Shown: in pieces, positions 1-64,000 of the stretch | Layout: the number at the start of each line of letters is the position of its first letter | How positions within the stretch are numbered: the first letter of the stretch is position 1 | Source: Takakia lepidozioides | Lineage: Eukaryota; Plantae; Bryophyta | Length of the DNA: 64,000 nt | Reading direction: 5' to 3' | NCBI GenBank assembly: GCA_030704615.1 | Contig: CM060731.1 | Location: 63,736,001 to 63,800,000 of the forward strand | Program-made: the position numbers and the translations under genes | Notes under the pieces: model-generated | Databases searched by the model: none | Told to the model about the DNA's origin: nothing | What the model saw: the letters and a program-made list of their open reading frames with translations, nothing else

Positions 1-534
1 TGCGGTTTTGAGGGGCGTAATGATTTTATTTTTAGCTCTATTTTGTTCTGTGACATCAAGCTTTGCACCACTACATCAATGCAAAAAATGGGACAAAAAA
101 AAAATGGAAAAAAAATAAGTGTGTTTCTAGGGTCACTTTTACAGAACTCTCTATGAAGAGCGCATGAAGTTGAAGATAACTCAACTTTGGAATGCAAATG
201 AGAGAACAAAATCTGGTTATGGGTCCAAATGACTTTTGTTTACTCCCAAATTTTTCACGCACATTGCATATGCTATCATTAAGCATATGGCTTGAAAATG
301 GAATAAAAAAAAAAATCATCTGCAGGCGAAACACAATTTTCCGTCTCTATGACACGTAGTTGCGTTCAACACCATAATGACCCATTGAATCAACTTGGTT
401 CAAGCTCATATTTGGTTCACATGTGCATAAGTATGTTTAGATCACATATGCAAAGTTGCAACCCACACGAGCAACAAGAAAAAATTAACATCAATCGATT
501 AATCGGATGTATACAAAGTACATCATGAGAATAT

Positions 535-2217
535 CTACAATGCCCATCTACGCGATCCCTGTCTCAAAGGAACCCTATTTCTATCATACACATCCCACTC
601 ACACTGTAATCGGAGGTCCCAATCATCTCGGGAGAACTCGTATGATGCAAATAGTTCGCTGCCAGCCCTAATAGTCCTACTAGCACATGTAATCACAAAC
701 ATGTGCATCCCCTCACAGTATACTGACGTATGACCACAAAAGCTCTCATGCCCATCGCTTCGCTCGTCCCATACTACATTGGTTCTCCTAGGATGACCAA
801 AAGAACTATTGACCAGCCCAGCAACATTGCCGAAGATGTCGGGGACACCATCACAAAATATGATCTCAATGGGAGACAACCCCCGTCTACGTACATCCTG
901 TCCGTTGACACACAAAATGTAGGGTAGGATGTATGGGGCTTCGAGGCGGTACGGAACTCCGCGGAGGTGTAGTATGGACCGTAGTAGGGAAACAAGTCCA
1001 CCATGTTGTTTCTCCGAGGAGGAACCACAATATCATTGACCGTGAATAAACCCCGACCCATAGCAAGGTCTGTAGCGGCTCTCACAACATACCGTCTCTC
1101 CCAATACTCGAACTCCACATTTTCTTGGATGGGGGTGGGAGGGTCGAGATGATTCCCCCAACAACGAGGCTGGACGGTCCTTAGTAACATAGTCCTATGT
1201 GCTTCCCATCGGGGGTGAGGATCCGGCTCAGGCCGCCCAAGCCGAAGGGGAGGAAACCTAGGGCGAAGCCGACCCCTCCTACAGGTTCGGGGGGCACATG
1301 CACGTGGAGGTGGAGGTGGAGGTGGTACTGCTGGCGGAGGAGATGAAAGTGGAGGTGGTTGAGGATGTAATGTCGGAGGTGCAGCCGGGGGTACAACGTC
1401 CGGATCAGGTACAACCGGAGGTGGATCAGGCAAAGAAACAGACGGGAGGGGGGGGAGGCCACAATAAGGGGGACCGCCTGAGGAAACTGGAGGTGGTGGT
1501 GGGGGGGGGGGGGGGGGTGGGCCTGCTCGTCGCCGGCCATAACGCCTACGACACCTATGATACCCCTCGACCCTACACATCTCATCTACGTGCTGCTGGG
1601 GGAACCAACTGGTCACATCGGGCACATGCTCTAGCACAAATTCTGCAAGTAGACCGGCGCGAAATGCCTCATGTGCAATGTGATTGCGAGCTTGGGCATC
1701 AAGTCGTGGCTGCAATGTGCGTAGTGAATGACGCATCAATACTTATGTCGTAATTTTGATTCATGTATGCTTACCAATCATACTATATTATTAGATAAAC
1801 CTAAATGTACCTTGAATGAATGTTAATGAGAGGGGTGGGAAAAACACTCACCTTTGTTCTTGTAATGGTTTTCGACAACATGCGATCGCCGCCTCGGTGG
1901 TCTGGTGCCGCCCGGCGGTATCCGTTCCCAACATTAATGCACCAACACTCAATCCTGTTGGGGGGGGGGGGGTCAAAGGTGGACGTGGTTGGACGGGGCA
2001 ACCCGCGGCGCGCCCGACTCGATCCCGGAGTGTCAACATCCTCCGCATCACATGAAAATTGGCCCCGATCCCTTCTACGATTGTGCCCGACAACCTGTAT
2101 TGGATCAGGTGCAATGGGTGCCTCCTCGCCATGAAAAATGGTCGCTCTAGGGCCACAATCGATATGTGGTACTACCTCCCCATCCTCGAGGGAGACGGGT
2201 CGATGTTTCCTCACCAT
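535..2217 (-). pseudogene. SET-domain (lysine methyltransferase-like) gene with Pro-rich N-terminal region; one frameshift near 945
   Basis: ORF 774-1739 gives the N-SET motif (RRYVVRAATDLAMGRGLFTVNDI...LFPYYG). After a frameshift, ORF 535-915 gives the C-SET motifs (GNVAGLVNSS...TNVVW...CASRTIRAGSELFASYEF), matching GxGLF, GNxARFINHS and RDIxxGEELxxDY. A probable upstream exon lies at ~1852-2217. Confidence 0.72.
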
Positions 2218-2629
2218 CCCATCCTAATTAACACACACCACCAACACTTTCATTTCTCAAAAACCGTTGGCAAAAAACCCCTATGCCTCAGCCTTGGGGC
2301 TTTCAAAATTGGTCATCAAAGGAGGAGCATCCCTATGGTGCTAGAGCCCAAGACAATAAATCCTTCCTCTCTTTCTATCTTCAGGATGCTCACACTATGG
2401 AAAATTTTGTTGAGACCCAGCGCTTTGCGTTTATCAGATTGAACCACATTTTGGGTATGTGAATCCTAATTACACCGTTTATCCTTTTAACCCCAAGACC
2501 GACAACCAAAACCGCCAATCCAAAACCCAGCACCATAAAGAAAAGAAAACACCCTAACCCAGTACCATATGAAAAAATAAATAAATAAAATAAAAACTAA
2601 GAAACCCAAAAGGCCCTAAACCCTAAATC

Positions 2630-2880
2630 TAGAAAGGCCGGCCGTCGCCTCCTGCGACACCTTGGCATCGCATTGGACGACGAGTTTTCTTTTCTTTTTT
2701 AACCTGGGGATCGCACCCCACGACGGACAGCCATCGCGGGGGCCGACGTGTTTTTTTATATTTATGGCCGGGGGTCGCAAGAAACGACGGCCAGCCGTCG
2801 CAAACTTCACTTTTACATTTCAGAAAAAGGGCGGACATAGGCGTGCGACGGCCAGGCGTCACACGTGGGCGCCGTGCCCT
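2630..2880. repeat. Internal cluster of CACTA-type subterminal motifs (cgtcgc/gcgacg)
   Basis: Same short GC-rich motifs, in both orientations, as in the 8500-9086 array; lies upstream of the SET gene. Confidence 0.5.
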
Positions 2881-5800
2881 TTTTTTCCCTAAGTGCTTGA
2901 AGCATCTCTTTCCCCTCCCTTTTTCATTTGTTCTTTGGGAGAGAGGTAGTTCAGAGAGTGGGGTTTAGGGTGGAGGAGAAACGCACCTGCTGTTGAGCCC
3001 GAGGTGGTCGCAAGGCCCCAAGGAGTTTGCCCCAACGCCGCTCCAACGCCCAAGGTAAGCACCGCCTCCTCCCTCACTTTCTGTCTTTTTTTCTTGCCCT
3101 AAGCACGGGCTGATGTCTCTCTCCCATGTGTGGTAGGAACGTCGTACAGAGGCGCGACCTAACGAGCTGAAGTGAGAGAGAGAGCCGTGGTGAGTGGGGG
3201 AAAGACGCCCTGTAGCGGTGGGGACCCGCGCCGCTGGCAGCCGCGATAGCACCGCAGCAGCTCGCCGCGCCAGCTCGCTTCAAGCACCAGCAGCAGCAGA
3301 GGTACGTCAGGGAAATTGCACTCTCCCTTTCCTCTCTGCTTCTATTTACTGTTCAAAGGTAGTCTTCCTGCCCTGACTTTAAATTTAGGTCTGGTGCCAA
3401 GAGTGGGATAGACCCTTGAGCGCATCCATGATGTCCTCCCCCATGTCACAGACTGGAAACAGGTTCAAGGAAGTTTTCTTCCTAACTTCATTGTCATCGG
3501 ACAATTTTCTGGTAACAGACATGACTTTGGACACTACACTCTCGAAGTTAGGTTTATCCAGCAAGGTCAAGACTTGCGGGTCCAGATTCAGATCCTTGAG
3601 AATCTCTTTTACTCTCTTCTCCCAGGGCTCACCCTGTTTGATAGGGCGGTCATGTTTCCAAGATATAGAATCGATTAACTAAGGATATCTGGTGTTGGAC
3701 ATATGTTGCAGCTGAACCCACCATCTGACCTTGAATTTAGGGTGTCGGGAGCTTAAAAGAGAGCAGCACAAAAGAGAGGGAAGATATTCATGTCATGTCA
3801 AGACATAGACAAGACTTAGTAAAAGTCATTGTCAAGAAAAATGACATAGCAGCCTCATTACAAGGCATTGTCAAACATCTCCTTACATGTACAATCCCAG
3901 AAAAAAGATCCTTAAATTACAAGGTATCCTTATATCATCATGTTAACACTTCCCCTCCATAAATAGTTCATCTTAAATAAAAGAGACTGGATTTCAAAGT
4001 TCTTGAAATCATAGGGTGGGAGGGTGGGGTCTTCTAAAAAAACAAACACATATCATGAGCATGTAGGGTTCTGAAGAATATATGCACATTTGCATACAGT
4101 CAATCAATCAAAGTCTGAACCACTTTATTTAAAACATACTGAGTTTTAAATAAGAGTTGTACGTGTTCCAGTGGCTTACAACAACCAAACAGAGGGCAAA
4201 TGTTGTGATGATCATACAAAAACCCGTAAGTCATTACCATGTCACATTCCCAATCTCTGGGGGGAGCTTAAGAATACAGTTCGTAATCAAAAAAGCCCTG
4301 TAAAAATACTGGCTTGGTAATTCTTGGGTTCAAAAAGCTTAAACAAGTATGTTGTAAGCTCAACAGGTCTTTGAGAAAACCATTCCAGCAAGCCTAAGAG
4401 TGAGAACTTTGATGAAAACAATTCCCTATTACAGCTTTAAAGGACTTGTATGTTCCTAAAAGCACAAGCTGAACTAATTGTACTTCCATAAGTAGATGCA
4501 CGGCTATGGTATGTATCCCAGGGCCTTATCCAGTCACTCTGCCAAGTTTTAGAGAGATCCTCAAAAATACCAGTCTGTAATCAGGTTATAATCTCCATGG
4601 GGGAGCCTGAAAGAATGTATGTGTTCTTAAAAAGGCTTACCCAATTCCTTACTTAATACATTCTAAACTGGTGAGGCATAAACAACACTGTCTGACTCTC
4701 CAAAAGGCCAGAAAACAGGTCTGGAAAAATGCATCCAATGTCACACTTGCACCACCAAACCCTTGTCATCACAACCAGCCCGAACCTTCACAATAAGGTC
4801 TGATTTCTAGGAGGCCCAGCCCATTTACTTCCCTGACTTAACAGATTTGGTTACCAAGAACCAGAAATCAAAGTAAAGGTTTAAGGCATATCCCCCTTGA
4901 AGCAGCTTTGAAGCAGAAAATTGCAACAACGGCAGCTTGTAGCATATCTTATCCCTCCGTTAGTGAGGATGCGCGAGGTGAATTACAAGATTTCACAGTT
5001 GCTATCCATGTCAGGTATGAGCCGTAAAGCATGCAAAGATCACAGAACCAGCAGAAGAAAGCATAGATGTGACACCACAAAGAACCTCAATCTTTTGTGG
5101 AGTAGGACGCTGCAGTGTTCATCATCTGAATTTGAACGAGCACAACAGAATGCAACGGGAGGAGAGTTGAGGACAGGTTGTATCTTGTAATATAGGCCGC
5201 TTCCCCACCTCCATAACCGCCGCTGCTTCATCAATGAGGAAAAAACGTAGGCAAACACAACAGTATGTCATTTGCCATCGCGGGAGATGAAAGTGTCTGC
5301 CGTCATCGCGCGTTCAAAAAACAAGAACACACCCGTTCGGATCTTGCTGCTCGGGCATTCAGCCGCCATCGAGCATTCGTCTGCCATCGCCCTCTTCCAG
5401 AGAAAAAAACACGCACGATATCGTGCTGTGTCTAGGGCAGAGAGACACTTAAAGGAAAACCACCCGCGATTTCATCCACCATCCGGTATGGATGGTATCA
5501 GACCAGGATGAAAAATGGGCATTCAATAGGTTTAAATCAAAGGAGCATAAACCTAAAATGCATTGAAATGCATATTTGCCTATAAATCATCCATTTATGG
5601 TTATAACAGAAATTTCATCCAGTATGGATGAAACCTTAAAATTTGGGATTAAAAATATATAGTATTTCCAAAATAAGTATTATGGAAAAAAATTGATAAT
5701 CCCAAACAAGTAGTTGGAGAGAAGGAGAGAGAGGGAGAGAGAGGGAGAGATCAGGAACCCCACCCATTTTTATTTATTTTTGTTTCCTGAGCTCTCCCTC

Positions 5801-5989
5801 TCTCTCCCTCTCTCTCTTTCGTGCTCAGTCACTCCCCCCCCCCCCCCACCTTTTTCTTTTCTCTTTGTTGCCCCCTCTCGAGACCCCGAGCACTTGCTGC
5901 TCTCAGCCCCTGACATGCTTGGTTTTTTTTGTTTTTGATCTGGAATGTTCCTAATGAGGCCAACTTGTGGGTTTGCATGACAGGTGCCA

Positions 5990-8234
5990 GCTTATGGGGA
6001 AAGAGAAGAAGTCCCCTGCCCCAAAGAAAGGGGCGGACAATCCGTTTGCTCTGTCGGCACGTGTGACGCGCCAGGGCGTCTCACGGCTAACCAGCCCCGT
6101 CGACAGCCACAGCCGGAGGGCTCGTCTGCCCCCCGAGGCCAATACCCCCCCTCTTGTCCACATCTTGGATGCGCGAGGGGCCGGCTCAGCCAGCTCTCCT
6201 ATTCGGGAGGTTGTTGCTGAGCCAGATGCTCAATTGAGCACACCCCCGGCCACCAAGACGGGTGAAATGTACCTTGGCAAGCACATCACCCGTTCGGGGG
6301 CCCGGTATGGGCACCTTTTGGATGTCACCCCCATAGCGACCCCTTCCTCTGCAGCAAAGGCTGCACTTGCCAAGGCCCAACGTCAGGTTCAAGGGCCTTT
6401 GAAAGCCTCCATTGCCAGCCCATTGTTGTCGATGAGGGAGGAGGAGACGAGGAGGGCCAATGAAGTGGCCAAGATAGCGAAGCGCCTCGAAGAAGTCAAG
6501 CCGGGTGAGGGCTTCTACCCTGATACGCATTTGGGGGGGGGGGGGGAGAGAGGAGGAGGTATGGGCCGGTTCGGAGCAGCCTAGCCGATCAGCGACACCG
6601 CCCCCTAAGCCTGAGCGGTCAGCAAAGAAGGGCCTGGACTACGGGGCGCCGCCACCGGCTATGATCCACATCTGGAATCTACTTCTAGTGGCGCTCCAGG
6701 AGGGGATAGAGCGGGCACTCCGGAAACGGGGACTCCTCCCACATCGGGTGACACCAGGGGTGAGTCGGACAAGCTTGCAAAGGTACAACTGTCGCACCTT
6801 GTTCCATGATTTATTATTTCCTTTGCATGCATGATTTTCTTTGTTGTTTGTTTCTTTTTTTGAATTTGGAGGGGTTATTTGTCTTCAGGAGGCAGCAACA
6901 TGGCTGGCCTCATTGGTGCAGTCCCGTGGGGTTGCCAATGAGGGAGAGCACGTGGTGTTCATGAAGGACCTGAACAACAAAGGTAAGAAGAAGAGGCCTC
7001 GATCTCCCGAGATCCCTTTTACCATCAATGAAGGGGCTGTTGAGGAGAGAGAGAGAAGGGAGAGGGAGAAGGAGAGAGAGGAAGTAGCGGGGAAGGGGAA
7101 GGAGATGGTCGTGGAGAAGGGGAAGGAAAAGAAAAAGAAGAAAAAGAAGTCCCATGGAGAGGGAGGGGTGAGTGTGCATGCGGGGGAGGGCATTGGGGTA
7201 ACAAAGGAGCAGGGGAAGGAGGCTACAAAGAAGGGAGATGGTGGGATGGCCTTGGCGATACAGGACGTGGAGTTGGCAAAGATCGTGGTGCCACCGGTGG
7301 AGGTGAATCGCCATGGTGACCCCTGCGGTGCGTTCTGGGAGGCTATGAAGAAGCCAGCCTTCGAACTCGCATTGAGGTGGTTCCCTTTGCACATCGAGTG
7401 GCTGATCAGCACTTTGGCGTGAAGCGGGCGTATGCCCGTGAGTTAGACCGCCGGTTTCCGGGCAATTGGAGTGACACAAGGATGATGGAGATGGTGGGGC
7501 GAAACTTGAAGGACAGGAGGTACCGTGCCAGACAGATCATTCGGAGGGCAATGGAAAAGGGGGCCATATCCAAACCACCTTATGGAATTACACAGGTTGG
7601 CAAATCCTGAATCATGTCACCTTCCATTTGTCGCATGTGCATTAATGAGGTGGATTCGATGCAATATATGTGTGTAATTCACTAATTGTTGGGGGGGGGG
7701 GGGGTGCATAGGTATCGTGGGATGCACTCATTGCGGGAGAGACTGATGCCGCAAACAAGGCCAAATTTGACCGGGCACATGAAGCAACAACAGTCCGCCT
7801 TGACAAGCACGAATCCACACACAAGTGGGGCGCCGGCGGATCCAAGGGTTTTATCTTGTGATTTGTAAGTCGTACTTCCCTATGGATTTTGTTATGTCTT
7901 CTTTTTGGCTCCATCATCGCGAAGAACTGACTTTAATTTGTGGCATGTGTAGCAACGCGCGTTTGAGAGGAAGCCATCTCCGGTAGAGTACAACTATGCC
8001 AAGGAGCATGGTTGGCAATCCCTCATGAAGAACATGGCCAACACAGAGGGGATGAGTGCACTACAGGGCACTAGTATGGATGAGGTCGAGGGTCATGCCC
8101 AGGGATTGGATGAGAGCTCTATGGGACTTAGGGGAACGTCGTCTCATTTACGTGCTCTGGCAAAGGGCGCGGAGTCATCAGGCTCATCGGATAGCTCTGA
8201 GTCCTCCACTGAGGATGAGGATGAGGATGACTAG
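5990..8234 (+). pseudogene. CACTA TnpA/Ptta-like (Transposase_24-type) accessory gene, spliced and frameshifted
   Basis: Joined pieces read ...RWFPLHIEW/ADQHFGVKRAYARELDRRFPGNWSDTRMMEMVGRNLKDRRYRAR...PPYGITQ|VSWDALIAGETDAANKAKFDRAHEATTVRLDKHESTHKWGAGGSK...; the W..L...K......R....H.xG.GG pattern is typical of En/Spm TnpA-like proteins. Lys/Glu-rich N-terminal part and acidic tail. Confidence 0.55.
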
Positions 8235-8499
8235 TCCTAGTCCATGTAGGTCCCAGGGTCAGTCTACTGAACCTTTGTGAGCTTTTCAGCTCATGTCTTG
8301 TAAATATATTTCCATCTTTCCATCTTCCATCTTATTCATGTGTCGCACCGTCCTCACCCTCGATTCATGCTTGCTCAATTGTGTACCTGCTAACTCAGAG
8401 AAATGGAACTATAAGTTCTCCCATCCCCAAATACAAAACCAGGAAAAAAACAAAAAACCATCCCCAATTCACCCCCAAAATGAACCCCCAACCCCCCCC

Positions 8500-9086
8500 C
8501 ACCAGGCTGCCCTCGCGACTGCAGCACGTCGCCAAGGGCGATGTGTTTTTTGGGCAGGGGCCGCAAGAAGCGACGGTTGGGCGTCGCAAACCCCATTTGC
8601 GGGCAGCAACGCCCGAAAAGCCTCTTCGAGCTACGTCTCGCCGTCGCTGCCCTCCAGCCGACGGCGTTGGTGGGGGCGCCGACGCGGCGTCGCATTTATT
8701 TATTTATTTTTCCTAACCTGATCTGGAGTCAACCGGGTGGTACGCCAAGTGACGCCCGTGCGTCGCTGCCCGCGACTATTGGGCGTGGCACAAAACAGCT
8801 GGAGTCGGTCTCCACCACGCCCGGGCGTGGGTTGTTGCGACGCTCCGGCGTTGCGTTTTTTTTTTTTAAATTTAAGAAAAAAAAAAAAAAAAAAAAGCGT
8901 GCCATCAGCGCGGACGGCCTGAAAAACCGACGTCCGGCAGTCGCGGGAGTTGGGGCGACGCCCTTGCGATTGCAGGGCGACGGCTGGGCGTTGCAAATTC
9001 TGCGCCTCCCGCGTGCCTGAAAAGGGCGTTTTCCCGACGCTGCGGCGTGGCGCGGGCGTCGCAAAGGCCCCCATTTTCCTGTAGTG
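8500..9086. repeat. CACTA right subterminal repeat array and terminal inverted repeat
   Basis: Dense gcgacgcc/ggcgtcgc motifs ending at TGTAGTG (9080-9086). Confidence 0.8.
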
Positions 9087-10350
9087 AACACTTCAGTGCG
9101 CCCTGCAAGACGAATCTCATGAGTCTCATGACAACAGTCCTCTCAGGAGACCACTCCAATTGCCTCTCCAGTAGACTCTACAGACTCGCAAGTAGGCTGG
9201 GTCCTGGTCCCACTACACTCAGCCGACTCGGCAGAGTCACAACTCAGCAGACTCAGAAGACTCATCACTCAGCAGACTCGGCATAATGAGCAGACTTAGC
9301 ATAATGGGCAGACTCAGCAGACTCGACAGACTCGACAGATTGAGCAGACTCAGCAGACTTGACAGATTGAGCAGACTCAGGTCTGAGTGGGCAAACCGAG
9401 CAGACTGTCCTCATTCAAAAGACTAGGCAGATTTGCCAGACTGAGCAGACTGAACGGACTCAACCAGCGAGAGGCAGGTGTGAACGTAGTGACGTCATTC
9501 AAAAGACTGGCCCGACAGAACAGACTGGGTATGCGAGATCTTACTCCTCCACAATCGGAACGATTATATGATGGCAGTCTTTTATGTCTTTGCCGAGCCG
9601 AGGGACGCTCCAGCAAGAATGCAGATACTCCACTAGCCTTTCCCGTGGCCCGTCCCAATGTGTCATCATATGAGACCACGTTGAGGCTGGCAGAAGAGCA
9701 ACAGTACTTGAGTACTTCTCCTCAACCGTCTTCTCATAGAAATGACACCACAGCTCCAGCATTCTATCTGTGCACTCCGACTCCACCGTCTCAAGTGGCT
9801 TCAACTCCGGAGGCCCGATGGAGCACTCATACCGGGGGTCGCCTTCATAAAAGTGAACCATGCAATTGCCGGCCGCGACATTCCGTCGCAGGGCTGCGGC
9901 AAAACGAGAACCCAACCTGCACACAGACCACGGCCTTGTGTGAAAACCCATATACGCAACAGTCTGAGCGGACTAACTCCATTCAACAGACTGCCCATAC
10001 CGAGCGGACTGAGCGGACTCACACTTTTGAGCAGACTGGAGTGACCAGACTCAGCAGACTGGGAGGACTACTCACTGGTGCATTTGTCACTGAAGAACCA
10101 CTTCCTTGTCCGTATCCAATGCCATTTTGCGGTCCTTGTTCATGAAGACAACGGACTTGCCTTTCTTCGCAGGTTTCTTGGCAACAGGACCCTCCCAAAT
10201 TTCCTGAGTCTGCTCCACGACAGTCCTCTTCTTTGCTCTACTTGTGCCCATGGATTCGGCGACTACTGTGGCCGGGTTCGATTCAGCAGACTGACGAAGT
10301 GATGCGGTCTTGCTTCGCAACACGACTGTGTCTGCAGGCTTGTTCACACT
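9087..10350 (-). pseudogene. Ulp1/C48 SUMO-protease-like TE gene, N-terminal and central exons, truncated by the CACTA end
   Basis: Exon ...TDRMLELWCHFY...KDIKDCHHIIVPIVE ends at a GTAAG donor (~9544). Candidate His exon (HYVHTCLSL, ~9465-9495). Exon SLLERQLEW...LQGALKC runs straight into the CACTA TIR. Confidence 0.5.
9220..9460. repeat. Degenerate ~9-bp tandem repeat (agcagactc/gacagactc)
   Basis: Many consecutive cagact units; more copies at ~9960-10070. Confidence 0.85.
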
Positions 10351-10830
10351 TGCAGGACTATATTGGCAGCCTCACGGGTCGCATGCGTTGAACTAATCCA
10401 TGCATCTGTTGGCGTTGTAAGTAAGCCACATTTTCTAGTGAGACATATATATATATATATATTCAATATTTAGGATGAAGAGTTTTATTGTAAATTAGTG
10501 AGGCATTTTTTGTGTAATAATTTTTTATTCACTACATTGTAGTGAAAATAGTAGTGCACATACAATACAAATCCGAAACACCAAAAGAATTTGGATGGCT
10601 CAAAACATTTTAATTTCAATCAATGTCAAGAGTGTTTGCAAAGATCAAGTATAGCCACATTGTGTAGATCACCTACATGAGGGATTTTGCTCTATCCATA
10701 GTAGATCAAATCTTAGTCAAGTCATCAAAATCTGGTCGTAGGCTCTGTGGAAAAAAAATGCATTTGGACTTGGATGACATTGGACCCTTGGGCCAACGGC
10801 ATAGGCATACCCTAGAGGTTGCACTTGGGC

Positions 10831-12036
10831 TAGGGAATTCCAAAAAGGCCTTGATGTGAAATGCATTGCAATTCACTTGATCACCCCCCTAAAAGTGCAC
10901 AATTCAATTGAACTGCTAAAACCAGCTTGAAAACAACCCTAATTTGCAATTCAATTGAATTGTCGGCACACGATTCAATTGAATTGCAATCAATTGAATT
11001 GTTGACTGCAATTCAATTGAATTGCTAGTTGGCAATTCAATTGAATTGCTGACTACAATTGAATTGAATTGAATTGTAATCTAGAATTTTTAACTTATTT
11101 ATGTATATATTATATATATGTACATATTTAAATTATACATACGTATACAAAAGTATAAGCTAAAAATACATGTTGCCCATCTATTCTTGCTGTCCGTCTT
11201 GCCCGTGGTAAGGTTGAGCCTGAGATAAGCCTAAGGGAGAGCGAGAGAGGGAGAGAGAGAGATGAAGTCACGAAGCGCTTGTAAAAGCAGGATTGTCTCT
11301 CTTTGTGGATGTTGGTGCCAATATATGGCTATGTACATATACCAAACATAATACCAATGTATGAGTATCAACGTGTAAGAGTTTGATATATTAAACTTAT
11401 ATGGAACACACATCCCAACTTCAACATGAGCCTTTGTAAGGGTATCGAAACAATATTATTTTTGATAATTCTCAAGATGAACATATTTCTTGTTTTCTTT
11501 GTCCTGGGCCAGATACTAGTGTTAGGGGACTACATGATGATGCAGGGGAAGCCTTTCATCAATTGTCAGGTTTGATTTTGTCTGTTTCTTTCGGAGCAGC
11601 CATGTTTCTTTTGCCAGTGAATCACAGGAAGCTGCTAATCTCTCTCCGTCTCTGGCTCTCCTTTTCTAGCTGAGGCTGAGGGTGGCTTCACAACTCCACA
11701 ATTTCCTCAAGGGCACAAGAAAGAGGGCCAACAAGAATAGACGGGCAACATGTATTTTTAGCTTATATTCTTATATGTGTATAAGTATAATTTGAATATA
11801 TATACATACATACATACATACATATATATACAGAAATAAGTTAAAAATTATAGATTACAATTCAATTGAATTGCAGTCAACAATTCAATTGAATTGTCAA
11901 CTAGCAATTCAATTGAATTGCAAATTAGGGTTGTTTTCAAGCTAGTTTTAGCAGTTCAATTGAATTGCACACTTTTAGGGGGGTGATCAAGTGAATTGCA
12001 ATGCATTTCACATCAAGGCCTTTTTGGAATTCCCTA
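10831..12036. mobile_element. Non-autonomous hAT-like element with ~300-370 bp inverted arms
   Basis: Termini TAGGGAATTCCAAAAAGGCC...GGCCTTTTTGGAATTCCCTA; arms ~10831-11190 and ~11728-12036 contain CAATTCAATTGAATTG palindromes; approximate 8-bp TSD acttgggc/atttgggc. Confidence 0.75.
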
Positions 12037-12434
12037 TTTGGGCCTCACATAAGAGACGCACTTGCATACATAGGAGATTGCACTTGGGCTTAGATGACAC
12101 TTGACACTTGGGCCAACGGCACAGGCTACCCTAGTTGTAATAGCATGATCAATCTGCTAGCTCATCTAAGTTAGTATTGACCCGTGTCTCCAGAGTTCCA
12201 CTTTGTAGGGAATGGCTATTTTTTCCTGGTTTTGCTAATTTGATGATCAGGGCAACTTGACAGTCCCCTTCCCTTGCAACTTAAAAGAAAAAGAAAAAGA
12301 AAACTTAAAAGAAAAGATTAATAAAGATTCAATAGAAGAAGAAGATGAAGAAAGATGAAGATGATAGATTATCGAAATGAACGTGCACTAAGTGGTACGT
12401 TCATATATCATCCACTCAAGTGCTTGTACCTCAG

Positions 12435-12442
12435 AAACCCTA
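12435..12442 (+). promoter_or_regulatory. Telo-box (AAACCCTA) in the SKIP promoter/5' UTR
   Basis: Exact motif ~230 bp upstream of the ATG; function inferred. Confidence 0.35.
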
Positions 12443-12667
12443 GGTATTGTGGAATTGAGCGGTGAGAGAGGGAGGAGGGGACATTGGGAGGTTGGGGTCT
12501 GAGTTGTGGTGCGTTTGTGTGATGAATTTTTGAGAGGCACGCTGTGAGGGTTGCTGTTCCTTAGATATTGGGTTGCTATCGCTTTGTCGCTGATCCTCGT
12601 TAGTTTGCAACACGGGCTTGTCGTCAGAGAGGCAGTTCAGAGGAGGGTTTGGTTTGGTTTTGTAAGC

Positions 12668-14485
12668 ATGTCGTCAGTGCAGCTGTTGAGCCGTCTGCCT
12701 GCACCTAAGCACACGATAGAACCAGGTTATGATGTGTCCGCAGATCCATGGTACCAGAGGCGCATAGAGGCGTCGAAACCCCAGGCTCTTACACAGTTCA
12801 AGGAGCCACGTCCTTATGGAAAGCGGGCGGGGTTTGTTCCTCGGAAAGTGGAAGATTTTGGAGATGGAGGAGCGTTCCCGGAGATTCATGTTGCCCAGTA
12901 TCCTTTGGACATGGGGAGGAAGGAGGAAAGGATCGATAGCAAGATCCTTCCGGTGAGTGTGGATGCTGAGGGAAACATCGCCTTCGATGCCATAGTAAAA
13001 CAAGCAGAAAATGCATCGAAGACGGTGTTTTCTCAGCACAAGGAACTCATCCCCAAGCTCCCTAATGAGGCAGATACAGAGAGGCCAGGGGAGGAAGAGA
13101 TTAAAGAAACTACGGACAGAACAAAGGCTTCCCTCGAGAAGATTGTGGGTGCCAGGTTGAGCGCAGCGCAGCCTAAGAGTGTACAATCTCAGTCAACTGT
13201 TCCTTCCTACATCAAATACAAACCTTCTCAGCAATCAGCAGCATTCAACTCGGGGGCAAAAGAAAGGATCATTCGTATGGTAGAAATGCCAAAGGATCCT
13301 CTTGAACCCCCGAAATTCAAACATAAGAGGGTTCCGAAGGCCTCGGGCTCCCCCCCGGTCCCTGTCATGCATTCTCCACCGCGGCCTGTCACAGTTAAGG
13401 ATCAACAGGACTGGAAGATACCCCCTTGTATCTCAAACTGGAAAAATCCTAAAGGTTATACAATTCCTCTTGACAAGAGGCTAGCGGCTGACGGGAGAGG
13501 TCTTCAAGAAGTCCAAATCAATGACAACTTCGCAAAGTTGTCGGAGGCATTGTATGTTGCGGAACAAAAGGCTCGAGAGGCAGTGGAAATGCGGTCCAAA
13601 ATTCAGAGAGAGTTGCAGCTGAAGGAAAAGGAGAAGAAGGAGATGGAGCTCCGAATGCTGGCTCAAAGGGCTAGGATGGAGAGAGCAGGAGGGGGTGCTC
13701 CAGGAGTTGAAAGAGCTGCAGTTCCTGGCAGTGGTGAGAGAGGTGGTGGTGTTAACCTTGATAGAAAGATGGATGACTCTGAGGGCGGTAGACTGGGCTG
13801 GAAAGAAGACAGAATCAAGGAGACCAAGGAAGAGAGAGAAGAAAGGCTTAAGCGTGAGGCACTGCGAGAAGAGAGACGGAGGGAGAGAGAGAGGGAGCGC
13901 AGGCTTGAGGCCAAAGATGGGCAAGTAGGCAAGAAAAGCAAGATCACTAGGGACAGAGACAGGGACATTAGTGAGAAAATGGCTCTTGGAATGGCAAGTA
14001 CTGGTACTGGTGGTGGGGAAATCATGTATGATCAGCGGTTGTTCAACACAGAGAAGGGCATGGAATCAGGGTTTGCTGCAGATGACTCTTATAATGTATA
14101 TGACAAGGGATTGTTCACCTCTCACTCAGGGCTTGGTGGGCTCTATCGGCCCCGTAAGGATAACGACGCGGAGGTGTATGGGGGTGCTGATGAGCAGCTG
14201 GACAAGGTTCTTAAGACAGATCGATTTCGAGCTGATAAAGGATTTGCAGGGACCACAGAGCGAGCTGGGCCCCGTGACAGGCCTGTTGAATTTGAGAAAG
14301 ATGCAGAGGAGGCAGATCCTTTTGGTTTGGATCAGTTTTTGACAGAGGTGAAGAAGGGGAAGAAGGGAGTGGACAGAGCCGGAGGGGGAGGCACTATGCG
14401 AGCAAGTGCCGGGTCAGGGCACAAGGAGAGCTATGAGGGTGGATCGAGTCGGAGCCGTGTGGAGTTTGAGCGTGGGGGTCGGTGA
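12668..14485 (+). CDS. SKIP: SNW/SKI-interacting protein (spliceosome and transcription cofactor), intronless, 605 aa
   Basis: FGDGGAFPEIHVAQYPLDMGR, DPLEPPKFKHKRVP, IPPCISNWKNPKGYTIPLDKRLAADGRGL (SNW motif), YDQRLFN, DPFGLDQFL. The first ATG is at 12668; the ORF-track start at 12551 is TTG. Confidence 0.97.
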   Translation: MSSVQLLSRLPAPKHTIEPGYDVSADPWYQRRIEASKPQALTQFKEPRPYGKRAGFVPRKVEDFGDGGAFPEIHVAQYPLDMGRKEERIDSKILPVSVDAEGNIAFDAIVKQAENASKTVFSQHKELIPKLPNEADTERPGEEEIKETTDRTKASLEKIVGARLSAAQPKSVQSQSTVPSYIKYKPSQQSAAFNSGAKERIIRMVEMPKDPLEPPKFKHKRVPKASGSPPVPVMHSPPRPVTVKDQQDWKIPPCISNWKNPKGYTIPLDKRLAADGRGLQEVQINDNFAKLSEALYVAEQKAREAVEMRSKIQRELQLKEKEKKEMELRMLAQRARMERAGGGAPGVERAAVPGSGERGGGVNLDRKMDDSEGGRLGWKEDRIKETKEEREERLKREALREERRRERERERRLEAKDGQVGKKSKITRDRDRDISEKMALGMASTGTGGGEIMYDQRLFNTEKGMESGFAADDSYNVYDKGLFTSHSGLGGLYRPRKDNDAEVYGGADEQLDKVLKTDRFRADKGFAGTTERAGPRDRPVEFEKDAEEADPFGLDQFLTEVKKGKKGVDRAGGGGTMRASAGSGHKESYEGGSSRSRVEFERGGR

Positions 14486-15941
14486 TTAAGCTGATATACT
14501 GAATCAGGTTTCTGGTCTTCTAAATTTGCAACTGTTAGTCATCAATCCGATTGGTTGCAGAAGGGGAGTTATGCCCTCCTTCCTTGCATCTCTCTTTCCC
14601 TCTCTCTCTCTGCACTTGTGCACACACAAAACATCTCCAAGTTGAAAGCAGTGTCAAATTTCTTGAAGTTCTCTGAAGTGAAGGATAGATAAATTGGGAA
14701 CTTGCAGTGGGAATATTTTGTGGTTGAATCCATGTTGGGCCAAAAGGGATGGAGGAGAGAGAAGGACCCCACCAACCTCAGATCGTGCATCGAACAACAC
14801 TTGTTTCACATTGTCTTCAGTGAGATCAAAAGGCTCCGCCTGTGCGCTTATTACTATGTTATCTCTGCGCGGATGTCTAGGAATCTGTCCTCGTTCCCTT
14901 TCAGACGATAGTCTACGCCCGTACCAGCAGCTTCTTGTTCCCTTTTGTCCTAACAGGGGGCAGTAGCCAAAAGGTGGAGTGGCTCGTATTTACCAGCTGT
15001 TGTTTTCCACTTCAGTGGACTGTTGGATTTCAGTAGTGAACACGGATATGTATATAATTTTTTGGAAGAATGTCCACAACATGCAAATTCTTGTGCAGTC
15101 ATGGCTAGTCTTGTGATGGTTCCTGGCCGGGCTTAAGTTATCAAATCAGGTCAACCATTCAAGCTATATCACCTAGCATGGACGGTGTCAGACTTTGCAA
15201 TTGAAATTGCTTCCAGCTAGGACCAAGTTTGTGCGCAGGTCACTTCGTATGGATCATGTCATGACATTACACGATGAAGAAGTAATTTGAGCGTGTTGTT
15301 TGTTGGCCCTGCCCTTTCAAGGCAAGGGACTATGCATCAACTTAGCCAAATGGCCGTTAAACCTTATATCCTGGGTTGTTCCCAATATACATCCATTCGG
15401 GAAAATTCCACATGTATGTGATTTCTCCTTCCTTGATCTGCCATTAAGAAGTCAGTCAATGTTTCAGTCCACAGCTCCCACTGACATTGACTTCTTAACA
15501 ATGACACCCTAATATGCCTGCCCATAACAGATGAGGAGATGTACATTACATTACAAGTGAAATGTTGTAGATATGAGAATGCTTCATGCTCCCTTCCATA
15601 CTAAAAGTCAAAGATAGTGCTCAGAACCCATTCAGTGAGCTCTGGGTGAAGCACATCGAAGGAGGTGTCTTCTCTGGTGAGGGGGTGAGTGATCTTTCTA
15701 GTCTGCCGGTCAATTTGCTTGTAATAGACTATTCCAAAACATACTTCCAATCAGGACTTCTGATCATCCTTTACTCGACAACCCCCTCGTGAACAATAAC
15801 TCCTAATTGATACACATGTTACTGATATGTGATGAGCTTTTTTTTTTTCATCCATCCATACCTTGTTCTTTAGTCCCTCCCATGAAGGTGTGGAGTATTT
15901 CTCAATTCACCAGTTTCTAGCTCATCTACTAAGTTTTTGTA

Positions 15942-17530
15942 TGTGAAGGATTCCTCTTGTTGTCGACACTTGAGGTACATCGCCGTACCTAGCGTGCTCT
16001 GCGCGGCCGTGCCGTCCCGGGATTCTGAATATTGGGATGGGCGCTTCACCGCCCGGCCCAGCTTTTCCGTGCGACCCCCTGTAGGTCTCAAAGTGCGCAT
16101 TATCATTTCTAGAATCTGGTAGTGAGTCTATGTTGCTACTACTGACGCTATTTTTTCTACAGTTGATTGATCTCTCTGATTTAAGTACTTGAGGGCACCG
16201 ATATGCGCCATGATTGTTCGGTGTCTAGCATTTGCTACGACGGAATAGTCTGAACCACCCTCTGGATCAGATATAACTGTTTTTTGTAAACAGTCTTTTG
16301 GTTGGGCGGTATAAGCATCCCGTTTCGAATTGCTGAGTGGAGCTGGCTCCGAGCAATTAAGAAATCCTCCCTAGGAAGTTGATGTAGTCTCTCCAAGACT
16401 ACTATCCGTGGGGGACTCAAGTTTTGTATAGATACCTTGGACTTGCGAGAATTTAAATGCTCCATTCGCATAAGCTTCATCTCACTCTCAATTTTTTGGA
16501 TACGACTGTTCTTGAGATCCATGGCTAACTCCATGTCATGCAGCTGTTGTTGAGTCATCATTCTGTTGTCTTTGCTGTCGAGCATGCCTTCTAGTTGTGT
16601 GATCCGCTGCTCTCGCTCACCCAAAGTTTGAGACAAAAAGCAGTTGGCCTTTGTAAGCGCATCTTGTGCCTTAGTCAGCTCTAACTCTCGTAATTTAAAA
16701 CTTACAATTTGTCCGCTTTATGGGGGTACCTTGGTACCAGCTATAACGTTAATTCGTACTTCGTACATGGACGCATACGTATACGTCTCATATTTGCAGG
16801 AGAGGAGGGTTCAGGGTTTTGTCGTGGGCCATCTGTGTCTCTCTCCTTCTCTCACTCTCTTAAGACCTATGTCTCTGTCTCTGTCTCCCTGTTCAAATTG
16901 TATTCTACTCTAAGAAGAAGCCTCTCCAGCCAATTGTATTCTACAGTGAGAGAGAAGCATTTTGGGGTTCTTGGTACGACGAGCTTGTGGGAGCAATGGC
17001 GTCCCGGCTGAAGTAATGTCTACCATCTTGGAAAGCAATAGCTGGGGGACGAGGGATATGGTGGGAAGTCTCCATGGTGGTGGTAGTAGGAGTTCGATTG
17101 GCACACAAGCGGCTTCATGCAGTCCCGATCCTCTGTCGAATCAGGGTGGGGGTGAAGACTTTGCCAGAAAAATTCTATCAGAAATGCGAGGGCGGAGAGG
17201 GCAAGAGGTAGGGACAACAAAGTCCATACTTCTGGATTGATCACGGTACCCACCCCCGCCACGCTTTTCTTCTGTGGTTCAGGTCCCAAGCATTGTTTCC
17301 TGGTTTTGTTCGAGTTTCATTTCCGTTGACCACTGTTCTGAACTTTGTTAATATGGGATGTGTTAGCAGTCATCAGCAACTAGCGGGCAGGGGGCCTCAC
17401 AGCAGGGCACTGGCAGCAGCTACCTCGCGCAGTTGACCATGCGAGGCCTGAAAGCCAGAGATGCCGGCTTACGAACTCCCGGGGCCGACTCTGCTTCACG
17501 ACTTCAATCACCATGTATGTAACATCTCTG
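15942..17530. mobile_element. Possible solo LTR or other insertion (~1.6 kb)
   Basis: Starts TGTGAAGG with a GC-rich shift, flanked by direct repeat ttgta(tgtg) at 15937 and 17531; the 3' end is not canonical CA. Contains an antisense coiled-coil-like ORF (16235-16636). Confidence 0.35.
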
Positions 17531-17910
17531 TTGTATGTGGTTAGGTAGAATTTATCAAGTAAACATGTGCATATGATGTGTGAGTGGGCATTGGTAGGAT
17601 CCTGATTTGCACGACATAGTGGTAAAGTCCTATCCCAGGTGGATTAATCTGGCCAAGTTTTGTGTTCGAAGGTTTGTGTTACACACAAGGCATTAGAAGA
17701 TTATGGAGCAAACAGAACTTTGGAGGCAACAGGCGTGGGACAGACCCATCGTGTCCAGAATACAGTTGCTTCATTATATGTTGGGAGGGTATTGTGAGAC
17801 AGAGGAGAGATCTAGTTCCAAGTTTAAATATCAACCTTCAGTGAGAATTTAAGTGATCAAGCGCCAAAGGTAGATTTGTAGTTGGGAAAGAAAGAGCTTA
17901 ATGATGATGT

Positions 17911-19310
17911 GTGCTGAAGTGCAGTGCAAAACTAGCCGAGCAGACTGGGAGACAGCAACCAGGGCCAGGCTTCATGTTCTTACCCCCTAAGGAAGACCTC
18001 CTTGAGAAGGTACAGTCAACAAAGAATTTCAGATTAGATGCATTTGATCTCAAGGGTTGCACAAAAGTCCCTCTTGTGTTGTATAATACCTACTTGTACA
18101 AGAGTTTGCATTTCAGTGGGCTGTGTAGCTAGGCAAAGCTTTGTAAATATCTTGGGATGCTTTCAAATCTTGGAAGAATTTTGTGTTGTATTCCTTTTGG
18201 CAGTATTACAGTCAAGAAAATTTGACTGCAATGGAGTGCCACAAGTTGGACCTGCAGAAAGTGAGAGAAGACTTTCGCATCCACGAGGGTGATTGTGGTT
18301 CTTCTCAAGTTCAAAGTATGTCCATCCTTATATTTCTGTGTCTAATATCATGAAGCCTGACAAGGTTGTGACAAGGTTGTCATAGTGCCAAGGACATCAT
18401 CAAAAGAGGGACGAGGAGAGAGAGGTATGGAAAGGGGCCAAAGAGTCATGTTGGATTCTTTATTAAGAGGGCCATGACTCTCAGAGAAGGACATCAGAGG
18501 GAGAAAGATTTTCGCACGGAGCTCTCTTTGCTGTAGTCTTCTTTGGTCAGAGAGGAAAGAGGGGGTTAAGAGACCTGTTGGCCAAAAATAGAGTCTTAAC
18601 AGGTGGTTTAATTTACTGCATGCAGTTGCGCTGCTGACAGCAAGGATCAAACACATGGCTGAACACATGAAATCTCACAAGAAGGTATGTTACTCTCTGG
18701 TCTGTTGCTCTTAAGAGTGCTCTGTTCCTAGTCTTTACCTGATGGGTGCCGCCATAGTCACTGAGGATACCTCTTCCTGTCAGGAGGTGGTAATCCTCAG
18801 TGCCACTGCCCCAGAGACCTGGAAGGGAACACCCCCTTTTGTGGTTGGCCAAGTTACACAGTGCCTGGTTCGAAACATAGCCAAGAGCCACTTGAGCTTT
18901 GTTGACTGATTGCATGATTGCTTGAATCCTAGAGCACGTAGTATGTGCCTGATCCCACTGGCTATTGGTCAAAAACTGTCAAATATATTGTGTTGTGATA
19001 GTGTAGCTCCAAGCGTAATCACTTCTCCATTTTCTGTTCCATTCAAGCCAGTCCAAGGGCTCCAGCAAGCAGGTCTAGTGAGTACGTACTCTCTTCCTCT
19101 CTCTATAATGCATTTTCGTGTATGGGATCGGTACCATCCCATCCCATCCCATGTATCTGTATGTGACCCAGGACCTACATTCGCGACGGGGCCTTGGAGC
19201 GATGATTGAACTAAGAAAAAAGTTGCTGCGATATCTGCGTCGAAAAGATTGGGATGCATATTCTGATCTCCAGATTGGGGCTTCGGGACAAATCATCTGA
19301 ATCACGGTAG
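17911..19310 (+). pseudogene. RPS15: Nuclear-encoded mitochondrial-type ribosomal protein S15, spliced and frameshifted
   Basis: Exons: ..FLPPKEDLLEK (ends 18009); 18204-18315 YYSQENLTAMECHKLDLQKVREDFRIHEGDCGSSQVQ; 18626-18684 IALLTARIKHMAEHMKSHKK; 19172-19310 DLHSRRGLGAMIELRKKLLRYLRRKDWDAY then frameshift to LISRLGLRDKSSESR*. GT-AG boundaries throughout; the 5' part has stops. Confidence 0.8.
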
Positions 19311-19419
19311 ATGTGGGAATTCTATCCTTATCAGTTGTGGTGCAACACTCTTGTGAGTATAGGGTCGGGCTTGTGGATCATGCATGATGGGGTCCTCACA
19401 GGAATGAAAATGCATGTCA

Positions 19420-20480
19420 TGTGTATGTAACCCCATGTAGTATAACTCTGAGAACTTCAGTGCACAGAAACTTCAGTGCGAAAAAACAAAAAAAAAAAAA
19501 AAAAACAAGTGCGCATAGTCGAGGTGGGGTTACATGCCACGAAACTACACTGTTTCAGCTACTTGACCCTGACATAGCCAGGAAGGCCCAACCATGTAAC
19601 CCTGAGAGGCCCATTGCATGTAACCCATTGCATGTAACCCCACGTTGTGAGACCTGGCACGGTGTAACCCATCACCCATCACCCATCACCAGAGAGTGTA
19701 AGCCCATTGCCCCAGGGCCCCAAGGTGTACCCAAGTACTTGTCTATGACTCCACTTCATGTAACCCAACAAGGTGTAACCCCATGTAAGCCCATTGCATG
19801 AAACCCAAACTGTGAAGTGTTACGAACAAACCACATAGAAGCAAAAAATGCATCAAGAGATGCTATTTATTTCTTTGGCCATTTGACCAAGTCTTTGTCC
19901 ATCTCGTCACATGGCCAACTAATCATATGAGTACGGGAAGCTATCATGGTTGAACCAACTTGCAGTAAACGCCCGCCTATGACGGGTTCGATCTTGTATG
20001 GTTTCACACTGAACTTCCACTCCAAGTAAAATTGCACAAAACAAAGTGCATAATAGCTGCACTCCCAATAGCTCCGTTGCTGGGGGACACTGGCTTCAAA
20101 CCATTCCATCCTTTCCATTACGTAACTGAAGTCATCAGATCCAGGCATGTAATCAAAGAATGCTATGGCAAAATTTCGCAAAATTCCTTCAATGAGTTTG
20201 GGTCGGGCAATGGTTTTATGGGAGTCCAAATGTACTATCCGACCTCGGCGCTCTAAAACAGCAACTTTGCAACACAAAAAAAGCCGTAACGTCAGAATAG
20301 AAAGAAAACTCTCCAATGAAACCCATTGTGGTGTAATCCTCGGTGGTGTAACCCGGCTGTGGTGTAACCTAGTAGTGTAACCCTTTGTACAGTAACTCTA
20401 AACGGTGTAACACAACTAGTCAGCAGTGCAACTCCAAACTAGTGCAACTCAGTGTAGAACAGGGGAGTGTAACCCAACAT
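19420..20480. repeat. Dispersed short repeats (tgtaaccc) around and within the Ulp1-like gene
   Basis: Many tgtaaccc(c) units at 19420-19810 and 20325-20480. Confidence 0.7.
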
Positions 20481-20640
20481 GATCGGTCAACGCTCAAATT
20501 ACTTACTCGAAGACAACAGGGATGACAACCACATCCACAAGATCTCGATTCTTTGTGAACACCATCCCTCGGGCATCTTGAGTGTACCATTCTTGCACAA
20601 CCCGAATAGCGTCTGCAGATCGTTACCATTGGTACGCATG
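19867..20640 (-). pseudogene. Ulp1/C48 SUMO-protease-like TE gene (catalytic exons)
   Basis: Exon ...NRDLVDVVVIPVVF ends at GTAAGT (~20506). The last exon has IVHLDSH and VPQQRSYWECSYYALCF (D..Q..C catalytic pattern). Confidence 0.65.
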
Positions 20641-21119
20641 ACATGAGGGCTATGTACAATGGGTTACATACGATGGGGTCACAATAGTGGGGGTAACATC
20701 TGGTCGGGCAACGAGTGCCACATTTGTAGCAATTTGTTATCCCACTACCAAGTTTTCACATCGTCATAGCTGCATGTCTTCCACTGGCCTGATCTTCTAC
20801 TCTCGGTTACCTACACACAAACCAAATGTGTTTCGTCTTGGGAACTCCAAGGGAACGAGATCCTGGGATCGGGATGAACGCTCCTGATGTAGCGGCGACC
20901 CACCCGTCCATCACCTTGGATGAGAAAGTTGATTTAGATGACACCGTTGGATGTGGAGACCTGGATGAGCGTTACGAGAGCTCGGATTGTAGAATCTCAG
21001 CCGTCAAACGCGTAACGATATGAATGATTCGGTATCACAGCCGTTAAACGAGGGGGTCGGTAGGCCGCAACTGTAGGTGCATTCCAACAGAGAGGGGGAA
21101 CTCTTTCCGTCTATCTAGA

Positions 21120-21730
21120 CCGTTTAAAAGTTTGTGTTGGAGACTTTGATCATGGAACCCTGCCACAACGCACCAATCTGGTATAGTATAGATCCACACC
21201 TTCCTGCATTTGGTCTGCACTTACATTTCTGTGTACAAATGTGAACTAGGTTTATCGGCATTTTGGGGACAATACCCAACCATACATGTTAAAGTATGAA
21301 GCCCTTTACAATGAACAAGATGTCTAGGTGGTGCAAGCTTCGGGTTATCCCACCCAAGAGACTTCTTGATAAGCATGTTTAACATAATTAAACTCGATAC
21401 ATGCAACCTACAAACCATTTGCAAATGCAAATGGAACAAAATGTCACCTCTTTCAAGTGCACACAAGCCAAAAATGCATCGGGTAGCATAAAACTCTTCC
21501 ATTTTCTGTAAGCATGCGACGTCGATATCTGCTACAGCCACACCCACTGTAACACTTGCCTCTATGAACTTCTCTGCACCCTCTACCAGTTTGGCTTTCC
21601 CTCTCGCAACCCACTTTCATCCTACCTACCATACTTGAGGCCACGCTAAAGATAGGAAACAACTACTCACACTGCCTCTCGCTCTGAAACCACTAATGAC
21701 ACAGGCTACTACTGGTGTCCTTGGCACCAT
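21120..21730 (-). mobile_element. Replitron-like HUH endonuclease transposase remnant
   Basis: ASVTVG..DID...GLCALERGDILFHLHLQMV (HUH) ...LNMLIKKSLGW...LHTLTCMVGYC (Tyr motif), then a frameshift to FVHRNVSADQMQEGVDLY. No helicase domain follows; stops upstream. Confidence 0.72.
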
Positions 21731-21973
21731 GTTGAAGATACAATTTGCAAGCAACTAGTGAGTTGCTTCTCATCCCACCGACACAATACTAGAACTATTT
21801 AGAAACTCAACTAGTGAATAGACCAGTTGACTAGACCGGTTGGCTATACCTACATGTAGAACTATCTAGAAAGTCAACTATGTAGTGAACAAGCTGCTCC
21901 TCCACAAGAGGCTCTGTCCTTTGGTGATTTTGTGATTGTTGTTTTATACTTTTTCTAGGGCTTCATGAATCAT

Positions 21974-22390
21974 TCCCATCAACCCTCCATAGACTAGGCT
22001 TAATGGATAAGCCTAGTTCTCTCCCTAAAGATGTATCCACTATGCCTCTATCCCTTGCGGGTCCCATCAACCCTCTAAAGACTAGGCTCTCTCTCTCTCT
22101 AGGCTTAATGGATAAGCTTGGTTCTCTCGATTCTCCGCCTAGGCAAGAAGTCTCCACAATGCCTCTATCCCCTGCGGGTCCATCAACCCTCTAAAGACTA
22201 GGGGCTCTCTCTCTAGGCTTAATGGATAAGCCCCGTACTCTCTCTAAAGATGTCTCCACAATGCATCTATCCGCTGCGGGTCCCATCAACCCGCTAATGA
22301 CTAGGCTCTCTCTAGGCTTAATGGATAAGCCTAGTTCTCTGTTCTCCGCCTAGGCAAGAAGTCTCCACAATGCCTCTATCCCTTGCGGGA
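21974..22390. repeat. Tandem array of 4 units (~88-117 bp), each with a hairpin, alternating A/B variants
   Basis: Units start at ~21974, 22062, 22179 and 22281; core ctaggctta-atgga-taagcctag stem-loop. Confidence 0.85.
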
Positions 22391-24117
22391 CAGAGCCAAC
22401 AAATGAAAATGGCTATAGCATATGGCCCATACCCTACATTTGTGGGCCCACATACTACACCCTATATTTGTGGGTGAGATGGCTATACCATATGGCTATA
22501 GCTACGTGCAGATGGGGCCCACCGACTGCACCCAACGTTCGTGGGTGACGCGAGGCATGGGCAGGTGCTCCCAACTTTCGGACTTTGCTTGACACCTCAC
22601 AAGCTAAATTACCCCTACCCACACCCCTTTCCGTGCAACCTCATTCGTCGAACCCTCTTTGTTTGTTGGGCCTTGAGCAGATTCTCCTTGATTGAGATTT
22701 TTTAATTAGATGATGGTTCGGGTTCCAAATTTTTATTTTCTAAGGGGGCACTGCTTGCAGAGCCCACCAAAAGGAGCTGGAAGAAACCAAATAAATTGTA
22801 TATCCCTTACCCTTCTTATATAGTCTCTGGGGGTGGTGGGTGGTGATGGAGCCTTCTAGAAGGACAGCCTCATCTTGCTTCTAGAAGTAAAAAGAGGGCC
22901 CACCGCCTCATCCCATGCCCTATAAAAAAACCCGTTGCATGCAGCCCTACCTGGAAGCCCATTGGCCACTCCAACCACGTAACATTACAGGTGTCCACAT
23001 CCACTCTGACCAACTTTGTTCCTCTCCAAGCCTCCGCGGCCCCACGCTATTGGCTGTTCCCATCGATCTTTCTGACCTTCCGAAACTGACCAAATGAGGG
23101 GAAGACTACACCCCAATGGCCCAATTTTCATAAAAACTGGGGCAGGGGCAGGTATGAACATTTGACTACTACAAATTTCGATACCGGTCAGGTAGGGTAC
23201 CTGCTACCCTGGTTAATGACCGGGTTGATAACCGGGTCAACCCTCAATAGCAATCCAACACTGGTTTGAAGTCGACCATCAGCAACACGTGGGACTCTTG
23301 TTCGTCGATGGTACCTCAGCCTTATTGAAAGCGCGCTGGGAAACTGGCTGTACAAGTACTAGTGCAATCCTAGTGCAATCTTAGGATGATCTACCTTGAT
23401 ACGAGATTGATTCAGTCATCATGCCACTGATAACTCCAGCTGACCATGTGCTTTGACATTTCACCTACTTTGATTTACAGGGTTTCACATGAAACATACC
23501 TTCACATACCTTCACATCGGTAAAGGCAAGACGAATTTATGCTACAGTTCGCGGTAGTTCAGATATACTTGAAAGGAATTGATCTCAATATATACAGCTC
23601 CAAAATCAATTTGTTCCAAAAGTGAGACAATCTTTGTATGCTTCTACATTGCATCCCGTCTTAAGTTGGGAAGTGTATCCTCTGCTGATCTTACTATATC
23701 CACACTACTACCACTGCACTAAACCTGCAACTTTGGATCACAGCCTTCAAGCTGGTGCTCCTAGTGTCAAAAATGATTGTTTCGAAAGACCAGCTGCCAT
23801 AGCTTTTGGCAGCTGGTGTTAGTCTCTGCAACCCAGAGGGCCCCATTGCCGGGAAGGTCGGTGTCCAATATGCTCTTATCTGCAGCGCTGACTCCCCTCT
23901 AGTCAACCATTTCAACTACAACTTGAGGTCTTTTGTCTGACTGTCCAGACAACAGTTACCACTACCACCCCTGCTTACCAGCACGAGGCATATTACGACG
24001 CAGAACCACCCACCCACGCTGTGTATTTCAGTTACCAGCCTAACCAACTTTCTCTACATTAACTGGCTACTCTCAATCAGCATCTGGAAAGCCGAAATTG
24101 CACACTGCATCCGATCG

Positions 24118-27100
24118 TTACACATTTCGCGAAATCACATCTTCAAACTGGTCCAACAGATCCCCACCGGATGTGCTGCTACCACCCATGATGTCCTCAG
24201 CCTGCTTGCTACTGTACATGTCGATATAGCGCCGTTGTTTCGAGCCAGGTGAAGTTTGGACAGCAGCCTTGTGCTTGGGAGACGTAATGGGAAGGAGAGA
24301 GAGAAGAACTTGCGAGACATCATACATGGAGGGTCGTGCAGTAGGTGACTGTTTGGTACACAGCAGAGCCAATTTTAACGCCTTCTCTAAAGAATCCATA
24401 TCTGGGCATGTACCTCTAACTTGGGGATCTATGGCAGCCAACCAAATATTATTGTCGATCTTTGACCTCACCTGCAGGAAACCAACCCTTATCAGCACCA
24501 GCATTTGACACTTTTAACATCTACAATACACAGCTGCCAATCTCCCGGCACTTTCATCTCCAGATTTTCTTCCCCATTTCCGATGCATGAATCTTGAAGG
24601 AACCATATTGAGAGGCACATACCCAATCAAGCAAGTTTACTTCATCCTCCACAGCCTTTTTGCCCATGAGAAGCTCCAGGAGAACAATTCCAAAGCTGTA
24701 GACATCTGATTTCTCATTCAGCCGAGATGTCTGAGCATACTCTGGGTCAATGTAGCCAATGGTGCCCAATACGTAAGTCGAAGTATGTGTTCTAGCTGGC
24801 TGGATGTTCTTGGCAATGCCGAAGTCTGCTAATTGCGCCTCCATGTTTGAATCCAGGAGTATGTTGCATGATTTGACATCTCGATGGACCACTTGTGGGT
24901 TGCAATCATTGTGCAGGTAAGCGAGTCCCTGCGCAGCTCCCAATGCAATCTTGAGCCTTGTGATCCAGTCTAGCTTGATTTTCTTGATTTGCCCTGCCAG
25001 ACAGAAGACTACATGAGTGAGCCATTTCTAGGTCCTGGTACACTCTAATCAATCTTTTACCTTTCAGACATGGCTATTCTGATGTGTCTGTCACACAAAG
25101 ATTAGCAAAGCAAAACAAACAGTTATCAAGTATTTCTTGGACTAATGTTACCCTTCTCTCCCAAACCACCTCTTCAGAGAAGGCAATTACCATGGAGAAG
25201 ATCATACAAGCTGCCGTTCTCCATGAAGTCATAGAAAAGGAAATTGCCGGCTGAAGACATGGAATAGCCACAAAGACTGACAATATTCCTGTGCTTGATT
25301 TTTCCAAGTGTCTTCAACTCTGTCTCAAATTCATGGATGTTCTGAGGGTAGTAGTTGAAAAGCTTCTTGATTGCAATAGAGTGTCCATTCTTCAGGGTGC
25401 ACTTGTACACTGTACTGGAACCTCCCCGTCCCACTACATACTTCTCACTTAGATTCTCTGTGATGCGCATCATCTCCTCGTATGTCTGAGGGGCCATGCC
25501 CAAATGAAATGATACCATAGTTGGTGGCCCTGCCCACACACAAAGCCATTGCTGTAATGAGATTATAGCTATTAGGTCTATGTCTAAACGGTCATTGAGG
25601 TCAGGGTCGCGAAATATTCAGACTGGTTGGGTATGCTTGAACTTGATAATTTCTGTCAAGTTGAATGTTTGCACCTCTAAGCAAGGAAGACATTGACAAC
25701 TTTTTGAGTGTAGCTATGATGCAAAAATAATGAAAGCAAACTATATCTTTACAATTCCAACAAATCAGGATTCAGCAAACATCTGGTACCTTGTGATGTT
25801 TTGTTGGAGGCTTTCATAAATGCCCGAGGTTGGGTATAGCGAATCGCTCCAAATATTATGAGAGCGAGCAAGCAAATTGCAGAGATTGCAATGCCCCATG
25901 TAGCAGATGCTCCTAATGTACCTGTGGTACAAGTCACTTAGATAAGGTTGAACCACTTAACTAAACTTCACAGAAGTTAAAATCGAACACTACAAGTGGT
26001 AAACTTGCCAACAAAATGTTGATTTCTGTTTGGTTAAGCAGGCAGTATATACAATGGTCATGCTTTCTACTTTGGTCATTCTCTAGATTCGCATCTCAAT
26101 ACAAACTTATGCACCTTTACTTAACCCAATCTTGTTCAAGCAACTCTACCATGTTAACACCAAGATGCTGTTCAAAGAAAACTGGAATCTTAGGTATATG
26201 AGGAGTGTGGAGGCATACCATTGCTTGAGCCAGAGGATTGCTTCAGGCCTGTCTGGCACACATTACTGCTAGATGCACATAGCTCTGGATTCCCTACAAA
26301 GCTGGTCATCACGATGCTGAGTGTCAACTTATGAGCCAAGTATTACCATGTTTTTTTCCATCTAGAGGTGTAAAGAATGCCCAATATAGCCAAATTTGTA
26401 AGGATTAATGGAGACCGAAACCACCAATACATGCTAGGTTAGTTGCAACATATATCAGAATACATGAGAATATATGATCCTGAAGTACTGCGATCATCAG
26501 AGTTTTATCACTATGGTAACCACATCCATACAAGACTTCTCGGGAATTTGGAGTATATGCATGCGGCCGAAGAAACAAACCTGCTGGGTGGGAACCTTGA
26601 GAAGTTTTGGGCAGAAGGGATTGGGCCTGATAACTTGTTGAATGACAAATTCCTGCAATTTGCATCTCCAGCTTGTCAAAACCCCCCTTTGATAGATTCA
26701 ACAAGTATCGATACGACGTATCGATTGACCATCTTCTGGTGGCTTGAACATACTCTAAAGAAAGCCAAAAAAATCATTCTTGAAGCAGGGACTTACAATA
26801 ACTTCAGGCTGAAGCAGTCTTCAAGTTCCACAGGAATTTCACCAGATAAACTATTGTTGCTCAAGTTCCTGTAAGTAGTGACATTCGTCAATAAGTTGTG
26901 CATATGTCAACATACTGGAAACATCTACAAGTCACAGCTGGCAGCAAAGAAAATAAAACTAGAGCAACTTACAGCAAGTTCAGTTCCTGAAGCTGGCCAA
27001 GTTCTGGAGGTATTGCCCCATATAGCATGTTGTGTGACAGATCTCTGCCACACAGAAGAATGCTAAGTCAAGAGAATGGAATACACATTAGTGACACATA

Positions 27101-30100
27101 AGATAGCACAGAAAAGGCAGAGCTGTACCCCAACCATCCACAATCCTGCAGCAGTAATGGCCCTCCCCATGGCAGTTATACAAATGTCTGATAAGGAATG
27201 GGCAAATAGAGTGGTCCAAGGCAAAAGCTCACACTGAGTTGAGACTTGTCAAGTTGCCAATATCAGTTGGAATCTGGCTGCTAAGCTTGTTTCCATGTAG
27301 GTCTCTGTGAAGGGAAGCCAAAGTCGATACGGGTAAGGACATTTTACAATCTTACATTGCCAAGCAGCATACTTTACACACTTATAACTAGAACTCAAAG
27401 GCCTCAAAGCTCAATTCACTTGCTCACTCTTATTTTCCTCATTCTATGAGGAAGGGCAATGGGTCTTACTGACATTGACGTGGTGCACGTTTTGCCTAGA
27501 CATAGGACTCTCTTACATCACAATTACTTTAGATTCCAATAAATGCCATTAAGCGAGACCTACTAATGAAATGAGAGCATTAACCTGCAAAACAATAGAA
27601 CCAACAGAGAGCCCTCCCCACAGATATGAAATACCAGGACTGAACAAACCTAGGCAAAGGGGAACAGGCAAAGCATATGTGAAGAAAAGGTAGGTGGAAA
27701 AGTAAAACTCACAAGGTGAGCAGATGTTCAAGGCTGCCAAGTGAGGAAGGTATGGGTCCACTGAGGTTGTTGTTGGACAGATCCCTACCAAGAAACATGG
27801 ATTAGGAGGCAACCAAACAAGATGTGAACAATTGGATCTGAAAGTTGAGCCTGAGACAGAGAAGACCTTCAATTAGAAATGAGAGTTTGGTAGTTTGGTA
27901 GTTGACTCACAAATGATCAAGATTGAAAATCATTCCGATCTCCTCTGGAATACTTCCACTGAAAACATTGGATGACAGATTCCTGACATCAGAGGATCAT
28001 GACATTAGTTGAGCTGTACAACTATGGCATTGGCAATGGAGCCTGTGGTTTTGAAAAAGCAATCCTTGAAAGTTGGTATATTCTAGCTTTGAAGCAGACA
28101 AATCTAACAGAGGTCACTCTTACTTGAGGTAACTTCTTCCACAGAGACCTGGTAGCATCTACGGACATGCAACATTTGTCAATCAGTCACTTACAGAGTG
28201 GTGAGGTTGGTCAGCTTCTCAAGCTCTGGGGGAATACTTCCATTAAGATGGTTGTCATTCAATTCCCTGAGAAACAACGTACCTCCTTATAATTAGGTCG
28301 CAGACACAACCAACATGTACATATGCGTATCCATGCCTCTAATAGCTGCCCACAAAAACAAGACATACTCGGTTATAACTGATCGACAACGACAGATGTT
28401 CACAGTACACCTGTTTGGCTCATTCATTGTGAAGTTAACAAAGTTGCGTCTTACATGACATTCAGTGCAGCAAGAGAGCTGATATTTTCTGGAATTGGGC
28501 CTGAAAGTTGATTCTCTGACAGATTCCTGCACAAATGTACACCGTTTAGTCCATGCATATACAGCCTTCAATTAGATCTTAACAGCTAGATGACTAGAAA
28601 GTCATTAAAGGAACAACCAAACCACAGCACTTGGGAGTTAAGGAGTCAGGCTCACAATTCAAACAAATCAGTCAGATAGCTCAACTCCGCAGGTATCTCT
28701 CCTGTCAAATTGTTTCTGTCAAGTTCCCTACACCACACATCAAGCAACATGTCAAGGTGCATTCCTTAGAATTTCCAACAACCAAGGCAGACAAGTAAGA
28801 ATGGGAAAGTTCTAGTGCAAAGGTCTGAACCAACCAACTCATGAACTAAAAAGAAACTGCTAGATGGATGCTCTTTTTTCATTAAGATGTCCTTTGACTA
28901 TAAGACACTGCAGCACCATATTCAAGATGGCAAAGAGAATGTGAATCCTACAGGTAATTCAACTTTGTCAAGTTCCCAAATTCTGTAGGAATTGGTCCTG
29001 TGAGGAGATTGTTATACAAGTACCTGCAAAGAACATGCAAAGGCAGCCATTCAGTAAGAAGTCACTGCAGTGCAACTTGGGAGTACAGTGAAAGAAACTT
29101 AGGCATTCATTAACTCTGAATGAAGTGCATAATTTGAAAGTCAGAAAAGGATAGGAAATATAACATCCACAGGAAGCTGAAAGAGAGAAATACAGTGGAA
29201 TCTCCCTGTCCAGGCCTACAAGAACACACATTCGCATGACACTCTTCACATAAACAAGACTAGGGTGTCACAGGCTGATTGCTACAAAAGCTGGTGGCCT
29301 TCACCATGTTCATTGCTCTGAAACTTACAGTTTAGTAACAGATGTGAGGTTTCCAAGTATCGGAGGTATGGGCCCTTCCAGCTGGTTACCACTGAGATCA
29401 CTGCAAAAAAAAATCATGCAATGCTAACTTATGACTCTCTTCTGTCCACCTCACATGGACATAAGCAACTTTGATAATCAGCACCTTGCTGCGTGCATCA
29501 CTGATGTATACCTAAGCGCAACTATACATCAATTCTACAGTGTCCAGGTGCCCTTATGGCCCTTTCGCGACATAACCCAAAAAATCATCACTGATGTATA
29601 CCGAAGCAACTATACATCAATTCTACAGTGTCCAGGTGCCCTTATGGCCCTTCCGCGACATAACCCAAAAAATCATATGCCGAATGACATGCCAAACACA
29701 CCTATCATCCAGATCAAACAACATGAGCTGCAAAGTATGCACTGCATAGAACATGAGCTATATAGGACTCACAGAATCACAAGAGCTTGCATGAGACCAA
29801 TCACATCCGGAATCCTGCCAGAAAACCTATTGCCCTCCAATGACCTGTCAGACCAAATCAGGATCCAGTAAGTGCTGTGTTCAAATGAAATAAATGCAGA
29901 CCAAACCACATTTTTAACAGCATCTTGTGAGCACTTTTATGGAAAAGGAAAATTACTTGTGTAAAATCTTAAAATCTTTGTAAGACAAGCATGTAGTAAG
30001 CAACAAAGCTAACAGAGGCCTGGAGAGGAGACACTTACAAGGTGCTCACTTGAAGATAGCCAATATTGTATGGAATCTCCCCAGTCAAGTCATTGTAGCT

Positions 30101-33100
30101 TAGATCCCTGCACCAAAAAGAAACTAGCATTATCTAACCAAAATTCTTAGAACACCACAGTTGTAAAGCTAACACAAAATACACAGCTAGGGTATACAAT
30201 GGGAAAGGACAAAGGACCCACAGTATCTGGAAAGATGTGCAATTTCCAATGCCGTCCGGTATTGGTCCAGTAAGATTATTATCTCGGACATTGCTGCAGG
30301 TACACAGAAAAATCAAGAGTCAGTACCATATCTGCCCTCAAGGAGATGTAAGGTGCTAGAATATGACAAGCTTCAAAGATGTACTACATGAAGTCATGAG
30401 GATTCACTGCTGCACAGGACTCTGCATTATGAGCCAGTGATGTGTAGTTCTAAAGACTGATTATAAGGAAAACCAGAATGCTCTCCAGGTCTCCTCATGA
30501 AAGCAGCAAACCCAAAAGCCCACGCTTACAAGTAGGAGAGCTCTGTCAGTTGACACATGTCAGAAGACAATCCTCCTGTGAAATGATTTGCTTTCAACAT
30601 TCTGCAAGATGCATTAGGTCAGAACAGGACATTAAAGAAGGAAAGGGAAGCGGCTTAACCACTGAAACCAACACAAAAGGTTGCATTCAAGCTAAGAACT
30701 TCTGATCTTCTAGGAGTCCTCCTCAGTGAGGAACATGTTGCTCTTGTCCAGTAAGAGAATCTGTGACCTCCTCAAAGATCGTATGAAATACTATGCACAT
30801 TGTATCAAAGGAAGTTGTAAAAGCTGACATTTCAGAAGTTTTAATATTTCAGCCTTCCAATGGGAGATAGCCATTACTCTTCCCAACACATCTACAGAAA
30901 TCAAGACACTAGCTGGACTCAAGCTGAACTGCAGAACATCGACAACCAGAGCCAAACAACATATCCAATATGGCTAGATGCTTACAGATATTGCAGGGAC
31001 TCGCTCCAATAAATTAAGGAAGGTATGGAACCCGATAGGTGATTGTACTGCATGTCTCTGAACAGAAACATCCAAAATCACATTATTTGAAGGTATCAAA
31101 TGATATCCATCATATTTGATGGCAATAGATTGACTGCTCCAGAAACAGCAGGTATCATGCCAGGATGCTGAACACTGAAGAAACAGAGCTCTGTTCTTTC
31201 ATGGCATTACACAGTTGCATGTACTGTCAGTCTCAATGAGTTCAAGCAGGCTGAACAGTGGGGGGATGCTTACAGGTGTCTTAAGTTTGAAAGACCTGCG
31301 AAGGAGGATGGTATAGGTCCAGTGAGCTGATTCATCCTCAGGTCCCTACAAGAACCCACAGGGCCATATTCATGAGCTGATCCCAGTTGATAACTATTAT
31401 TGCCAAAAGAAGAATTTTATCAAAAAATAGTACTAAAATGAAAGACATGGCAGGAAGGTGCTACTTTGAGCAAACCTTCATTTGCTGCACTCAACTCACC
31501 TCTAGCACCACATTGCACAAACCTAATACAAGTGATAGTACATATGCATGGATACACTTGTAAGTATCTAGATATCTCCATACAGATGATTCAAGGTAGC
31601 CAAAGAAGAAGTCATGAGAAGATTCAATCTCTGGTTAGAACAACTTTCAGAAGAACACCAGAAATGGCAAAGAAAACAAAAACAGGGAAGAAAAAAGAAA
31701 CAAAAAGGACCGATACACACGGACACAAAACAACAACCAGTAACACTGATTTGTCATGGACCTGTGAACTAAGAATTGCAATACCATGACAATACTGCTC
31801 AATGGCAGGACAGTGACTGCCCACAATAGTTGAGAACATAATAACTTACAAGACCTCAAGCTGTTGCAGTTGGGACATGACGTAAGGAATTTCACCAGTC
31901 AGAGCATTCCCCGATAGATCTCTGTCAAGCAATCCCACCCACCACTAGGCATCAGGGCTATTTCCATTACAGACAGACTGTAGGACTCCCAACTTCACCA
32001 AATGGCCAAGTCACTCCAGGAAAGTATTTACCCGATAGACAATGAGAGTAACACGCACCACAACAAAGCCTATCCTCAGAATAATTTTGAAGAGTAGTCT
32101 AAGGTGCTTTGTTCGTTGATTTTGACTGAACTAGAATGCAGGTCGACTGCATGGTGGACAAAGAAAACAGGAAATCAAAAATTATTGATAACTTAAGAGA
32201 GAACTGTGTTTTGAGTCACTAAAATCAGCCTTCAAGGTGTGTGGAACTGCAAATGAAATTGGGCTTGAAGGTACCAAGACAAAAGGGTCCAAAACTTACA
32301 GGGTAGTAAGACTTGTGCAGTTGCTGATCTCTGTTGGGATCTGTCCAGAAATATTATTCTCACTGAAGTCCCTGCAAGTTCAAGCGTTGTCCGTTATGAA
32401 AGTTTTCCATATCATTCTCAAAGCACCTCCAATAATGTTATTCTGGTGCCAAAACTACTTGATTCATAACAAGTGGGTTCAATACTCCAGGAAGTCCGTT
32501 CGTGCAAGAACTCAAAAAACGTTCCAGTTGAAGCTGTGCCTATTTGACAAGCGAGCACTGCTTTTCAGATGGAAAGCTTTTTATGGCTTCAACAAACTAT
32601 TGGTAAAGTGCAGATACCACAGCTCACTCACAACGTTTGGAGACTGCGCAATTTGCCTATCGATGGAGAGATCTCTCCCGTGAGAGTAAGCTGTGACAGA
32701 TTCCTGTGACATGAAGACCCAGATTAGGAGGACCCGTTGTCGTGACTAGAACAGGACAATGCTCATTACTCGCAAAATAATTAGCTGGCCTTAGTAAGCA
32801 TGCCTTAGCTCCAGTGTCAAAGTTTAGGATCTTCTGGTACAATAGTGCTATCGGAGATATGCACTGCTTCATTACGATATGCATTGTATAGAGGTCTCCT
32901 TAAAGGTGGTGGAGTTTGCCATGAAGTAGCAGTAAGCTTAAGACGCCATATTGAGAGGCATACCTAGAGTGTTACTTGATATCCGTTTACTTTATTTGAC
33001 CTGCGGCACTGTATAGAAAAGTAGGGGGTCTATGTGATTTTCGAAACACTTACAGGCTTGTTACTTGGTAGGTGACATTGTCGCATGTCACACCTCTCCA

Positions 33101-33357
33101 CAGACATGGAGACTGACTGCCCTCCGTCCAATCGTAAAGCTCATTGTCACCATCCGTAAAGGCCTTTTTTATTTCCATCAAGGCGCTGACTGCCAGACAC
33201 GTCGTGGAGAAATTGATGACCAAGTCAGGCATCCCAAACTTACCAAGCAGACACAGAAATAGAAAGCGAGCGACTTCCCTCCGTCCACCGTAAGCTCTAA
33301 GAGTTAATGGGACGAAAAGTAGAAGATGATAAGGACAGTTGGCTTCCCCACGACCAT
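24118..33357 (-). CDS. ERL: ERECTA-family LRR receptor-like kinase, ~27 exons; start codon not resolved
   Basis: LRRNT exon ([20 protein letters not shown]); about 20 one-LRR exons of ~72 bp (e.g. [47 protein letters not shown]); FVGNPELC; TM exon; juxtamembrane [29 protein letters not shown]; kinase [37 protein letters not shown]; C-terminal FEDVISRNV*. Confidence 0.93.
29496..29676. repeat. Intronic tandem duplication (~90 bp x2)
   Basis: catcactgatgtatacc...gcgacataacccaaaaaat repeated from 29496 and 29586. Confidence 0.9.
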
Positions 33358-34918
33358 ATCACTCACTGCCCTTCGTCCGGAGAAACTCTAATTCTGAGAT
33401 GTGCGTGCACACTGCACACGGTCGATGACGGAAGTCACCAGACAGTCAGCGCTTGAAACAACTCAAAAACGAGAAGGGTTTCAATTTAACACCTTGCCAT
33501 ATGCGGAACCGTATAAGGGATAAACAGAAAAAGTGTCCAGTAATATTGCAGGATCAACTGAAACTGATCCCTTTGTTTACGAACTGTCGCTTGATTGCTG
33601 GCATAAGCACGTACCTAGAAAAACTGCAAGTTAATTTCTGTCAAAGTCGGTCATACTGAGCTCTATCCTCATGATCCCTCAACAACGAAGGCTTAGCATA
33701 GCTTTGCAAACAGTGTTAACGATCAGTGTTGGTCGAGGGCTCGCAGTGGTATGGTAGACGGGACGAGGACATTGAGCGTCTTTGCTAATGTGGACCTTTC
33801 ATTTTCCTCCATCCTCCTCGCCTTTCTAGTACCATCATCATCGTACAGACCGACACCGTCTTGAATTATTTCTGAGATCTTAATGCGCAGCTTAAGCCTC
33901 AGAATATAATTGTGGCATTTAGAGAACTACCGGTGGTCTCATTCAAGATGAATGGTAGAACGTAGATTGCGTCATTCCGAAAAAGGGGCAAGCGGACTGC
34001 GTGTTAATGCAGGCATTGTATAGAGAAACCTTCACCAGAGACATCCGACAATGCATTCGAATAGGAAAGTGATCTTGAGAATGGGTTGACGGTATTGTTA
34101 GGTAAGAAAGCTAATTGTACGTGACTTTCTGCCAAGGTCAGGGACGTTCCACAACACATAAATCTTAACATGCAGAATCGCTTCACTCGGCGGGACGAAG
34201 AGCGGAGCTCTGAGCGTTCCTCAGCCAAAAAGACGATTCCAGCCAAGAGGAGCTATAAACGAAGAGAAAGGGAACGGGGAGAAGGGCCCCTCACCTTCAT
34301 CCGCCAAAGACACAGCTGAACACAATGAGCTCCACGGCGCAAACGTAAAGAGAAGGACGCAAAACAACAGCGACATGCGAGGCCTTCCTGCCATTGTTAA
34401 AAGCTCTTCGGTCGACTTGGCAGCTCCAAGTTTTCCGACAGTTCACCTGCACCTTTCTCGTTCACTCCTAAACCGCATTTGTAAATTGGTTCGCTTTGCA
34501 AGTTTGCATTCCCGATACTGTGTCGTCCTCGCGGACCCCTTCTCGCTCAGAAAAGTGTGGCCTTTGGCTCGTCGGGTGGGGTTGAAAGGGAAAAACAAAC
34601 GCCACTATAAAAATGTAGTCTGCAGGTGAGAAACGGCACTGCCACGACGGCTATCTATGAAGCCATTATGGAGCGAAAAGGAATAGAAACACACAGCTGC
34701 ACAGGTAACTACCAAGCTGTTCCGAGAGCGGGCAAAGACCGCACATTCCATAAACCGCGATGGAAGCACAAATTTAATAAGTAGGAGTCCACAAGATAGT
34801 CGAGTGGGAGAGGAAAGGTTGACATCTACAGCAATGCCGGGTGGAGAAACAAACATACAGTTGAAGAGCTACGTCGACAGAAGAATAGAGCAAGGAAAAG
34901 GACCAAACAGTGTAGAAG

Positions 34919-35070
34919 ACAAACAATGCTACAAATGTAGGTATCGAGAACGGAGCGGTCAGCAGTGATTGATAACGCAGACGAATAGTGTAGAAGCCAA
35001 ACAATGCTACAAATGCAGGTCTCGAGAGCGGAGCGGTAACAACGTTAGCAGTGATTGATAACGCAGACGA
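34919..35070. repeat. Short imperfect tandem duplication upstream of the ERECTA-like gene
   Basis: caatgctacaaatg..ggagcggt..gcagtgattgataacgcagacga occurs twice. Confidence 0.75.
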
Positions 35071-38000
35071 TGATGGAAGCTAGGGAATGAGCATGACAAA
35101 CATGCGCAGTGTCGGATGACTGGAACAGCCAGCCGCGGAGGAGGACCTTCAACACGGGATGAAAGAAACTGATGCACCAGTGCAACAGATTTCCACACAA
35201 TAATGTGCCAACATTAGCGTGCAGCACTGTCAACTATAAGCAGCCTCGCAAACCCCTGCCAGCCACGTCCAGCTAGAAGACAGAGAAGAAAGAGAGAGAC
35301 GGAGTGGCGGGCATGATGATGGACGCTCGCTCGAGCGCTGCAAGGCAGCGCAGCGGGTGGCTAGCGAGCACGCCGGCCTAGCCCCGCCTGTTCTCGCACG
35401 CGCCACACTCCACTCCCGCCGCCGCTGGCCCCAAATTGACGTAAAAGGTGATCGCAACAAAGGTGATCCTGACATTTCATCAACCTAGGTCCTACACCGT
35501 CCTCTCGCCATGGACCCTTATATCGGGCTCCTGCAATCCAGCAAGGCAACAGGAAATCCCCGAAAAAGAGGTCCGGCAGAAGTTGACCGCAGGACGTGCG
35601 CGCAGGAGGGCGCGCGGAACATGACGCTACGGAGGTACTGGAGTGAAAACGGAGAGTTACCGCGGGGTTGGTGATGAGTAACTGTGACGTGTCCTGCGCG
35701 CTCACAGTTTACTGCCGTAACTTCCAGGACACGTAAATATAAAGGCGGCGGTTGTGGGCACTCGAAGCCGTGTAATAATTCCCGCCACTCCCTCCCCATT
35801 ATTTCCCCCCCCCACACCCCCTCTAATTATTATTACCCTACCCTCATTTTCCCCTAATTATCACCCTACCCTAACCTCCAAATCCATTTCGTCCCACTCT
35901 TTTCCTCGCCCAGTTCCGGGTTCAACCCCGTTTGAGCCCCCGTTGCCGGCTTACATCCGCGGGATGAAACACTGCATGGTTAGTTCGTCCGCTCGAACGG
36001 ATGTCGCCTACAGTGGGGGTCCTCGACGAATGAAGTTTTCCATTCCTCCACTATGGATGTGATAGCGGACTTCATCCGTCCAATCTGACTGAATTGCGGG
36101 AAAGAGTCGTAGAGGAGGATGAAAAGAGGGCGTGGATGAATGAGGTAGTACATGGGCAGGACGGGACAGTCTAACGGTTTGGGAAGAGCAGCAGGATAGA
36201 CGGCACGGGGGCTATCACTGCAGTCTTCAGGGCTGTACGCGTTCCATCACGCTTCTCGTCTCGCACCTTTATTGCTTTCTCTTACAGTTTTGAATTGTAT
36301 GGTGGTTTCCTGGTACGAGGGGATGGGATCGAGTAAAGAGGCGTGGATTTACATATGAAACCGTAAAGGAGCTGGATTGGTGAGCGGAGATGGGGAGCAG
36401 TAGCTTGGGGAGGAGTGAGATGTGGGTGAAGTACGACCTGCAAGGTCAGTGGAGGTAGTTTAGCAGTTCATCTTGTCAGAAGTGATGACAGGTTTGTGCG
36501 CGAAGTTGGAAGTTGGGCAACTGTTTGATGGGAAGCGATGGCAGGGAGATTGGAGGAAGAGGTAGCAGAGAGAAGGCATCTTGCATGCTGCAAACAAGCT
36601 GGTGATTCCCTCCCACTTTACTTCCCACACATATGGTAAGCTGACACAGCGTCTCGCCTTGGACAAAGAACTTGGGTTTCGAAGTGTGGGACAGAGGGTT
36701 AACTTACTTGACAGCAGGGCGGAGGAGGGGATTGCAAAAAAGCTGGAAAGAGATGATAGCCAAAGAGGGAAGCTTTTGGGTGGACAGCTATGGCCGATCT
36801 GGCCCAACTGCATGCCGGACACACTCTCCTAAAAAGCTTCCTCGCTTATTGCTGTTGGAAGCCTGGATGCAGCGCAGGCTGCCATGGATTATTCTCTCTG
36901 CGATGTAGAGAGCAAATCATTCTCTCAGAGCTATTATGGCATCACACTTCCAAAGCGCATATAAATCACCGACCGTCCTCCTCTCCTGTGCCTAACCCAT
37001 AAATCACATGCTTAACGTCTAGAGTTTTATAATGCCCTTTTGGTAGCCGACAGGCTAGCCAGCAGGACATCATTTCATGCAGAAAAAAAAACTAGTGGTG
37101 GTGATGATGAAGACAATGATGATGGAAGAAGCAAATGTAGCTAGCTGGTTTTTGCTAGGTACTAGCTAGGTAGGTAATCTGGAGGTAAGGTGCCAGGATT
37201 CTTGCTTCTGCACTATCAGTCTGAGAGAAGCCGGATATCCAGGTTCTTCACCACGCATTTCAAAACCCCAGATGTCCGCATTCAACTTGTGAGAGCCCAC
37301 CACATCCAAACACAAATGTATCCCTTCATATTATAATCTATTCTCATACTCGGTCTAGCCACAGGAACTGAGCTGCACCAGTTCTCTAGAAAAAGTTGGG
37401 TGGCGAACTACCTACATTCTCGCTCTGACACACAAATAGTTGGCAAAACCGTTGCGAAACTCAAAACAAATCCTCAACTGCACCATAAAGCCCCCCTGAA
37501 GAGCCTGCGCAGCATGTCAGCGTACTCCCGTAAAACCCACCAGTCGCCATCGACGTGGGGATGGGCCGCACACCCTCTCTTCAGACCCTCACATCGACGC
37601 CATCACTCCGATGAATGAGGGAGCAGCTCTCCAAGCAAATCTCCTTCCACAATCTTCAAGGCAGATCGCACTCATCACCACCATCATTGAATCTGCCTAA
37701 ATTTAAGACCATTGTGCAACACCCAGCTTTCCGAATTCCACCCACAAAAGCTTCATACGATCTATCTGCCAAATCGAGCAAACGACAATGCCCAAATCGA
37801 AAGCGAAAAAACAACATATCTACGATCACCGGGACCAACATGGTCAATCAAGTACCTCGGTCTTAATTAAGCCAGTCCATACAATGATATTCTCCGAAGA
37901 GACGGGACCCACATTATTACATGATGTCTGTAACTTATTGAATGTGATGATTCCGCGTTTGCTGCGGTTGTATTAATGCACCACGATATTGTAGTCTTTG

Positions 38001-39706
38001 TACGCAAATTTGGATCTGCGTTGGAAAACCCACAAGTTCATCGATCTCCTCATCCGGGAGTCAAGCTCGCAGTTCAAAGATGCAGAAGTTGGGTCAAAGA
38101 GTTGCTTGAATTTAATAAGACGAGATTCATCGTCGCCGTCAGAGATTTGGACGGTTTTACCGTGGTACTTTCCGATAGACACATACAGTTTACGAGCTCA
38201 GTTTTCTACTGATTAGTGCATTAAACACAGTTACGGTGAGCTTGTTAGGCCACTGATCTCATTGTTGGAGGCAGACCCGCTTTCTCTCGAGTCTCACCAT
38301 TTCATTTCATTTCTCACCTGGAAATTGACAACCTGCTGGCCTGCCGACCTTTACATCACTTGAAGCCTGCATGATTCCCTCAGTCACTCATCAGTCTGCT
38401 CTTGTGAAGAAAACTCCAAACCATAGCTGGCAAACGTTAATCGCTTTGAAAACGACGACATGATTGGGAAAACTCCAGAGTTGTTTAGAGTAGTTTAAAG
38501 AATTTAGAAAGCCCGCAAGTCCAAACTTGATGTTGGGAGGAAGGAAAGCATTTTAAAATGAAGGCACAGGTTGGTAATTATTGAAGGAACGAGATAGCAG
38601 GAGGGACTAGTGGCAGGCAACTCAATTTTGGAATCACTGTCACAGTCTGGTAATAGGCAGACAGTGGGTTCTTGAAAAGAACCAGATGATCCTTAATTTA
38701 GCTTCCACATTTGTTTCTCACACTCGAGCTCAGAAGGGGTGGGCACCCACTCTACCTTCCCACCACAGCTTATCTATTTACTTAGCAGCAGGACTTGAAG
38801 GCAAAAGTGGCACACAATCCCAAGTGTCAGTTGTTTCAGTGTGAAGATCATTCCATCAATCTGGATTTATGACAGCTGCTTTAATTTCTGCCATACCTCA
38901 AATTCTGGTTCAGACAATGACATACCCATCATTGCTTTGCCACACCACCTGCTACTTGCCGCATTTAGTTACCAACATAGCTCTCCTTTGTCGTGCTGAT
39001 AAATGAGTTAACTCATCAAAATTGCCATCCCCGGGGCCCGTTTTAAGGGGGCCTCTGAACTTGGGCTCGTAACTCGTAACCTTCGGCTTCAATGGTTGGG
39101 AACTATAACATAAACACCAAACTTAAAGGCACAGAGTATTTATGCCAGTTCCTTCTCAGATAACAAAGGGAACAGGCAGCAAATGTGAGGAGAAACCGAT
39201 TGATTCAGTTTTTGGGATCCAAGTACTGCTTTCCAAAACTCACCTACAGCATTTGGTGTCAGGAGAAGTGCTCATTCTGAGCAAGTTTGAATCAAGAACG
39301 CACAACTGAAAACTTCATTGTTTATTTACAAGAACATAGCTCAACTGTCCGGCTCTTCATAATGGTGGATTGGATAGATGTAAAGCTTCTCTGGCTCATG
39401 GCGAGAGCAAAAGTTAGGTGTAAATGCTAACCCACATACTGGACACTCCTCTTGCAAACAAAATCTTAGTCTACCAAGGCTTCCTGTTTTTAGGGGATCT
39501 GCTGGTTGGAATAAACCTACCAACTCTGTTGCTGCACTTCAGGGCTCCTGAGTCCTGTTCCATGCAGCTCACAGGAAGCAAAATATTGACAGTCGCATAT
39601 CATGGTACAAATTGTTTCTTTCAGCTTTATTATTCTTAACAAACTGGATAATTCATAGTCTTTCTACCCTCACATTTGAAGCCACGCAGTTTGAATGTTG
39701 CTCATT

Positions 39707-42307
39707 TCACCAGTAATCCCTGCAAGAACAAACCCCGTTTTGGAAGTGGTGAAAGCGGTTGGCATCCCGTACAACAATTGCTCGCCCAACTATCTTTGAG
39801 ATAAACTTGGTAGCCGTGTGGCAGTCACCACACACTCGAAGGTTCTTGATAATTCGGATAGGAGTACCAGGGGATGTGCTGATGAGCCCAAAACCAATCG
39901 CCAGCTTCTCACTGTGGTGGCAAAGAGAAAATTCCTTTTGCTTCTCCTCCACATCATGCAATACGAAGTGAATGTCAGGCACGTACCCGGCCTCCTTCAT
40001 CTGCCCATACAAGCTCTCCAGCACAGCATGTATTTCCTCTATCTGTGGATGTGATGTGTCATCTACAACAAACGTATGGACTTGATTGTCAACCTCAATG
40101 CAAGAGCCACCTGGCTCCTTTCTGATCCTTCTCTTCTTCATCATGTTCCTAACCCTTGCAGCATCCTCCCACCTGCCAGCCGCCGCATAGATGTTTGATA
40201 GCAGCACATAAGTAGCAGCATGCTGAGGATCCCACTTGAGAAGCCATTTTGCTGCACGTTCTGCCAGCTTTACATTGCCATGTATTCTGCAGGCCCCAAG
40301 CAAGGCCCCCCACACTGCAGCACCTGGTTCAATTGGCATTATATTGATGAATTCTTCTGCCTCATCCAAGTGACTTGCACGGCCAAGAAGGTCCACTATG
40401 CAGCCAAAATGCTCTACCGTAGGAGTGAGATCATAATCCCTACTCATGGAATAAAAGTAGTGACAGCCTTCATCCACTAGGCCCACATGGCTACATGCAG
40501 AGAGAATGCATACAAAGGTGATACCATCCGGCTTCAAGCCTTCCTCCAGCATTTGTTTGAATAGTTGTAGGGCCTCCATGGCACACCCATGCTGAGCATA
40601 TCCTGCAATCATCCCGTTCCATGAAACCAGATCTCGCGTAGCCATATCCTCAAACACCTGACGTGCCTCTGTTATGTTCCCACATTTGGCCAACATGTTG
40701 ACAAGGGCAGTCTCCAGAATGACATCTAGCACAATTTCAGCTTTGATGATGTCAGCATAGACCTCTCTGCCTCTATGGAAGGATGCCAGGCTGGCACACG
40801 CATTGAGAACACAAACAAATGTGACCTGTTTGGGCATTGTGCCTTCCCATATCATATTCTCGTAGGTGTCAAAAGCCTCCTTACCACACCCTTGTTGAGC
40901 ATAACCTGCAAGCATTGCATTCCATGTCACCACGTTTGGCTTCACGCCTTCCTGTTTCATCCGTTCAAGTAGTCTCAGGGCCTCACTACCACCCCCGTGC
41001 TGAGCATATCCTGTTATCATCACATTCCATGAAATCACATCTCGCCGAGTCATATAGTCAAACATTTGACGTGCTTTGCTTATGTTCCCACATTTGGCAT
41101 ACATATTGACCAGTGTATTCTCCAGAATAATATCTGGAACAATCCCCACTTCCACGATGTGATTGTGGACCTCTATACCTTTTCCCAGAGTTGCCAGACT
41201 GGAACAGGCATTGAGAGAAGAAATGAAGGTGACCCTATTGGGTGTCACCCCATCTCTTATCATTTGCTCGTACATCTCAAAAGCCTCCCTACCATACCCA
41301 TGCTGAGCATATCCTGTGATCATCACACTCCATGAAACCACATTTCGTTGAGCCATACTATCAAACATCGACCGTGCTTTGTTTATGCTCCCACATTTCG
41401 CATACATATTAACAAGGGCAGTAGCCAGTGCAATATCTGGAACAATTCCAGCTTTGACAATGTCACCATGGACCTCTATGCCCTTATCCAGGGCTACAAG
41501 GCTGGCACATGCACTCAGAACACAAATGAACGTGACCTTGTTGGGGGCAAACCCTTCCCATATCATTCGCTTGTACATCTTAAGCGCCTCCTTACCAAAT
41601 CCACTCTGAGCATATCCTGTGATCATGGCATTCCATGACACCACACTGGGCTTCCAGCCTTCCTTTTGCATCTGTCCAAATAGGTGCAGGGCCTCCATGA
41701 CACATCCATGCTGAGCATATCCTGCAATGATTGCACTCCATGAGACCAGATTTCTCTCAGCCATCTTATCGAACACTTGACGGGCATCACGTATGCTCCC
41801 GCACTTGGCATACATGTTAACAAGGGCTGTCTCCAGCATGATATCTGGGGCAATACCAGCCTTGATGATATCAACATGTACCTCTTTGCCCTTTTCCAGG
41901 ACTGCCAGGCTGGCACATGCCTTGAGCATACAAATGAATGTGACCCTGTTGGGCACCAATCCTTCCCATATCAATTGCTCATAGATCTCAAAGGCATCCC
42001 TGCCATAACCATGCTTAGCATAACCTGCAATCATTATATTCCAGGTACATATATCTCGCTCGGGCATTTTGTTAAACACTAGGCGTGCATCCAGCATTTT
42101 CCTGCACTTGGTATACATGTTGAGGAGGGTGTTATGCTGGAAGATGTCTGGCTTGAATCCAGTTTGGATAATGTGGGCGTGCAGCTCCTTTCCCTGTGCT
42201 AGTCTTTCCATATTGATGCACTCTTTCAAGAGACAAACGTAAGTTTTGGAGTCTGCTGGAATGCCTCCATGATACAATATGTGTAGTGCCTCTTCGCAGA
42301 CAGAATA
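39707..42307 (-). CDS. PLS-class pentatricopeptide repeat protein with E and DYW deaminase domains (organellar C-to-U editing factor type); N-terminus disrupted
   Basis: 856-codon open frame of P-L-S repeats, PG box (KEPGGSCIEV), HSEKLA, LRVCGDCH, ending CSCRDYW*. An in-frame TGA lies at 42308-42310 and the first in-frame ATG is at 42211. Confidence 0.93.
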   Translation of the reverse strand, partial: YSVCEEALHILYHGGIPADSKTYVCLLKECINMERLAQGKELHAHIIQTGFKPDIFQHNTLLNMYTKCRKMLDARLVFNKMPERDICTWNIMIAGYAKHGYGRDAFEIYEQLIWEGLVPNRVTFICMLKACASLAVLEKGKEVHVDIIKAGIAPDIMLETALVNMYAKCGSIRDARQVFDKMAERNLVSWSAIIAGYAQHGCVMEALHLFGQMQKEGWKPSVVSWNAMITGYAQSGFGKEALKMYKRMIWEGFAPNKVTFICVLSACASLVALDKGIEVHGDIVKAGIVPDIALATALVNMYAKCGSINKARSMFDSMAQRNVVSWSVMITGYAQHGYGREAFEMYEQMIRDGVTPNRVTFISSLNACSSLATLGKGIEVHNHIVEVGIVPDIILENTLVNMYAKCGNISKARQMFDYMTRRDVISWNVMITGYAQHGGGSEALRLLERMKQEGVKPNVVTWNAMLAGYAQQGCGKEAFDTYENMIWEGTMPKQVTFVCVLNACASLASFHRGREVYADIIKAEIVLDVILETALVNMLAKCGNITEARQVFEDMATRDLVSWNGMIAGYAQHGCAMEALQLFKQMLEEGLKPDGITFVCILSACSHVGLVDEGCHYFYSMSRDYDLTPTVEHFGCIVDLLGRASHLDEAEEFINIMPIEPGAAVWGALLGACRIHGNVKLAERAAKWLLKWDPQHAATYVLLSNIYAAAGRWEDAARVRNMMKKRRIRKEPGGSCIEVDNQVHTFVVDDTSHPQIEEIHAVLESLYGQMKEAGYVPDIHFVLHDVEEKQKEFSLCHHSEKLAIGFGLISTSPGTPIRIIKNLRVCGDCHTATKFISKIVGRAIVVRDANRFHHFQNGVCSCRDYW

Positions 42308-45300
42308 TCAGGGCGTACCTGTGGATGGTAAGCCTGTGAAGCGGCCAAACTCGCGCTCAATGTCAATTGTGAGCACGGGACTTGAGTCCCCACGTGGCAC
42401 TCTATACAGGGATAGCCTGAGAAATCTTCTGTTGTCCCGCCTTACATAGCATCCCCACGAGTGCAAGAAGGGGCTTTGTGGACACCCTATCTTTCAAAAG
42501 CAATGGTCATGGTAAAGCTGCATGGTTCAAACAACCATTCTTGTGCTGCTTCCAATTGACCATCTCCTCATGCAGGTTTCATGTAGATATTCATCCACAG
42601 TGCTTGGTTGGTCTTGTTGACCTTGAAACCCCATCCTTTGGGATTGACCTCCTCTGGAACTCCATTCCAGCCTCCTTCGGCAATCCCTGCCTCCACAACA
42701 AGAATTTGATAGTTTAGCTCCCTACCATGTCCAAAACACGTGGACGGGAGCTGTGTATCAACAAGGTGCAAGTAAGAAGGCATACGACACAAAGCACAGG
42801 CCATCAGTGTCAGATTCCTTAGGGTGGAGAGGAGTTCTGTTTTGCACAATTCCTGATTTACGAAATAGAAGGACCCTATGAGCCATGTGTGTGCAGTCCT
42901 CTATCACCTGTCTCCTTTGTTGGGCATAGTCTCTGGTTATCTTCACATACACTTGCCTGACTCAGCTATGTGTCAACACAACATTTGACTAATTCCGGGA
43001 ACCAATTGTCACGAGTATCATGTGTAAAGACCAAGGTAATGGGTGGGTATCTCTTTCTTCGACTTCATCTTCACCACTCACATTATGTTTGAAGGAGAGT
43101 GTGCCAAACAATCTCATCATTAGGATATCCTGGAAACAGATGAACCAAAACTGAGTGGTCTTGAGGTGATTGTGTTACCCCCTCCCCTCAATGATCACCA
43201 TCGATGACAAGGTGTCAGTTGGAATTGCAGTATAGCTCAGCTACCAGCTCATATAAAGATCCTTCAACACTCATATAAAGTTCCATAAGCACAAACATGT
43301 GCTGCAACCAACTAGCCATCCAACGGAGTTGCGGAGGTTCCTCAGACTGCCTTCAATCACAACGAAGTGAGTGACGTCGCTCATGAAGCAGACAGCCTAT
43401 CTAACTAGATTGACCATTCAGACAGAAGCGGTTGAGCGGGGTACCTAAACCCAAAGCCATAACCACAGAATTGGGTTACATATACAGGTGGAACCCACAA
43501 CAGGCTACCATCCTTTCAGTGGAACTGATCAACCACTGGATGCTGACAACATGATCTTGCCTGTTGACAGAGTAATTCGGCTCGAGGTTACATAACTAAG
43601 AGTGTCAGCAGTCACTGATGTAAGACAAGACTAATGCCAGGTTGTCTTCAATACAGAATGATTCAGAATGCACAATCTGACAAACCATTCCTGCCAAGAC
43701 TTGGGTGAGTACTACTCTTTGAAAGGTGCAAAACTAATGTTGTCAGCATATCTATGGTGCCTAAAAAGAGAGCCATGTGGTACTGCCATGGTGTCCATCC
43801 AATCCACGTGCTTAGTTTGCGCAATAAAAGTGCTGCAGGCACTTCAAGTCAACAATACCAGATTCAATTGTAATTCTTCAGGTAAGGAAATAAGGGCTAC
43901 AATAACCCTCTCACAACAAGAGTGCAACCAACCCACAGTTCACAAACAGGTGGGTACAACAGCTTACCTCGCATCACTAAAGCATCTGTTAAAACCAGGC
44001 ATTACCTGAGGTGGATAACCTCTCACAAATTTACGCAATCCATTATCTCCATAGCTGTCGCCTTCTTTGTGGTTCTCAAGCACACCTGCTGCCCGGTCAT
44101 CCTTGTTGATTCTTCAGATGATGCACATGGGATCACACCACAAGCTATAAATAAGTGTCATACATCCATATTTGTTGAATTAGATACAACTGACAAAGAA
44201 CTTGGCCACACAGCATATCAAGGGAATTGCCTCCTCCTTCAGTATACGTGTGCATGAGATAGAGAGCCAACCTGACGTCGGGGTTGATGGCAAGATTGCG
44301 TGCCACAGCAAAGCCAGTTAAGCCAACAGCTGCTCCTAGTGAAAGGAACAGTGGATAAATCTGTTAACCATCCCCACCATTTCCTTCCACTCAGATTGGC
44401 ACCATTCAAGTCTTGTCACACAACGTCAGCAACACCAATCAGGGGGTTTCTAAGCTTTAAACCTCAGCTAGTACCTTTGACATTTCTTTTAACATTTCCT
44501 GAGGAGAAAAAGGATAGACAAGGTGTGGAGAAGGAACCATGCAGCTTCTAACAATGCTGTGGCTTGAAAACCTTCGCACACTCGACAACTACCATGCGGT
44601 TATAGAAATGGGTCTAACCATGCAGATAGCCTCTCATGATCCTTTAAGTGATGTGCAAAAGAAGAAAACAGAGCTGACAATAATATCTCTGTCTGTACTA
44701 CTCAATGTCTACCCCTCACAAGTCAATATCCATTACTATCGAGTCCAGGATAACGAATGAATATATTAGTGCTCGCAGAAAGAGTGCCTGGAATCCAAGC
44801 GTCTGCAGGGAAGTTCGATCCCCAAACAGGACTGGCAGTTGAATTCAATTAGATGAGACACACGACTGCCCAATTCAGCTCAAGATTCTGCCAATACAAA
44901 AAACAAAGCTCGTGAGAAGTAGCTTCTCAAGTCACAAATCTCTCAAAATACCTCCGGCTTCATCCAACGCTTCGACCACGACATTTGAGCCATGGAAACC
45001 GGCCGGATTCAGATGAAAATCCCTCCACCCAGATCCAGATCAAATCGGCCTGCTCCTCGACGTCTCAACTCTCTGTCCCTCTTCTCGACAAGGCCCAGCA
45101 CCAACGTCATCCTTCACAAACAGCCAGGCCCGCCCGGGTCTTTCGGATGCCGTGTCCTGGCTAAACTCTCAACAGGGTTTTAGCCCCAAGATACAAATAA
45201 ATGACTGATTGACCCCCAAAAAACAAAAATGACTGAATGGATTTTTATTTAAAAATAAATTGAATGAAAGTTTTGAGGGCTACTATCCCCTCTTAAGAAA

Positions 45301-46185
45301 AATAGACCAGTGTTGGGCAAATATAGAGTCATGGGGATATCAACAGCAGGATATCAACCCGGATATCAATGTATCCGGACCCGGATGATCACCATACATC
45401 TTGTAGGACTTGAGGGAATAGACCTTCCAAGACTTAGGAAGCTTCAACCAAATCCTCTAAGTTCACCGTCTTTGTGGGTAGTTTATATTTTAGGGTGTGC
45501 AAAACAAAATTTGGAATGCAACAAACTTGCTATTTTCACTAGCAAATATCATACTATCGACTTGCAAAGCAGTATGATTGTCATGCTGACATATATTTTT
45601 GCTCTATGCTTGACTACGACAAATTTACAATGACATCCCTTCTCTCCCATTATGGGATATTGCATGTTTTCCTTCCTACACTTAATTGTAGGCACACTCT
45701 CCTTTTTCTCATGAAGATGCTACGTCCAAATCAGACTCTGATCAACAGCGTGTAGAATAATATCATTGAATTGATGGATGAAGTGTGTGCATCGTTGTGA
45801 GGATTGAGGTTGTTGACGGTAGGATTGCGCGTTATAATTGTTTGTAGAGTCTTTTTTTTTAATTAGTACTCTTTGAAGAATTTGATACCACAAATGGTGT
45901 ATATTGCTGCTGATATGAGACAACAAGGCTCAAGCCAAAATTAGGTTTATGCTTAAATGTCATCCTAAATCTGAGGGGGTTGGTATCCCATGAGCACAAC
46001 CCACCGTCATGGGAGTTTTATGTTTTTTTAACCTCAGTCATAGGAGTTATATGTTCCCAAAACGGAAAAAACCATAAGCGGGTATAGAGGATCGGTGCAT
46101 GGATACGATACATCTACACCAATTCAGCGAGGCGAAAACTTCAGTAGTGTTGCCAAAAACCCTAAACTTATAGCGGCAGCGACGA

Positions 46186-46610
46186 GTTTTGCATTGAAAA
46201 AGACTTGGTGATATGGCCACAAACCTATGCAGCGGTGGGTTTCGCATTGAGAAACCCTTACTGGTATTTGAGAAAGACTTGGTGATATGGCCACAAAAGC
46301 GGTGGGTTTCGCATTGAGAAACCTTGACTAGTATTTGAGAAAGATTTGGTGATATGGCCACAAACCTATGCAGCGGTGGGTTTCGCATTGAGAAACCCTT
46401 ACTGTATTTGCGAAAGACTTGGTGATATGGGCACAAACCTGTGCAACAGTGGGTTTCGCATTGAGAAACCATGAGACCCATGGTGCAACGTTTTGCATTT
46501 CATTTCATTACTAAAGATGTCCACTTTCCTTACTGGTATTTGAGAAAGACTTGGTCATATAGGCACAAACCTATGCAGCGGTGCGTTTTGCATTGAGAAA
46601 CCCTTACTAA
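46186..46610. repeat. Tandem minisatellite, ~60-75 bp unit, about 5-6 copies
   Basis: gtttcgcattgagaaacccttactggtatttgagaaagacttggtgatatggccacaaacctatgcagcggtgg repeated. Confidence 0.88.
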
Positions 46611-46761
46611 TATAGCTTGAGTCGAAACTTTCTATACGATATCCCATCACCCAACAATCCCACATCCAATTCAGGCCGGTTGGTACAAAGTTTCGCCGCG
46701 CGAAATTACCCTTGAGTACGATTTCTTCTCAGGCCTATTATGGAGAAAAAGCCACGTCGTC

Positions 46762-49700
46762 AGTACCAGCCCCAAGTGTAATATCTTTTGCAATCTGTAT
46801 GACTAGCAGCTTTGGAGCAATGTTCTAATCATCTTTATGCTTTTACTATGATGTAGATGCAGCCAGCCTACTAATTAACACCCAGTTCCACGTAATCGGA
46901 TTGTCTTCACGACCGTAATTTGAAGCCCCGAGCACGAAAAGTTGGGCCGAGTCTCATTTACCAAGGTGTTCGCTAAAGTCGTCATGACTAGTCCAGTGCG
47001 GAGCCACGCGAAGCCATATCATATTTTGTAGTATAATGATTGTAACAAGGAAATGTCGTTGCCTCAGGGACCTATGGTACGTGACTACTCCAGGCTTGTG
47101 GGTTTGGAATTCAAACCTCGTACCATATCACCGGGATAGATGTGATATTTTCTTCTTATAATTGTTGTACCATACCACAAAGATAAAGAAAATTTCATAT
47201 GGTACGTGTACATATCAAAGTCACAAAGGAGGATAAATAAATGTAGATGTCCGCCCATTAATGAATACTTCTAAAATTGATTTTGGTTTTGTGGTGAGCA
47301 CGTTTCAATTCATGTATTACGATGTTATATATGGCTAACAGCTGATGATGAATACTCATTTCCAAACTTTTTACTTTTTATCTATTTTTTGTACACTCTA
47401 GAATATAGATATATTAATTGATTACAAATATACATCGATGAACTCTATAATAGATAGAGTTTGTAAGAATAGGAAGACTGATCTTACAAACCAAGCGTAA
47501 CTTATGAGGCCCTTTTATCCCCCGAGGACCACCATGTTTAACTTTGAATCCAACACATTTTCTTCGATATTGTTCACTGAAGTACTCGTCAAGTTCGGCT
47601 AGCACATTTTGTGGTACAATAACTGTAATAAGCAAAGGTCATTGTTTGGGTGGTATGATATGTTACTCGACGATATGTCTTACCATATCACCAAGATAAA
47701 GACATTTTCTTCCATAATTATTGTACCATACCACCAAGGTAAAGAAAATTTTCATATCAAGTACACACTAGGGTAGCCTGTGCCATTGGCCCAAGTGCAA
47801 TCTCCTATGTATGCAAGTGCGTCTTCTATGTCGAGGCCCAAGTGCGACCTCATCTAAGTCCAAATGCATTTATTTTCCACAGAGCCTACGACCAGACTTC
47901 AACCGGAGACCTTTCCCTTGATATCTCTCCTCTCGAGGCTCCAACCATTGTCCCATGAATTCCCATTTTGCTATTTTTTGGGAGTTTCCAGCGACCCAAA
48001 GTACTTAAAATTCCAAATCTCCCACGTGAAGGGCCAATCACTGCTCCATGAAAGTCCATTTTGCTATTTTTTCCGAATTTCCACGGCCCAAAGTACTAAA
48101 AATTCCACATCTCCCACACCGCGGGTCCAAAAATCATGAGACTAAGCCGGTGCACCCCTCTTCATCGAGGGCTTTCCAACGGCACCAAGCACCAGGGCTG
48201 GGGCCTGCGGTTTGGGAGATCTCAACTACGCTACAAACAAAAACAAACAAAACAAAACAAAACATCTCAATTCATATATTGATTGGCAAAGTCACGGAGG
48301 AAGATGAAATGACGAGGATGGGAATGAAACGATGGCTGAATGAGCATAAATAAATGGAAAAATGTATGTTTGTCGTTCTCTTTTGGATGAAAGGACGCGT
48401 ATCGCAGAGTTCTTGAGAAATAGACCTCAAAAAACAGAAAAAACAGACAACTTCCCGAACAGTCACGTAGGCTAGTACCTTTCTCGTGCTCGGAACTATT
48501 CGCATTGAAGTTGCCCAGTCAAATCTTGGCCATATTCTTGTTTTCTCTTGTTTGACAGGCTCTTTGAGCTCTCGGCTGCAATCGCAGTATGTTGTGCTAG
48601 AACACGTCACATATTGGATTCTTTGGTGGTCGTCTATGAGCTCTGTTTAGCCACCTCTCATCTTCTAATATTCTTGAATGTTTGCAGGTGGTTTATTGAG
48701 AGTGCATTAGGACTGTGGATACACTCAAATTGAACTTTGAATCCATCACATTCTCTTGGATATTGTTCACTAAAATCGTCATGACTAGGAGGCCGGAGCC
48801 ACGCGAAGCCATAACATATTTTGTAGTACAATAATTGTAAAGAAAGGTGGCAACGTCTTGGTGACCCATGATACGTGACTAGTCCACAACCTATGGGTTT
48901 GGGAATTCAAACCTCGTACCATCTCACCGAGACGTTGACGCTTTTTTCTTATAATTGTTGTACCATACCACCAAGATAAAGAAAATTTCATAATGTGTAA
49001 ACATCAAAGTCACGGAGGAGGATAGTTCATAGATGTAGATGCCCGCCCATTGACAAATAGCCAATTCTATCCAGTAATCAGATTGTACCCTTCATGTGAC
49101 CGTTTGAAGCCCTAAGCATGAAAATTTGGACCGGGTCTCATTTATCAAAGTGGGTTGGTACCCAAAACTAGTTTTGTACACAACGTTATATATAGCTTTG
49201 TATTTGCTAGCGTTGTTTGGCAAATTATACACATCCACAACTTCTATAATAGATAGACTAAAAAAATACGGCCACCACATGGAGTCCACAAACCAAACAA
49301 ATTCCCATTCATCCCTAGAGGAATTCAGAGCAAAACAACATAAAACTTTATTGTGAAGGTCTTATTATGTGCATCTTGTGTAGTGGTACGCCTGAAACAT
49401 ATATACATCTTTCTTCTACACCTGCTTTTGTTGGATGATTAGTTGACATTAATACATGAAGGTGTCTAAGAAGATTGTAGGCTGAAAATTGGCATCCGCG
49501 CTTTGAAAAACGGTCAGTCGATCTGTTATGGAGGCTTCTGTAAAGTGTCGATGTCAGCTCGGGGGATCCACTTCCAAAAATTACCACCTAACGTGCAAAA
49601 AAATATTAGGTGTCATATATTCTGTACAAGTAAAAATTAGAACATTTTTCAGAGTAATATTGGGTATGAGAAATATAGGCGGGATCATTTAAATGAATAT

Positions 49701-52059
49701 AGGGTAGAGGTTAAAGGCTCCAATTACATTTTATTTATAATTACTCATAGGGTGGAGGTATTTTTGAAAGACATTTGTTAAGCAGGGTCTAAGCATGGTA
49801 GAGGTAGGCCAAAAAATACTATCACATACGAGTTTTCATAGACTGAGGTCTTCAAACTACTAGAGTGAAATTTAGGCTCGTATTGAACTTCTTCTTAAAT
49901 TGCTTTGGAGAGAATGATGATGTTGTAAGGAAAACAGACTAGTTTCTCAATCTTCAAATGGGTGTGTAACTATGACTTACGATAGATGTCAGAATGTATA
50001 CATCCTCGCTGATGTCGATAGTGACGCTCTAGATGAGTTCAAGTTTCTAGCAAGTAATGATATATAAAATGTAAATTTGTATGAAAATATAAAACGCAAG
50101 TTTTTGCTTTGTAAATTTAAAAAAAAATTGTATTAATATAGCATATTAAATATTCATGGTTGCCAAATATTTAAAAAAAATAGCCTACTGAAAACAATTA
50201 TATAATTATAGGGTGAAGAAAAAATAAAAATAAATTGAATGGATACCCCCCAGGAAAATACCATTTTATCTCACGTGTCTACCAAAATGATCAGGAGTGG
50301 CCCTCCCCAGGATGTATGATGCTATCCCATTTTGGTTACCATCGATCCTTTTCAAAGTAAGTGAAGTTCTCGATCTGTTTTAATTTTGTATTCCCTGCCC
50401 AAAGTCTCTTTTTTCGTCCCCTGAATCATTAGTACCAGCCACATGTGTAATATCTTTTGCAATTTGTATGACTAGCAGCTTTGGAGCAATGTTGTAATCA
50501 TCTTTATGCTTTTACTATGATGTAGATGTAGCCAGCCTACTACTTAACACCCAGTTCCACGTAATCGGATTGCCTTCACGACCGTAATTTGAAGCCCTGA
50601 GCACGAAAAGTTGGGCCGAGTCTCTTTTTACCAAGGTATTCGCTGAAGTCGTCATGACTAGTCCAGTGCGAAGCCACGTGAAGTCATATCATATTTTGTA
50701 GTATAATGATTGTAACAAGGAAATGTCATTGCCTCGGTGACCTATGGTACGTGACTACTCCACGGCCTGTGGGTTTGAGAATTCAAACCTCGTACCATAT
50801 CACCGGGACAGATGTGATATTTTCTTCTTAATTGTTGTATCATACCACGAAGATAAAGAAAATTTCATATTGTACGTGTACACATCAAAGTCACGAAGGA
50901 GGATGAAATAGATGTAGATGCCCGCCCATTAATGAACACCCAGTTCCATCTAGTGATCAGATTGTACTCTTCATGTGACCGACATTTGAAGCCACAAGCA
51001 TAAAAACATGGACGGGGTCTCATTTATTAGGGTGGGCTGGCACCCAAAACTAGCTTTGTAAAAGGGTCGGTATCTCACATATGGTACTACTATTACTTTA
51101 TTTTTCCATATACTAATCAAATATGATAGTTTGTAGAGCATGTTTAAGTGTATAGTAAAGGGAAAACAAAGTAAACTACGTGTGATTGGACAGGAAGAAT
51201 TATTATAAATGCTCATGAAGGCATATTCAATGCAAAATCGTTAGAATACTTCTAAAAATGATTTTGGTTTCGTGGTGAGCACGTTTAAATTCATGCATTA
51301 CGATGTTGTATATGGCTAACAGCTAATGATGAATACTCCTTTCCAAACTTTTTGCTTTTTATCTATTTTTTGTACACTCTAAAATATAGATCTATTAATT
51401 TCTTACAAATATACGTCGAAGAACTTTATAATAGATAGAGTTTGTAAGAATAGGAAGACTGATTTTGCAAACCAAGCGTAATTTATGGGGCCCTTTTATC
51501 CCCCGAGGACCACCATGTTGAACTTTGAATCCAACACATTTTCTTAGATATTGTTCACTGAAGTACTCGTCTCTAGGATCAGTGCGGAGCAACGGGAAGC
51601 CCGGCTAGCACATTTTGTGGTACAATAATTGTAATAAAAAAATGTCATTGTTTTGGTGGTATGATAAGTTACTCGACGACATGTCTTACCATATCGCCAA
51701 GACAGTGACATTTTCTTCTCATAATTGTTGTACCATACCACCAAGGTAAAGAAAATTTTCATATCAAGTATACATTGGCAAATTCACAGAGGAGGATGAA
51801 ATGACGAGGATGGGATATGAAACGATGGCTGAATGAGCAGAAATAAAAAGGAAAAATGTATGTTTGTCATTCTTTTTTGGATGAAAGGACGCGTATCGCA
51901 GAGTTCTTGAGAAATAGACCTCAAAAACAGAAAAAACGGACAACTTCCCGAACAGTCACGTAGGCTTGTACCCTTCTCGTGCTCGGAACTACGCATTGAA
52001 GGTGCCCAGTCAAATCTTGGCCATATTCTTGTTTTCTCTTGTTTGACAGGCTCTTTGAG
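46762..52059. repeat. Duplicated AT-rich repeat block (copy A ~46762-48570, partial ~48735-49180, copy B ~50431-52059)
   Basis: Long near-identical stretches, and paired ORF-track peptides (EYFSEQY.RKCVGFKV.HGGPRGIKG.., LKEPVKQEKTRIWPRFDW..). Copy A carries an extra insertion at ~47768-48281. Confidence 0.85.
47768..47900 (-). repeat. Uninterrupted copy of the small repeat that hosts the hAT-like element at 10730-12135
   Basis: Reverse complement matches tctggtcgtaggctctgtgg...gcacttgggcctc...caggctaccctag. Confidence 0.75.
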
Positions 52060-52705
52060 TTGCACGTCGGCCATCCCCTGACTGCCACTCCGGCCTATAT
52101 GGCGCCATTTTCTCCCAAAAGTCCAGAGTAAATCCCATTGGGTATAACACACCCCACCAACAAGCACATCATAGGACATCGCGTCCGTAACAATGGCTTT
52201 AGCTCTCATGATTGAGCCATCCGTAGGATGATCTGGCTGCAATCAAATGAAGAGCTCATGGCGTGTAATCCCTCACGCCTTCTCTGAACCACCCAAAGAT
52301 GTTTTGAATTTGGAAAGGGCAAGGCTCCACGTCCGTCTTTGTAAGGCCCAAGCCTGCAATTGCTGCTCTCCCCAACATCAATGGTTGTGCTCCCGAGTCC
52401 AGCAAGACCCACAGTGGCCTATATCTCCTCCCGGTTGGGCCACCCAATTGAAACACTTCATCCTGATTGTCCACCAAGACTACCCCATGAGTCACCATGC
52501 TGCGCTCAATGGCTGACCTAGCTGGCAACTTCTACAACCTTGCAGCTGCCGCTTGCCATGGCGCAGCTGTGGCTGACTTCACCCTCGAATCCAAAGCATC
52601 CATAGACTGCACCTTATCTGCTATCTCTGCAGATAGTGTCGATGCATCACCACTCTCAGAGAGTCTAGCTGCTAGTCTGAACACAGCAGCTGGCCGAATC
52701 CCTGT
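52057..52705 (-). mobile_element. Decayed, inverted Gypsy fragment (aspartic protease region) homologous to 58330-58975
   Basis: MVTHGVVLVDNQ...YRPLWVLLDSGAQPLMLGRAAIAGLGL and QPDHPTDGSIMRAKAIVTDAMSYDVLVGG parallel the main element. Confidence 0.88.
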
Positions 52706-54303
52706 CAAGTTAAATAAGCACAGTGTGAAAACAGCTAGAATAAAACTAGTTATTTGTATTTAACACTTGGATTTAGGTCAAGTGTTAAATCAGGTGTCAA
52801 GTTTAGTTTGACACCTGGTCTGTCTTATCTTCACGAGAGCGGCAGTCGCGCGGCTCATCTCTCTCGAGTTGAGCCTGCGCGACCGAGCTCCTGCATGTGT
52901 TTAGGTTTTAGTGTGCTTATGTAGGGATACAGGTTGTTGTGGGGTGGAGTCCCCATAGCTTGGGGTGCCCCTGGCTCGACTTCAGTTTCAATGAGTGATA
53001 GCGATGGATTTCATATTTCTTGTGTTGGAAGTGTATGTCCTTTTTAGCTTGTTTATCACTCGAGAGAGATCAGCTTGCATTGTCAGTGCTAGATGTGAGT
53101 TTTTAGTTAGCACTAGTATACTTGTTTTGTTTCAAAGCTTGTTTGAGAGCTGGTGAAGTGGAGAATTATGTAATCCATATATATATCTGTCGAGAACAGA
53201 ATGCTTTGCTTTGTACAAGGTTGTTGGAAGGGGCTGAACTGAGAAGCCCATATTGTTGAAAGAAGGTATTGCTTCCCGTAATATAGGTTAACCGGTGCAT
53301 TGCCGGACACTGAAGGTCGAGCAGGTTCAATCTTCACCATGGGGGCCGGTCCAAGTACTAGTGGCATCTGAAATCACCGAGTCGAGCACAAGTAGAAGCA
53401 TGTATTGGGGCTAGTGAGGCCACGAGAATGTAGAGCAGGCGGTGACAGTGTGCGGAACTGCTACCTGGGCATCGTGTTGGATTGCACGTCATCAGCCAAT
53501 GCGTGCAGATGTCGATTGTACTTATTGGTGATGTAATGCGTCAACTCTTGAGCAATATCATTTCACTGGGACGTCTCTATCACTGCGATTTTCTTGTGGA
53601 AACAGGGTAGAGCTTTGTATTATTCTGATTTTCACTGCATCGGGTGTATCATTCGGGGAAGCTGGAAGATTCCCGCCCTTCTTCATGCCTGCTAGGCTCA
53701 GGGTGGAAGGTTCAAACTACTGCGGGCTACTGATCTGGATAGGTATACAGAGGGGCAGCGATGTAGCTCAAAGGAAAGAGGAAGCGTCGCTGGCAGTTTC
53801 ATAAGAGATCGGTGACCTGCATTTTATTTCAGGGCAGACATGACTTATCCATTGGAGCTTGGTAACCTATGCAACTGCCAGAGCAGGAAGCGGTGCCGGC
53901 TTTGTCTTGATGAATCCGACTCGAGAATCGCTGGAAGATAAGCTTACAGGGAGGTAATGCTGAGGCTGTGGGCAAGGAGATGGCGAACGCTGTGAATAGT
54001 ATGTGACTGGATCAACTCGGTTGGTATCTTAGTAAATTGATTAGCAGCAAGGTGTAAAGATAAGGGATAGTCAGTGAGTGGATGGGCAGACTGTGCTGCT
54101 CCAGGGTAGCAAGCGGTGCTGCACTGCTTGATACTCTGCATAAAAAAGGGTCTTGAATGCAAAGGTACCCAACCAAGGAAGCCAGCCAGTTGGGTTAACA
54201 ATTACTCCCAAATGTACCGTGCGAGAATACAATTTCCAGGGTCGCTCCAGATACGTTGGGAACTGGTCTGAATTCTTTGTGAGTTGGGTTGTTTCCACCG
54301 AAG

Positions 54304-54550
54304 GCGGAGTTGATCGGATATTCGGCAGGTGAGACTAGTCTGTTCCTGGTTTACGAGTTGGTTGAGAAGGGAGCTCTCACCGATCGTCTTCATAACGCTG
54401 CTGCAAATGGGCATCGGCCATTACCGTGGTCAGGCAGAGTGCAGATAGCCTTGGATGTAGCGAGGGGGCTGGAGTACATCCACGATTACACCAAGGCCCA
54501 CTATGTCCACCGTGATGTCAATTCTGCTCGATGGCCTCTTCCGTGCTAAG
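54304..54550 (+). pseudogene. LysM receptor-like kinase (LYK-type) kinase-domain exon fragment
   Basis: [29 protein letters not shown]...[34 protein letters not shown], then a small deletion, then [10 protein letters not shown]|GT. Confidence 0.75.
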
Positions 54551-56415
54551 GTGTTCATCTGACACAATGTGAGAGGGAGGGGGCAGGGTGGGGGGCTAGC
54601 TAAGAAGACATGATCAGTACAAACGACCGAAGCAGTTGCTTGAAGGGGCTCCATTGATTGAACAAATCACGCAGTTAAGACAGGATCTTGGGCATTAGGC
54701 CATCGCTGTTTGGAGTGGTATTCGTGACGCTTGGCACCAGACTGCGAAGTTTTCTTTCCTACACCGACCAGTAGCAAATCCCCGACTCCCAGTTTTAAAG
54801 CTCCTGCATATGTAGAGATCCGTCCTCGGAATTACGGGTATTCGCATGAAACATGTAGGGTACGCCAAAAATACTTGTATTTATTGAAATACATTTGGAG
54901 CTTTGCTTTGATCCAATTTAAATTATACAGAGCCTGTTTTTGCCATAACTTGGTCATACAAAGGCTGTTTGACCTCAAATTTGCACAGGGACCTACAGAA
55001 AGGGGAAATCTACCTATCTAAACCTGGTTTCTGTTTTGGGACTCTGCTAAAAATCTATGGAATTTTTAGAGTGTGAGTGTGCCATGAAATATCCACAATC
55101 CTGTTTCTAGAACCTGTGCTGGTCTATATGAGAGACAAACCTTGGATGTACTCCTGTATGGCTGGGGGAAATGAGGACGTAATTGAAGGGCAGGTCTCTC
55201 TCTTAGCCTGTGCACACAAGGGGACAGGATTATGTTTCCCAAGGAACTCAGACTGATTTGAGTGGAGAACAGTTGGACGAGTTGATTGCATACTGGGAGT
55301 CAGGCATTAGCAGTAGACAACAGACTGCTGTAGTTGGCATTGAGGGCCTCAATATCGCCTTGGACAGTCAGAACTCTGTTGGAGCCAGTTCTGCAGCTGT
55401 AGGTGAAATACCAAAGTGGGTGAAAGCTAGGCTTGGAACACAGCCAAAGACAGCCCGGGACCAAGGTGTTCAGCCACAAGGCCGTGGTGTACTGGAGCAG
55501 AGGAGCAGGAGCTGCACAAGTTTGTGCAATTAGACAGTGTTGCAGCGGACACGCTCTGCACAAGGCAACCACGAGCGGGGGTTCATTAGCAGGACAAGTT
55601 TGTTCTGTTTGAAGGCGATGCAGTCATTCGCAATGAGACACCCGCAACCGTCTCAAAGCTTTCGAGTTGAGAGACTATCAGACCCTACCTTTGTTTTCTT
55701 TAGTGTTCAGTGAGCGGAGATAGCAGAGTGTTGCTTTGTCTCTACCTGGCAGAAAGAGGAGGAGGGTTGGTTAGAGCGAGCTACTGTAGCTTGGGACAAG
55801 GTTAGTGGCAGGTTTCTGGACATAGATATACCTCCTACACCTTACCATCAAGCAGAGCGAGGCACTTTGAGAGAAGTCTGGAAGTTGATAGCATAGATCA
55901 GGATTAGATCTTGCTTGGGCGGGCTTCTATTCTTCCCCTCCATCTCTGTACTATTTTCATTACCTTGTACTTGTAGTTGCCAAAGCCTCTCTTGGTGGAG
56001 GCCAGTCAGTCCGGGGTTTTGGGCTGGGATATTCTGCAGGATCAGCATTGCAGCTGGATTTTGGTGTGGGGGTGTTGATGTTTTGATTTCTTGTGTTTGG
56101 ATCCCCCCCAACACCTGCATGCTTGACTGTGCGCCATGTTGGTTTTGTGTGGGCGCTTGCTTTCATAGGGATTAGGCCGGATTTGATCACCGGTCAATCC
56201 TAGAGTATGCTGTCGGTGGTGAGGCTGGAGTGATGACCAGCAAGACCACCAGTGTTTCTTCTATGGTGAGGCTGGGTTGATGACCAGCCAACCATAGGAG
56301 TTCTTGCGGTGGATGCAGGTGCAGGTGCCCTGAGCCATTGGGATATGACCCTTAGACTGCAACAGGTGCCCACCCGTGTCACTATTAGATTAGTACTAGA
56401 GCCTTATAGTGTCAC

Positions 56416-58330
56416 GTGGAGGAGGTGCACATTGTGAGTGTCATTACGGAGTTACCCAAGGGTTTTGAGGGGAGTACGGCTACAGGCAGTAACAGTGAGA
56501 GTGGGTTCACAAGACGAGGTATTCGGTTCAGACCACCTTCACCGCCACCCTCAATTACTGTAGAGTCAGACACAGACTCGGAGGCTTCATCAACAGGTGT
56601 GCACTTTCATTCGCCATTGTTGTGGGACGACATGGAGGAGATGTATGGAGCTACCAAGGGGCCTCGTAGGTACTCTGGAGCTGTGGGCACAATCGAGTTG
56701 GATGACTTTATCCAGGAGTTCGACAGCTGGTGTGATTTGCAGCAGATGCGCAATCCACATCTATTCACCCCATTCATGGCGTGGAAGGGACTGTTCCAGC
56801 ATTTGGAAGGCCCGCCTATGGACGATTACCACGAGTTCAGGCGAGGACATGAAGCAGAGATTGAGGAGTGGAGGATGTATTGGTCACCTGACTACATCTC
56901 CATTACTCGAGGCACGACGCGACCAGTAGCTGCATCAGTACCAATAGCTCCCACTGCCAGCACTAGTAGTGGAGCAGTAGTGCTGGTACTTCTGCAGGTG
57001 GTACCAGTTCAAAGGTACTACTACTACTCCTCCTGCCACACTACAACACATGTGCCTAGATTCAACCCGGTGGTGGAGTTCTTCCAGGAGTTGCGGAGGA
57101 ACTACCAAGGTGTACGGACAGAGAAGCTGCGAAGTTTGCAAGACTTCCAGCGCAACCCAGTGAGAGCCTGCGAGAGGCGTACACTCGTATGAGGCGCTTG
57201 ATAAGTGTGACCCAAGGGGTTACTGAAGCTCAGGCAATCCAGTTTTGGTATGGAATTCTGGACAAGGAGCTCAAGAGAAGGGTGCGAGATGCAACCCTGT
57301 TACAAGCAGCCCAACCCACATTAGCAGATGTGTTTCTGCTGGCTGAGCGGATTGAGCTCAACATGGTGGAGGAGCGAGTTGTTACAATTGGATTTGGCAA
57401 GGACATGCCTGTACGGGGCACAGCTGTCAGCCCACAAGCACAAGGGACTGCCCAACAGCGTGGTCAGGGGGCAAGGTTGCCCAGCCCAAGTTCCATGGAG
57501 CTTACAGGGGACCTCAGGTGCAGAGGCCCGTGGCATCTTTTGCAGGCCAACAGCAACCAGGGGTGATATGTTGGACATGTGGAGGACCCCATGTCAAGAG
57601 AGATTGCCCAGAGAGTGGCAGAAGGCCGGCACAAGCACAGCCTGCACAGTTGCAGTGTGGGCATTGTGGCAAGTATGGGCATGGAGATGCCCAGTGTTAT
57701 GACTTGCATCCTGAGTTGCGCCCAGGCCAGTTCCAAGGGAACAATGGTGGCCGGGGGCGAGGTGGACCAGCCCAAAGAGGACGAGGTGGTCGGGCACGAG
57801 GTGCAGGCCAAGGGCAAGCTCCACATGGCCAAGGACGCGGAGGTCAGGGTGTTGACCAAGGCATGGCCAATCGGCTTCAGCAGCTAGAGCAGAGGCTCGC
57901 TGCCATGGCTATAGCTCAGGCGGGGCTCCCAGGCGGGATGGTCCACCTCCTGCTCCTGAGGGAGGATATGGGAGGCATGGGATTCATGTGCGGAGCAGCA
58001 CTACCACTAGAGCAGGTGGAGTCTGCTGCAGCCGTGACTCGAGGAGCAGCACGAGTTCCTGAGCCACGAGGTGCAGAGGTGGAGTTGGATCCACAACGTG
58101 GGGAGGCAAGCCGTCAGGAGGCTGCCTCAGTCATTCACCTTGGCGGAGACAGTGTCAACGCCATCCATGGCACCTAGTTCTCGCCCGACTGTTACCGAGG
58201 CGGAGGTTACTATGCCATTGGGGAGAGCTACACGTGCAGCACTGACGGCTAGTGCAGCCGGTGTGTTATTGGGGGCAGCCACCTCTGTGTGTCAAGCCCC
58301 ACTGTTCTCGGCAACCATGATTGCGACGCC
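56416..58330 (+). pseudogene. gag: Gag with two zinc knuckles and an RG-rich region
   Basis: RYSG..ELDDFIQEFDSWCD; FQRNPSESLREAYTRMRRL (across a frameshift); CWTCGGPHVKRDC and CGHCGKYGHGDAQC. Confidence 0.8.
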
Positions 58331-58532
58331 GGGGTGAGACCAGCTGCAGTGTTCAGACTAGCAGCAACACTCTGTGAGAGTGGGAGGTCACTTCATCTTC
58401 TGCGGAGTTAGTGGAAGGTGTAGTGGCAGAGGGATCCTCGGATTTGAGGGTCAAGACTGCCACGGCAGCGCCCTGGCAAGCTGCAGCTGCCAGATTGACG
58501 GAGCTGCCAGCTAGGCCAGCCTTGAGCGCGCC

Positions 58533-59000
58533 ATGGTGACACCTGGAGTTGTCTTGTTAGACAACCAGGGAGGCATTTTCACTTTGAGTGGACCGGCAGG
58601 CAAGAAGTACCGGCCACTGCGGGTCTTGTTGGACTCAGGAGCTCAGCCACTGATGTTGGGCAGAGCTGCTATTGCAGGTTTGGGCCTCATGGAGGCGGAT
58701 ATGGAGCCTTGTCCTTTCCAGATACAGACATCTCTGGGAGGATCAGAGCAGGCTCGCGGCATGACACGGCATCAGTTGGCTATTAGACTGCAGCCGGATC
58801 ATCCTGTAGATGGCTCAGTGATGCGAGCCAAGGCCATTGTGACAGACGCGGTCTCTTACGATGTCCTCGTTGGTGGGGCAGTGTTATACCCCATGGGCTT
58901 CACCCTGGATTTCTGGGAGGAGTCAGCATCCTACAGGCCTGGATGGCAGTCAGGGGATGGTCGCCGTGCACAGCTCCCTGTGACATTCATTGGGGGTATT
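58533..59000 (+). CDS. Retrotransposon aspartic protease domain
   Basis: VLLDSGA catalytic motif and YDVLVGG. Confidence 0.88.
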
Positions 59001-59345
59001 GCAGCTGCCCAGCGGGGCAAGATGCCAACACTAGCCGCCTTCACAGCTGCAGTTAGTTGGCCTGGAGAGTTGCTGGAAGGCAATGCCCATGCAGAGGATG
59101 TGCCACCTCCAGCAGAGCAGGATGACATGCATGGTACGGCGGAGTTGCCTGCCATGGTTGCTCACACTCCGTTGTGGGGTACGAGCAAGGATTTGCAGCA
59201 AGCTGCTGATGGACGGGTGCAACAAGCTTGGGTAGAAGCTTTTGTACCGTCAGGAGAGGAGGAGAGTGCGGTGATTGCACCAGGGCCACCTCAGTTGTCG
59301 CCATTGGACACCACACCTCTTGTGTGGCAGCGGCCGGATGAAGGC

Positions 59346-60283
59346 ATTTGCCTTCTGGACTTGTTTGGCGGGATCAGCACCGGATTGGCTGCTGTGCTAG
59401 GCAGGTGTGCGGGTAAGGCGTTACCTGTATGTGGAGAGGGATGAGACTGCACGACGCGTCTCACTGCGCCATGTTGCTCAGTGGTGCAGCAGCACCCTGA
59501 GTTGTTGCCGGTGTCTGCAGTTCGTGGATATCAACAGGCCTTGCCAGCAGACATTTCGTTGCTGGGGGCGCAGGATTTGGAGCGGTTGGCTCCATTGATC
59601 TGGTAGTGGCAGGTTGGCCCTGCCAAGGGCATTCATCAGCCGGGCATGGCAATGGATTGCGAGACTCGAGGACGGGTCTGTTTTGGGAGATGGTGCGGAT
59701 TTTGCGCCACTTGCAGCTTCATCAGGCTGTATCTCCGGCATACATCTTGGAGAATGTGCCACTGATGGGTGATTCTCGGGCCAGGGTGATGGCCAGTGTG
59801 CATCAAGTCCGGTCGTGGCTTGGGTCAGCAGTATTGCTGGATGCAGCTGCAGTGGGGTCACGGGCTCATCGTCCACGACTATGGTGGACTAACTTGATGC
59901 CACCCGCACTGCTCAAGCGTGCATTTGATGGGGTGCAGCGGCCAGCACACCTCACCGTGGATGGCATTTTGGACACAGGAAGGCAGTCTCAACGTGTGAG
60001 ACACGATGACCGTTCGCCTTTGGCAGTGGTCAACAGGTGGGTCAACCACGAGCAGCATTACCTACACTGCTCAGCTTCCCAGGATCCCATGCTTTTCGGG
60101 ATGGTGGACCTGGCCTCCTGTGGGATGCTCAGTTGCAGCAGTTAGTGGAGCCTAATGCCGACGAGCGAGAGCGGGCTATGGGGTTTTCCACTGGGACCAC
60201 GGCGGTGCCTTCTCTTTCTGAGGCATCACGTCGTCAGGTGTTGGGGCAAGCAATGGATCTCAATTGCTTGACCTGGATTGTCA
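59346..60283 (+). CDS. C5-cytosine DNA methyltransferase domain within the pol polyprotein (4 small frameshifts)
   Basis: Motif I LLDLFGGISTG; II YLYVERD; III DISLL; IV IDLVVAGWPCQGHS; LFWEMVRIL; VI YILENV; VIII RAHRPRLWWTN; IX ERERAMGF; X RRQVLGQAM, in canonical order. Confidence 0.9.
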
Positions 60284-60742
60284 GCTTGGCTATGGCTGAG
60301 CAACGTAGAGTGCGGAGTGCACTTCCCTTGATGGTCTCTCTGCCTACCGAGACGGTACAGGCAGCGAGTGGGGGCGAGCCGGTGAGGACCACGAGGTGTA
60401 GACATCCATGGCACATGTGGGGTGCTCGAGGTTCAGAGGGAGTTGGCAGCGAAGGCAGCTGTGATGGATGAGGTTGGGGATTCTTCTCGGGATGAGGAGG
60501 TTCTCAATGATGATGATGGGGCAGGATGAGGCCTTGTCATTGACTGAGCAGGAAGGGGGTACTGCTCAAGGGTTGCAGCATAGCAACCACGGGACGCGTC
60601 CTCTACCTCTAAGCCCACTGGACTTAAGGTTGCAGTTACGGAGGACAATTGGGAGCCTGACATTGGACCCATTGTCACCGGAGGAGAGAGACGACGTATA
60701 CGGCGGTTCCTGAGGGCTTACAGGAATTGCTTTGCCTTCAGT

Positions 60743-62270
60743 TTGAAGGACTTGGGAGCACTGAAGGGTCAAGAGATCCGTATTGAGTTGGCCACTGACA
60801 CGCCAATCTTTCGGAGACCCTATAGATACAGTGACATGGAGAGGTCTTTGATTCAGATGAGGACTCAAGATCTCTGGGAGGCAGGTTTGGTGGAGCTCTC
60901 TGGTGGAGAGTATGCTTCAGCCACAGTGATGCCAGCTAAGAAGGATGTCTATGGCAATTGGACGGAGAGACGTATGTGCGGTGATTACCGGCCTGTAAAT
61001 CGTCAGACCAAGTCCGATAGGTATGCCATGCCAACACCAGAGGAGATCTTTGATGCCATTGGGCATTCCAAGGTCTTTAGCACGTTGGATTTACGATCCG
61101 GATATCACCAGTTGCCGATCAAGGAGGCGGATAAGCAAAAGACGGCATTCTGGGGGATCAATGAGCACGGGAAGGATTGCCTATACCAGTGGCGGTTCTT
61201 ACCATTTGGGCTTAAAAACGCTCCCGCTGAGTTTCAAAGAGTCATGGACAGGATTCTAGCAGGGGTGGAGTTTGCTCGGTGCTACATAGATGACATCATC
61301 ATCTTTAGTGCTACGGTGGAGGAGCATGAGAGACACCTTCAGGGGGTATTTGAGCGCTTGAGGACGCACGGATTGAAGTTACATCCGGGCAAGTGCAAGT
61401 TTTTCCACAACCAGATTGAGTATCTGGGTCACATGATATATCCTGGAGGATTGGGGGTACAGCAGACTAAGGTAGAGTCCATTGCACAGGTTCCACGCCC
61501 CACGGATGTGAGCCGAGTTCGAGCTTTCATGGGGTTAGCAAACTATTACAGACGGTTTGTTAAGGGATTTAGTGCCATTGCAAAGGCTCTAACCAAGCTG
61601 ACCAAGGTGGACCAGGAGTGGCAGTGGGAAGATGAGCAAGAACAAGCTTTTCAAGAGCTCAAGGCGAGGTTGACCTCGGCGCCCATCTTGAGACGACCTA
61701 TCAGGGGGCGTCCTTTTCAGCTGCATACAGATTGGAGCATGCTGGGGCTTGGAGCGGTGCTCACACAGGTGGATGATGAGGGAAGAGAGTTCGTAGTGGC
61801 TTATGCTAGCCGCTCGAACAATGCTGCAGAGTCTAAGTATAGCTCATATGAGGGAGAATGCTTAGCTGCAGTGTGGGCCGTGGCACACTTCAGGTGCTAT
61901 CTATACGGCAATCTCTTCACCCTTGTCACGGATCACCAACCACTCAAGTGGTTGATGGAGTCAGACAAGCTTACGGGGAAGCTTGCACGGTGGGCACTCA
62001 TCCTTCAAGAGTATGACTTTCAGGTGGTGCATCGACCGGGTTTGGTCAATCGAAATGCAGATGGGTTGAGTCGCAATCCATGCACGAGCCAGCAGGATGA
62101 CACTGGAGCTCGGTGGCATGGTGAGACGGACGAGGAGATGGTGCCCGGATGGCATGCATCTGCATTTCTGTGTATCTTGGCAGCGGAAGGCCAGGTTGGA
62201 CCTACAACAGGGATGACTGTAGATCAAGTGTCTGAGGACCCTGAGGCCAGCAATGAGCAGGTGGCGCCAA
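60743..62270 (+). CDS. pol: Reverse transcriptase and RNase H
   Basis: RMCGDYR, LDLRSGYHQ, LPFGLKNAP, YIDDIII, FMGLANYYRRFV, LHTDWS, VTDHQPL. Confidence 0.97.
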
Positions 62271-62292
62271 AGATATACATGAGGATTCAGTT

Positions 62293-63500
62293 GTGTTGGA
62301 CTACCTCCGCAGTGGAGACACGGCAGCCACTATGACTGCCAAGGAGAGGGATCGGATCCTACAACGAGCCAAGAGGTTCAGGTGGGAGGGGACACACCTG
62401 CTCCGAGTGTGGGAGGATGGTCGAGTGAGGATTGTGCCTCACCCAACACAGCGGGCACGGTTAGTGCGGCATGCCCATGAGGAGTTGGGGCATTTTGGGG
62501 TGCGACGCACTCATAGTCTACTGCAGGGGCAGTATTGGTGGCGTGGTATGCACACAGAGGTGCAACAATTTGTGGCTAGGTGCATGGTGTGTGACAGGGT
62601 GCGTGCTTCATTCAACGCCCCTACTCCACAATTGCACCCTCTTCCGATCATGGGATGGGCTACAGGTGGAGTCTTGACTTCGCAGGGCCGTTGCCACTGA
62701 CCATGCGCCACAACAAGTACGTGTTGGTGATGGTGGAGCACTTCTCCAAGTGGATTGAATTGGTTCCATTGCCTGATAAGGCTAGTGAGGGAGCTGCGTA
62801 TGCATTCCTGGATTGTGTGCTTAGCCGATTCGGTGCTCCAGCTGAGGTACTCACGGACCAAGGGAGAGAGTTCTTGGGGAGTTTCAGGCTTTGTGTGACA
62901 AGGCCTTGATAGACCACCGCACCACTTCTCGGGATCATCCTGAGCCGATGGCTTGGCAGAGAGAGTTGTTCAGACAGTAAAGAGGGGTTTGCGCAAGTAT
63001 GCTTGCAGAAGGGACACCTAGGAGATTGGGACCTTCAGTTACCCTGGTTAGCCATGGGCTACAGGTTCAGCAAGCAAGCATCACTTGCCTCCTTCTCACC
63101 ATACTTTCTTCTCTTTGGCCGAGAGCCGGATTTGCCTACATCCATTCGCAGAGAAGCTGCTACAGTTCTTAACCTTGACGATCCGGACGTGTGGGCACGT
63201 GCATGTGAGCAGCGTGCAGAGTTGTTCAAGAGAGTCATGCCCATGGCTTTCGAGAACCTTGCCATTGCACAACACCGTGATACGTTGAGGTATGCTACCA
63301 TACGTGGTGGGGGCTATCGTCCTGGGGTTCGGAGATTCAACCCTGGTGACTATGTCTATCTGCAGCAGACTGCTCCTACGACCCTGGATGTGACTGCAGG
63401 ACGTGTTATTTTGAGGGTTCGAGGTCTTGCCCTCAGGCGTCTTGGTCTTGGAGGGTCGGGATGGCATAACTTGGAAGGACCATGTGCGTAATTGTGCGCC
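62293..63500 (+). CDS. Integrase (HHCC zinc finger, DDE core), frameshifted
   Basis: HEELGHFG...CMVC; WSLDFAGP; LTDQGREF; DGLAERVVQTVK; SPYFLLFGRE. Confidence 0.92.
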
Positions 63501-63564
63501 ATGTCACCTTCCGAATGTCGATGGCAGGATTGACCCAAACCTGGCAGTGGTATCTGCAGGTTTG

Positions 63565-63711
63565 AGGTGCATGTTGTGTGGGTCTGCTAAAGGGGCAGCC
63601 ACCATGCTGGTGTGTGATCGATGCTCTAGAGGTTGGCATATGGGATGCTTGACTCCACCTCTTGAGATGGTTCCGGATGGGGATTGGTTATGTCCACATT
63701 GCATTGGATAG
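63565..63711 (+). CDS. C-terminal PHD finger of the polyprotein
   Basis: C4HC3: CMLC...CDRC...WHMGC..PPL..VPDGDWLCPHC, followed by a stop codon. Confidence 0.92.
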   Translation, partial: RCMLCGSAKGAATMLVCDRCSRGWHMGCLTPPLEMVPDGDWLCPHCIG

Positions 63712-64000
63712 TGGGAGTGGATACAACCATGGAGGCTAACAAGAAACGCAAGGCCCAGCTACTAGGAGACCTTGAACACACGAGATCTTGGCTCAAGTTC
63801 ACAGATTGCAAGACGGCGACTAACGATGGGGCTACTCTTGTACCCGGCCTCTTGGTTATAGAGTTTGAGTACGATAGGGACAGTGATAGAGGACTTAGTA
63901 CGGCTGTGGCTATTACATCTTGTAGCTATCTGGAGGTAGAGGGACCTATCCACCAGCTAGGGGGCGATTGTGCTAGACTACTTTATTGTGCATATATGTG

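Follow-up and report, generated by a model that had tools for sequence, protein, structure and literature searches.

A decayed SET-domain gene in a very high-copy repeat of Takakia lepidozioides, probably an accessory gene of a CACTA transposon

The window, i.e. the whole 64-kb stretch of Takakia lepidozioides DNA that was analyzed, contains the decayed remains of a gene with three exons that encoded a small SET protein; this copy is situated within a very high-copy repeat and likely served as accessory gene to a CACTA transposon that ends at 9086. We found that the gene belongs to a real, divergent family of stand-alone SET proteins and that the window copy is dead, having both a frameshift and substitutions at conserved residues. 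Our preferred reading, which we consider probable, is that the decayed gene served a CACTA element as an accessory gene and that its intact product would be an S-adenosylmethionine (AdoMet)-dependent lysine methyltransferase acting on chromatin to the benefit of the element.

Gene model and decay of the window copy

The window was compared with contigs of several sequencing runs. X1 is a DNA run of the source organism, the X5 contigs are DNA, and X8 and X9 are runs guessed to be RNA; this RNA nature remains a guess. The contigs carry no strand information, and stretches uncovered in X8 and X9 were left out of the evidence.

We found that the SET gene spans 535-3288 on the minus strand, with three exons and two canonical GT-AG introns (Table 1). 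The initial annotation had placed it at 535..2217, and these limits fit, since the ATG is at 2217 and the stop at 535-537. The motifs that had been listed for it are all on the minus strand, with GRGLFTVNDIVVPPRRNNMVDLFPYYG in the frame 888-1709 and both GNVAGLVNSS and IRAGSELFASY in the frame 538-885. The upstream exon has an in-frame stop 30 codons ahead of the junction and no ATG downstream of this stop. Hence, the exon 2987-3288 is untranslated; its upstream boundary is approximate (an X8 contig reaches 3288). For the exon 2 translation, we found no Pfam family and no zinc-finger pattern.

Table 1. Positions of the SET gene, its neighbor and the repeat features in the window
Feature	Position	Strand	Remarks
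High-copy sequence 3' of SET gene	1-534		X1 summed depth 52k-213k over 1-500
Exon 3, second frame	535-885	-	P0001; C-terminal half of SET (FCDGVP, GNVAGLVNSS, TNVVW, IRAGSELFASY); stop 537-535
-1 frameshift site	873-897	-	G5 run within 880-887 (C run 880-884 on + strand)
Exon 3, first frame	888-1709	-	P0003; short helical part, Pro-rich linker, N-terminal half of SET (WERRYVV, GRGLF, LFPYYGPYY, CVSTD)
Intron 2	1851-1710	-	142 nt, GT-AG, phase 0; AAG/GTGAGT ... TTGCAG/
Exon 2	2223-1852	-	Start codon 2217-2215; 122 codons; translation P0004; ends AAG/GTGAGT
Intron 1	2986-2224	-	763 nt; CAG/GTGCGT at 2987/2986 ... TTAATTAG/G at 2224/2223
Exon 1 (5' UTR)	about 3288-2987	-	X9 record 23: 2140-2217 joined to 2982-3275; X8 record 16: 3090-3288
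CGTCGC/GTCGCAA cluster	2640-3012		Sites 2643, 2774, 2796-2797, 2844-2845, 3007; thinner than CACTA-end cluster
Nested copy of another, far more abundant repeat	3310-3815		X1 375k-383k; loose ends 3310 (agreement 0.73), 3815 (0.62)
Second gene, spliced, head to head with SET gene	5994-8234	+	ATG 5994, stop 8234; K/E-rich, acidic tail
Subterminal repeat region of CACTA element	8500-9067	+	Ten CGTCGC or GCGACG sites in 8527-9057, ~550 nt
Terminal inverted repeat CACTACAGGAAAATGGGGG	9068-9086	-	Then aac, 9087-9089

Intron 1 is missing from contigs of both X8 and X9, whose loose ends (2225 and 2223, respectively) lead into one common sequence farther upstream, and record 23 of X9 is a splice join across it. 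In DNA, we found intron 1 retained (X5 contigs 1896-2543 and 2914-3205). Over intron 2, positions 1711 and 1857 are connected in an X9 contig through 23 letters that represent a variant exon end, and this 23-letter end also occurs in the DNA run X5, there with the intron. The X5 DNA contig 1672-1856 retains intron 2, and X8 also has a contig that contains it (1623-1956). Some copies of the family are likely transcribed and spliced.

A single frameshift in the SET domain had been claimed from the start, and it was found: the two frames differ by -1, and hhalign against the family profile A3 gave collinear matches on either side. In the first frame, residues 175-271 align with columns 83-178 (E 1.7e-17); in the second, residues 5-87 align with columns 187-266 (E 1e-15). 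Hence, the frame switch occurs within a 24-nt interval (897-873). As the profile columns leave just this interval between the halves, it cannot be an intron that separates them. We also rejected an insertion of TAAT behind 948 as the ancestral reading; this variant (~5% of X1 depth, also present in X8 and X9) would unite the frames but displace the conserved HTSYPTFCVSTD stretch and so is itself a second change. By tblastn, there is no second SET copy within the 64-kb window. The window also encodes SKIP and PPR proteins, for which exact look-ups gave no match.

The frameshift is common to the three contigs of other runs that span the site with no gap there, one each from X5 (725-948), X8 (836-1040) and X9 (527-1435). 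Hence, a large part of the family may be nonfunctional, and the SET gene was not needed in cis for amplification. At coding sites where nearly all other X1 copies differ from the window, 21 of the 25 sites listed change the residue; these 25 are a sample, and at least 108 further differing sites exist. Four of the listed majority variants restore residues typical of the family (WERR to WGRR, DLAMGRG to DPAMGRG, IEII to IEIR and CDGVP to CDGDP), and the changes from the window to the majority are mostly T>C or A>G, which is the pattern of C-to-T decay. Both the SET gene and the plus strand gene next to it have decayed, and in like manner. The window copy decayed from a constrained ancestor.

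A divergent family of stand-alone SET proteins

On the window's own C-terminal piece, Pfam SET (PF00856) scores 13.4 bits (E 0.11), with a gathering threshold of 22.4 bits. Searching the N-terminal half with HMMER (phmmer) against 1.84 billion representatives gave 12 matches, the best of which (P0005) has an E value of 7.1e-14 and 46% identity, and several of the 12 hold both SET halves in one frame. With the C-terminal half, there was no match among longer proteins. A profile search returned 30 proteins, half of them (15) with a precomputed PF00856 assignment. Only one of the 30 is named, as an 'unnamed protein product' of the liverwort Calypogeia fissa; the others come from short metagenome or run contigs. 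When family members were scanned singly with Pfam, PF00856 was found at E<=0.01 in 21 of 27, and the Calypogeia fissa member (P0026) scores 34.1 bits over model positions 1-105, i.e. the whole model. A metagenome scan gave 31 loci, among which one (1,104 nt, 40% identity) is the sole family member and the other 30 are weak (24-31%).

The SET fold was examined on P0026 and not on the broken window protein. Its AlphaFold model has a pLDDT mostly above 87 over about residues 130-335. With this model, Foldseek found 306 PDB matches at E<=0.001, the best being SETD8 (3.1e-7), and the matches listed are all SET lysine methyltransferases (among them SETD8, MLL1, LegAS4, SUV39H2, NSD1, G9a and DIM-5). 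LegAS4 (5czy, 8sr6, 8swi), human SETD8 and MLL1 have the fold of the P0026 model at a Foldseek E of about 1e-6 and a probability of 1.00; the TM score by target is 0.56-0.64 for SETD8 and MLL1 and 0.24-0.25 for the longer LegAS4 chains. LegAS4 also came first in a PDB profile search, where its match is weak (E 0.014-0.017) but the alignment spans the whole domain and sets its YINFS opposite the family's YINS. Like the family, LegAS4 is without His at the NHS position and has no Cys-rich flanks. Identity to the solved SET enzymes is only about 20-23%, and the family differs from them by a conserved N-terminal flank of its own (a beta hairpin and a helix, model residues 134-162) and by a long insert between the halves. 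Hence, the initial SET reading holds at the level of the family, through the Pfam matches, the fold of P0026 and the profile matches to both halves.

The cofactor and catalytic motifs of SET domains are known as GxG, NHS and ELxF/YDY, the last with its Tyr. In the family alignment, GxG, LFPY.GP.Y, a Trp, DG and N-S show little or no variation. The Tyr of EL..Y is kept in the members that reach the C-terminus and is missing from the list of nearly invariant columns owing to the truncation of some sequences. In the window copy, GRG and the Tyr of SELFASY are present, NHS reads N-S-S (versus I-N-S in the family), and Phe occupies the position of the Trp that is invariant in the family. The window translations have no Cys clusters before or after the SET domain, which together with NSS for NHS agrees with the initial annotation. 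No Pfam family besides SET was found on the window pieces or the 27 family members, where pre-SET, post-SET, AWS, CXC, SRA and PHD are all absent. The gene had further been said not to look like a standard plant SDG class; our results are consistent with this, as pre- and post-SET are missing and the window copy has N-S-S for N-H-S. There are also no named plant SDG-type proteins among the 30 relatives from the profile search. We predict that an intact copy would encode a lysine methyltransferase that uses S-adenosylmethionine and acts on chromatin proteins; we infer that it would be catalytically active and that its substrate would be a histone.

Copy number and the CACTA end

We found that 4,915 short X1 contigs map to positions 1-3000 of the window (1421 at an identity of at least 99%, 1839 at 95-99%, 1441 at 90-95% and 214 below). 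The X1 summed depth is about 50k-200k over 1-2600, versus about 53 for a perfect-match contig in the low-copy stretch 10473-10756. Summed depth is not equal to copy number, and its order of magnitude was used instead, together with the count of distinct contigs. Hence, a single-copy gene is ruled out. The high-copy repeat reaches the left edge of the window; hence, the unit continues past it. That the gene is transposon-borne, and not a single-copy host pseudogene, is supported by the very high copy of all of 1-2600 in X1, and so is the conclusion that the SET stretch is mobile rather than a host gene.

The CACTA end, ...ggcccccattttcctgtagtg, stops at 9086, which is 5.8 kb from the SET gene. 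No second match to the 19-nt terminal inverted repeat (TIR) was found in the window at up to 3 mismatches, with 0.03 expected by chance. The motif GTCGCAA occurs 6 times in 64 kb, and 5 of the 6 are in two clusters, one at 2774-3007 (the 5' intron and exon of the SET gene) and one at 8583-9058. The sole direct DNA similarity between these motif regions is a 45-nt stretch, 2761-2805, which is 80% like 8547-8591. The cgtcgc repeats that the initial annotation saw just upstream of the gene are present, at 2640-2880, but lie inside its 5' intron. The X1 depth is alike over 1-2600 (about 46k-90k), 2901-3200 (33k) and 5901-8600 (32k-68k), and it dips to about 8k over both motif regions (2640-3012 and 8601-9200). 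Between the divergent genes, 3310-5860 consists of 2.5 kb of other repeats, i.e. the 0.5-kb nested copy and 2 kb of moderately repeated DNA.

The SET gene had been described as divergent from a TnpA-like gene. We found the divergent spliced gene, at 5994-8234, but nothing marks it as TnpA: there was no Pfam match for its exon pieces, no detectable relatives and no Atlas lead (best 0.81), and we rejected the label on these grounds. Its splicing is seen in X8 contigs, in which 6169-6670 is joined to 6884-7036 and 7306-7593 to 7953-8202. The window copy of this gene is frameshifted at 7399 and at the G run 6533-6547; an extra G behind 7399 accounts for 36% of the X1 depth and also occurs in X5 and X8. 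The subterminal repeats lie 3' of this gene.

No Pfam match to the EnSpm-type transposase (Transposase_21) or to Transposase_24 was found in 17 picked ORFs and the exon pieces of the plus strand gene, and transposase Pfam domains were likewise absent from the 66 ORFs scanned out of 89 that begin beyond 9000 and have at least 95 aa. This result covers the window, and the element may extend to the left of it. A candidate left TIR at 2393 (CACTATGGAAAAT/CACTATGG) was rejected, since about two thirds of the X1 depth has C at 2396, giving CACCATGG, and since the X5 contig 1896-2543 crosses it. No other transposon termini were seen in 1-3310. We also rejected the idea that CACTACAGG at 8059 opens a small element spanning 8059-9086; it sits in a coding exon covered by a contig, its flanks mismatch aac, and such a 9-mer is expected by chance (3 matches versus 1.27 expected, with 12 of 100 shuffles reaching 3).

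The claim that a CACTA transposon carries the SET gene is plausible: one real end at 9086, the shared motif clusters and the like depth speak for it, but the window has no left TIR, shows only the right flank (aac) of any 3-bp target site duplication and has no transposase in the ORFs scanned. Based on adjacency, the shared motif and the rough depth, we judge that the SET gene and the CACTA end at 9086 probably form one element.

Alternative readings, known systems and meaning

In the mechanism we propose, a promoter inside the element would drive the SET gene, with transcription running divergently from that of the second element gene. The motif in the 5' intron is that of the subterminal repeats; hence, we propose that the element's own DNA-binding protein could control the SET gene. 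The enzyme would bind AdoMet via GxG and the N-S-S variant of NHS, would use the Tyr of ELFASY and would methylate a histone-tail lysine at or near the element, and it may help the element escape or steer silencing. A broader and more tentative possibility, in which we have clearly less confidence, is that this is an old land-plant CACTA lineage with its own spliced, stand-alone SET lysine methyltransferase, from a family that Pfam scarcely detects and that extends to a liverwort, whose gene's 5' intron carries the subterminal motif and whose self-written histone mark would be tied to its own DNA-binding protein.

The SET gene might instead be part of a different high-copy mobile element (another DNA transposon, a Helitron-type capture or a Pack-type carrier) that came to lie beside a 5'-truncated CACTA element via nested insertions. 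We think this unlikely, though it has several points in its favor: the window is without a left TIR or transposase, unrelated repeats at 3310-5860 part the two pieces, their DNA similarity is limited to the 45 nt at 2761-2805 and 8547-8591, and the capture of SET genes by Helitrons and other superfamilies has been published, according to the accessible part of the source (bioRxiv 10.1101/2025.02.11.637652). Against it, one short motif clusters both in the SET gene (5' intron and exon) and in the subterminal region, the summed depth is alike in both parts (as is its dip over the motif regions), the head-to-head arrangement of the genes is as expected of one unit, and 1-3310 shows no other termini, the candidate at 2393 having failed. 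That the gene is a pseudogene of a host SET-domain family, outside any mobile element, is very improbable. Its canonical introns and UTR exon do resemble those of a host gene, and the genome annotation of Calypogeia fissa gives a relative as an ordinary protein, but in X1 thousands of distinct contigs at 88-100% identity run unbroken over the gene and its flanks (1-2600), both neighboring genes decay alike, and the profile search gave no named plant SDG-type relative, the one named match of 30 being the 'unnamed protein product'.

Orthogonal to the question of the element, the SET fold could be without enzyme activity and serve as a binding module for histone tails or the transposase, which we consider rather improbable. 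The replacement of NHS by N-S-S in the window and by I-N-S in the family, the missing post-SET zinc cluster and the low Pfam scores would fit such a module, whereas the whole family retains GxG, Asn at the NHS position and Tyr in EL..Y, which argues for an enzyme. LegAS4 is an active methyltransferase. It is also the nearest solved relative by profile, it too lacks the His (YINFS), and by the title of its PDB entry it was crystallized with a histone H3 peptide.

For the reading of an enzyme carried by a CACTA element, one comparison is with maize En/Spm, the type CACTA element, which encodes TnpA and TnpD but no SET protein. Its CACTA terminal repeat, several hundred bases of short subterminal repeats and spliced internal genes are like those of the window. 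In contrast to the TnpA and TnpD of En/Spm, the window shows no transposase or TnpA homologue in the scanned ORFs.

SET-carrying transposons are already known in HarbingerS, oomycete MuDR, Helitrons and red-algal Plavaka. In the accessible part of one report, the Plavaka elements (EnSpm/CACTA superfamily) of the red alga Bostrychia moritziana have an accessory gene, PAG2, with a SET domain, and SET genes are reported as Helitron captures (bioRxiv 10.1101/2025.02.11.637652). As described there, Plavaka is like the window in being a CACTA-superfamily DNA transposon with a Pfam SET gene among its other genes and with repeats that adjoin the accessory gene. PAG2 combines a DNA methylase domain (PF01555) with SET, whereas the window SET stands alone after a Pro-rich linker; the Plavaka host is a red alga and the window host a land plant, and the likeness is one of description. 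HarbingerS and Phytophthora MuDR families have a SET histone methyltransferase gene (Kojima and Jurka 2014, Repbase Reports, as cited in the accessible part of PMC12730594). From this description, they too are cut-and-paste transposons with a SET gene of their own, i.e. an element-borne chromatin writer, but they belong to other superfamilies and other hosts and are likened by description.

The closest analogue of the proposed role is VANC, the anti-silencing protein of the VANDAL (MuDR) elements of Arabidopsis (bioRxiv 10.1101/2025.02.11.637652; PMC12730594, both in their accessible parts). As these sources describe it, a plant DNA transposon there encodes an accessory protein that targets the epigenetic state of the element itself. 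VANC, which is no SET protein, works through DNA methylation being lost in a sequence-specific way, whereas the role of the window SET is a proposal by analogy. Full-text literature searches found no description, within the accessible parts of the texts, of a SET gene in a land-plant CACTA element.

To our knowledge, transposons with writers or erasers of epigenetic marks are rare; further element-borne cases are TET/JBP in fungal elements and DNMT in retrotransposons. Each such writer or eraser is a direct handle on the contest between an element and host silencing. To this, the window contributes a gene model with two verified introns, intron-less contigs in two runs (likely spliced transcripts), the SET fold of the family and a motif link to a CACTA end. 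If the reading is true, it would provide a small, assayable protein of about 500 residues, and a SET enzyme on a very abundant land-plant DNA transposon would extend this theme beyond seed-plant models.

Repeats beside the SET gene and beyond the CACTA end

We found that a 0.5-kb repeat (3310-3815), nested between the SET gene and the divergent plus-strand gene, has a summed depth of about 380k in X1, the DNA run of the organism; this value, which is not a copy number, is far above everything else nearby. X8 and X9, the two runs guessed to be RNA, likewise give their strongest signal on this repeat. At its borders, 3310 and 3815, aligned contigs have loose ends with diverse flanks, and within it lies a minus-strand open frame of 97 codons.

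Immediately outside the CACTA end, which is marked by its terminal inverted repeat, runs of a 9-nt unit (15 copies, GCAGACTCA-like) are present at 9267-9466 and 9981-10034, within a moderately repeated stretch. The same stretch contains a 252-codon open frame (9387-10142), for which no Pfam family was found. Further out is a MITE-like unit whose arms (10831-10986 and 11881-12036) are 94% complementary and are composed of AATTCAATTGAATTG repeats; in X1 it is high copy, with a summed depth of about 102k over 10701-11000.

Other genes and a retroelement in the window

Two intact, intronless genes and a Ty3/gypsy-type retroelement, with its domains in the listed order on a single strand, were found. 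Protein kinase exons and the N-terminal domain of an LRR protein, which share the minus strand, are probably parts of a single receptor-like kinase gene with long introns. In addition, 21224-21616 on the minus strand weakly matches PF21859, the HUH endonuclease domain of Replitrons, at E 2.1e-5; the score of 25.3 bits falls below the cut-off of 28.5.

Features of the window and their coordinates
Feature	Position	Strand	Details
Downstream piece in X8/X9 contigs	185-265		downstream of SET exon
SET piece in X8/X9 contigs	1078-1155		within SET exon
MITE-like unit	10728-12090		156-nt inverted arms
SKIP/SNW gene	12668-14485	+	605 codons; PF02731, E 3.4e-74
Protein kinase exons and LRR N-terminal domain	24557-25617 and 33053-33358	both -	
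PPR gene	39710-42211	-	834 codons; E, E+ and DYW deaminase domains
Ty3/gypsy-type retroelement	56410-63998	+	
C5 DNA methylase domain of retroelement	59501-60142	+	PF00145, E 4.4e-13
RT and RNase H of retroelement	60584-62332	+	
Integrase zinc finger and core of retroelement	62257-62906	+	
PHD finger of retroelement	63415-63708	+	

Pieces of the SET region in X8 and X9 contigs

Contigs of 325-1096 nt from X8 and X9 contain two short pieces of the window, the SET piece of 78 nt and the downstream piece of 81 nt, each with unrelated sequence on either side. Both may be repeat fragments incorporated into other transcripts.

Part of SET coding exon 2 (66 nt, 2104-2169) is matched at 97% by a 419-nt X9 contig, the remaining 353 nt of which are unlike the window. 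This contig may derive from a paralogue, or it may show exon 2 joined in an alternative way.

Follow-up and report, generated by a model that had tools for sequence, protein, structure and literature searches.

Layout of the locus and its methyltransferase domain

The window, a stretch of 64,000 nucleotides of DNA from Takakia lepidozioides, contains at its 3' end a copy of a Gypsy retrotransposon in which a cytosine DNA methyltransferase (DNMT) domain lies between protease and reverse transcriptase (RT). This copy and a second, truncated member of its family show the following features:

52054..52760, minus strand: second, truncated family remnant, linker and protease without DNMT (tblastn, nucleotide match)
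55005..64000, plus strand: Gypsy retrotransposon copy (depth step, domain order); 5' edge approximate, 3' end beyond the window
56632..58170, plus strand: gag region with two CCHC knuckles (about 57569-57705), frameshifted (tblastn, ORF translation)
58611..58990, plus strand: aspartic protease, LLDSGA, Asp at 58632 (weak PF13975/PF13650 matches under cut-off)
59346..60290, plus strand: DNMT3-type C5 cytosine methyltransferase domain, assigned from motifs, Pfam, and structure matches; four frameshifts in the assembly
60291..60580, plus strand: ORF1 tail, poorly conserved, open to the stop with X at three breaks
60581..60589, plus strand: conserved in-frame TAG, then CAACCA, matching the UAG-CAR-YYA readthrough motif
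60584..62335, plus strand: RT and RNase H in a single 583-codon open frame (RVT_1 1.2e-32, RT_RNaseH 3.2e-36)
62260..63420, plus strand: integrase (H2C2 finger and core), frameshifted (PF17921 4.5e-17, rve 1.8e-12)
63568..63702, plus strand: PHD finger 3' of the integrase (PF00628 1.4e-11)
63950..64000, plus strand: G-rich tract and probable start (about 63969) of 3' repeat B (match to L043)

The gag-protease-RT-RNase H-integrase order that marks Ty3/Gypsy elements was found in the window and in relatives of the element, and Pfam searches of the window element gave no chromodomain match. Residues 1-166 of a Marchantia ORF1 protein (P0011) matched 56632-57156 at 60% (tblastn), the CCHC knuckles were visible in the ORF at 57356-58177, and the protease was 62% identical to the protease region of P0085. 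Best solved-structure matches of the PHD finger were CHD4, PHF12, KDM5B, and KDM5A, with the PHF21A finger also close. Positions 63925-63978 matched 10192-10248 of the related locus L043, whose repeat B starts at 10238; just the start of this repeat falls inside the window. Compared with the main copy, the minus-strand remnant showed 76% nucleotide identity over 638 nt.

Immediately 5' of the element, a receptor-like kinase domain fragment (54283-54549, plus strand; PF07714, 2.7e-9) was present, which we take to be LysM-RLK-like. A PPR protein ending in DYW (39707-42307, minus strand) and LRR receptor kinase exons with an ERECTA-like look (24118-26874, minus strand) were named from their translations. 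The window also contains a 1.2-kb element whose 156-nt inverted arms are 94% alike (10831-12036) and a direct-repeat cluster with copies 3.5-4 kb apart (46186-52000). An intronless SNW/SKIP host gene (12668-14485, plus strand) was 84% identical to its counterpart in Sphagnum, 82% to those of Marchantia and a lycophyte, 76% to that of Physcomitrium, and about 70% to those of flowering plants. In a 29-row tree, it fell inside the moss clade (100/99) and outside Sphagnum plus the other mosses (94/77). Its place in the moss lineage is well supported, and an early-branching position is likely, a grade that reflects the use of one gene.

All nine C5-methyltransferase motifs that were searched for were found on the plus strand, in the expected order and via four frame changes:

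59358, plus strand: DLFGG
59431, plus strand: VERD
59541, plus strand: LPADI
59594, plus strand: IDLVV
59612, plus strand: GWPCQ, catalytic Cys codon at 59621
59750, plus strand: ENV
59870, plus strand: RPRLWW
60169, plus strand: ERAMGF
60241, plus strand: LGQAM

Motifs I, IV (Cys), VI (ENV), VIII (RxR), IX, and X were thus all present in non-permuted order. The initial annotation had described a full C5-methyltransferase at 59346..60283, continuing in frame from the protease ORF and interrupted by frameshifts near 59400, 59482, 59590, and 60037. This description was borne out: DLFGG sits in the protease-bearing open frame 58515-59444, breaks were located after about 59398, 59481, 59583, and 60034/5, and, in the HMM check proposed with it, the largest DNMT piece alone matched PF00145 (4.4e-13; 49.8 bits, cut-off 22). 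Three further frame breaks lie in the ORF1 tail, after 60420, 60511, and 60570. With X at the breaks, the domain contained zero internal stops, and the region matched six bryophyte-type relatives at 66-75% identity across 323-375 residues (E<=1e-176).

A predicted model of one relative (P0004, 75% identical), built from a 21-row alignment, reached a pLDDT of 85.9, and the Foldseek rows shown for it were all DNMT3A/B/C, with a TM of 0.83 to target. When P0004 was compared with solved structures by phmmer, DNMT3A (6e-12) preceded DRM2 (2e-4) and HhaI (4e-3); the tRNA enzyme DNMT2 was a far weaker structure match than DNMT3A/B. Consistent with the initial assignment of an intronless, non-permuted, DNMT3-like domain between protease and RT, sequence and modeled structure thus identify the domain as DNMT3-type rather than DRM, DNMT1, DNMT2, or bacterial, with methylation as its predicted activity.

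In run X1, depth increased from 10 on a unique contig ending at 55004 to 8,000-38,000 along the element. In a second run of the same sample, summed contig depth, which does not equal copy number, rose from 604 in the unique flank to 0.3-1.3 million over the element. Sequence depth on the element was about a thousandfold above that of the unique flank, and depth over the DNMT equaled that over gag and protease. These depths suggest hundreds to thousands of element copies in Takakia. Of the X1 contigs placed on the element, 47% were at least 99% alike, and the family in this moss is large and young.

At each of the four DNMT breaks and the three tail breaks, contigs from the same organism had additional letters. 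Across the DNMT frame and the RT frame (417 + 583 codons), no premature stop was encountered, and all 20 indels listed between 55000 and 64000 (with 43 more beyond these) were letters missing from the window. Run X5 was tentatively taken to be RNA and served as a source of contigs rather than as expression evidence; over 6419 nt, eight longer pieces of its contigs showed 39 substitutions and 35 gap letters relative to the window, and one piece showed 1 substitution and 6 gap letters over 2173 nt. The unique flank had no such differences from contigs. Extra letters in contigs, open frames, and gaps as common as substitutions point to assembly errors, so that the frameshifts may be errors in a young copy, with real deletions as the alternative; this pattern suggests an unpolished assembly in a high-copy repeat. 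An origin of the breaks in homopolymer runs was not supported, as 15 of 17 touch runs of at least two letters against a background of 77%, and 5/17 lie at runs of at least three against 22%.

Relatives, architectures, and selection

A search with the central DNMT piece yielded 35 longer homologous proteins. Those with a species name came from Marchantia polymorpha, Calypogeia fissa, and Sphagnum troendelagicum and were 64-71% identical, most of them 64-70%. One Marchantia cluster had 18 members, and 5 of the 15 listed were 1278-1281 residues long. The Marchantia proteins P0036, P0037, P0043, P0044, and P0011 are full-length copies of ORF1 whose genes are annotated as hypothetical or CCHC-type, and two of these five bear V-chromosome gene names. 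In a metagenome scan, 61 of 65 loci were family members, and loci of sufficient length read gag-protease-DNMT-RT-integrase-PHD. Most metagenome loci matched Sphagnum proteins up to the last ORF1 residues, and it is solely on this ORF1 match that the label 'Sphagnum-type' rests. The initial annotation had considered that other members might lack the domain; the 35 homologs and 61 loci show that its presence is not a one-off.

When 50 proteins were collected by their protease, 33 extended into the DNMT and 17 ended before it; in none of the 50 was the protease followed by RT without a DNMT between. A DNMT-less sister lineage, suggested by six of the 50, was rejected, these being truncated members of a DNMT-bearing subfamily: on the protease tree, they are interspersed among DNMT-bearing proteins (5 changes against a shuffled mean of 5.6), and their tails share 67-92% identity with the linker found in the DNMT-bearing proteins P0090/P0110.

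Both complete relatives (L043 and L051) had TG..CA ends and a 4-bp target duplication; the full elements span 1676-10805 and 7344-16558, respectively, each flanked by its duplication. Among 24 loci compared with themselves, split repeats of the form A-coding-B-A-B were complete in L043 and L051 and partial in L002 and L037. In L043, each of the repeats A and B is bounded by TG..CA ends of its own, with two-base spacers at the joints, like circle junctions, and no obvious tRNA primer site was seen 3' of repeat A.

A Klebsormidium nitens protein (P0267) was colinear with bryophyte ORF1 across protease, linker, and DNMT (30% over 572 columns, E 3e-58), and the same order was also found in Closterium. 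From these sequences, the protease-DNMT Gypsy family is seen to have relatives in liverworts, Sphagnum, and streptophyte algae. A second architecture, RT-RH-DNMT-INT-PHD, occurs among P0125-P0274 (for example P0148, P0033, and P0034) and was not met in the literature consulted on retrotransposon DNMTs; one such protein is named Scenedesmus sp. The best 150 representatives comprised 95 of the RH-DNMT-INT type, 21 of the protease-DNMT type, and 34 with DNMT alone, in a ranking biased toward DNMT-integrase proteins by integrase columns in the underlying profile. Every one of these 150 that had a second domain had retrotransposon domains. The two architectures were separated by the DNMT tree (60 rows, with 30 of 92 second-type rows used; SH-aLRT 100), with the window DNMT on the K. 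nitens side, and by the RT tree (35 rows, with 23 of 48 second-type rows used; SH-aLRT 98); both trees covered DNMT-bearing elements only, and the split alone does not establish a single origin. Motif IV mostly ends in CQG in the protease-DNMT type and in CQD in the RH-DNMT type, and in distant relatives it frequently reads WECQ in place of WPCQ.

Previously described systems share parts of this organization. KnitGypsy-Dnmt3 of K. nitens resembles the window element in its Gypsy domains, its intronless, non-permuted DNMT3, and its purifying selection, and its DIRS-like split repeats (A-coding-B-A-B) recur in L043 and L051 (PMC5890265). It differs in having an algal rather than a land-plant host, in carrying the DNMT in the Pol ORF together with RT, where the bryophyte element has a conserved stop between the two, and in being reported at few copies, in contrast to the hundreds to thousands suggested by depth in Takakia (PMC5890265). 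The colinear K. nitens protein and the split repeats indicate that the bryophyte element represents a land-plant branch of the KnitGypsy-Dnmt3 kind that differs in the stop; since its DNMT does not share one open frame with RT, it is a variant rather than a member. SymbioDIRS-Dnmt3 of Symbiodinium is likewise a retrotransposon-borne DNMT3 and methylates CG de novo in yeast, but is a DIRS element with a tyrosine recombinase, an independent capture, and a dinoflagellate host (PMC5890265). EpiLTRs/DAM-LTRs of Cymbomonas and Euglena also combine a DNA methyltransferase with a chromatin reader in LTR elements; their DNMT is sister to DNMT4, occupies the 3' end of pol or accompanies DAM and a chromodomain, and is described as distinct from streptophyte Gypsy-DNMT3 (bioRxiv 10.64898/2026.05.21.726589). 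Host DNMT3a/b of Physcomitrium provides a non-permuted DNMT3 catalytic domain in a moss, but these genes stand alone (PMC6453930), whereas the window domain forms one frame with Gag and protease and appears closer to the DNMTs of algal retrotransposons.

The literature search found no land-plant report of a DNMT-bearing Gypsy element, with subscription journals largely beyond its reach. Marchantia and Sphagnum are not mentioned in three text supplements of PMC5890265, and the accessible portions of the bryophyte methylation literature contain no mention of retrotransposon DNMT copies. A 2025 paper, whose one text supplement gave no land-plant match, and the 2026 preprint (10.64898/2026.05.21.726589) speak of 'streptophytes' in their accessible text; their supplementary trees may include bryophytes. 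PHD fingers in retrotransposons are already known (PMC6673714); the words 'methyltransferase' and 'PHD' are absent from the text of the REXdb Gypsy paper (PMC6317226). The initial statement that no land-plant family was known therefore stands insofar as none was found described, and its novelty is reduced by colinearity with KnitGypsy-Dnmt3: the class is known from an alga, and what is added is the predicted leaky stop, the amplification in a moss, and the open Marchantia copies.

Between the window and locus L002, the DNMT showed a dN of 0.21 and a dS of about 2.5 over 291 codons. With dS saturated, dN was 0.175 in RT, 0.24 in gag, and 0.33 in the protease, which places the DNMT between RT and protease. 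Of 35 common variants in the Takakia DNMT (from 40 of 42 rows listed for the stretch), 22 were synonymous, against 26% expected (p=4e-6). Neutral evolution, raised by the initial annotation as a possible objection, is not what these values show, and the DNMT domain is under purifying selection. In 40 distinct Sphagnum-type loci (of 53), omega was about 0.62 for shared variants and 0.96 for singletons in the DNMT, versus 0.41 and 0.67 in RT; these copies are decayed, and their DNMT is less constrained than RT.

The stop codon between methyltransferase and RT

The DNMT frame ends at the in-frame TAG at 60581-60583, upstream of RT. In the window, the frame is open from motif I to this TAG, with CAA CCA directly 3' of it, and an X5 contig agreed letter for letter, gaps aside, across the site. 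A TGA near 60527 was rejected as the end of ORF1, which ends at 60581. Named and unnamed ORF1 proteins stop 95-99 residues past motif X.

DNMT and RT shared a frame in 23 of 30 examined loci, and each of these 23 had a stop at the homologous position; the remaining seven carried a one-base indel. In the 23 same-frame loci, the DNMT-RT spacer measured 291, 333, or 414 nt, and ORF1 tails of relatives were 81, 95, and 118 codons long. From 41 junctions, three duplicates were dropped; of the 38 distinct junctions, which are not independent and derive from four lineages only, 34 read stop (TAG or TAA)-CAA-YY exactly 16 codons 5' of the RT anchor, two were one transition off, and two were disrupted. 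The stop was present in the window and in all four lineages. TAA variants were spread across the tree (8 changes against a shuffled mean of 8.1), which marks them as decay; TAA as an inherited alternative stop was not supported. Several algal-type relatives (P0084, P0139, and P0256) had no stop at the homologous place.

Type I stop-codon readthrough in tobamoviruses, benyviruses, and pomoviruses uses the motif UAG-CAR-YYA (PMC3542737). The window, L017, and L056 share this signal at all six positions of CAR-YYA, and the commonest junction lineage, with CAACCC, matches five of six; CARYYA makes up 0.3% of hexamers in the window element. In contrast to the viral cases, the signal stands here between Gag-protease-DNMT and RT of a retrotransposon and is predicted from sequence. 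The same readthrough signal serves the env-like gene of SIRE1. Relative to simple shuffles, RNA structure after the stop had a z of -0.8 in the window and of -2.9 and -3.4 in two relatives.

Past the stop, the first in-frame Met is codon 85 in the window and codon 48 in L017, both inside RT, which makes re-initiation unlikely there. An ATG shortly past the stop, at which re-initiation might occur, was found in the Sphagnum type only.

The conserved position of the stop indicates that the DNMT ends ORF1 together with Gag and protease and would likely be made at Gag level, contrary to the initial proposal that the enzyme is processed from pol. It is predicted with considerable confidence that TAG-CAACCA is read through by a minority of ribosomes; the DNMT would then enter the particle in many copies.

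Proposed role of the enzyme and alternative explanations

In the proposed mechanism, most ribosomes would stop at the TAG and produce Gag-protease-DNMT, and a minority would read on into RT-RNase H-integrase-PHD. The DNMT would then be a bulk particle protein, present in many copies per particle and released by the element's protease. On the model of the active SymbioDIRS-Dnmt3 enzymes, the DNMT would more likely than not methylate newly made cDNA, probably at CG, inside the particle or the integration complex, and the copy would arrive pre-marked. The PHD fingers of CHD4, PHF12, KDM5, and PHF21A read unmethylated H3K4. From its resemblance to these, the chances appear even that the PHD finger of the element steers integration to silent chromatin with unmethylated H3K4. 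As a whole, the combination of a Gypsy element, an ORF1-terminal DNMT3, readthrough, cDNA methylation, and PHD-guided insertion is the best explanation, held with moderate confidence. A more speculative extension, which we regard as doubtful, would be a lineage as old as green plants with DNMT3 in two fixed positions, whose land-plant branch uses the leaky stop and packaged self-methylation and which, with roughly a thousand young copies in this moss, would also be a source of de novo methylation for the host.

The enzyme might instead act mainly after integration or in trans, on resident copies, their flanks, or host DNA, and thereby limit or shape the element. Synthesis at Gag level would far exceed the need of one cDNA per particle, and Physcomitrium DNMT3b is reported to carry out CHH methylation of heterochromatin (PMC6453930). 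Decayed copies are heavy in CG and CHG transitions (0.19 at CG, 0.22 at CHG, and 0.06 at CHH), a pattern that host MET1 and CMT would however also give. The domain moreover lacks a reader domain of its own, and selection on a trans-acting enzyme would be harder to sustain than on one acting in cis. Action mainly in trans is therefore considered unlikely.

Expression of RT-integrase from a spliced RNA, as in Ogre-like elements, would make the TAG the AG of a 3' splice site and might skip the DNMT. Since the TAA variants represent scattered decay, they are compatible with an ancestral AG that served as splice acceptor; Sphagnum-type copies have a T-run 5' of the stop, and predicted introns connect upstream sequence to RT in three Marchantia gene models. 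The T-run is, however, missing in the window and L017, the three models use three different junctions, none of them at the stop, and among the contigs no joint was listed at the stop site. Splicing would also not demand that ORF1 stay in frame to the exact TAG in four lineages with differing tail lengths, and the conservation 3' of the stop fits CAR-YYA. Splicing at the TAG is accordingly given a low probability, and readthrough remains the preferred reading of the stop.

It is also improbable, to a similar degree, that the domain is retained as a particle module for nucleic-acid binding or RNA modification, with DNA methylation not its selected role. The Klebsormidium enzyme produced no methylation in yeast, a result its authors called inconclusive and obtained in an assay in which human DNMT3B failed too (PMC5890265). 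WECQ replaces WPCQ in many distant relatives, whereas the window and its bryophyte relatives preserve all of the SAM-binding, Cys, ENV, and RxR motifs, and the nearest structures are the DNA enzymes DNMT3A/B, with the tRNA enzyme DNMT2 far behind. CpG depletion, as a footprint of self-methylation, was not seen: observed/expected CpG was 0.43-0.59 from gag to integrase, like the window average of 0.54, and its absence would suit a non-methylating module. That a host DNMT3 retrocopy was captured just once, or that the assembly is chimeric, as the many frameshifts in the window copy might suggest, can be dismissed almost entirely given the same arrangement in 61 metagenome loci and in named bryophyte and algal proteins, the equal depth of DNMT, gag, and protease, and the like splits of the RT and DNMT trees.

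The role of retrotransposon-borne methyltransferases has been open since 2018, with hosts that are hard to work with and a Klebsormidium enzyme that was silent in yeast. Marchantia polymorpha, a genetic model with methylation mutants, contains open Gag-protease-DNMT frames of 1278-1281 residues, and these make the role of the enzyme directly testable. The Marchantia methylome paper counts, in its accessible text, five methyltransferase genes, none of them retrotransposon-borne (PMC5784723), and bryophyte methyltransferase inventories may be incomplete. The leaky stop, if it operates as proposed, predicts a Gag-level enzyme dose, which would separate marking of the cDNA from action on the host genome.

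Follow-up and report, generated by a model that had tools for sequence, protein, structure and literature searches.

To our knowledge, the tethers by which LTR retrotransposons choose their sites of integration are known for few of them: the chromodomain with H3K9me, Ty1 and Ty3 with Pol III, Ty5 with Sir4, and LEDGF. The ADD domain of animal DNMT3, composed of a GATA-like zinc finger, an imperfect PHD finger and a C-terminal helix, adjoins the methyltransferase. In the excerpts of PMC6673714 used here, chromodomains are stated to direct the integration of chromoviruses, and PHD fingers to be encoded by many retrotransposons; these excerpts and those of PMC8557442 refer to work of 2005 in which PHD fingers recur as accessory domains in transposable elements, with a presumed action on chromatin. 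A Gypsy element bearing a DNMT3 has been described in Klebsormidium, and self-methylation of the element DNA was proposed (de Mendoza et al. 2018, PMC5890265, in the parts of the article covered here).

We have analyzed a stretch of 64,000 nucleotides from the moss Takakia lepidozioides (contig CM060731.1), hereafter the window, which ends within an element carrying both a DNMT and a PHD finger. The window itself is ordinary, its element being a dead copy in a large family of an already described kind.

Domain order and decay of the window copy

The window element is a Ty3/Gypsy retrotransposon with the order gag-PR-DNMT-RT-RNaseH-IN-PHD (Table 1). Its assignment to Ty3/Gypsy rests on the order PR-RT-RNase H-IN with an integrase made of H2C2 and rve domains. 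The gag-like ORF gave no Pfam match, and in the comparison of the nucleocapsid region PF00098 was present in related polyproteins. A Pfam search of the window's ORFs for the chromodomain PF00385 was negative.

The copy carries at least seven frame breaks. Two of them affect the DNMT, near 59590 and 60037, and the integrase is divided into two overlapping frames, an Integrase_H2C2 ORF (62257-62700) and an rve ORF (62595-62909), with a frame change near 62619-62655. The window copy is dead. An earlier reading of the letters alone (the sequence-only reading) had suggested that one polyprotein may both target integration and deposit 5mC; the many breaks of this copy preclude a single polyprotein.

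The window ends 289 bases past the PHD stop, and the 3' repeats of the element fall beyond it. No LTRs were recovered within the window when the 292-base tail was used as the query, and a repeat search over 50000-64000 returned nothing but the inverted match to a second element (inverted repeats I1 and I2). The copy is located about 1.9 kb from a kinase-like exon, and not in obvious heterochromatin.

Table 1. Positions in the window of the features of the element and of the second, related fragment.
Feature	Position	Strand	Evidence or remark
Second related element, fragment (protease region), inverted	52058..52753	-	tblastn, 56% identity to window PR, 39% to P0005
gag-like ORF	56410..57192	+	Translation 41-57% identical to what precedes PR in related loci
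Nucleocapsid-like ORF with CCHC zinc knuckle (57656-57697)	57356..58177	+	CGHCGKYGHGDAQC
Aspartic protease region, LLDSGA at 58626-58643	58515..59290	+	Homologous region of L073, P0035 and P0065 matches Asp_protease_2
DNMT3-like C5 cytosine methyltransferase	59349..60471	+	PF00145, E 4.4e-13
In-frame TAG then CAACCA at the DNMT-to-RT border (candidate leaky stop)	60581..60589	+	
Reverse transcriptase and RNase H, YIDD at 61283-61294	60584..62335	+	RVT_1 1.2e-32, RT_RNaseH 3.2e-36
Integrase H2C2 zinc domain and catalytic core	62257..62909	+	Integrase_H2C2 4.5e-17, rve 1.8e-12
Integrase C-terminal domain, as far as the break preceding the finger	62913..63420	+	ORF 62913-63491 aligns to P0001 residues 665-959
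ORF with end of IN C-terminal domain, NCAPCHLP motif, linker and PHD finger	63415..63711	+	Translation, Pfam, family alignment, structural model
2-base gap relative to other copies, PHD out of integrase frame	63420..63421	+	Frame 3 to frame 1
Non-coding tail of the element	63712..64000	+	Matches no upstream part of the window

The methyltransferase and the in-frame UAG

The window DNMT retains motifs I, IV and VI, and the stretches LFGGISTG (59361-59384), PCQG (59618-59629), ENV (59750-59758), RPRLWWTN (59870-59893) and ERERAMGF (60163-60186) can be read in it. When the intact DNMT of the related locus L073 was compared with solved chains, the best matches were DNMT3A/3C/3B (1.5e-7), against 7e-5 or worse for HaeIII/HhaI. 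These matches mark the methyltransferase of the element as DNMT3-like, and the upstream DNMT noticed by the sequence-only reading is retained with this assignment.

The organization of this region is best seen in related loci with intact reading frames. L073 consists of intact ORFs of 1369 and 1047 aa with one in-frame TAG between them; in L068 the same TAG separates a DNMT-bearing ORF of 728 aa from an intact 1047-aa ORF2, gag lying in an additional ORF that overlaps. At the DNMT-to-RT border, 26 of the 31 assessable loci have a stop with CAR behind it, the hexamer being CAACCC in most of them, which is not a perfect CARYYA. UAG-CARYYA is a type I readthrough motif (PMC5382211, in the part covered here). 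Thus, in the window's family, a gag-PR-DNMT ORF is set apart from RT-RNaseH-IN-PHD by a conserved in-frame UAG in a CARYYA-like context. The conservation of the stop and its context suggest that it may be read through at low frequency, in which case the DNMT would be synthesized together with Gag, and IN-PHD less often.

The PHD finger behind the integrase

Translation of 63493-63714 (+) ends with RCMLCGSAKGAATMLVCDRCSRGWHMGCLTPPLEMVPDGDWLCPHCIG, followed by a stop. All eight C4HC3 zinc ligands lie within 63568-63702 (+), with the canonical spacing C-x2-C-x11-C-x2-C-x4-H-x2-C-x14-C-x2-C, and the stop codon occupies 63709-63711; from these positions, the interval 63565-63711 first given for the finger begins one codon ahead of the first Cys and closes with the stop. 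Within the 98-aa ORF (63415-63711), residues 52-96 match PF00628 with an E value of 1.4e-11 and 44.6 bits, the curated cut-off being 24, which is far beyond chance; the intact ORF2 of L073 matches at 40.6 bits. The sequence-only reading had reported a complete C4HC3 finger at the integrase C-terminus, where chromoviruses carry a chromodomain, and this is confirmed by the Pfam match and by the position of the finger after the IN domains. Its link to the integrase holds for most relatives, in which both are in one frame; the window copy departs from it near 63420, the finger being out of the integrase frame.

Other copies from the organism's own public runs have two extra bases behind 63420, namely X1 (22 contigs), X4 (1), X6 (4) and X8 (1), and these two bases place IN and PHD in one frame. 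Of the listed runs that contain the stretch, none is recorded as RNA, and one is merely guessed to be. In proteins P0001-P0004 (67-72% RT identity), RT-RNaseH-IN-PHD is a single ORF. The IN C-terminus and the PHD finger were recovered in one tblastn segment in 60 of 71 assessable sources, the window being among the 11 that are split. Fusion of IN to PHD is therefore the norm, both in the window's family and in a wide green-lineage clade. Stop codons in the segments from the IN C-terminus to the PHD finger are concentrated ahead of the finger, at Gln and Arg codons. A second programmed stop inside IN-PHD was considered and rejected, as the stops correspond to C-to-T changes (CAG to TAG, CAA to TAA, CGA to TGA) at varying positions.

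In an alignment of 17 sequences covering the clade, the eight zinc ligands together with a G, an L and a P do not vary, and M64, D68 and W91 are nearly constant. The possibility that the finger is a functionless relic, passively carried by the family, could be raised from the broken state of the window copy and of most metagenome copies (stops in 59 of the 76 PHD-covering segments) and from two losses of the finger within the clade. Against it, the zinc ligands stay invariant even among lineages that share only about 45-50% identity in RT, dN/dS is about 0.2-0.3 (median 0.29 over 175 pairs; 0.16-0.24 for the window against the loci), and L068 and L073, which have complete ORFs, keep the finger intact. 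The PHD finger has been under purifying selection, and the relic reading is disfavoured, to the point of being highly improbable.

Which tail such a finger may read was approached through its solved relatives. Among the 60 PDB sequence matches listed, readers of unmodified H3 were matched with E values of 1e-8 to 4e-12, KDM5B PHD1 (3.7e-12) being accompanied by KDM5A PHD1, ATXR5, PHF21A/BHC80, DPF3, BAZ2A/B, UHRF1 and AIRE. The AlphaFold model has a mean pLDDT of 74.7 (moderate confidence), rising to 82-89 over the finger, and it superposes on solved PHD fingers with an rmsd of about 0.7-1.4 A over 46-50 columns, which supports the predicted interleaved fold with two zincs. The best 50 Foldseek matches of this model include DPF2/3, BAZ2A/B with unmodified H3K4 peptide, UHRF1 with unmodified H3, ATXR5-H3, BHC80, MOZ, CHD5 and ORC1b with unmodified H3; entries of the ING, BPTF and TAF3 type were absent from these 50. 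By sequence and predicted fold, the finger thus resembles the readers of the unmodified H3 tail. The likeness to PHD fingers of the AIRE/BHC80/CHD4 type pointed out at the outset agrees with this, the nearest solved relatives being BAZ2A, BHC80, ATXR5, UHRF1, ORC1b, KDM5A/B PHD1, CHD4/5, AIRE and DPF, whose structures contain the unmodified H3 tail or name it as ligand in their titles.

The residues of the finger were then considered. Two residues ahead of the zinc His, all 17 sequences have Gly (G73), as do those of a 63-row alignment, and no aromatic residue precedes Cys1 in 63 aligned tails. The finger lacks the aromatic cage of H3K4me3 readers, the positions of which we take from ING2 and BPTF. 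The Asp after Cys3 is nearly invariant in the 17 sequences; this Asp, the preceding Met and the P-x-G-x-W loop are presumably the elements that hold A1-R2-T3 of H3, as in the solved complexes of BHC80, AIRE and UHRF1. Two residues after Cys2, Asp or Glu is found in 9 of the 10 nearest relatives and Ser in the window, and P0001 likewise has no acidic residue there; the residue contacting K4 is therefore in doubt.

This variation at the position where an acidic residue is expected for K4 also bears on another explanation, in which the finger is functional and reads a ligand other than the H3 tail (a host protein whose N-terminus resembles that of H3, a different site on histones, or a partner in nuclear entry or particle assembly), so that it would not set the chromatin of insertion sites. 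The PHD finger of UHRF1 binds PAF15, a protein with an H3-like N-terminus, and the fold matches include the PHD finger of UHRF1 bound to ligands that are not histones (PAF15, Stella); in addition, the NCAPCHLP motif, conserved in the family just upstream of the finger, has no assigned role. The presumed A1-R2-T3-holding elements argue in the other direction, as do the close solved relatives, all of which bind histone H3, and the position of the finger, which mirrors that of the chromovirus chromodomain. We regard such a ligand as fairly unlikely.

The reading that we prefer, with a probability of about 0.55, is that this is a genuine C4HC3 finger, the last IN domain in intact relatives, which likely docks the integrase on nucleosomes with unmodified H3 in a chromodomain-like manner. 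The finger would bind the A1-R2-T3-K4 tail of H3 with K4 unmethylated, and this binding would bias integration away from promoters methylated at H3K4. Tethering of integration by the finger, steering the landing of new copies, is likely. Several points speak against this reading: any such targeting would be coarse, since unmodified H3K4 covers most of a genome; the window has Ser two residues after Cys2; the finger was lost twice in the clade; the structural model is of moderate confidence; and the window copy is near a kinase-like exon rather than in obvious heterochromatin.

The PHD-DNMT pair among relatives and known systems

Placed by its RT sequence, the window element appears to belong to a large clade of the green lineage, to which the published KnitGypsy-Dnmt3 is related. 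A K. nitens protein with the order RT-RNaseH-IN-PHD (P0091, which begins near RT) falls inside the same ingroup of 82 rows in the RT tree (SH-aLRT 99), and the rows bearing a chromodomain (P0058, P0067, rice and Tanacetum models) fall in the outgroup. RT identity to the window is 47% for K. nitens and 71-79% for gene models of Marchantia polymorpha, which are the nearest named relatives. The metagenome scan was run with the 6-sequence alignment A2, the 17-sequence A1 being too diverse; as a consequence of the use of A2, the 80 metagenome loci are close kin (63-78% identity) and represent a dependent sample of the clade. Two loci, L003 and L078, show A...B-A-B repeats of 91-94% identity, in which B-A-B begins about 170-180 bases past the PHD stop.

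A second architecture, RT-RNaseH-DNMT-IN-PHD, with the DNMT directly before the integrase, was found in 16 proteins. The DNMT has this position in 18 of the 19 representatives whose sequence covers 200 residues or more ahead of the IN zinc domain. The tail of about 350 residues that follows the PHD finger in this architecture contains no Pfam domain, and its scores in the protein atlas are all below 0.9.

The sequence-only reading had made the finger and the DNMT a pair, a TE-encoded analogue of ADD-DNMT3, and had asked whether they co-occur across related elements. They do: both are present in 28 of the 36 ingroup rows for which the two states are known, and a DNMT is found in 26 of the 32 loci that extend 4.6 kb or more upstream of the PHD finger, the remaining 6 also missing PR and being truncated or internally deleted. 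A further 33 proteins comprise ORF2 only, beginning at the RT. Sister lineages without a PHD finger are of the Closterium and Tetraselmis types. Their association spans streptophyte algae, bryophytes and chlorophytes, with the two positions of the DNMT. However, the RT tree contains two losses of the PHD finger with the DNMT kept and one lineage with a PHD finger without DNMT, and the co-occurrence is explained by shared descent. With one independent contrast, a test of correlation has no power. The elements survived both losses of the finger, which is therefore dispensable.

These data bear on a reader-writer unit comparable to ADD-DNMT3, in which binding of H3K4me0 by the finger would direct or activate the methyltransferase of the element at the integration site. 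The frequency of the pair is in its favor, as are the combination of a DNMT3-like enzyme with a finger of the unmodified-H3 type and the second architecture, in which one processed protein could hold DNMT, IN and PHD. Nevertheless, the finger is an ordinary PHD rather than an ADD domain: a GATA-like finger is missing, and ADD entries are absent from the 60 sequence matches listed and from the best 50 fold matches. The window's family has the DNMT at the end of ORF1 and the PHD finger at the end of ORF2, more than 1,000 residues apart, with RT, RNase H, IN and the conserved in-frame stop between them, and the protease of a retroelement would be expected to cut the two apart. Changes of the PHD finger and of the DNMT on the tree are independent of each other. 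Coupling of the ADD-DNMT3 kind is thus unsupported, the analogue initially proposed is not upheld, and we consider a unit of this kind decidedly unlikely. In our preferred reading of the finger as a docking module of the integrase, the two domains would rather act at different steps, the DNMT methylating the element's own DNA and the PHD finger taking part in the choice of site, and would not form one allosteric unit.

A broader picture, which we offer as speculative and rather doubtful, is that of an old green-lineage Gypsy clade with a chromatin toolkit, whose PHD finger would seek unmethylated H3K4 and whose DNMT3-like enzyme would methylate the new copy, a "stealth" self-silencing. In the sub-clade with DNMT before IN, a single DNMT-IN-PHD protein might read, insert and methylate in one act; in the bryophyte family, the dose of DNMT might be set by the leaky UAG.

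Compared with other TEs bearing a PHD finger, which in the excerpts of PMC6673714 and PMC8557442 belong to different element classes with the finger elsewhere in the element, the window element has its finger behind the integrase; in those excerpts, a pairing of PHD with DNMT is not described for these classes. With animal ADD-DNMT3 it shares a reader of the H3K4me0 type and a methyltransferase of the DNMT3 type encoded by one genetic unit; it differs by its plain PHD, which is not adjacent to the methyltransferase, an in-frame stop and three enzymes lying between them in the window's family. The finger has in common with the PHD fingers that read unmodified H3 (KDM5A/B PHD1, PHF21A/BHC80, BAZ2A/B, ATXR5, AIRE PHD1, CHD4/5, UHRF1, DPF PHD2) the C4HC3 pattern LxCDxC...H..CL.PPL...P.G.W.CP.C, the absence of an aromatic cage and the Asp after Cys3; it differs from them, in the window copy and in P0001, at the presumed acidic residue two after Cys2.

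Like chromoviruses, the element carries a small reader of histone tails behind the IN C-terminal domain as a presumed tether (Gao et al. 2008, as cited in the excerpts of PMC6673714); here the reader is a PHD finger, whose predicted ligand is the unmodified N-terminus of H3 rather than H3K9me. If true, a conserved IN-PHD fusion of the unmodified-H3 type would be a further tether to histone tails. PHD fingers receive no mention in the main text and three of the supplements of PMC5890265. In the same parts of that article, KnitGypsy-Dnmt3 is like the window element in having the Gypsy domain set and a DNMT3-like methyltransferase in its coding region, in a streptophyte host, and the DIRS-like A-coding-B-A-B arrangement of its Fig. 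4 legend is seen in the window relatives L003 and L078. The window's family appears to differ from it in placing the DNMT in a gag-PR-DNMT ORF closed by an in-frame UAG. The long association of the PHD finger with a DNMT3-like enzyme bears on the question raised in 2018 of why a transposon carries a methyltransferase.

A PHD finger at the end of a dead element copy

The final 7.6 kb of the window are occupied by a single Ty3/Gypsy-type retroelement on the + strand. Translation of positions 63493-63714 (+) yields ...RCMLCGSAKGAATMLVCDRCSRGWHMGCLTPPLEMVPDGDWLCPHCIG, then a stop, with eight zinc ligands in C4HC3 order at 63568-63702 and the stop codon at 63709-63711. In the 98-residue PHD ORF, residues 52-96 match the Pfam PHD model PF00628 (E 1.4e-11, 44.6 bits for a cut-off of 24 bits), well beyond chance, so that the sequence-only reading was correct in placing a complete C4HC3 finger at 63565..63711. 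An N-C-A-P-C-H-L-P motif about 20 residues N-terminal to the finger contributes two additional Cys and one His; the same column is conserved in 63 aligned tails, and the first Cys is missing in a sub-group with a finger ending C-x2-H.

Features of the window and of related metagenome loci (L-numbers), with positions counted within each sequence
Sequence	Feature	Position	Strand	Remarks
Window	Protease-region fragment of a second, related element, inverted	52058-52753	-	3.7 kb upstream of gag ORF
Window	Kinase-like ORF	54283-54549	+	protein-kinase subdomains up to HRDVNS, receptor-like-kinase style; ~1.9 kb upstream of element
Window	gag-like ORF	56410-57192	+	
Window	CCHC knuckle	57656-57697	+	
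Window	Protease	58626-58643	+	LLDSGA
Window	C5 cytosine methyltransferase (DNMT)	59361-59758 (motifs)	+	LFGGISTG, PCQG, ENV; PF00145 E 4.4e-13
Window	DNMT-RT border	60581-60589		TAG CAA CCA
Window	RT + RNase H	60584-62335	+	
Window	Integrase H2C2 + rve domains	62257-62909	+	
Window	Integrase C-terminal ORF	62913-63491	+	
Window	PHD ORF	63415-63711	+	PF00628
Window	NCAPCHLP motif	63487-63510		
L073	In-frame stop	5083-5091		
L068	In-frame stop	4661-4669		
L003	Repeat A	1676-1975 / 10350-10649		
L003	Repeat B	10238-10350 / 10693-10805		
L078	Repeat A	1686-2008 / 10580-10892		
L078	Repeat B	10461-10580 / 10889-11008		

The window copy is dead, since its coding frame is broken compared with continuous relatives, with frame changes near 59590, 60037, 60300-60610, 62200-62270, 62620-62655, 62876-62944 and 63420. 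The last of these parts the finger from the integrase (IN). When contigs of four public sequencing runs were aligned to window 62900-64000, other copies were found to carry two extra bases behind 63420 (X1, 22 contigs, depth 2822 of 7860; X4, 1 contig; X6, 4; X8, 1). These bases restore one IN-PHD frame, so that the split is confined to the window copy and its close relatives. The window stops 289 bases past the PHD stop and this tail matches no upstream part of it, which places the 3' repeats beyond the window. Upstream of the element, the inverted fragment shares inverted matches of 53-95 bases with window 58331-58970. No DFG or APE exon of the kinase-like ORF was found before 56400, and the gene may therefore be interrupted or continue elsewhere.

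Type of the finger and its putative ligand

The best single-domain matches among solved structures were KDM5B PHD1 (3.7e-12), KDM5A PHD1, ATXR5, PHF21A/BHC80, DPF3, BAZ2A/B, CHD4, UHRF1 and AIRE. A structural model built from 17 family sequences (pLDDT 82-89 over the finger) had as its 50 best Foldseek PDB matches DPF2/3, BHC80, MOZ, CHD5, BAZ2A/B (in some entries, according to their titles, with unmodified H3K4 peptide), UHRF1 with unmodified H3, ATXR5 with H3 and ORC1b with unmodified H3; none of these 50 was a cage-type H3K4me3 reader. In the family alignment, a Gly is invariant two residues N-terminal to the zinc His, the position of the cage Trp in ING2 and BPTF, and no aromatic residue precedes Cys1. 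Full or almost full conservation is seen for the Asp after Cys3, a Met before it and a P-x-G-x-W loop. The resemblance to PHDs of the unmethylated-H3K4 type noticed earlier is real, and we infer the binding specificity. Two positions after Cys2, 9 of the 10 nearest relatives have an acidic residue, but the window has Ser and P0001, a protein relative, has Arg; this variation is the weak point of the assignment to readers of unmodified H3. A non-histone ligand seems unlikely, the matches listed here including several histone-bound structures. It is very improbable that the finger is a functionless relic: over 175 pairs with dS above 0.15, its 45 codons have a median dN/dS of 0.29, values between the window and the loci being 0.16-0.24 with dS near saturation. 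Of the 76 sources with a PHD segment, 61 retain the full C4HC3 pattern.

We propose, with a probability of roughly 0.55, that the finger is the chromatin tether of the integrase, with the N-terminus of unmodified H3 as its likely ligand. By analogy with the chromodomains of chromoviruses (PMC6673714), such a tether would steer new copies away from promoters with H3K4 methylation. The DNMT would have a role of its own and target the DNA of the element itself, a proposal made in PMC5890265.

PHD and DNMT among relatives

With the RT-RNase H ORF as query, 5455 of 7963 scored candidates among longer proteins matched at E <= 1e-20; 120 of these were listed. The best of these, P0001-P0004 (67-72% identity), encode RT-RNaseH-IN-PHD in a single ORF of 1033-1083 residues; the best named match listed is P0005, a partial Marchantia polymorpha model (71%, PR-DNMT-RT), and Klebsormidium nitens P0091 (47%) as well as Closterium, Tetraselmis and Haematococcus models are also among the 120. 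Mapping of the window's own pieces onto them with phmmer revealed the window's order, PR-DNMT-RT-RNaseH-IN-PHD, and a second one, RT-RNaseH-DNMT-IN-PHD, with about 350 more residues C-terminal to the finger that match no Pfam family. The latter represents a sister sub-clade in which DNMT is shifted between RNase H and IN (P0092, P0097, P0101-P0107, P0109, P0111, P0112, P0114 and P0118-P0120; by the PHD-side profile search also P0145, P0179, P0194, P0199, P0217 and others). A Closterium-like and Tetraselmis group has DNMT and lacks PHD, and the P0083 lineage has PHD with no DNMT detected, as confirmed by Pfam. Haematococcus lacustris P0067, a chromovirus-like outgroup of the RT tree, carries a chromodomain-like segment directly followed by a PHD finger (residues ~1480-1583; PF00385 and PF00628); the model looks chimeric, since it holds two RT stretches.

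The PHD-side profile search covered 1.84 billion representatives, of which 17756 proteins passed E <= 0.001. Among the best 150, many, the top-scoring rows included, are multi-PHD host proteins; P0121-P0142 and others have 3-9 PHD stretches and no integrase and are presumably of this kind. Nineteen of the 150 include 200 or more residues ahead of the integrase zinc domain; DNMT immediately precedes the integrase in 18 of them, and RT/RNase H does so in one. The DNMT-side search recovered ORF1-like gag-PR-DNMT proteins of 1250-1450 residues, five more Marchantia models and one Cymbomonas protein with RT, DNMT and PHD.

An RT-RNase H tree (IQ-TREE quick setting, LG+G4) was computed from 92 rows, the window and 91 of the 120 proteins; the other 29 were animal or seed-plant models or had no RT stretch reaching 400 residues in one piece. 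An ingroup of 82 rows (SH-aLRT 99) is separate from animal, seed-plant and chromodomain-bearing rows, and the window's sister is the Marchantia model. In the ingroup, PHD is known for 70 rows (62 present, 8 absent) and DNMT for 48 (46 present, 2 absent), with two changes at the fewest for each and one for DNMT position, before RT or after RNase H. Co-occurrence, which the sequence-only reading had taken as a check of its reader-writer pair, holds in part: both are present in 28 of the 36 rows in which both states are known, 7 having DNMT only and 1 PHD only, with one independent contrast only. These counts indicate that the pair is old and usually kept, yet that each part persisted without the other.

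Six close IN-tail-plus-PHD sequences were used to scan metagenomes and matched at least 599 stretches, 483 of which encode a relative; 80 loci of 63-78% identity were kept. Where 4.6 kb or more upstream of the finger was available, 26 of 32 loci contain DNMT, and the remaining six also lack the protease (L036, L040, L053 and L055 are 5'-truncated, L059 and L063 internally deleted). Not one locus is an otherwise complete element missing DNMT alone. The 80 loci are near kin of each other and represent the normal build of the family, not independent evidence of coupling. Among 71 assessable sources, 60 have the IN C-terminus and PHD in a single tblastn segment and 11, the window among them, have them split. 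Most copies contain stops at Gln and Arg codons that arose by C-to-T change, a decay pattern expected where methylated cytosines are deaminated; across L001-L080 the same codons of the IN C-terminal region are hit repeatedly (CAG->TAG, CAA->TAA, CGA->TGA). Internally deleted derivatives occur among L059, L063, L065 and L066, and L007, L027 and L029; one deletion group kept gag, IN tail and PHD and lost PR, DNMT, RT and IN core, and the other kept gag-PR-DNMT and the IN tail with PHD and lost RT.

A conserved stop and comparison with known elements

In L073, a 1369-residue ORF (gag-PR-DNMT) is followed by a single TAG and, in the same frame, by a 1047-residue ORF (RT-RNaseH-IN-PHD). L068 has the same in-frame TAG ahead of an ORF2 of identical length, with gag in a separate ORF overlapping the PR-DNMT ORF. 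A stop followed by CAR lies at this border in 26 of 31 assessable loci (21 TAG, 5 TAA), the context being CAACCC in most and CAA CC[C/A] or CAG TTA overall. It explains why 33 PHD-bearing proteins among the 120 listed from the RT search start at RT. The single polyprotein for PHD and DNMT suggested earlier is interrupted by this stop in the window's family; more distant relatives such as P0035 and P0047 are continuous. The conserved context resembles the type I readthrough signal of plant viruses, UAG then CARYYA (PMC5382211), and suggests a candidate leaky stop. If so, DNMT would belong, together with Gag, to the abundant upstream product, and IN-PHD would be synthesized only upon readthrough.

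These data weaken the idea that PHD and DNMT are coupled as in ADD-DNMT3. The finger is no ADD domain, it lies at a great distance from the DNMT with the in-frame stop between them, and the two were lost independently of each other; such coupling, conceivable where DNMT immediately precedes the integrase, is doubtful, and a tether of the integrase remains our preferred reading of the finger.

Transposons are known to carry PHD fingers as accessory domains (PMC6673714, PMC8557442), and DNMT3-bearing Gypsy elements have been published (PMC5890265). In the literature searched, no description of PHD paired with DNMT-bearing retrotransposons was found, and 'PHD' has 0 occurrences in the main text and three supplements of PMC5890265. 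Additions to the published text examined are the IN-PHD fusion throughout the clade, the conserved UAG and the occurrence of DNMT in two positions. The repeats of L003 and L078 are arranged A-coding-B-A-B (91-94% identity), which is the DIRS-like layout given in the Fig. 4 legend of PMC5890265 for KnitGypsy-Dnmt3, the DNMT3-bearing Gypsy of Klebsormidium.
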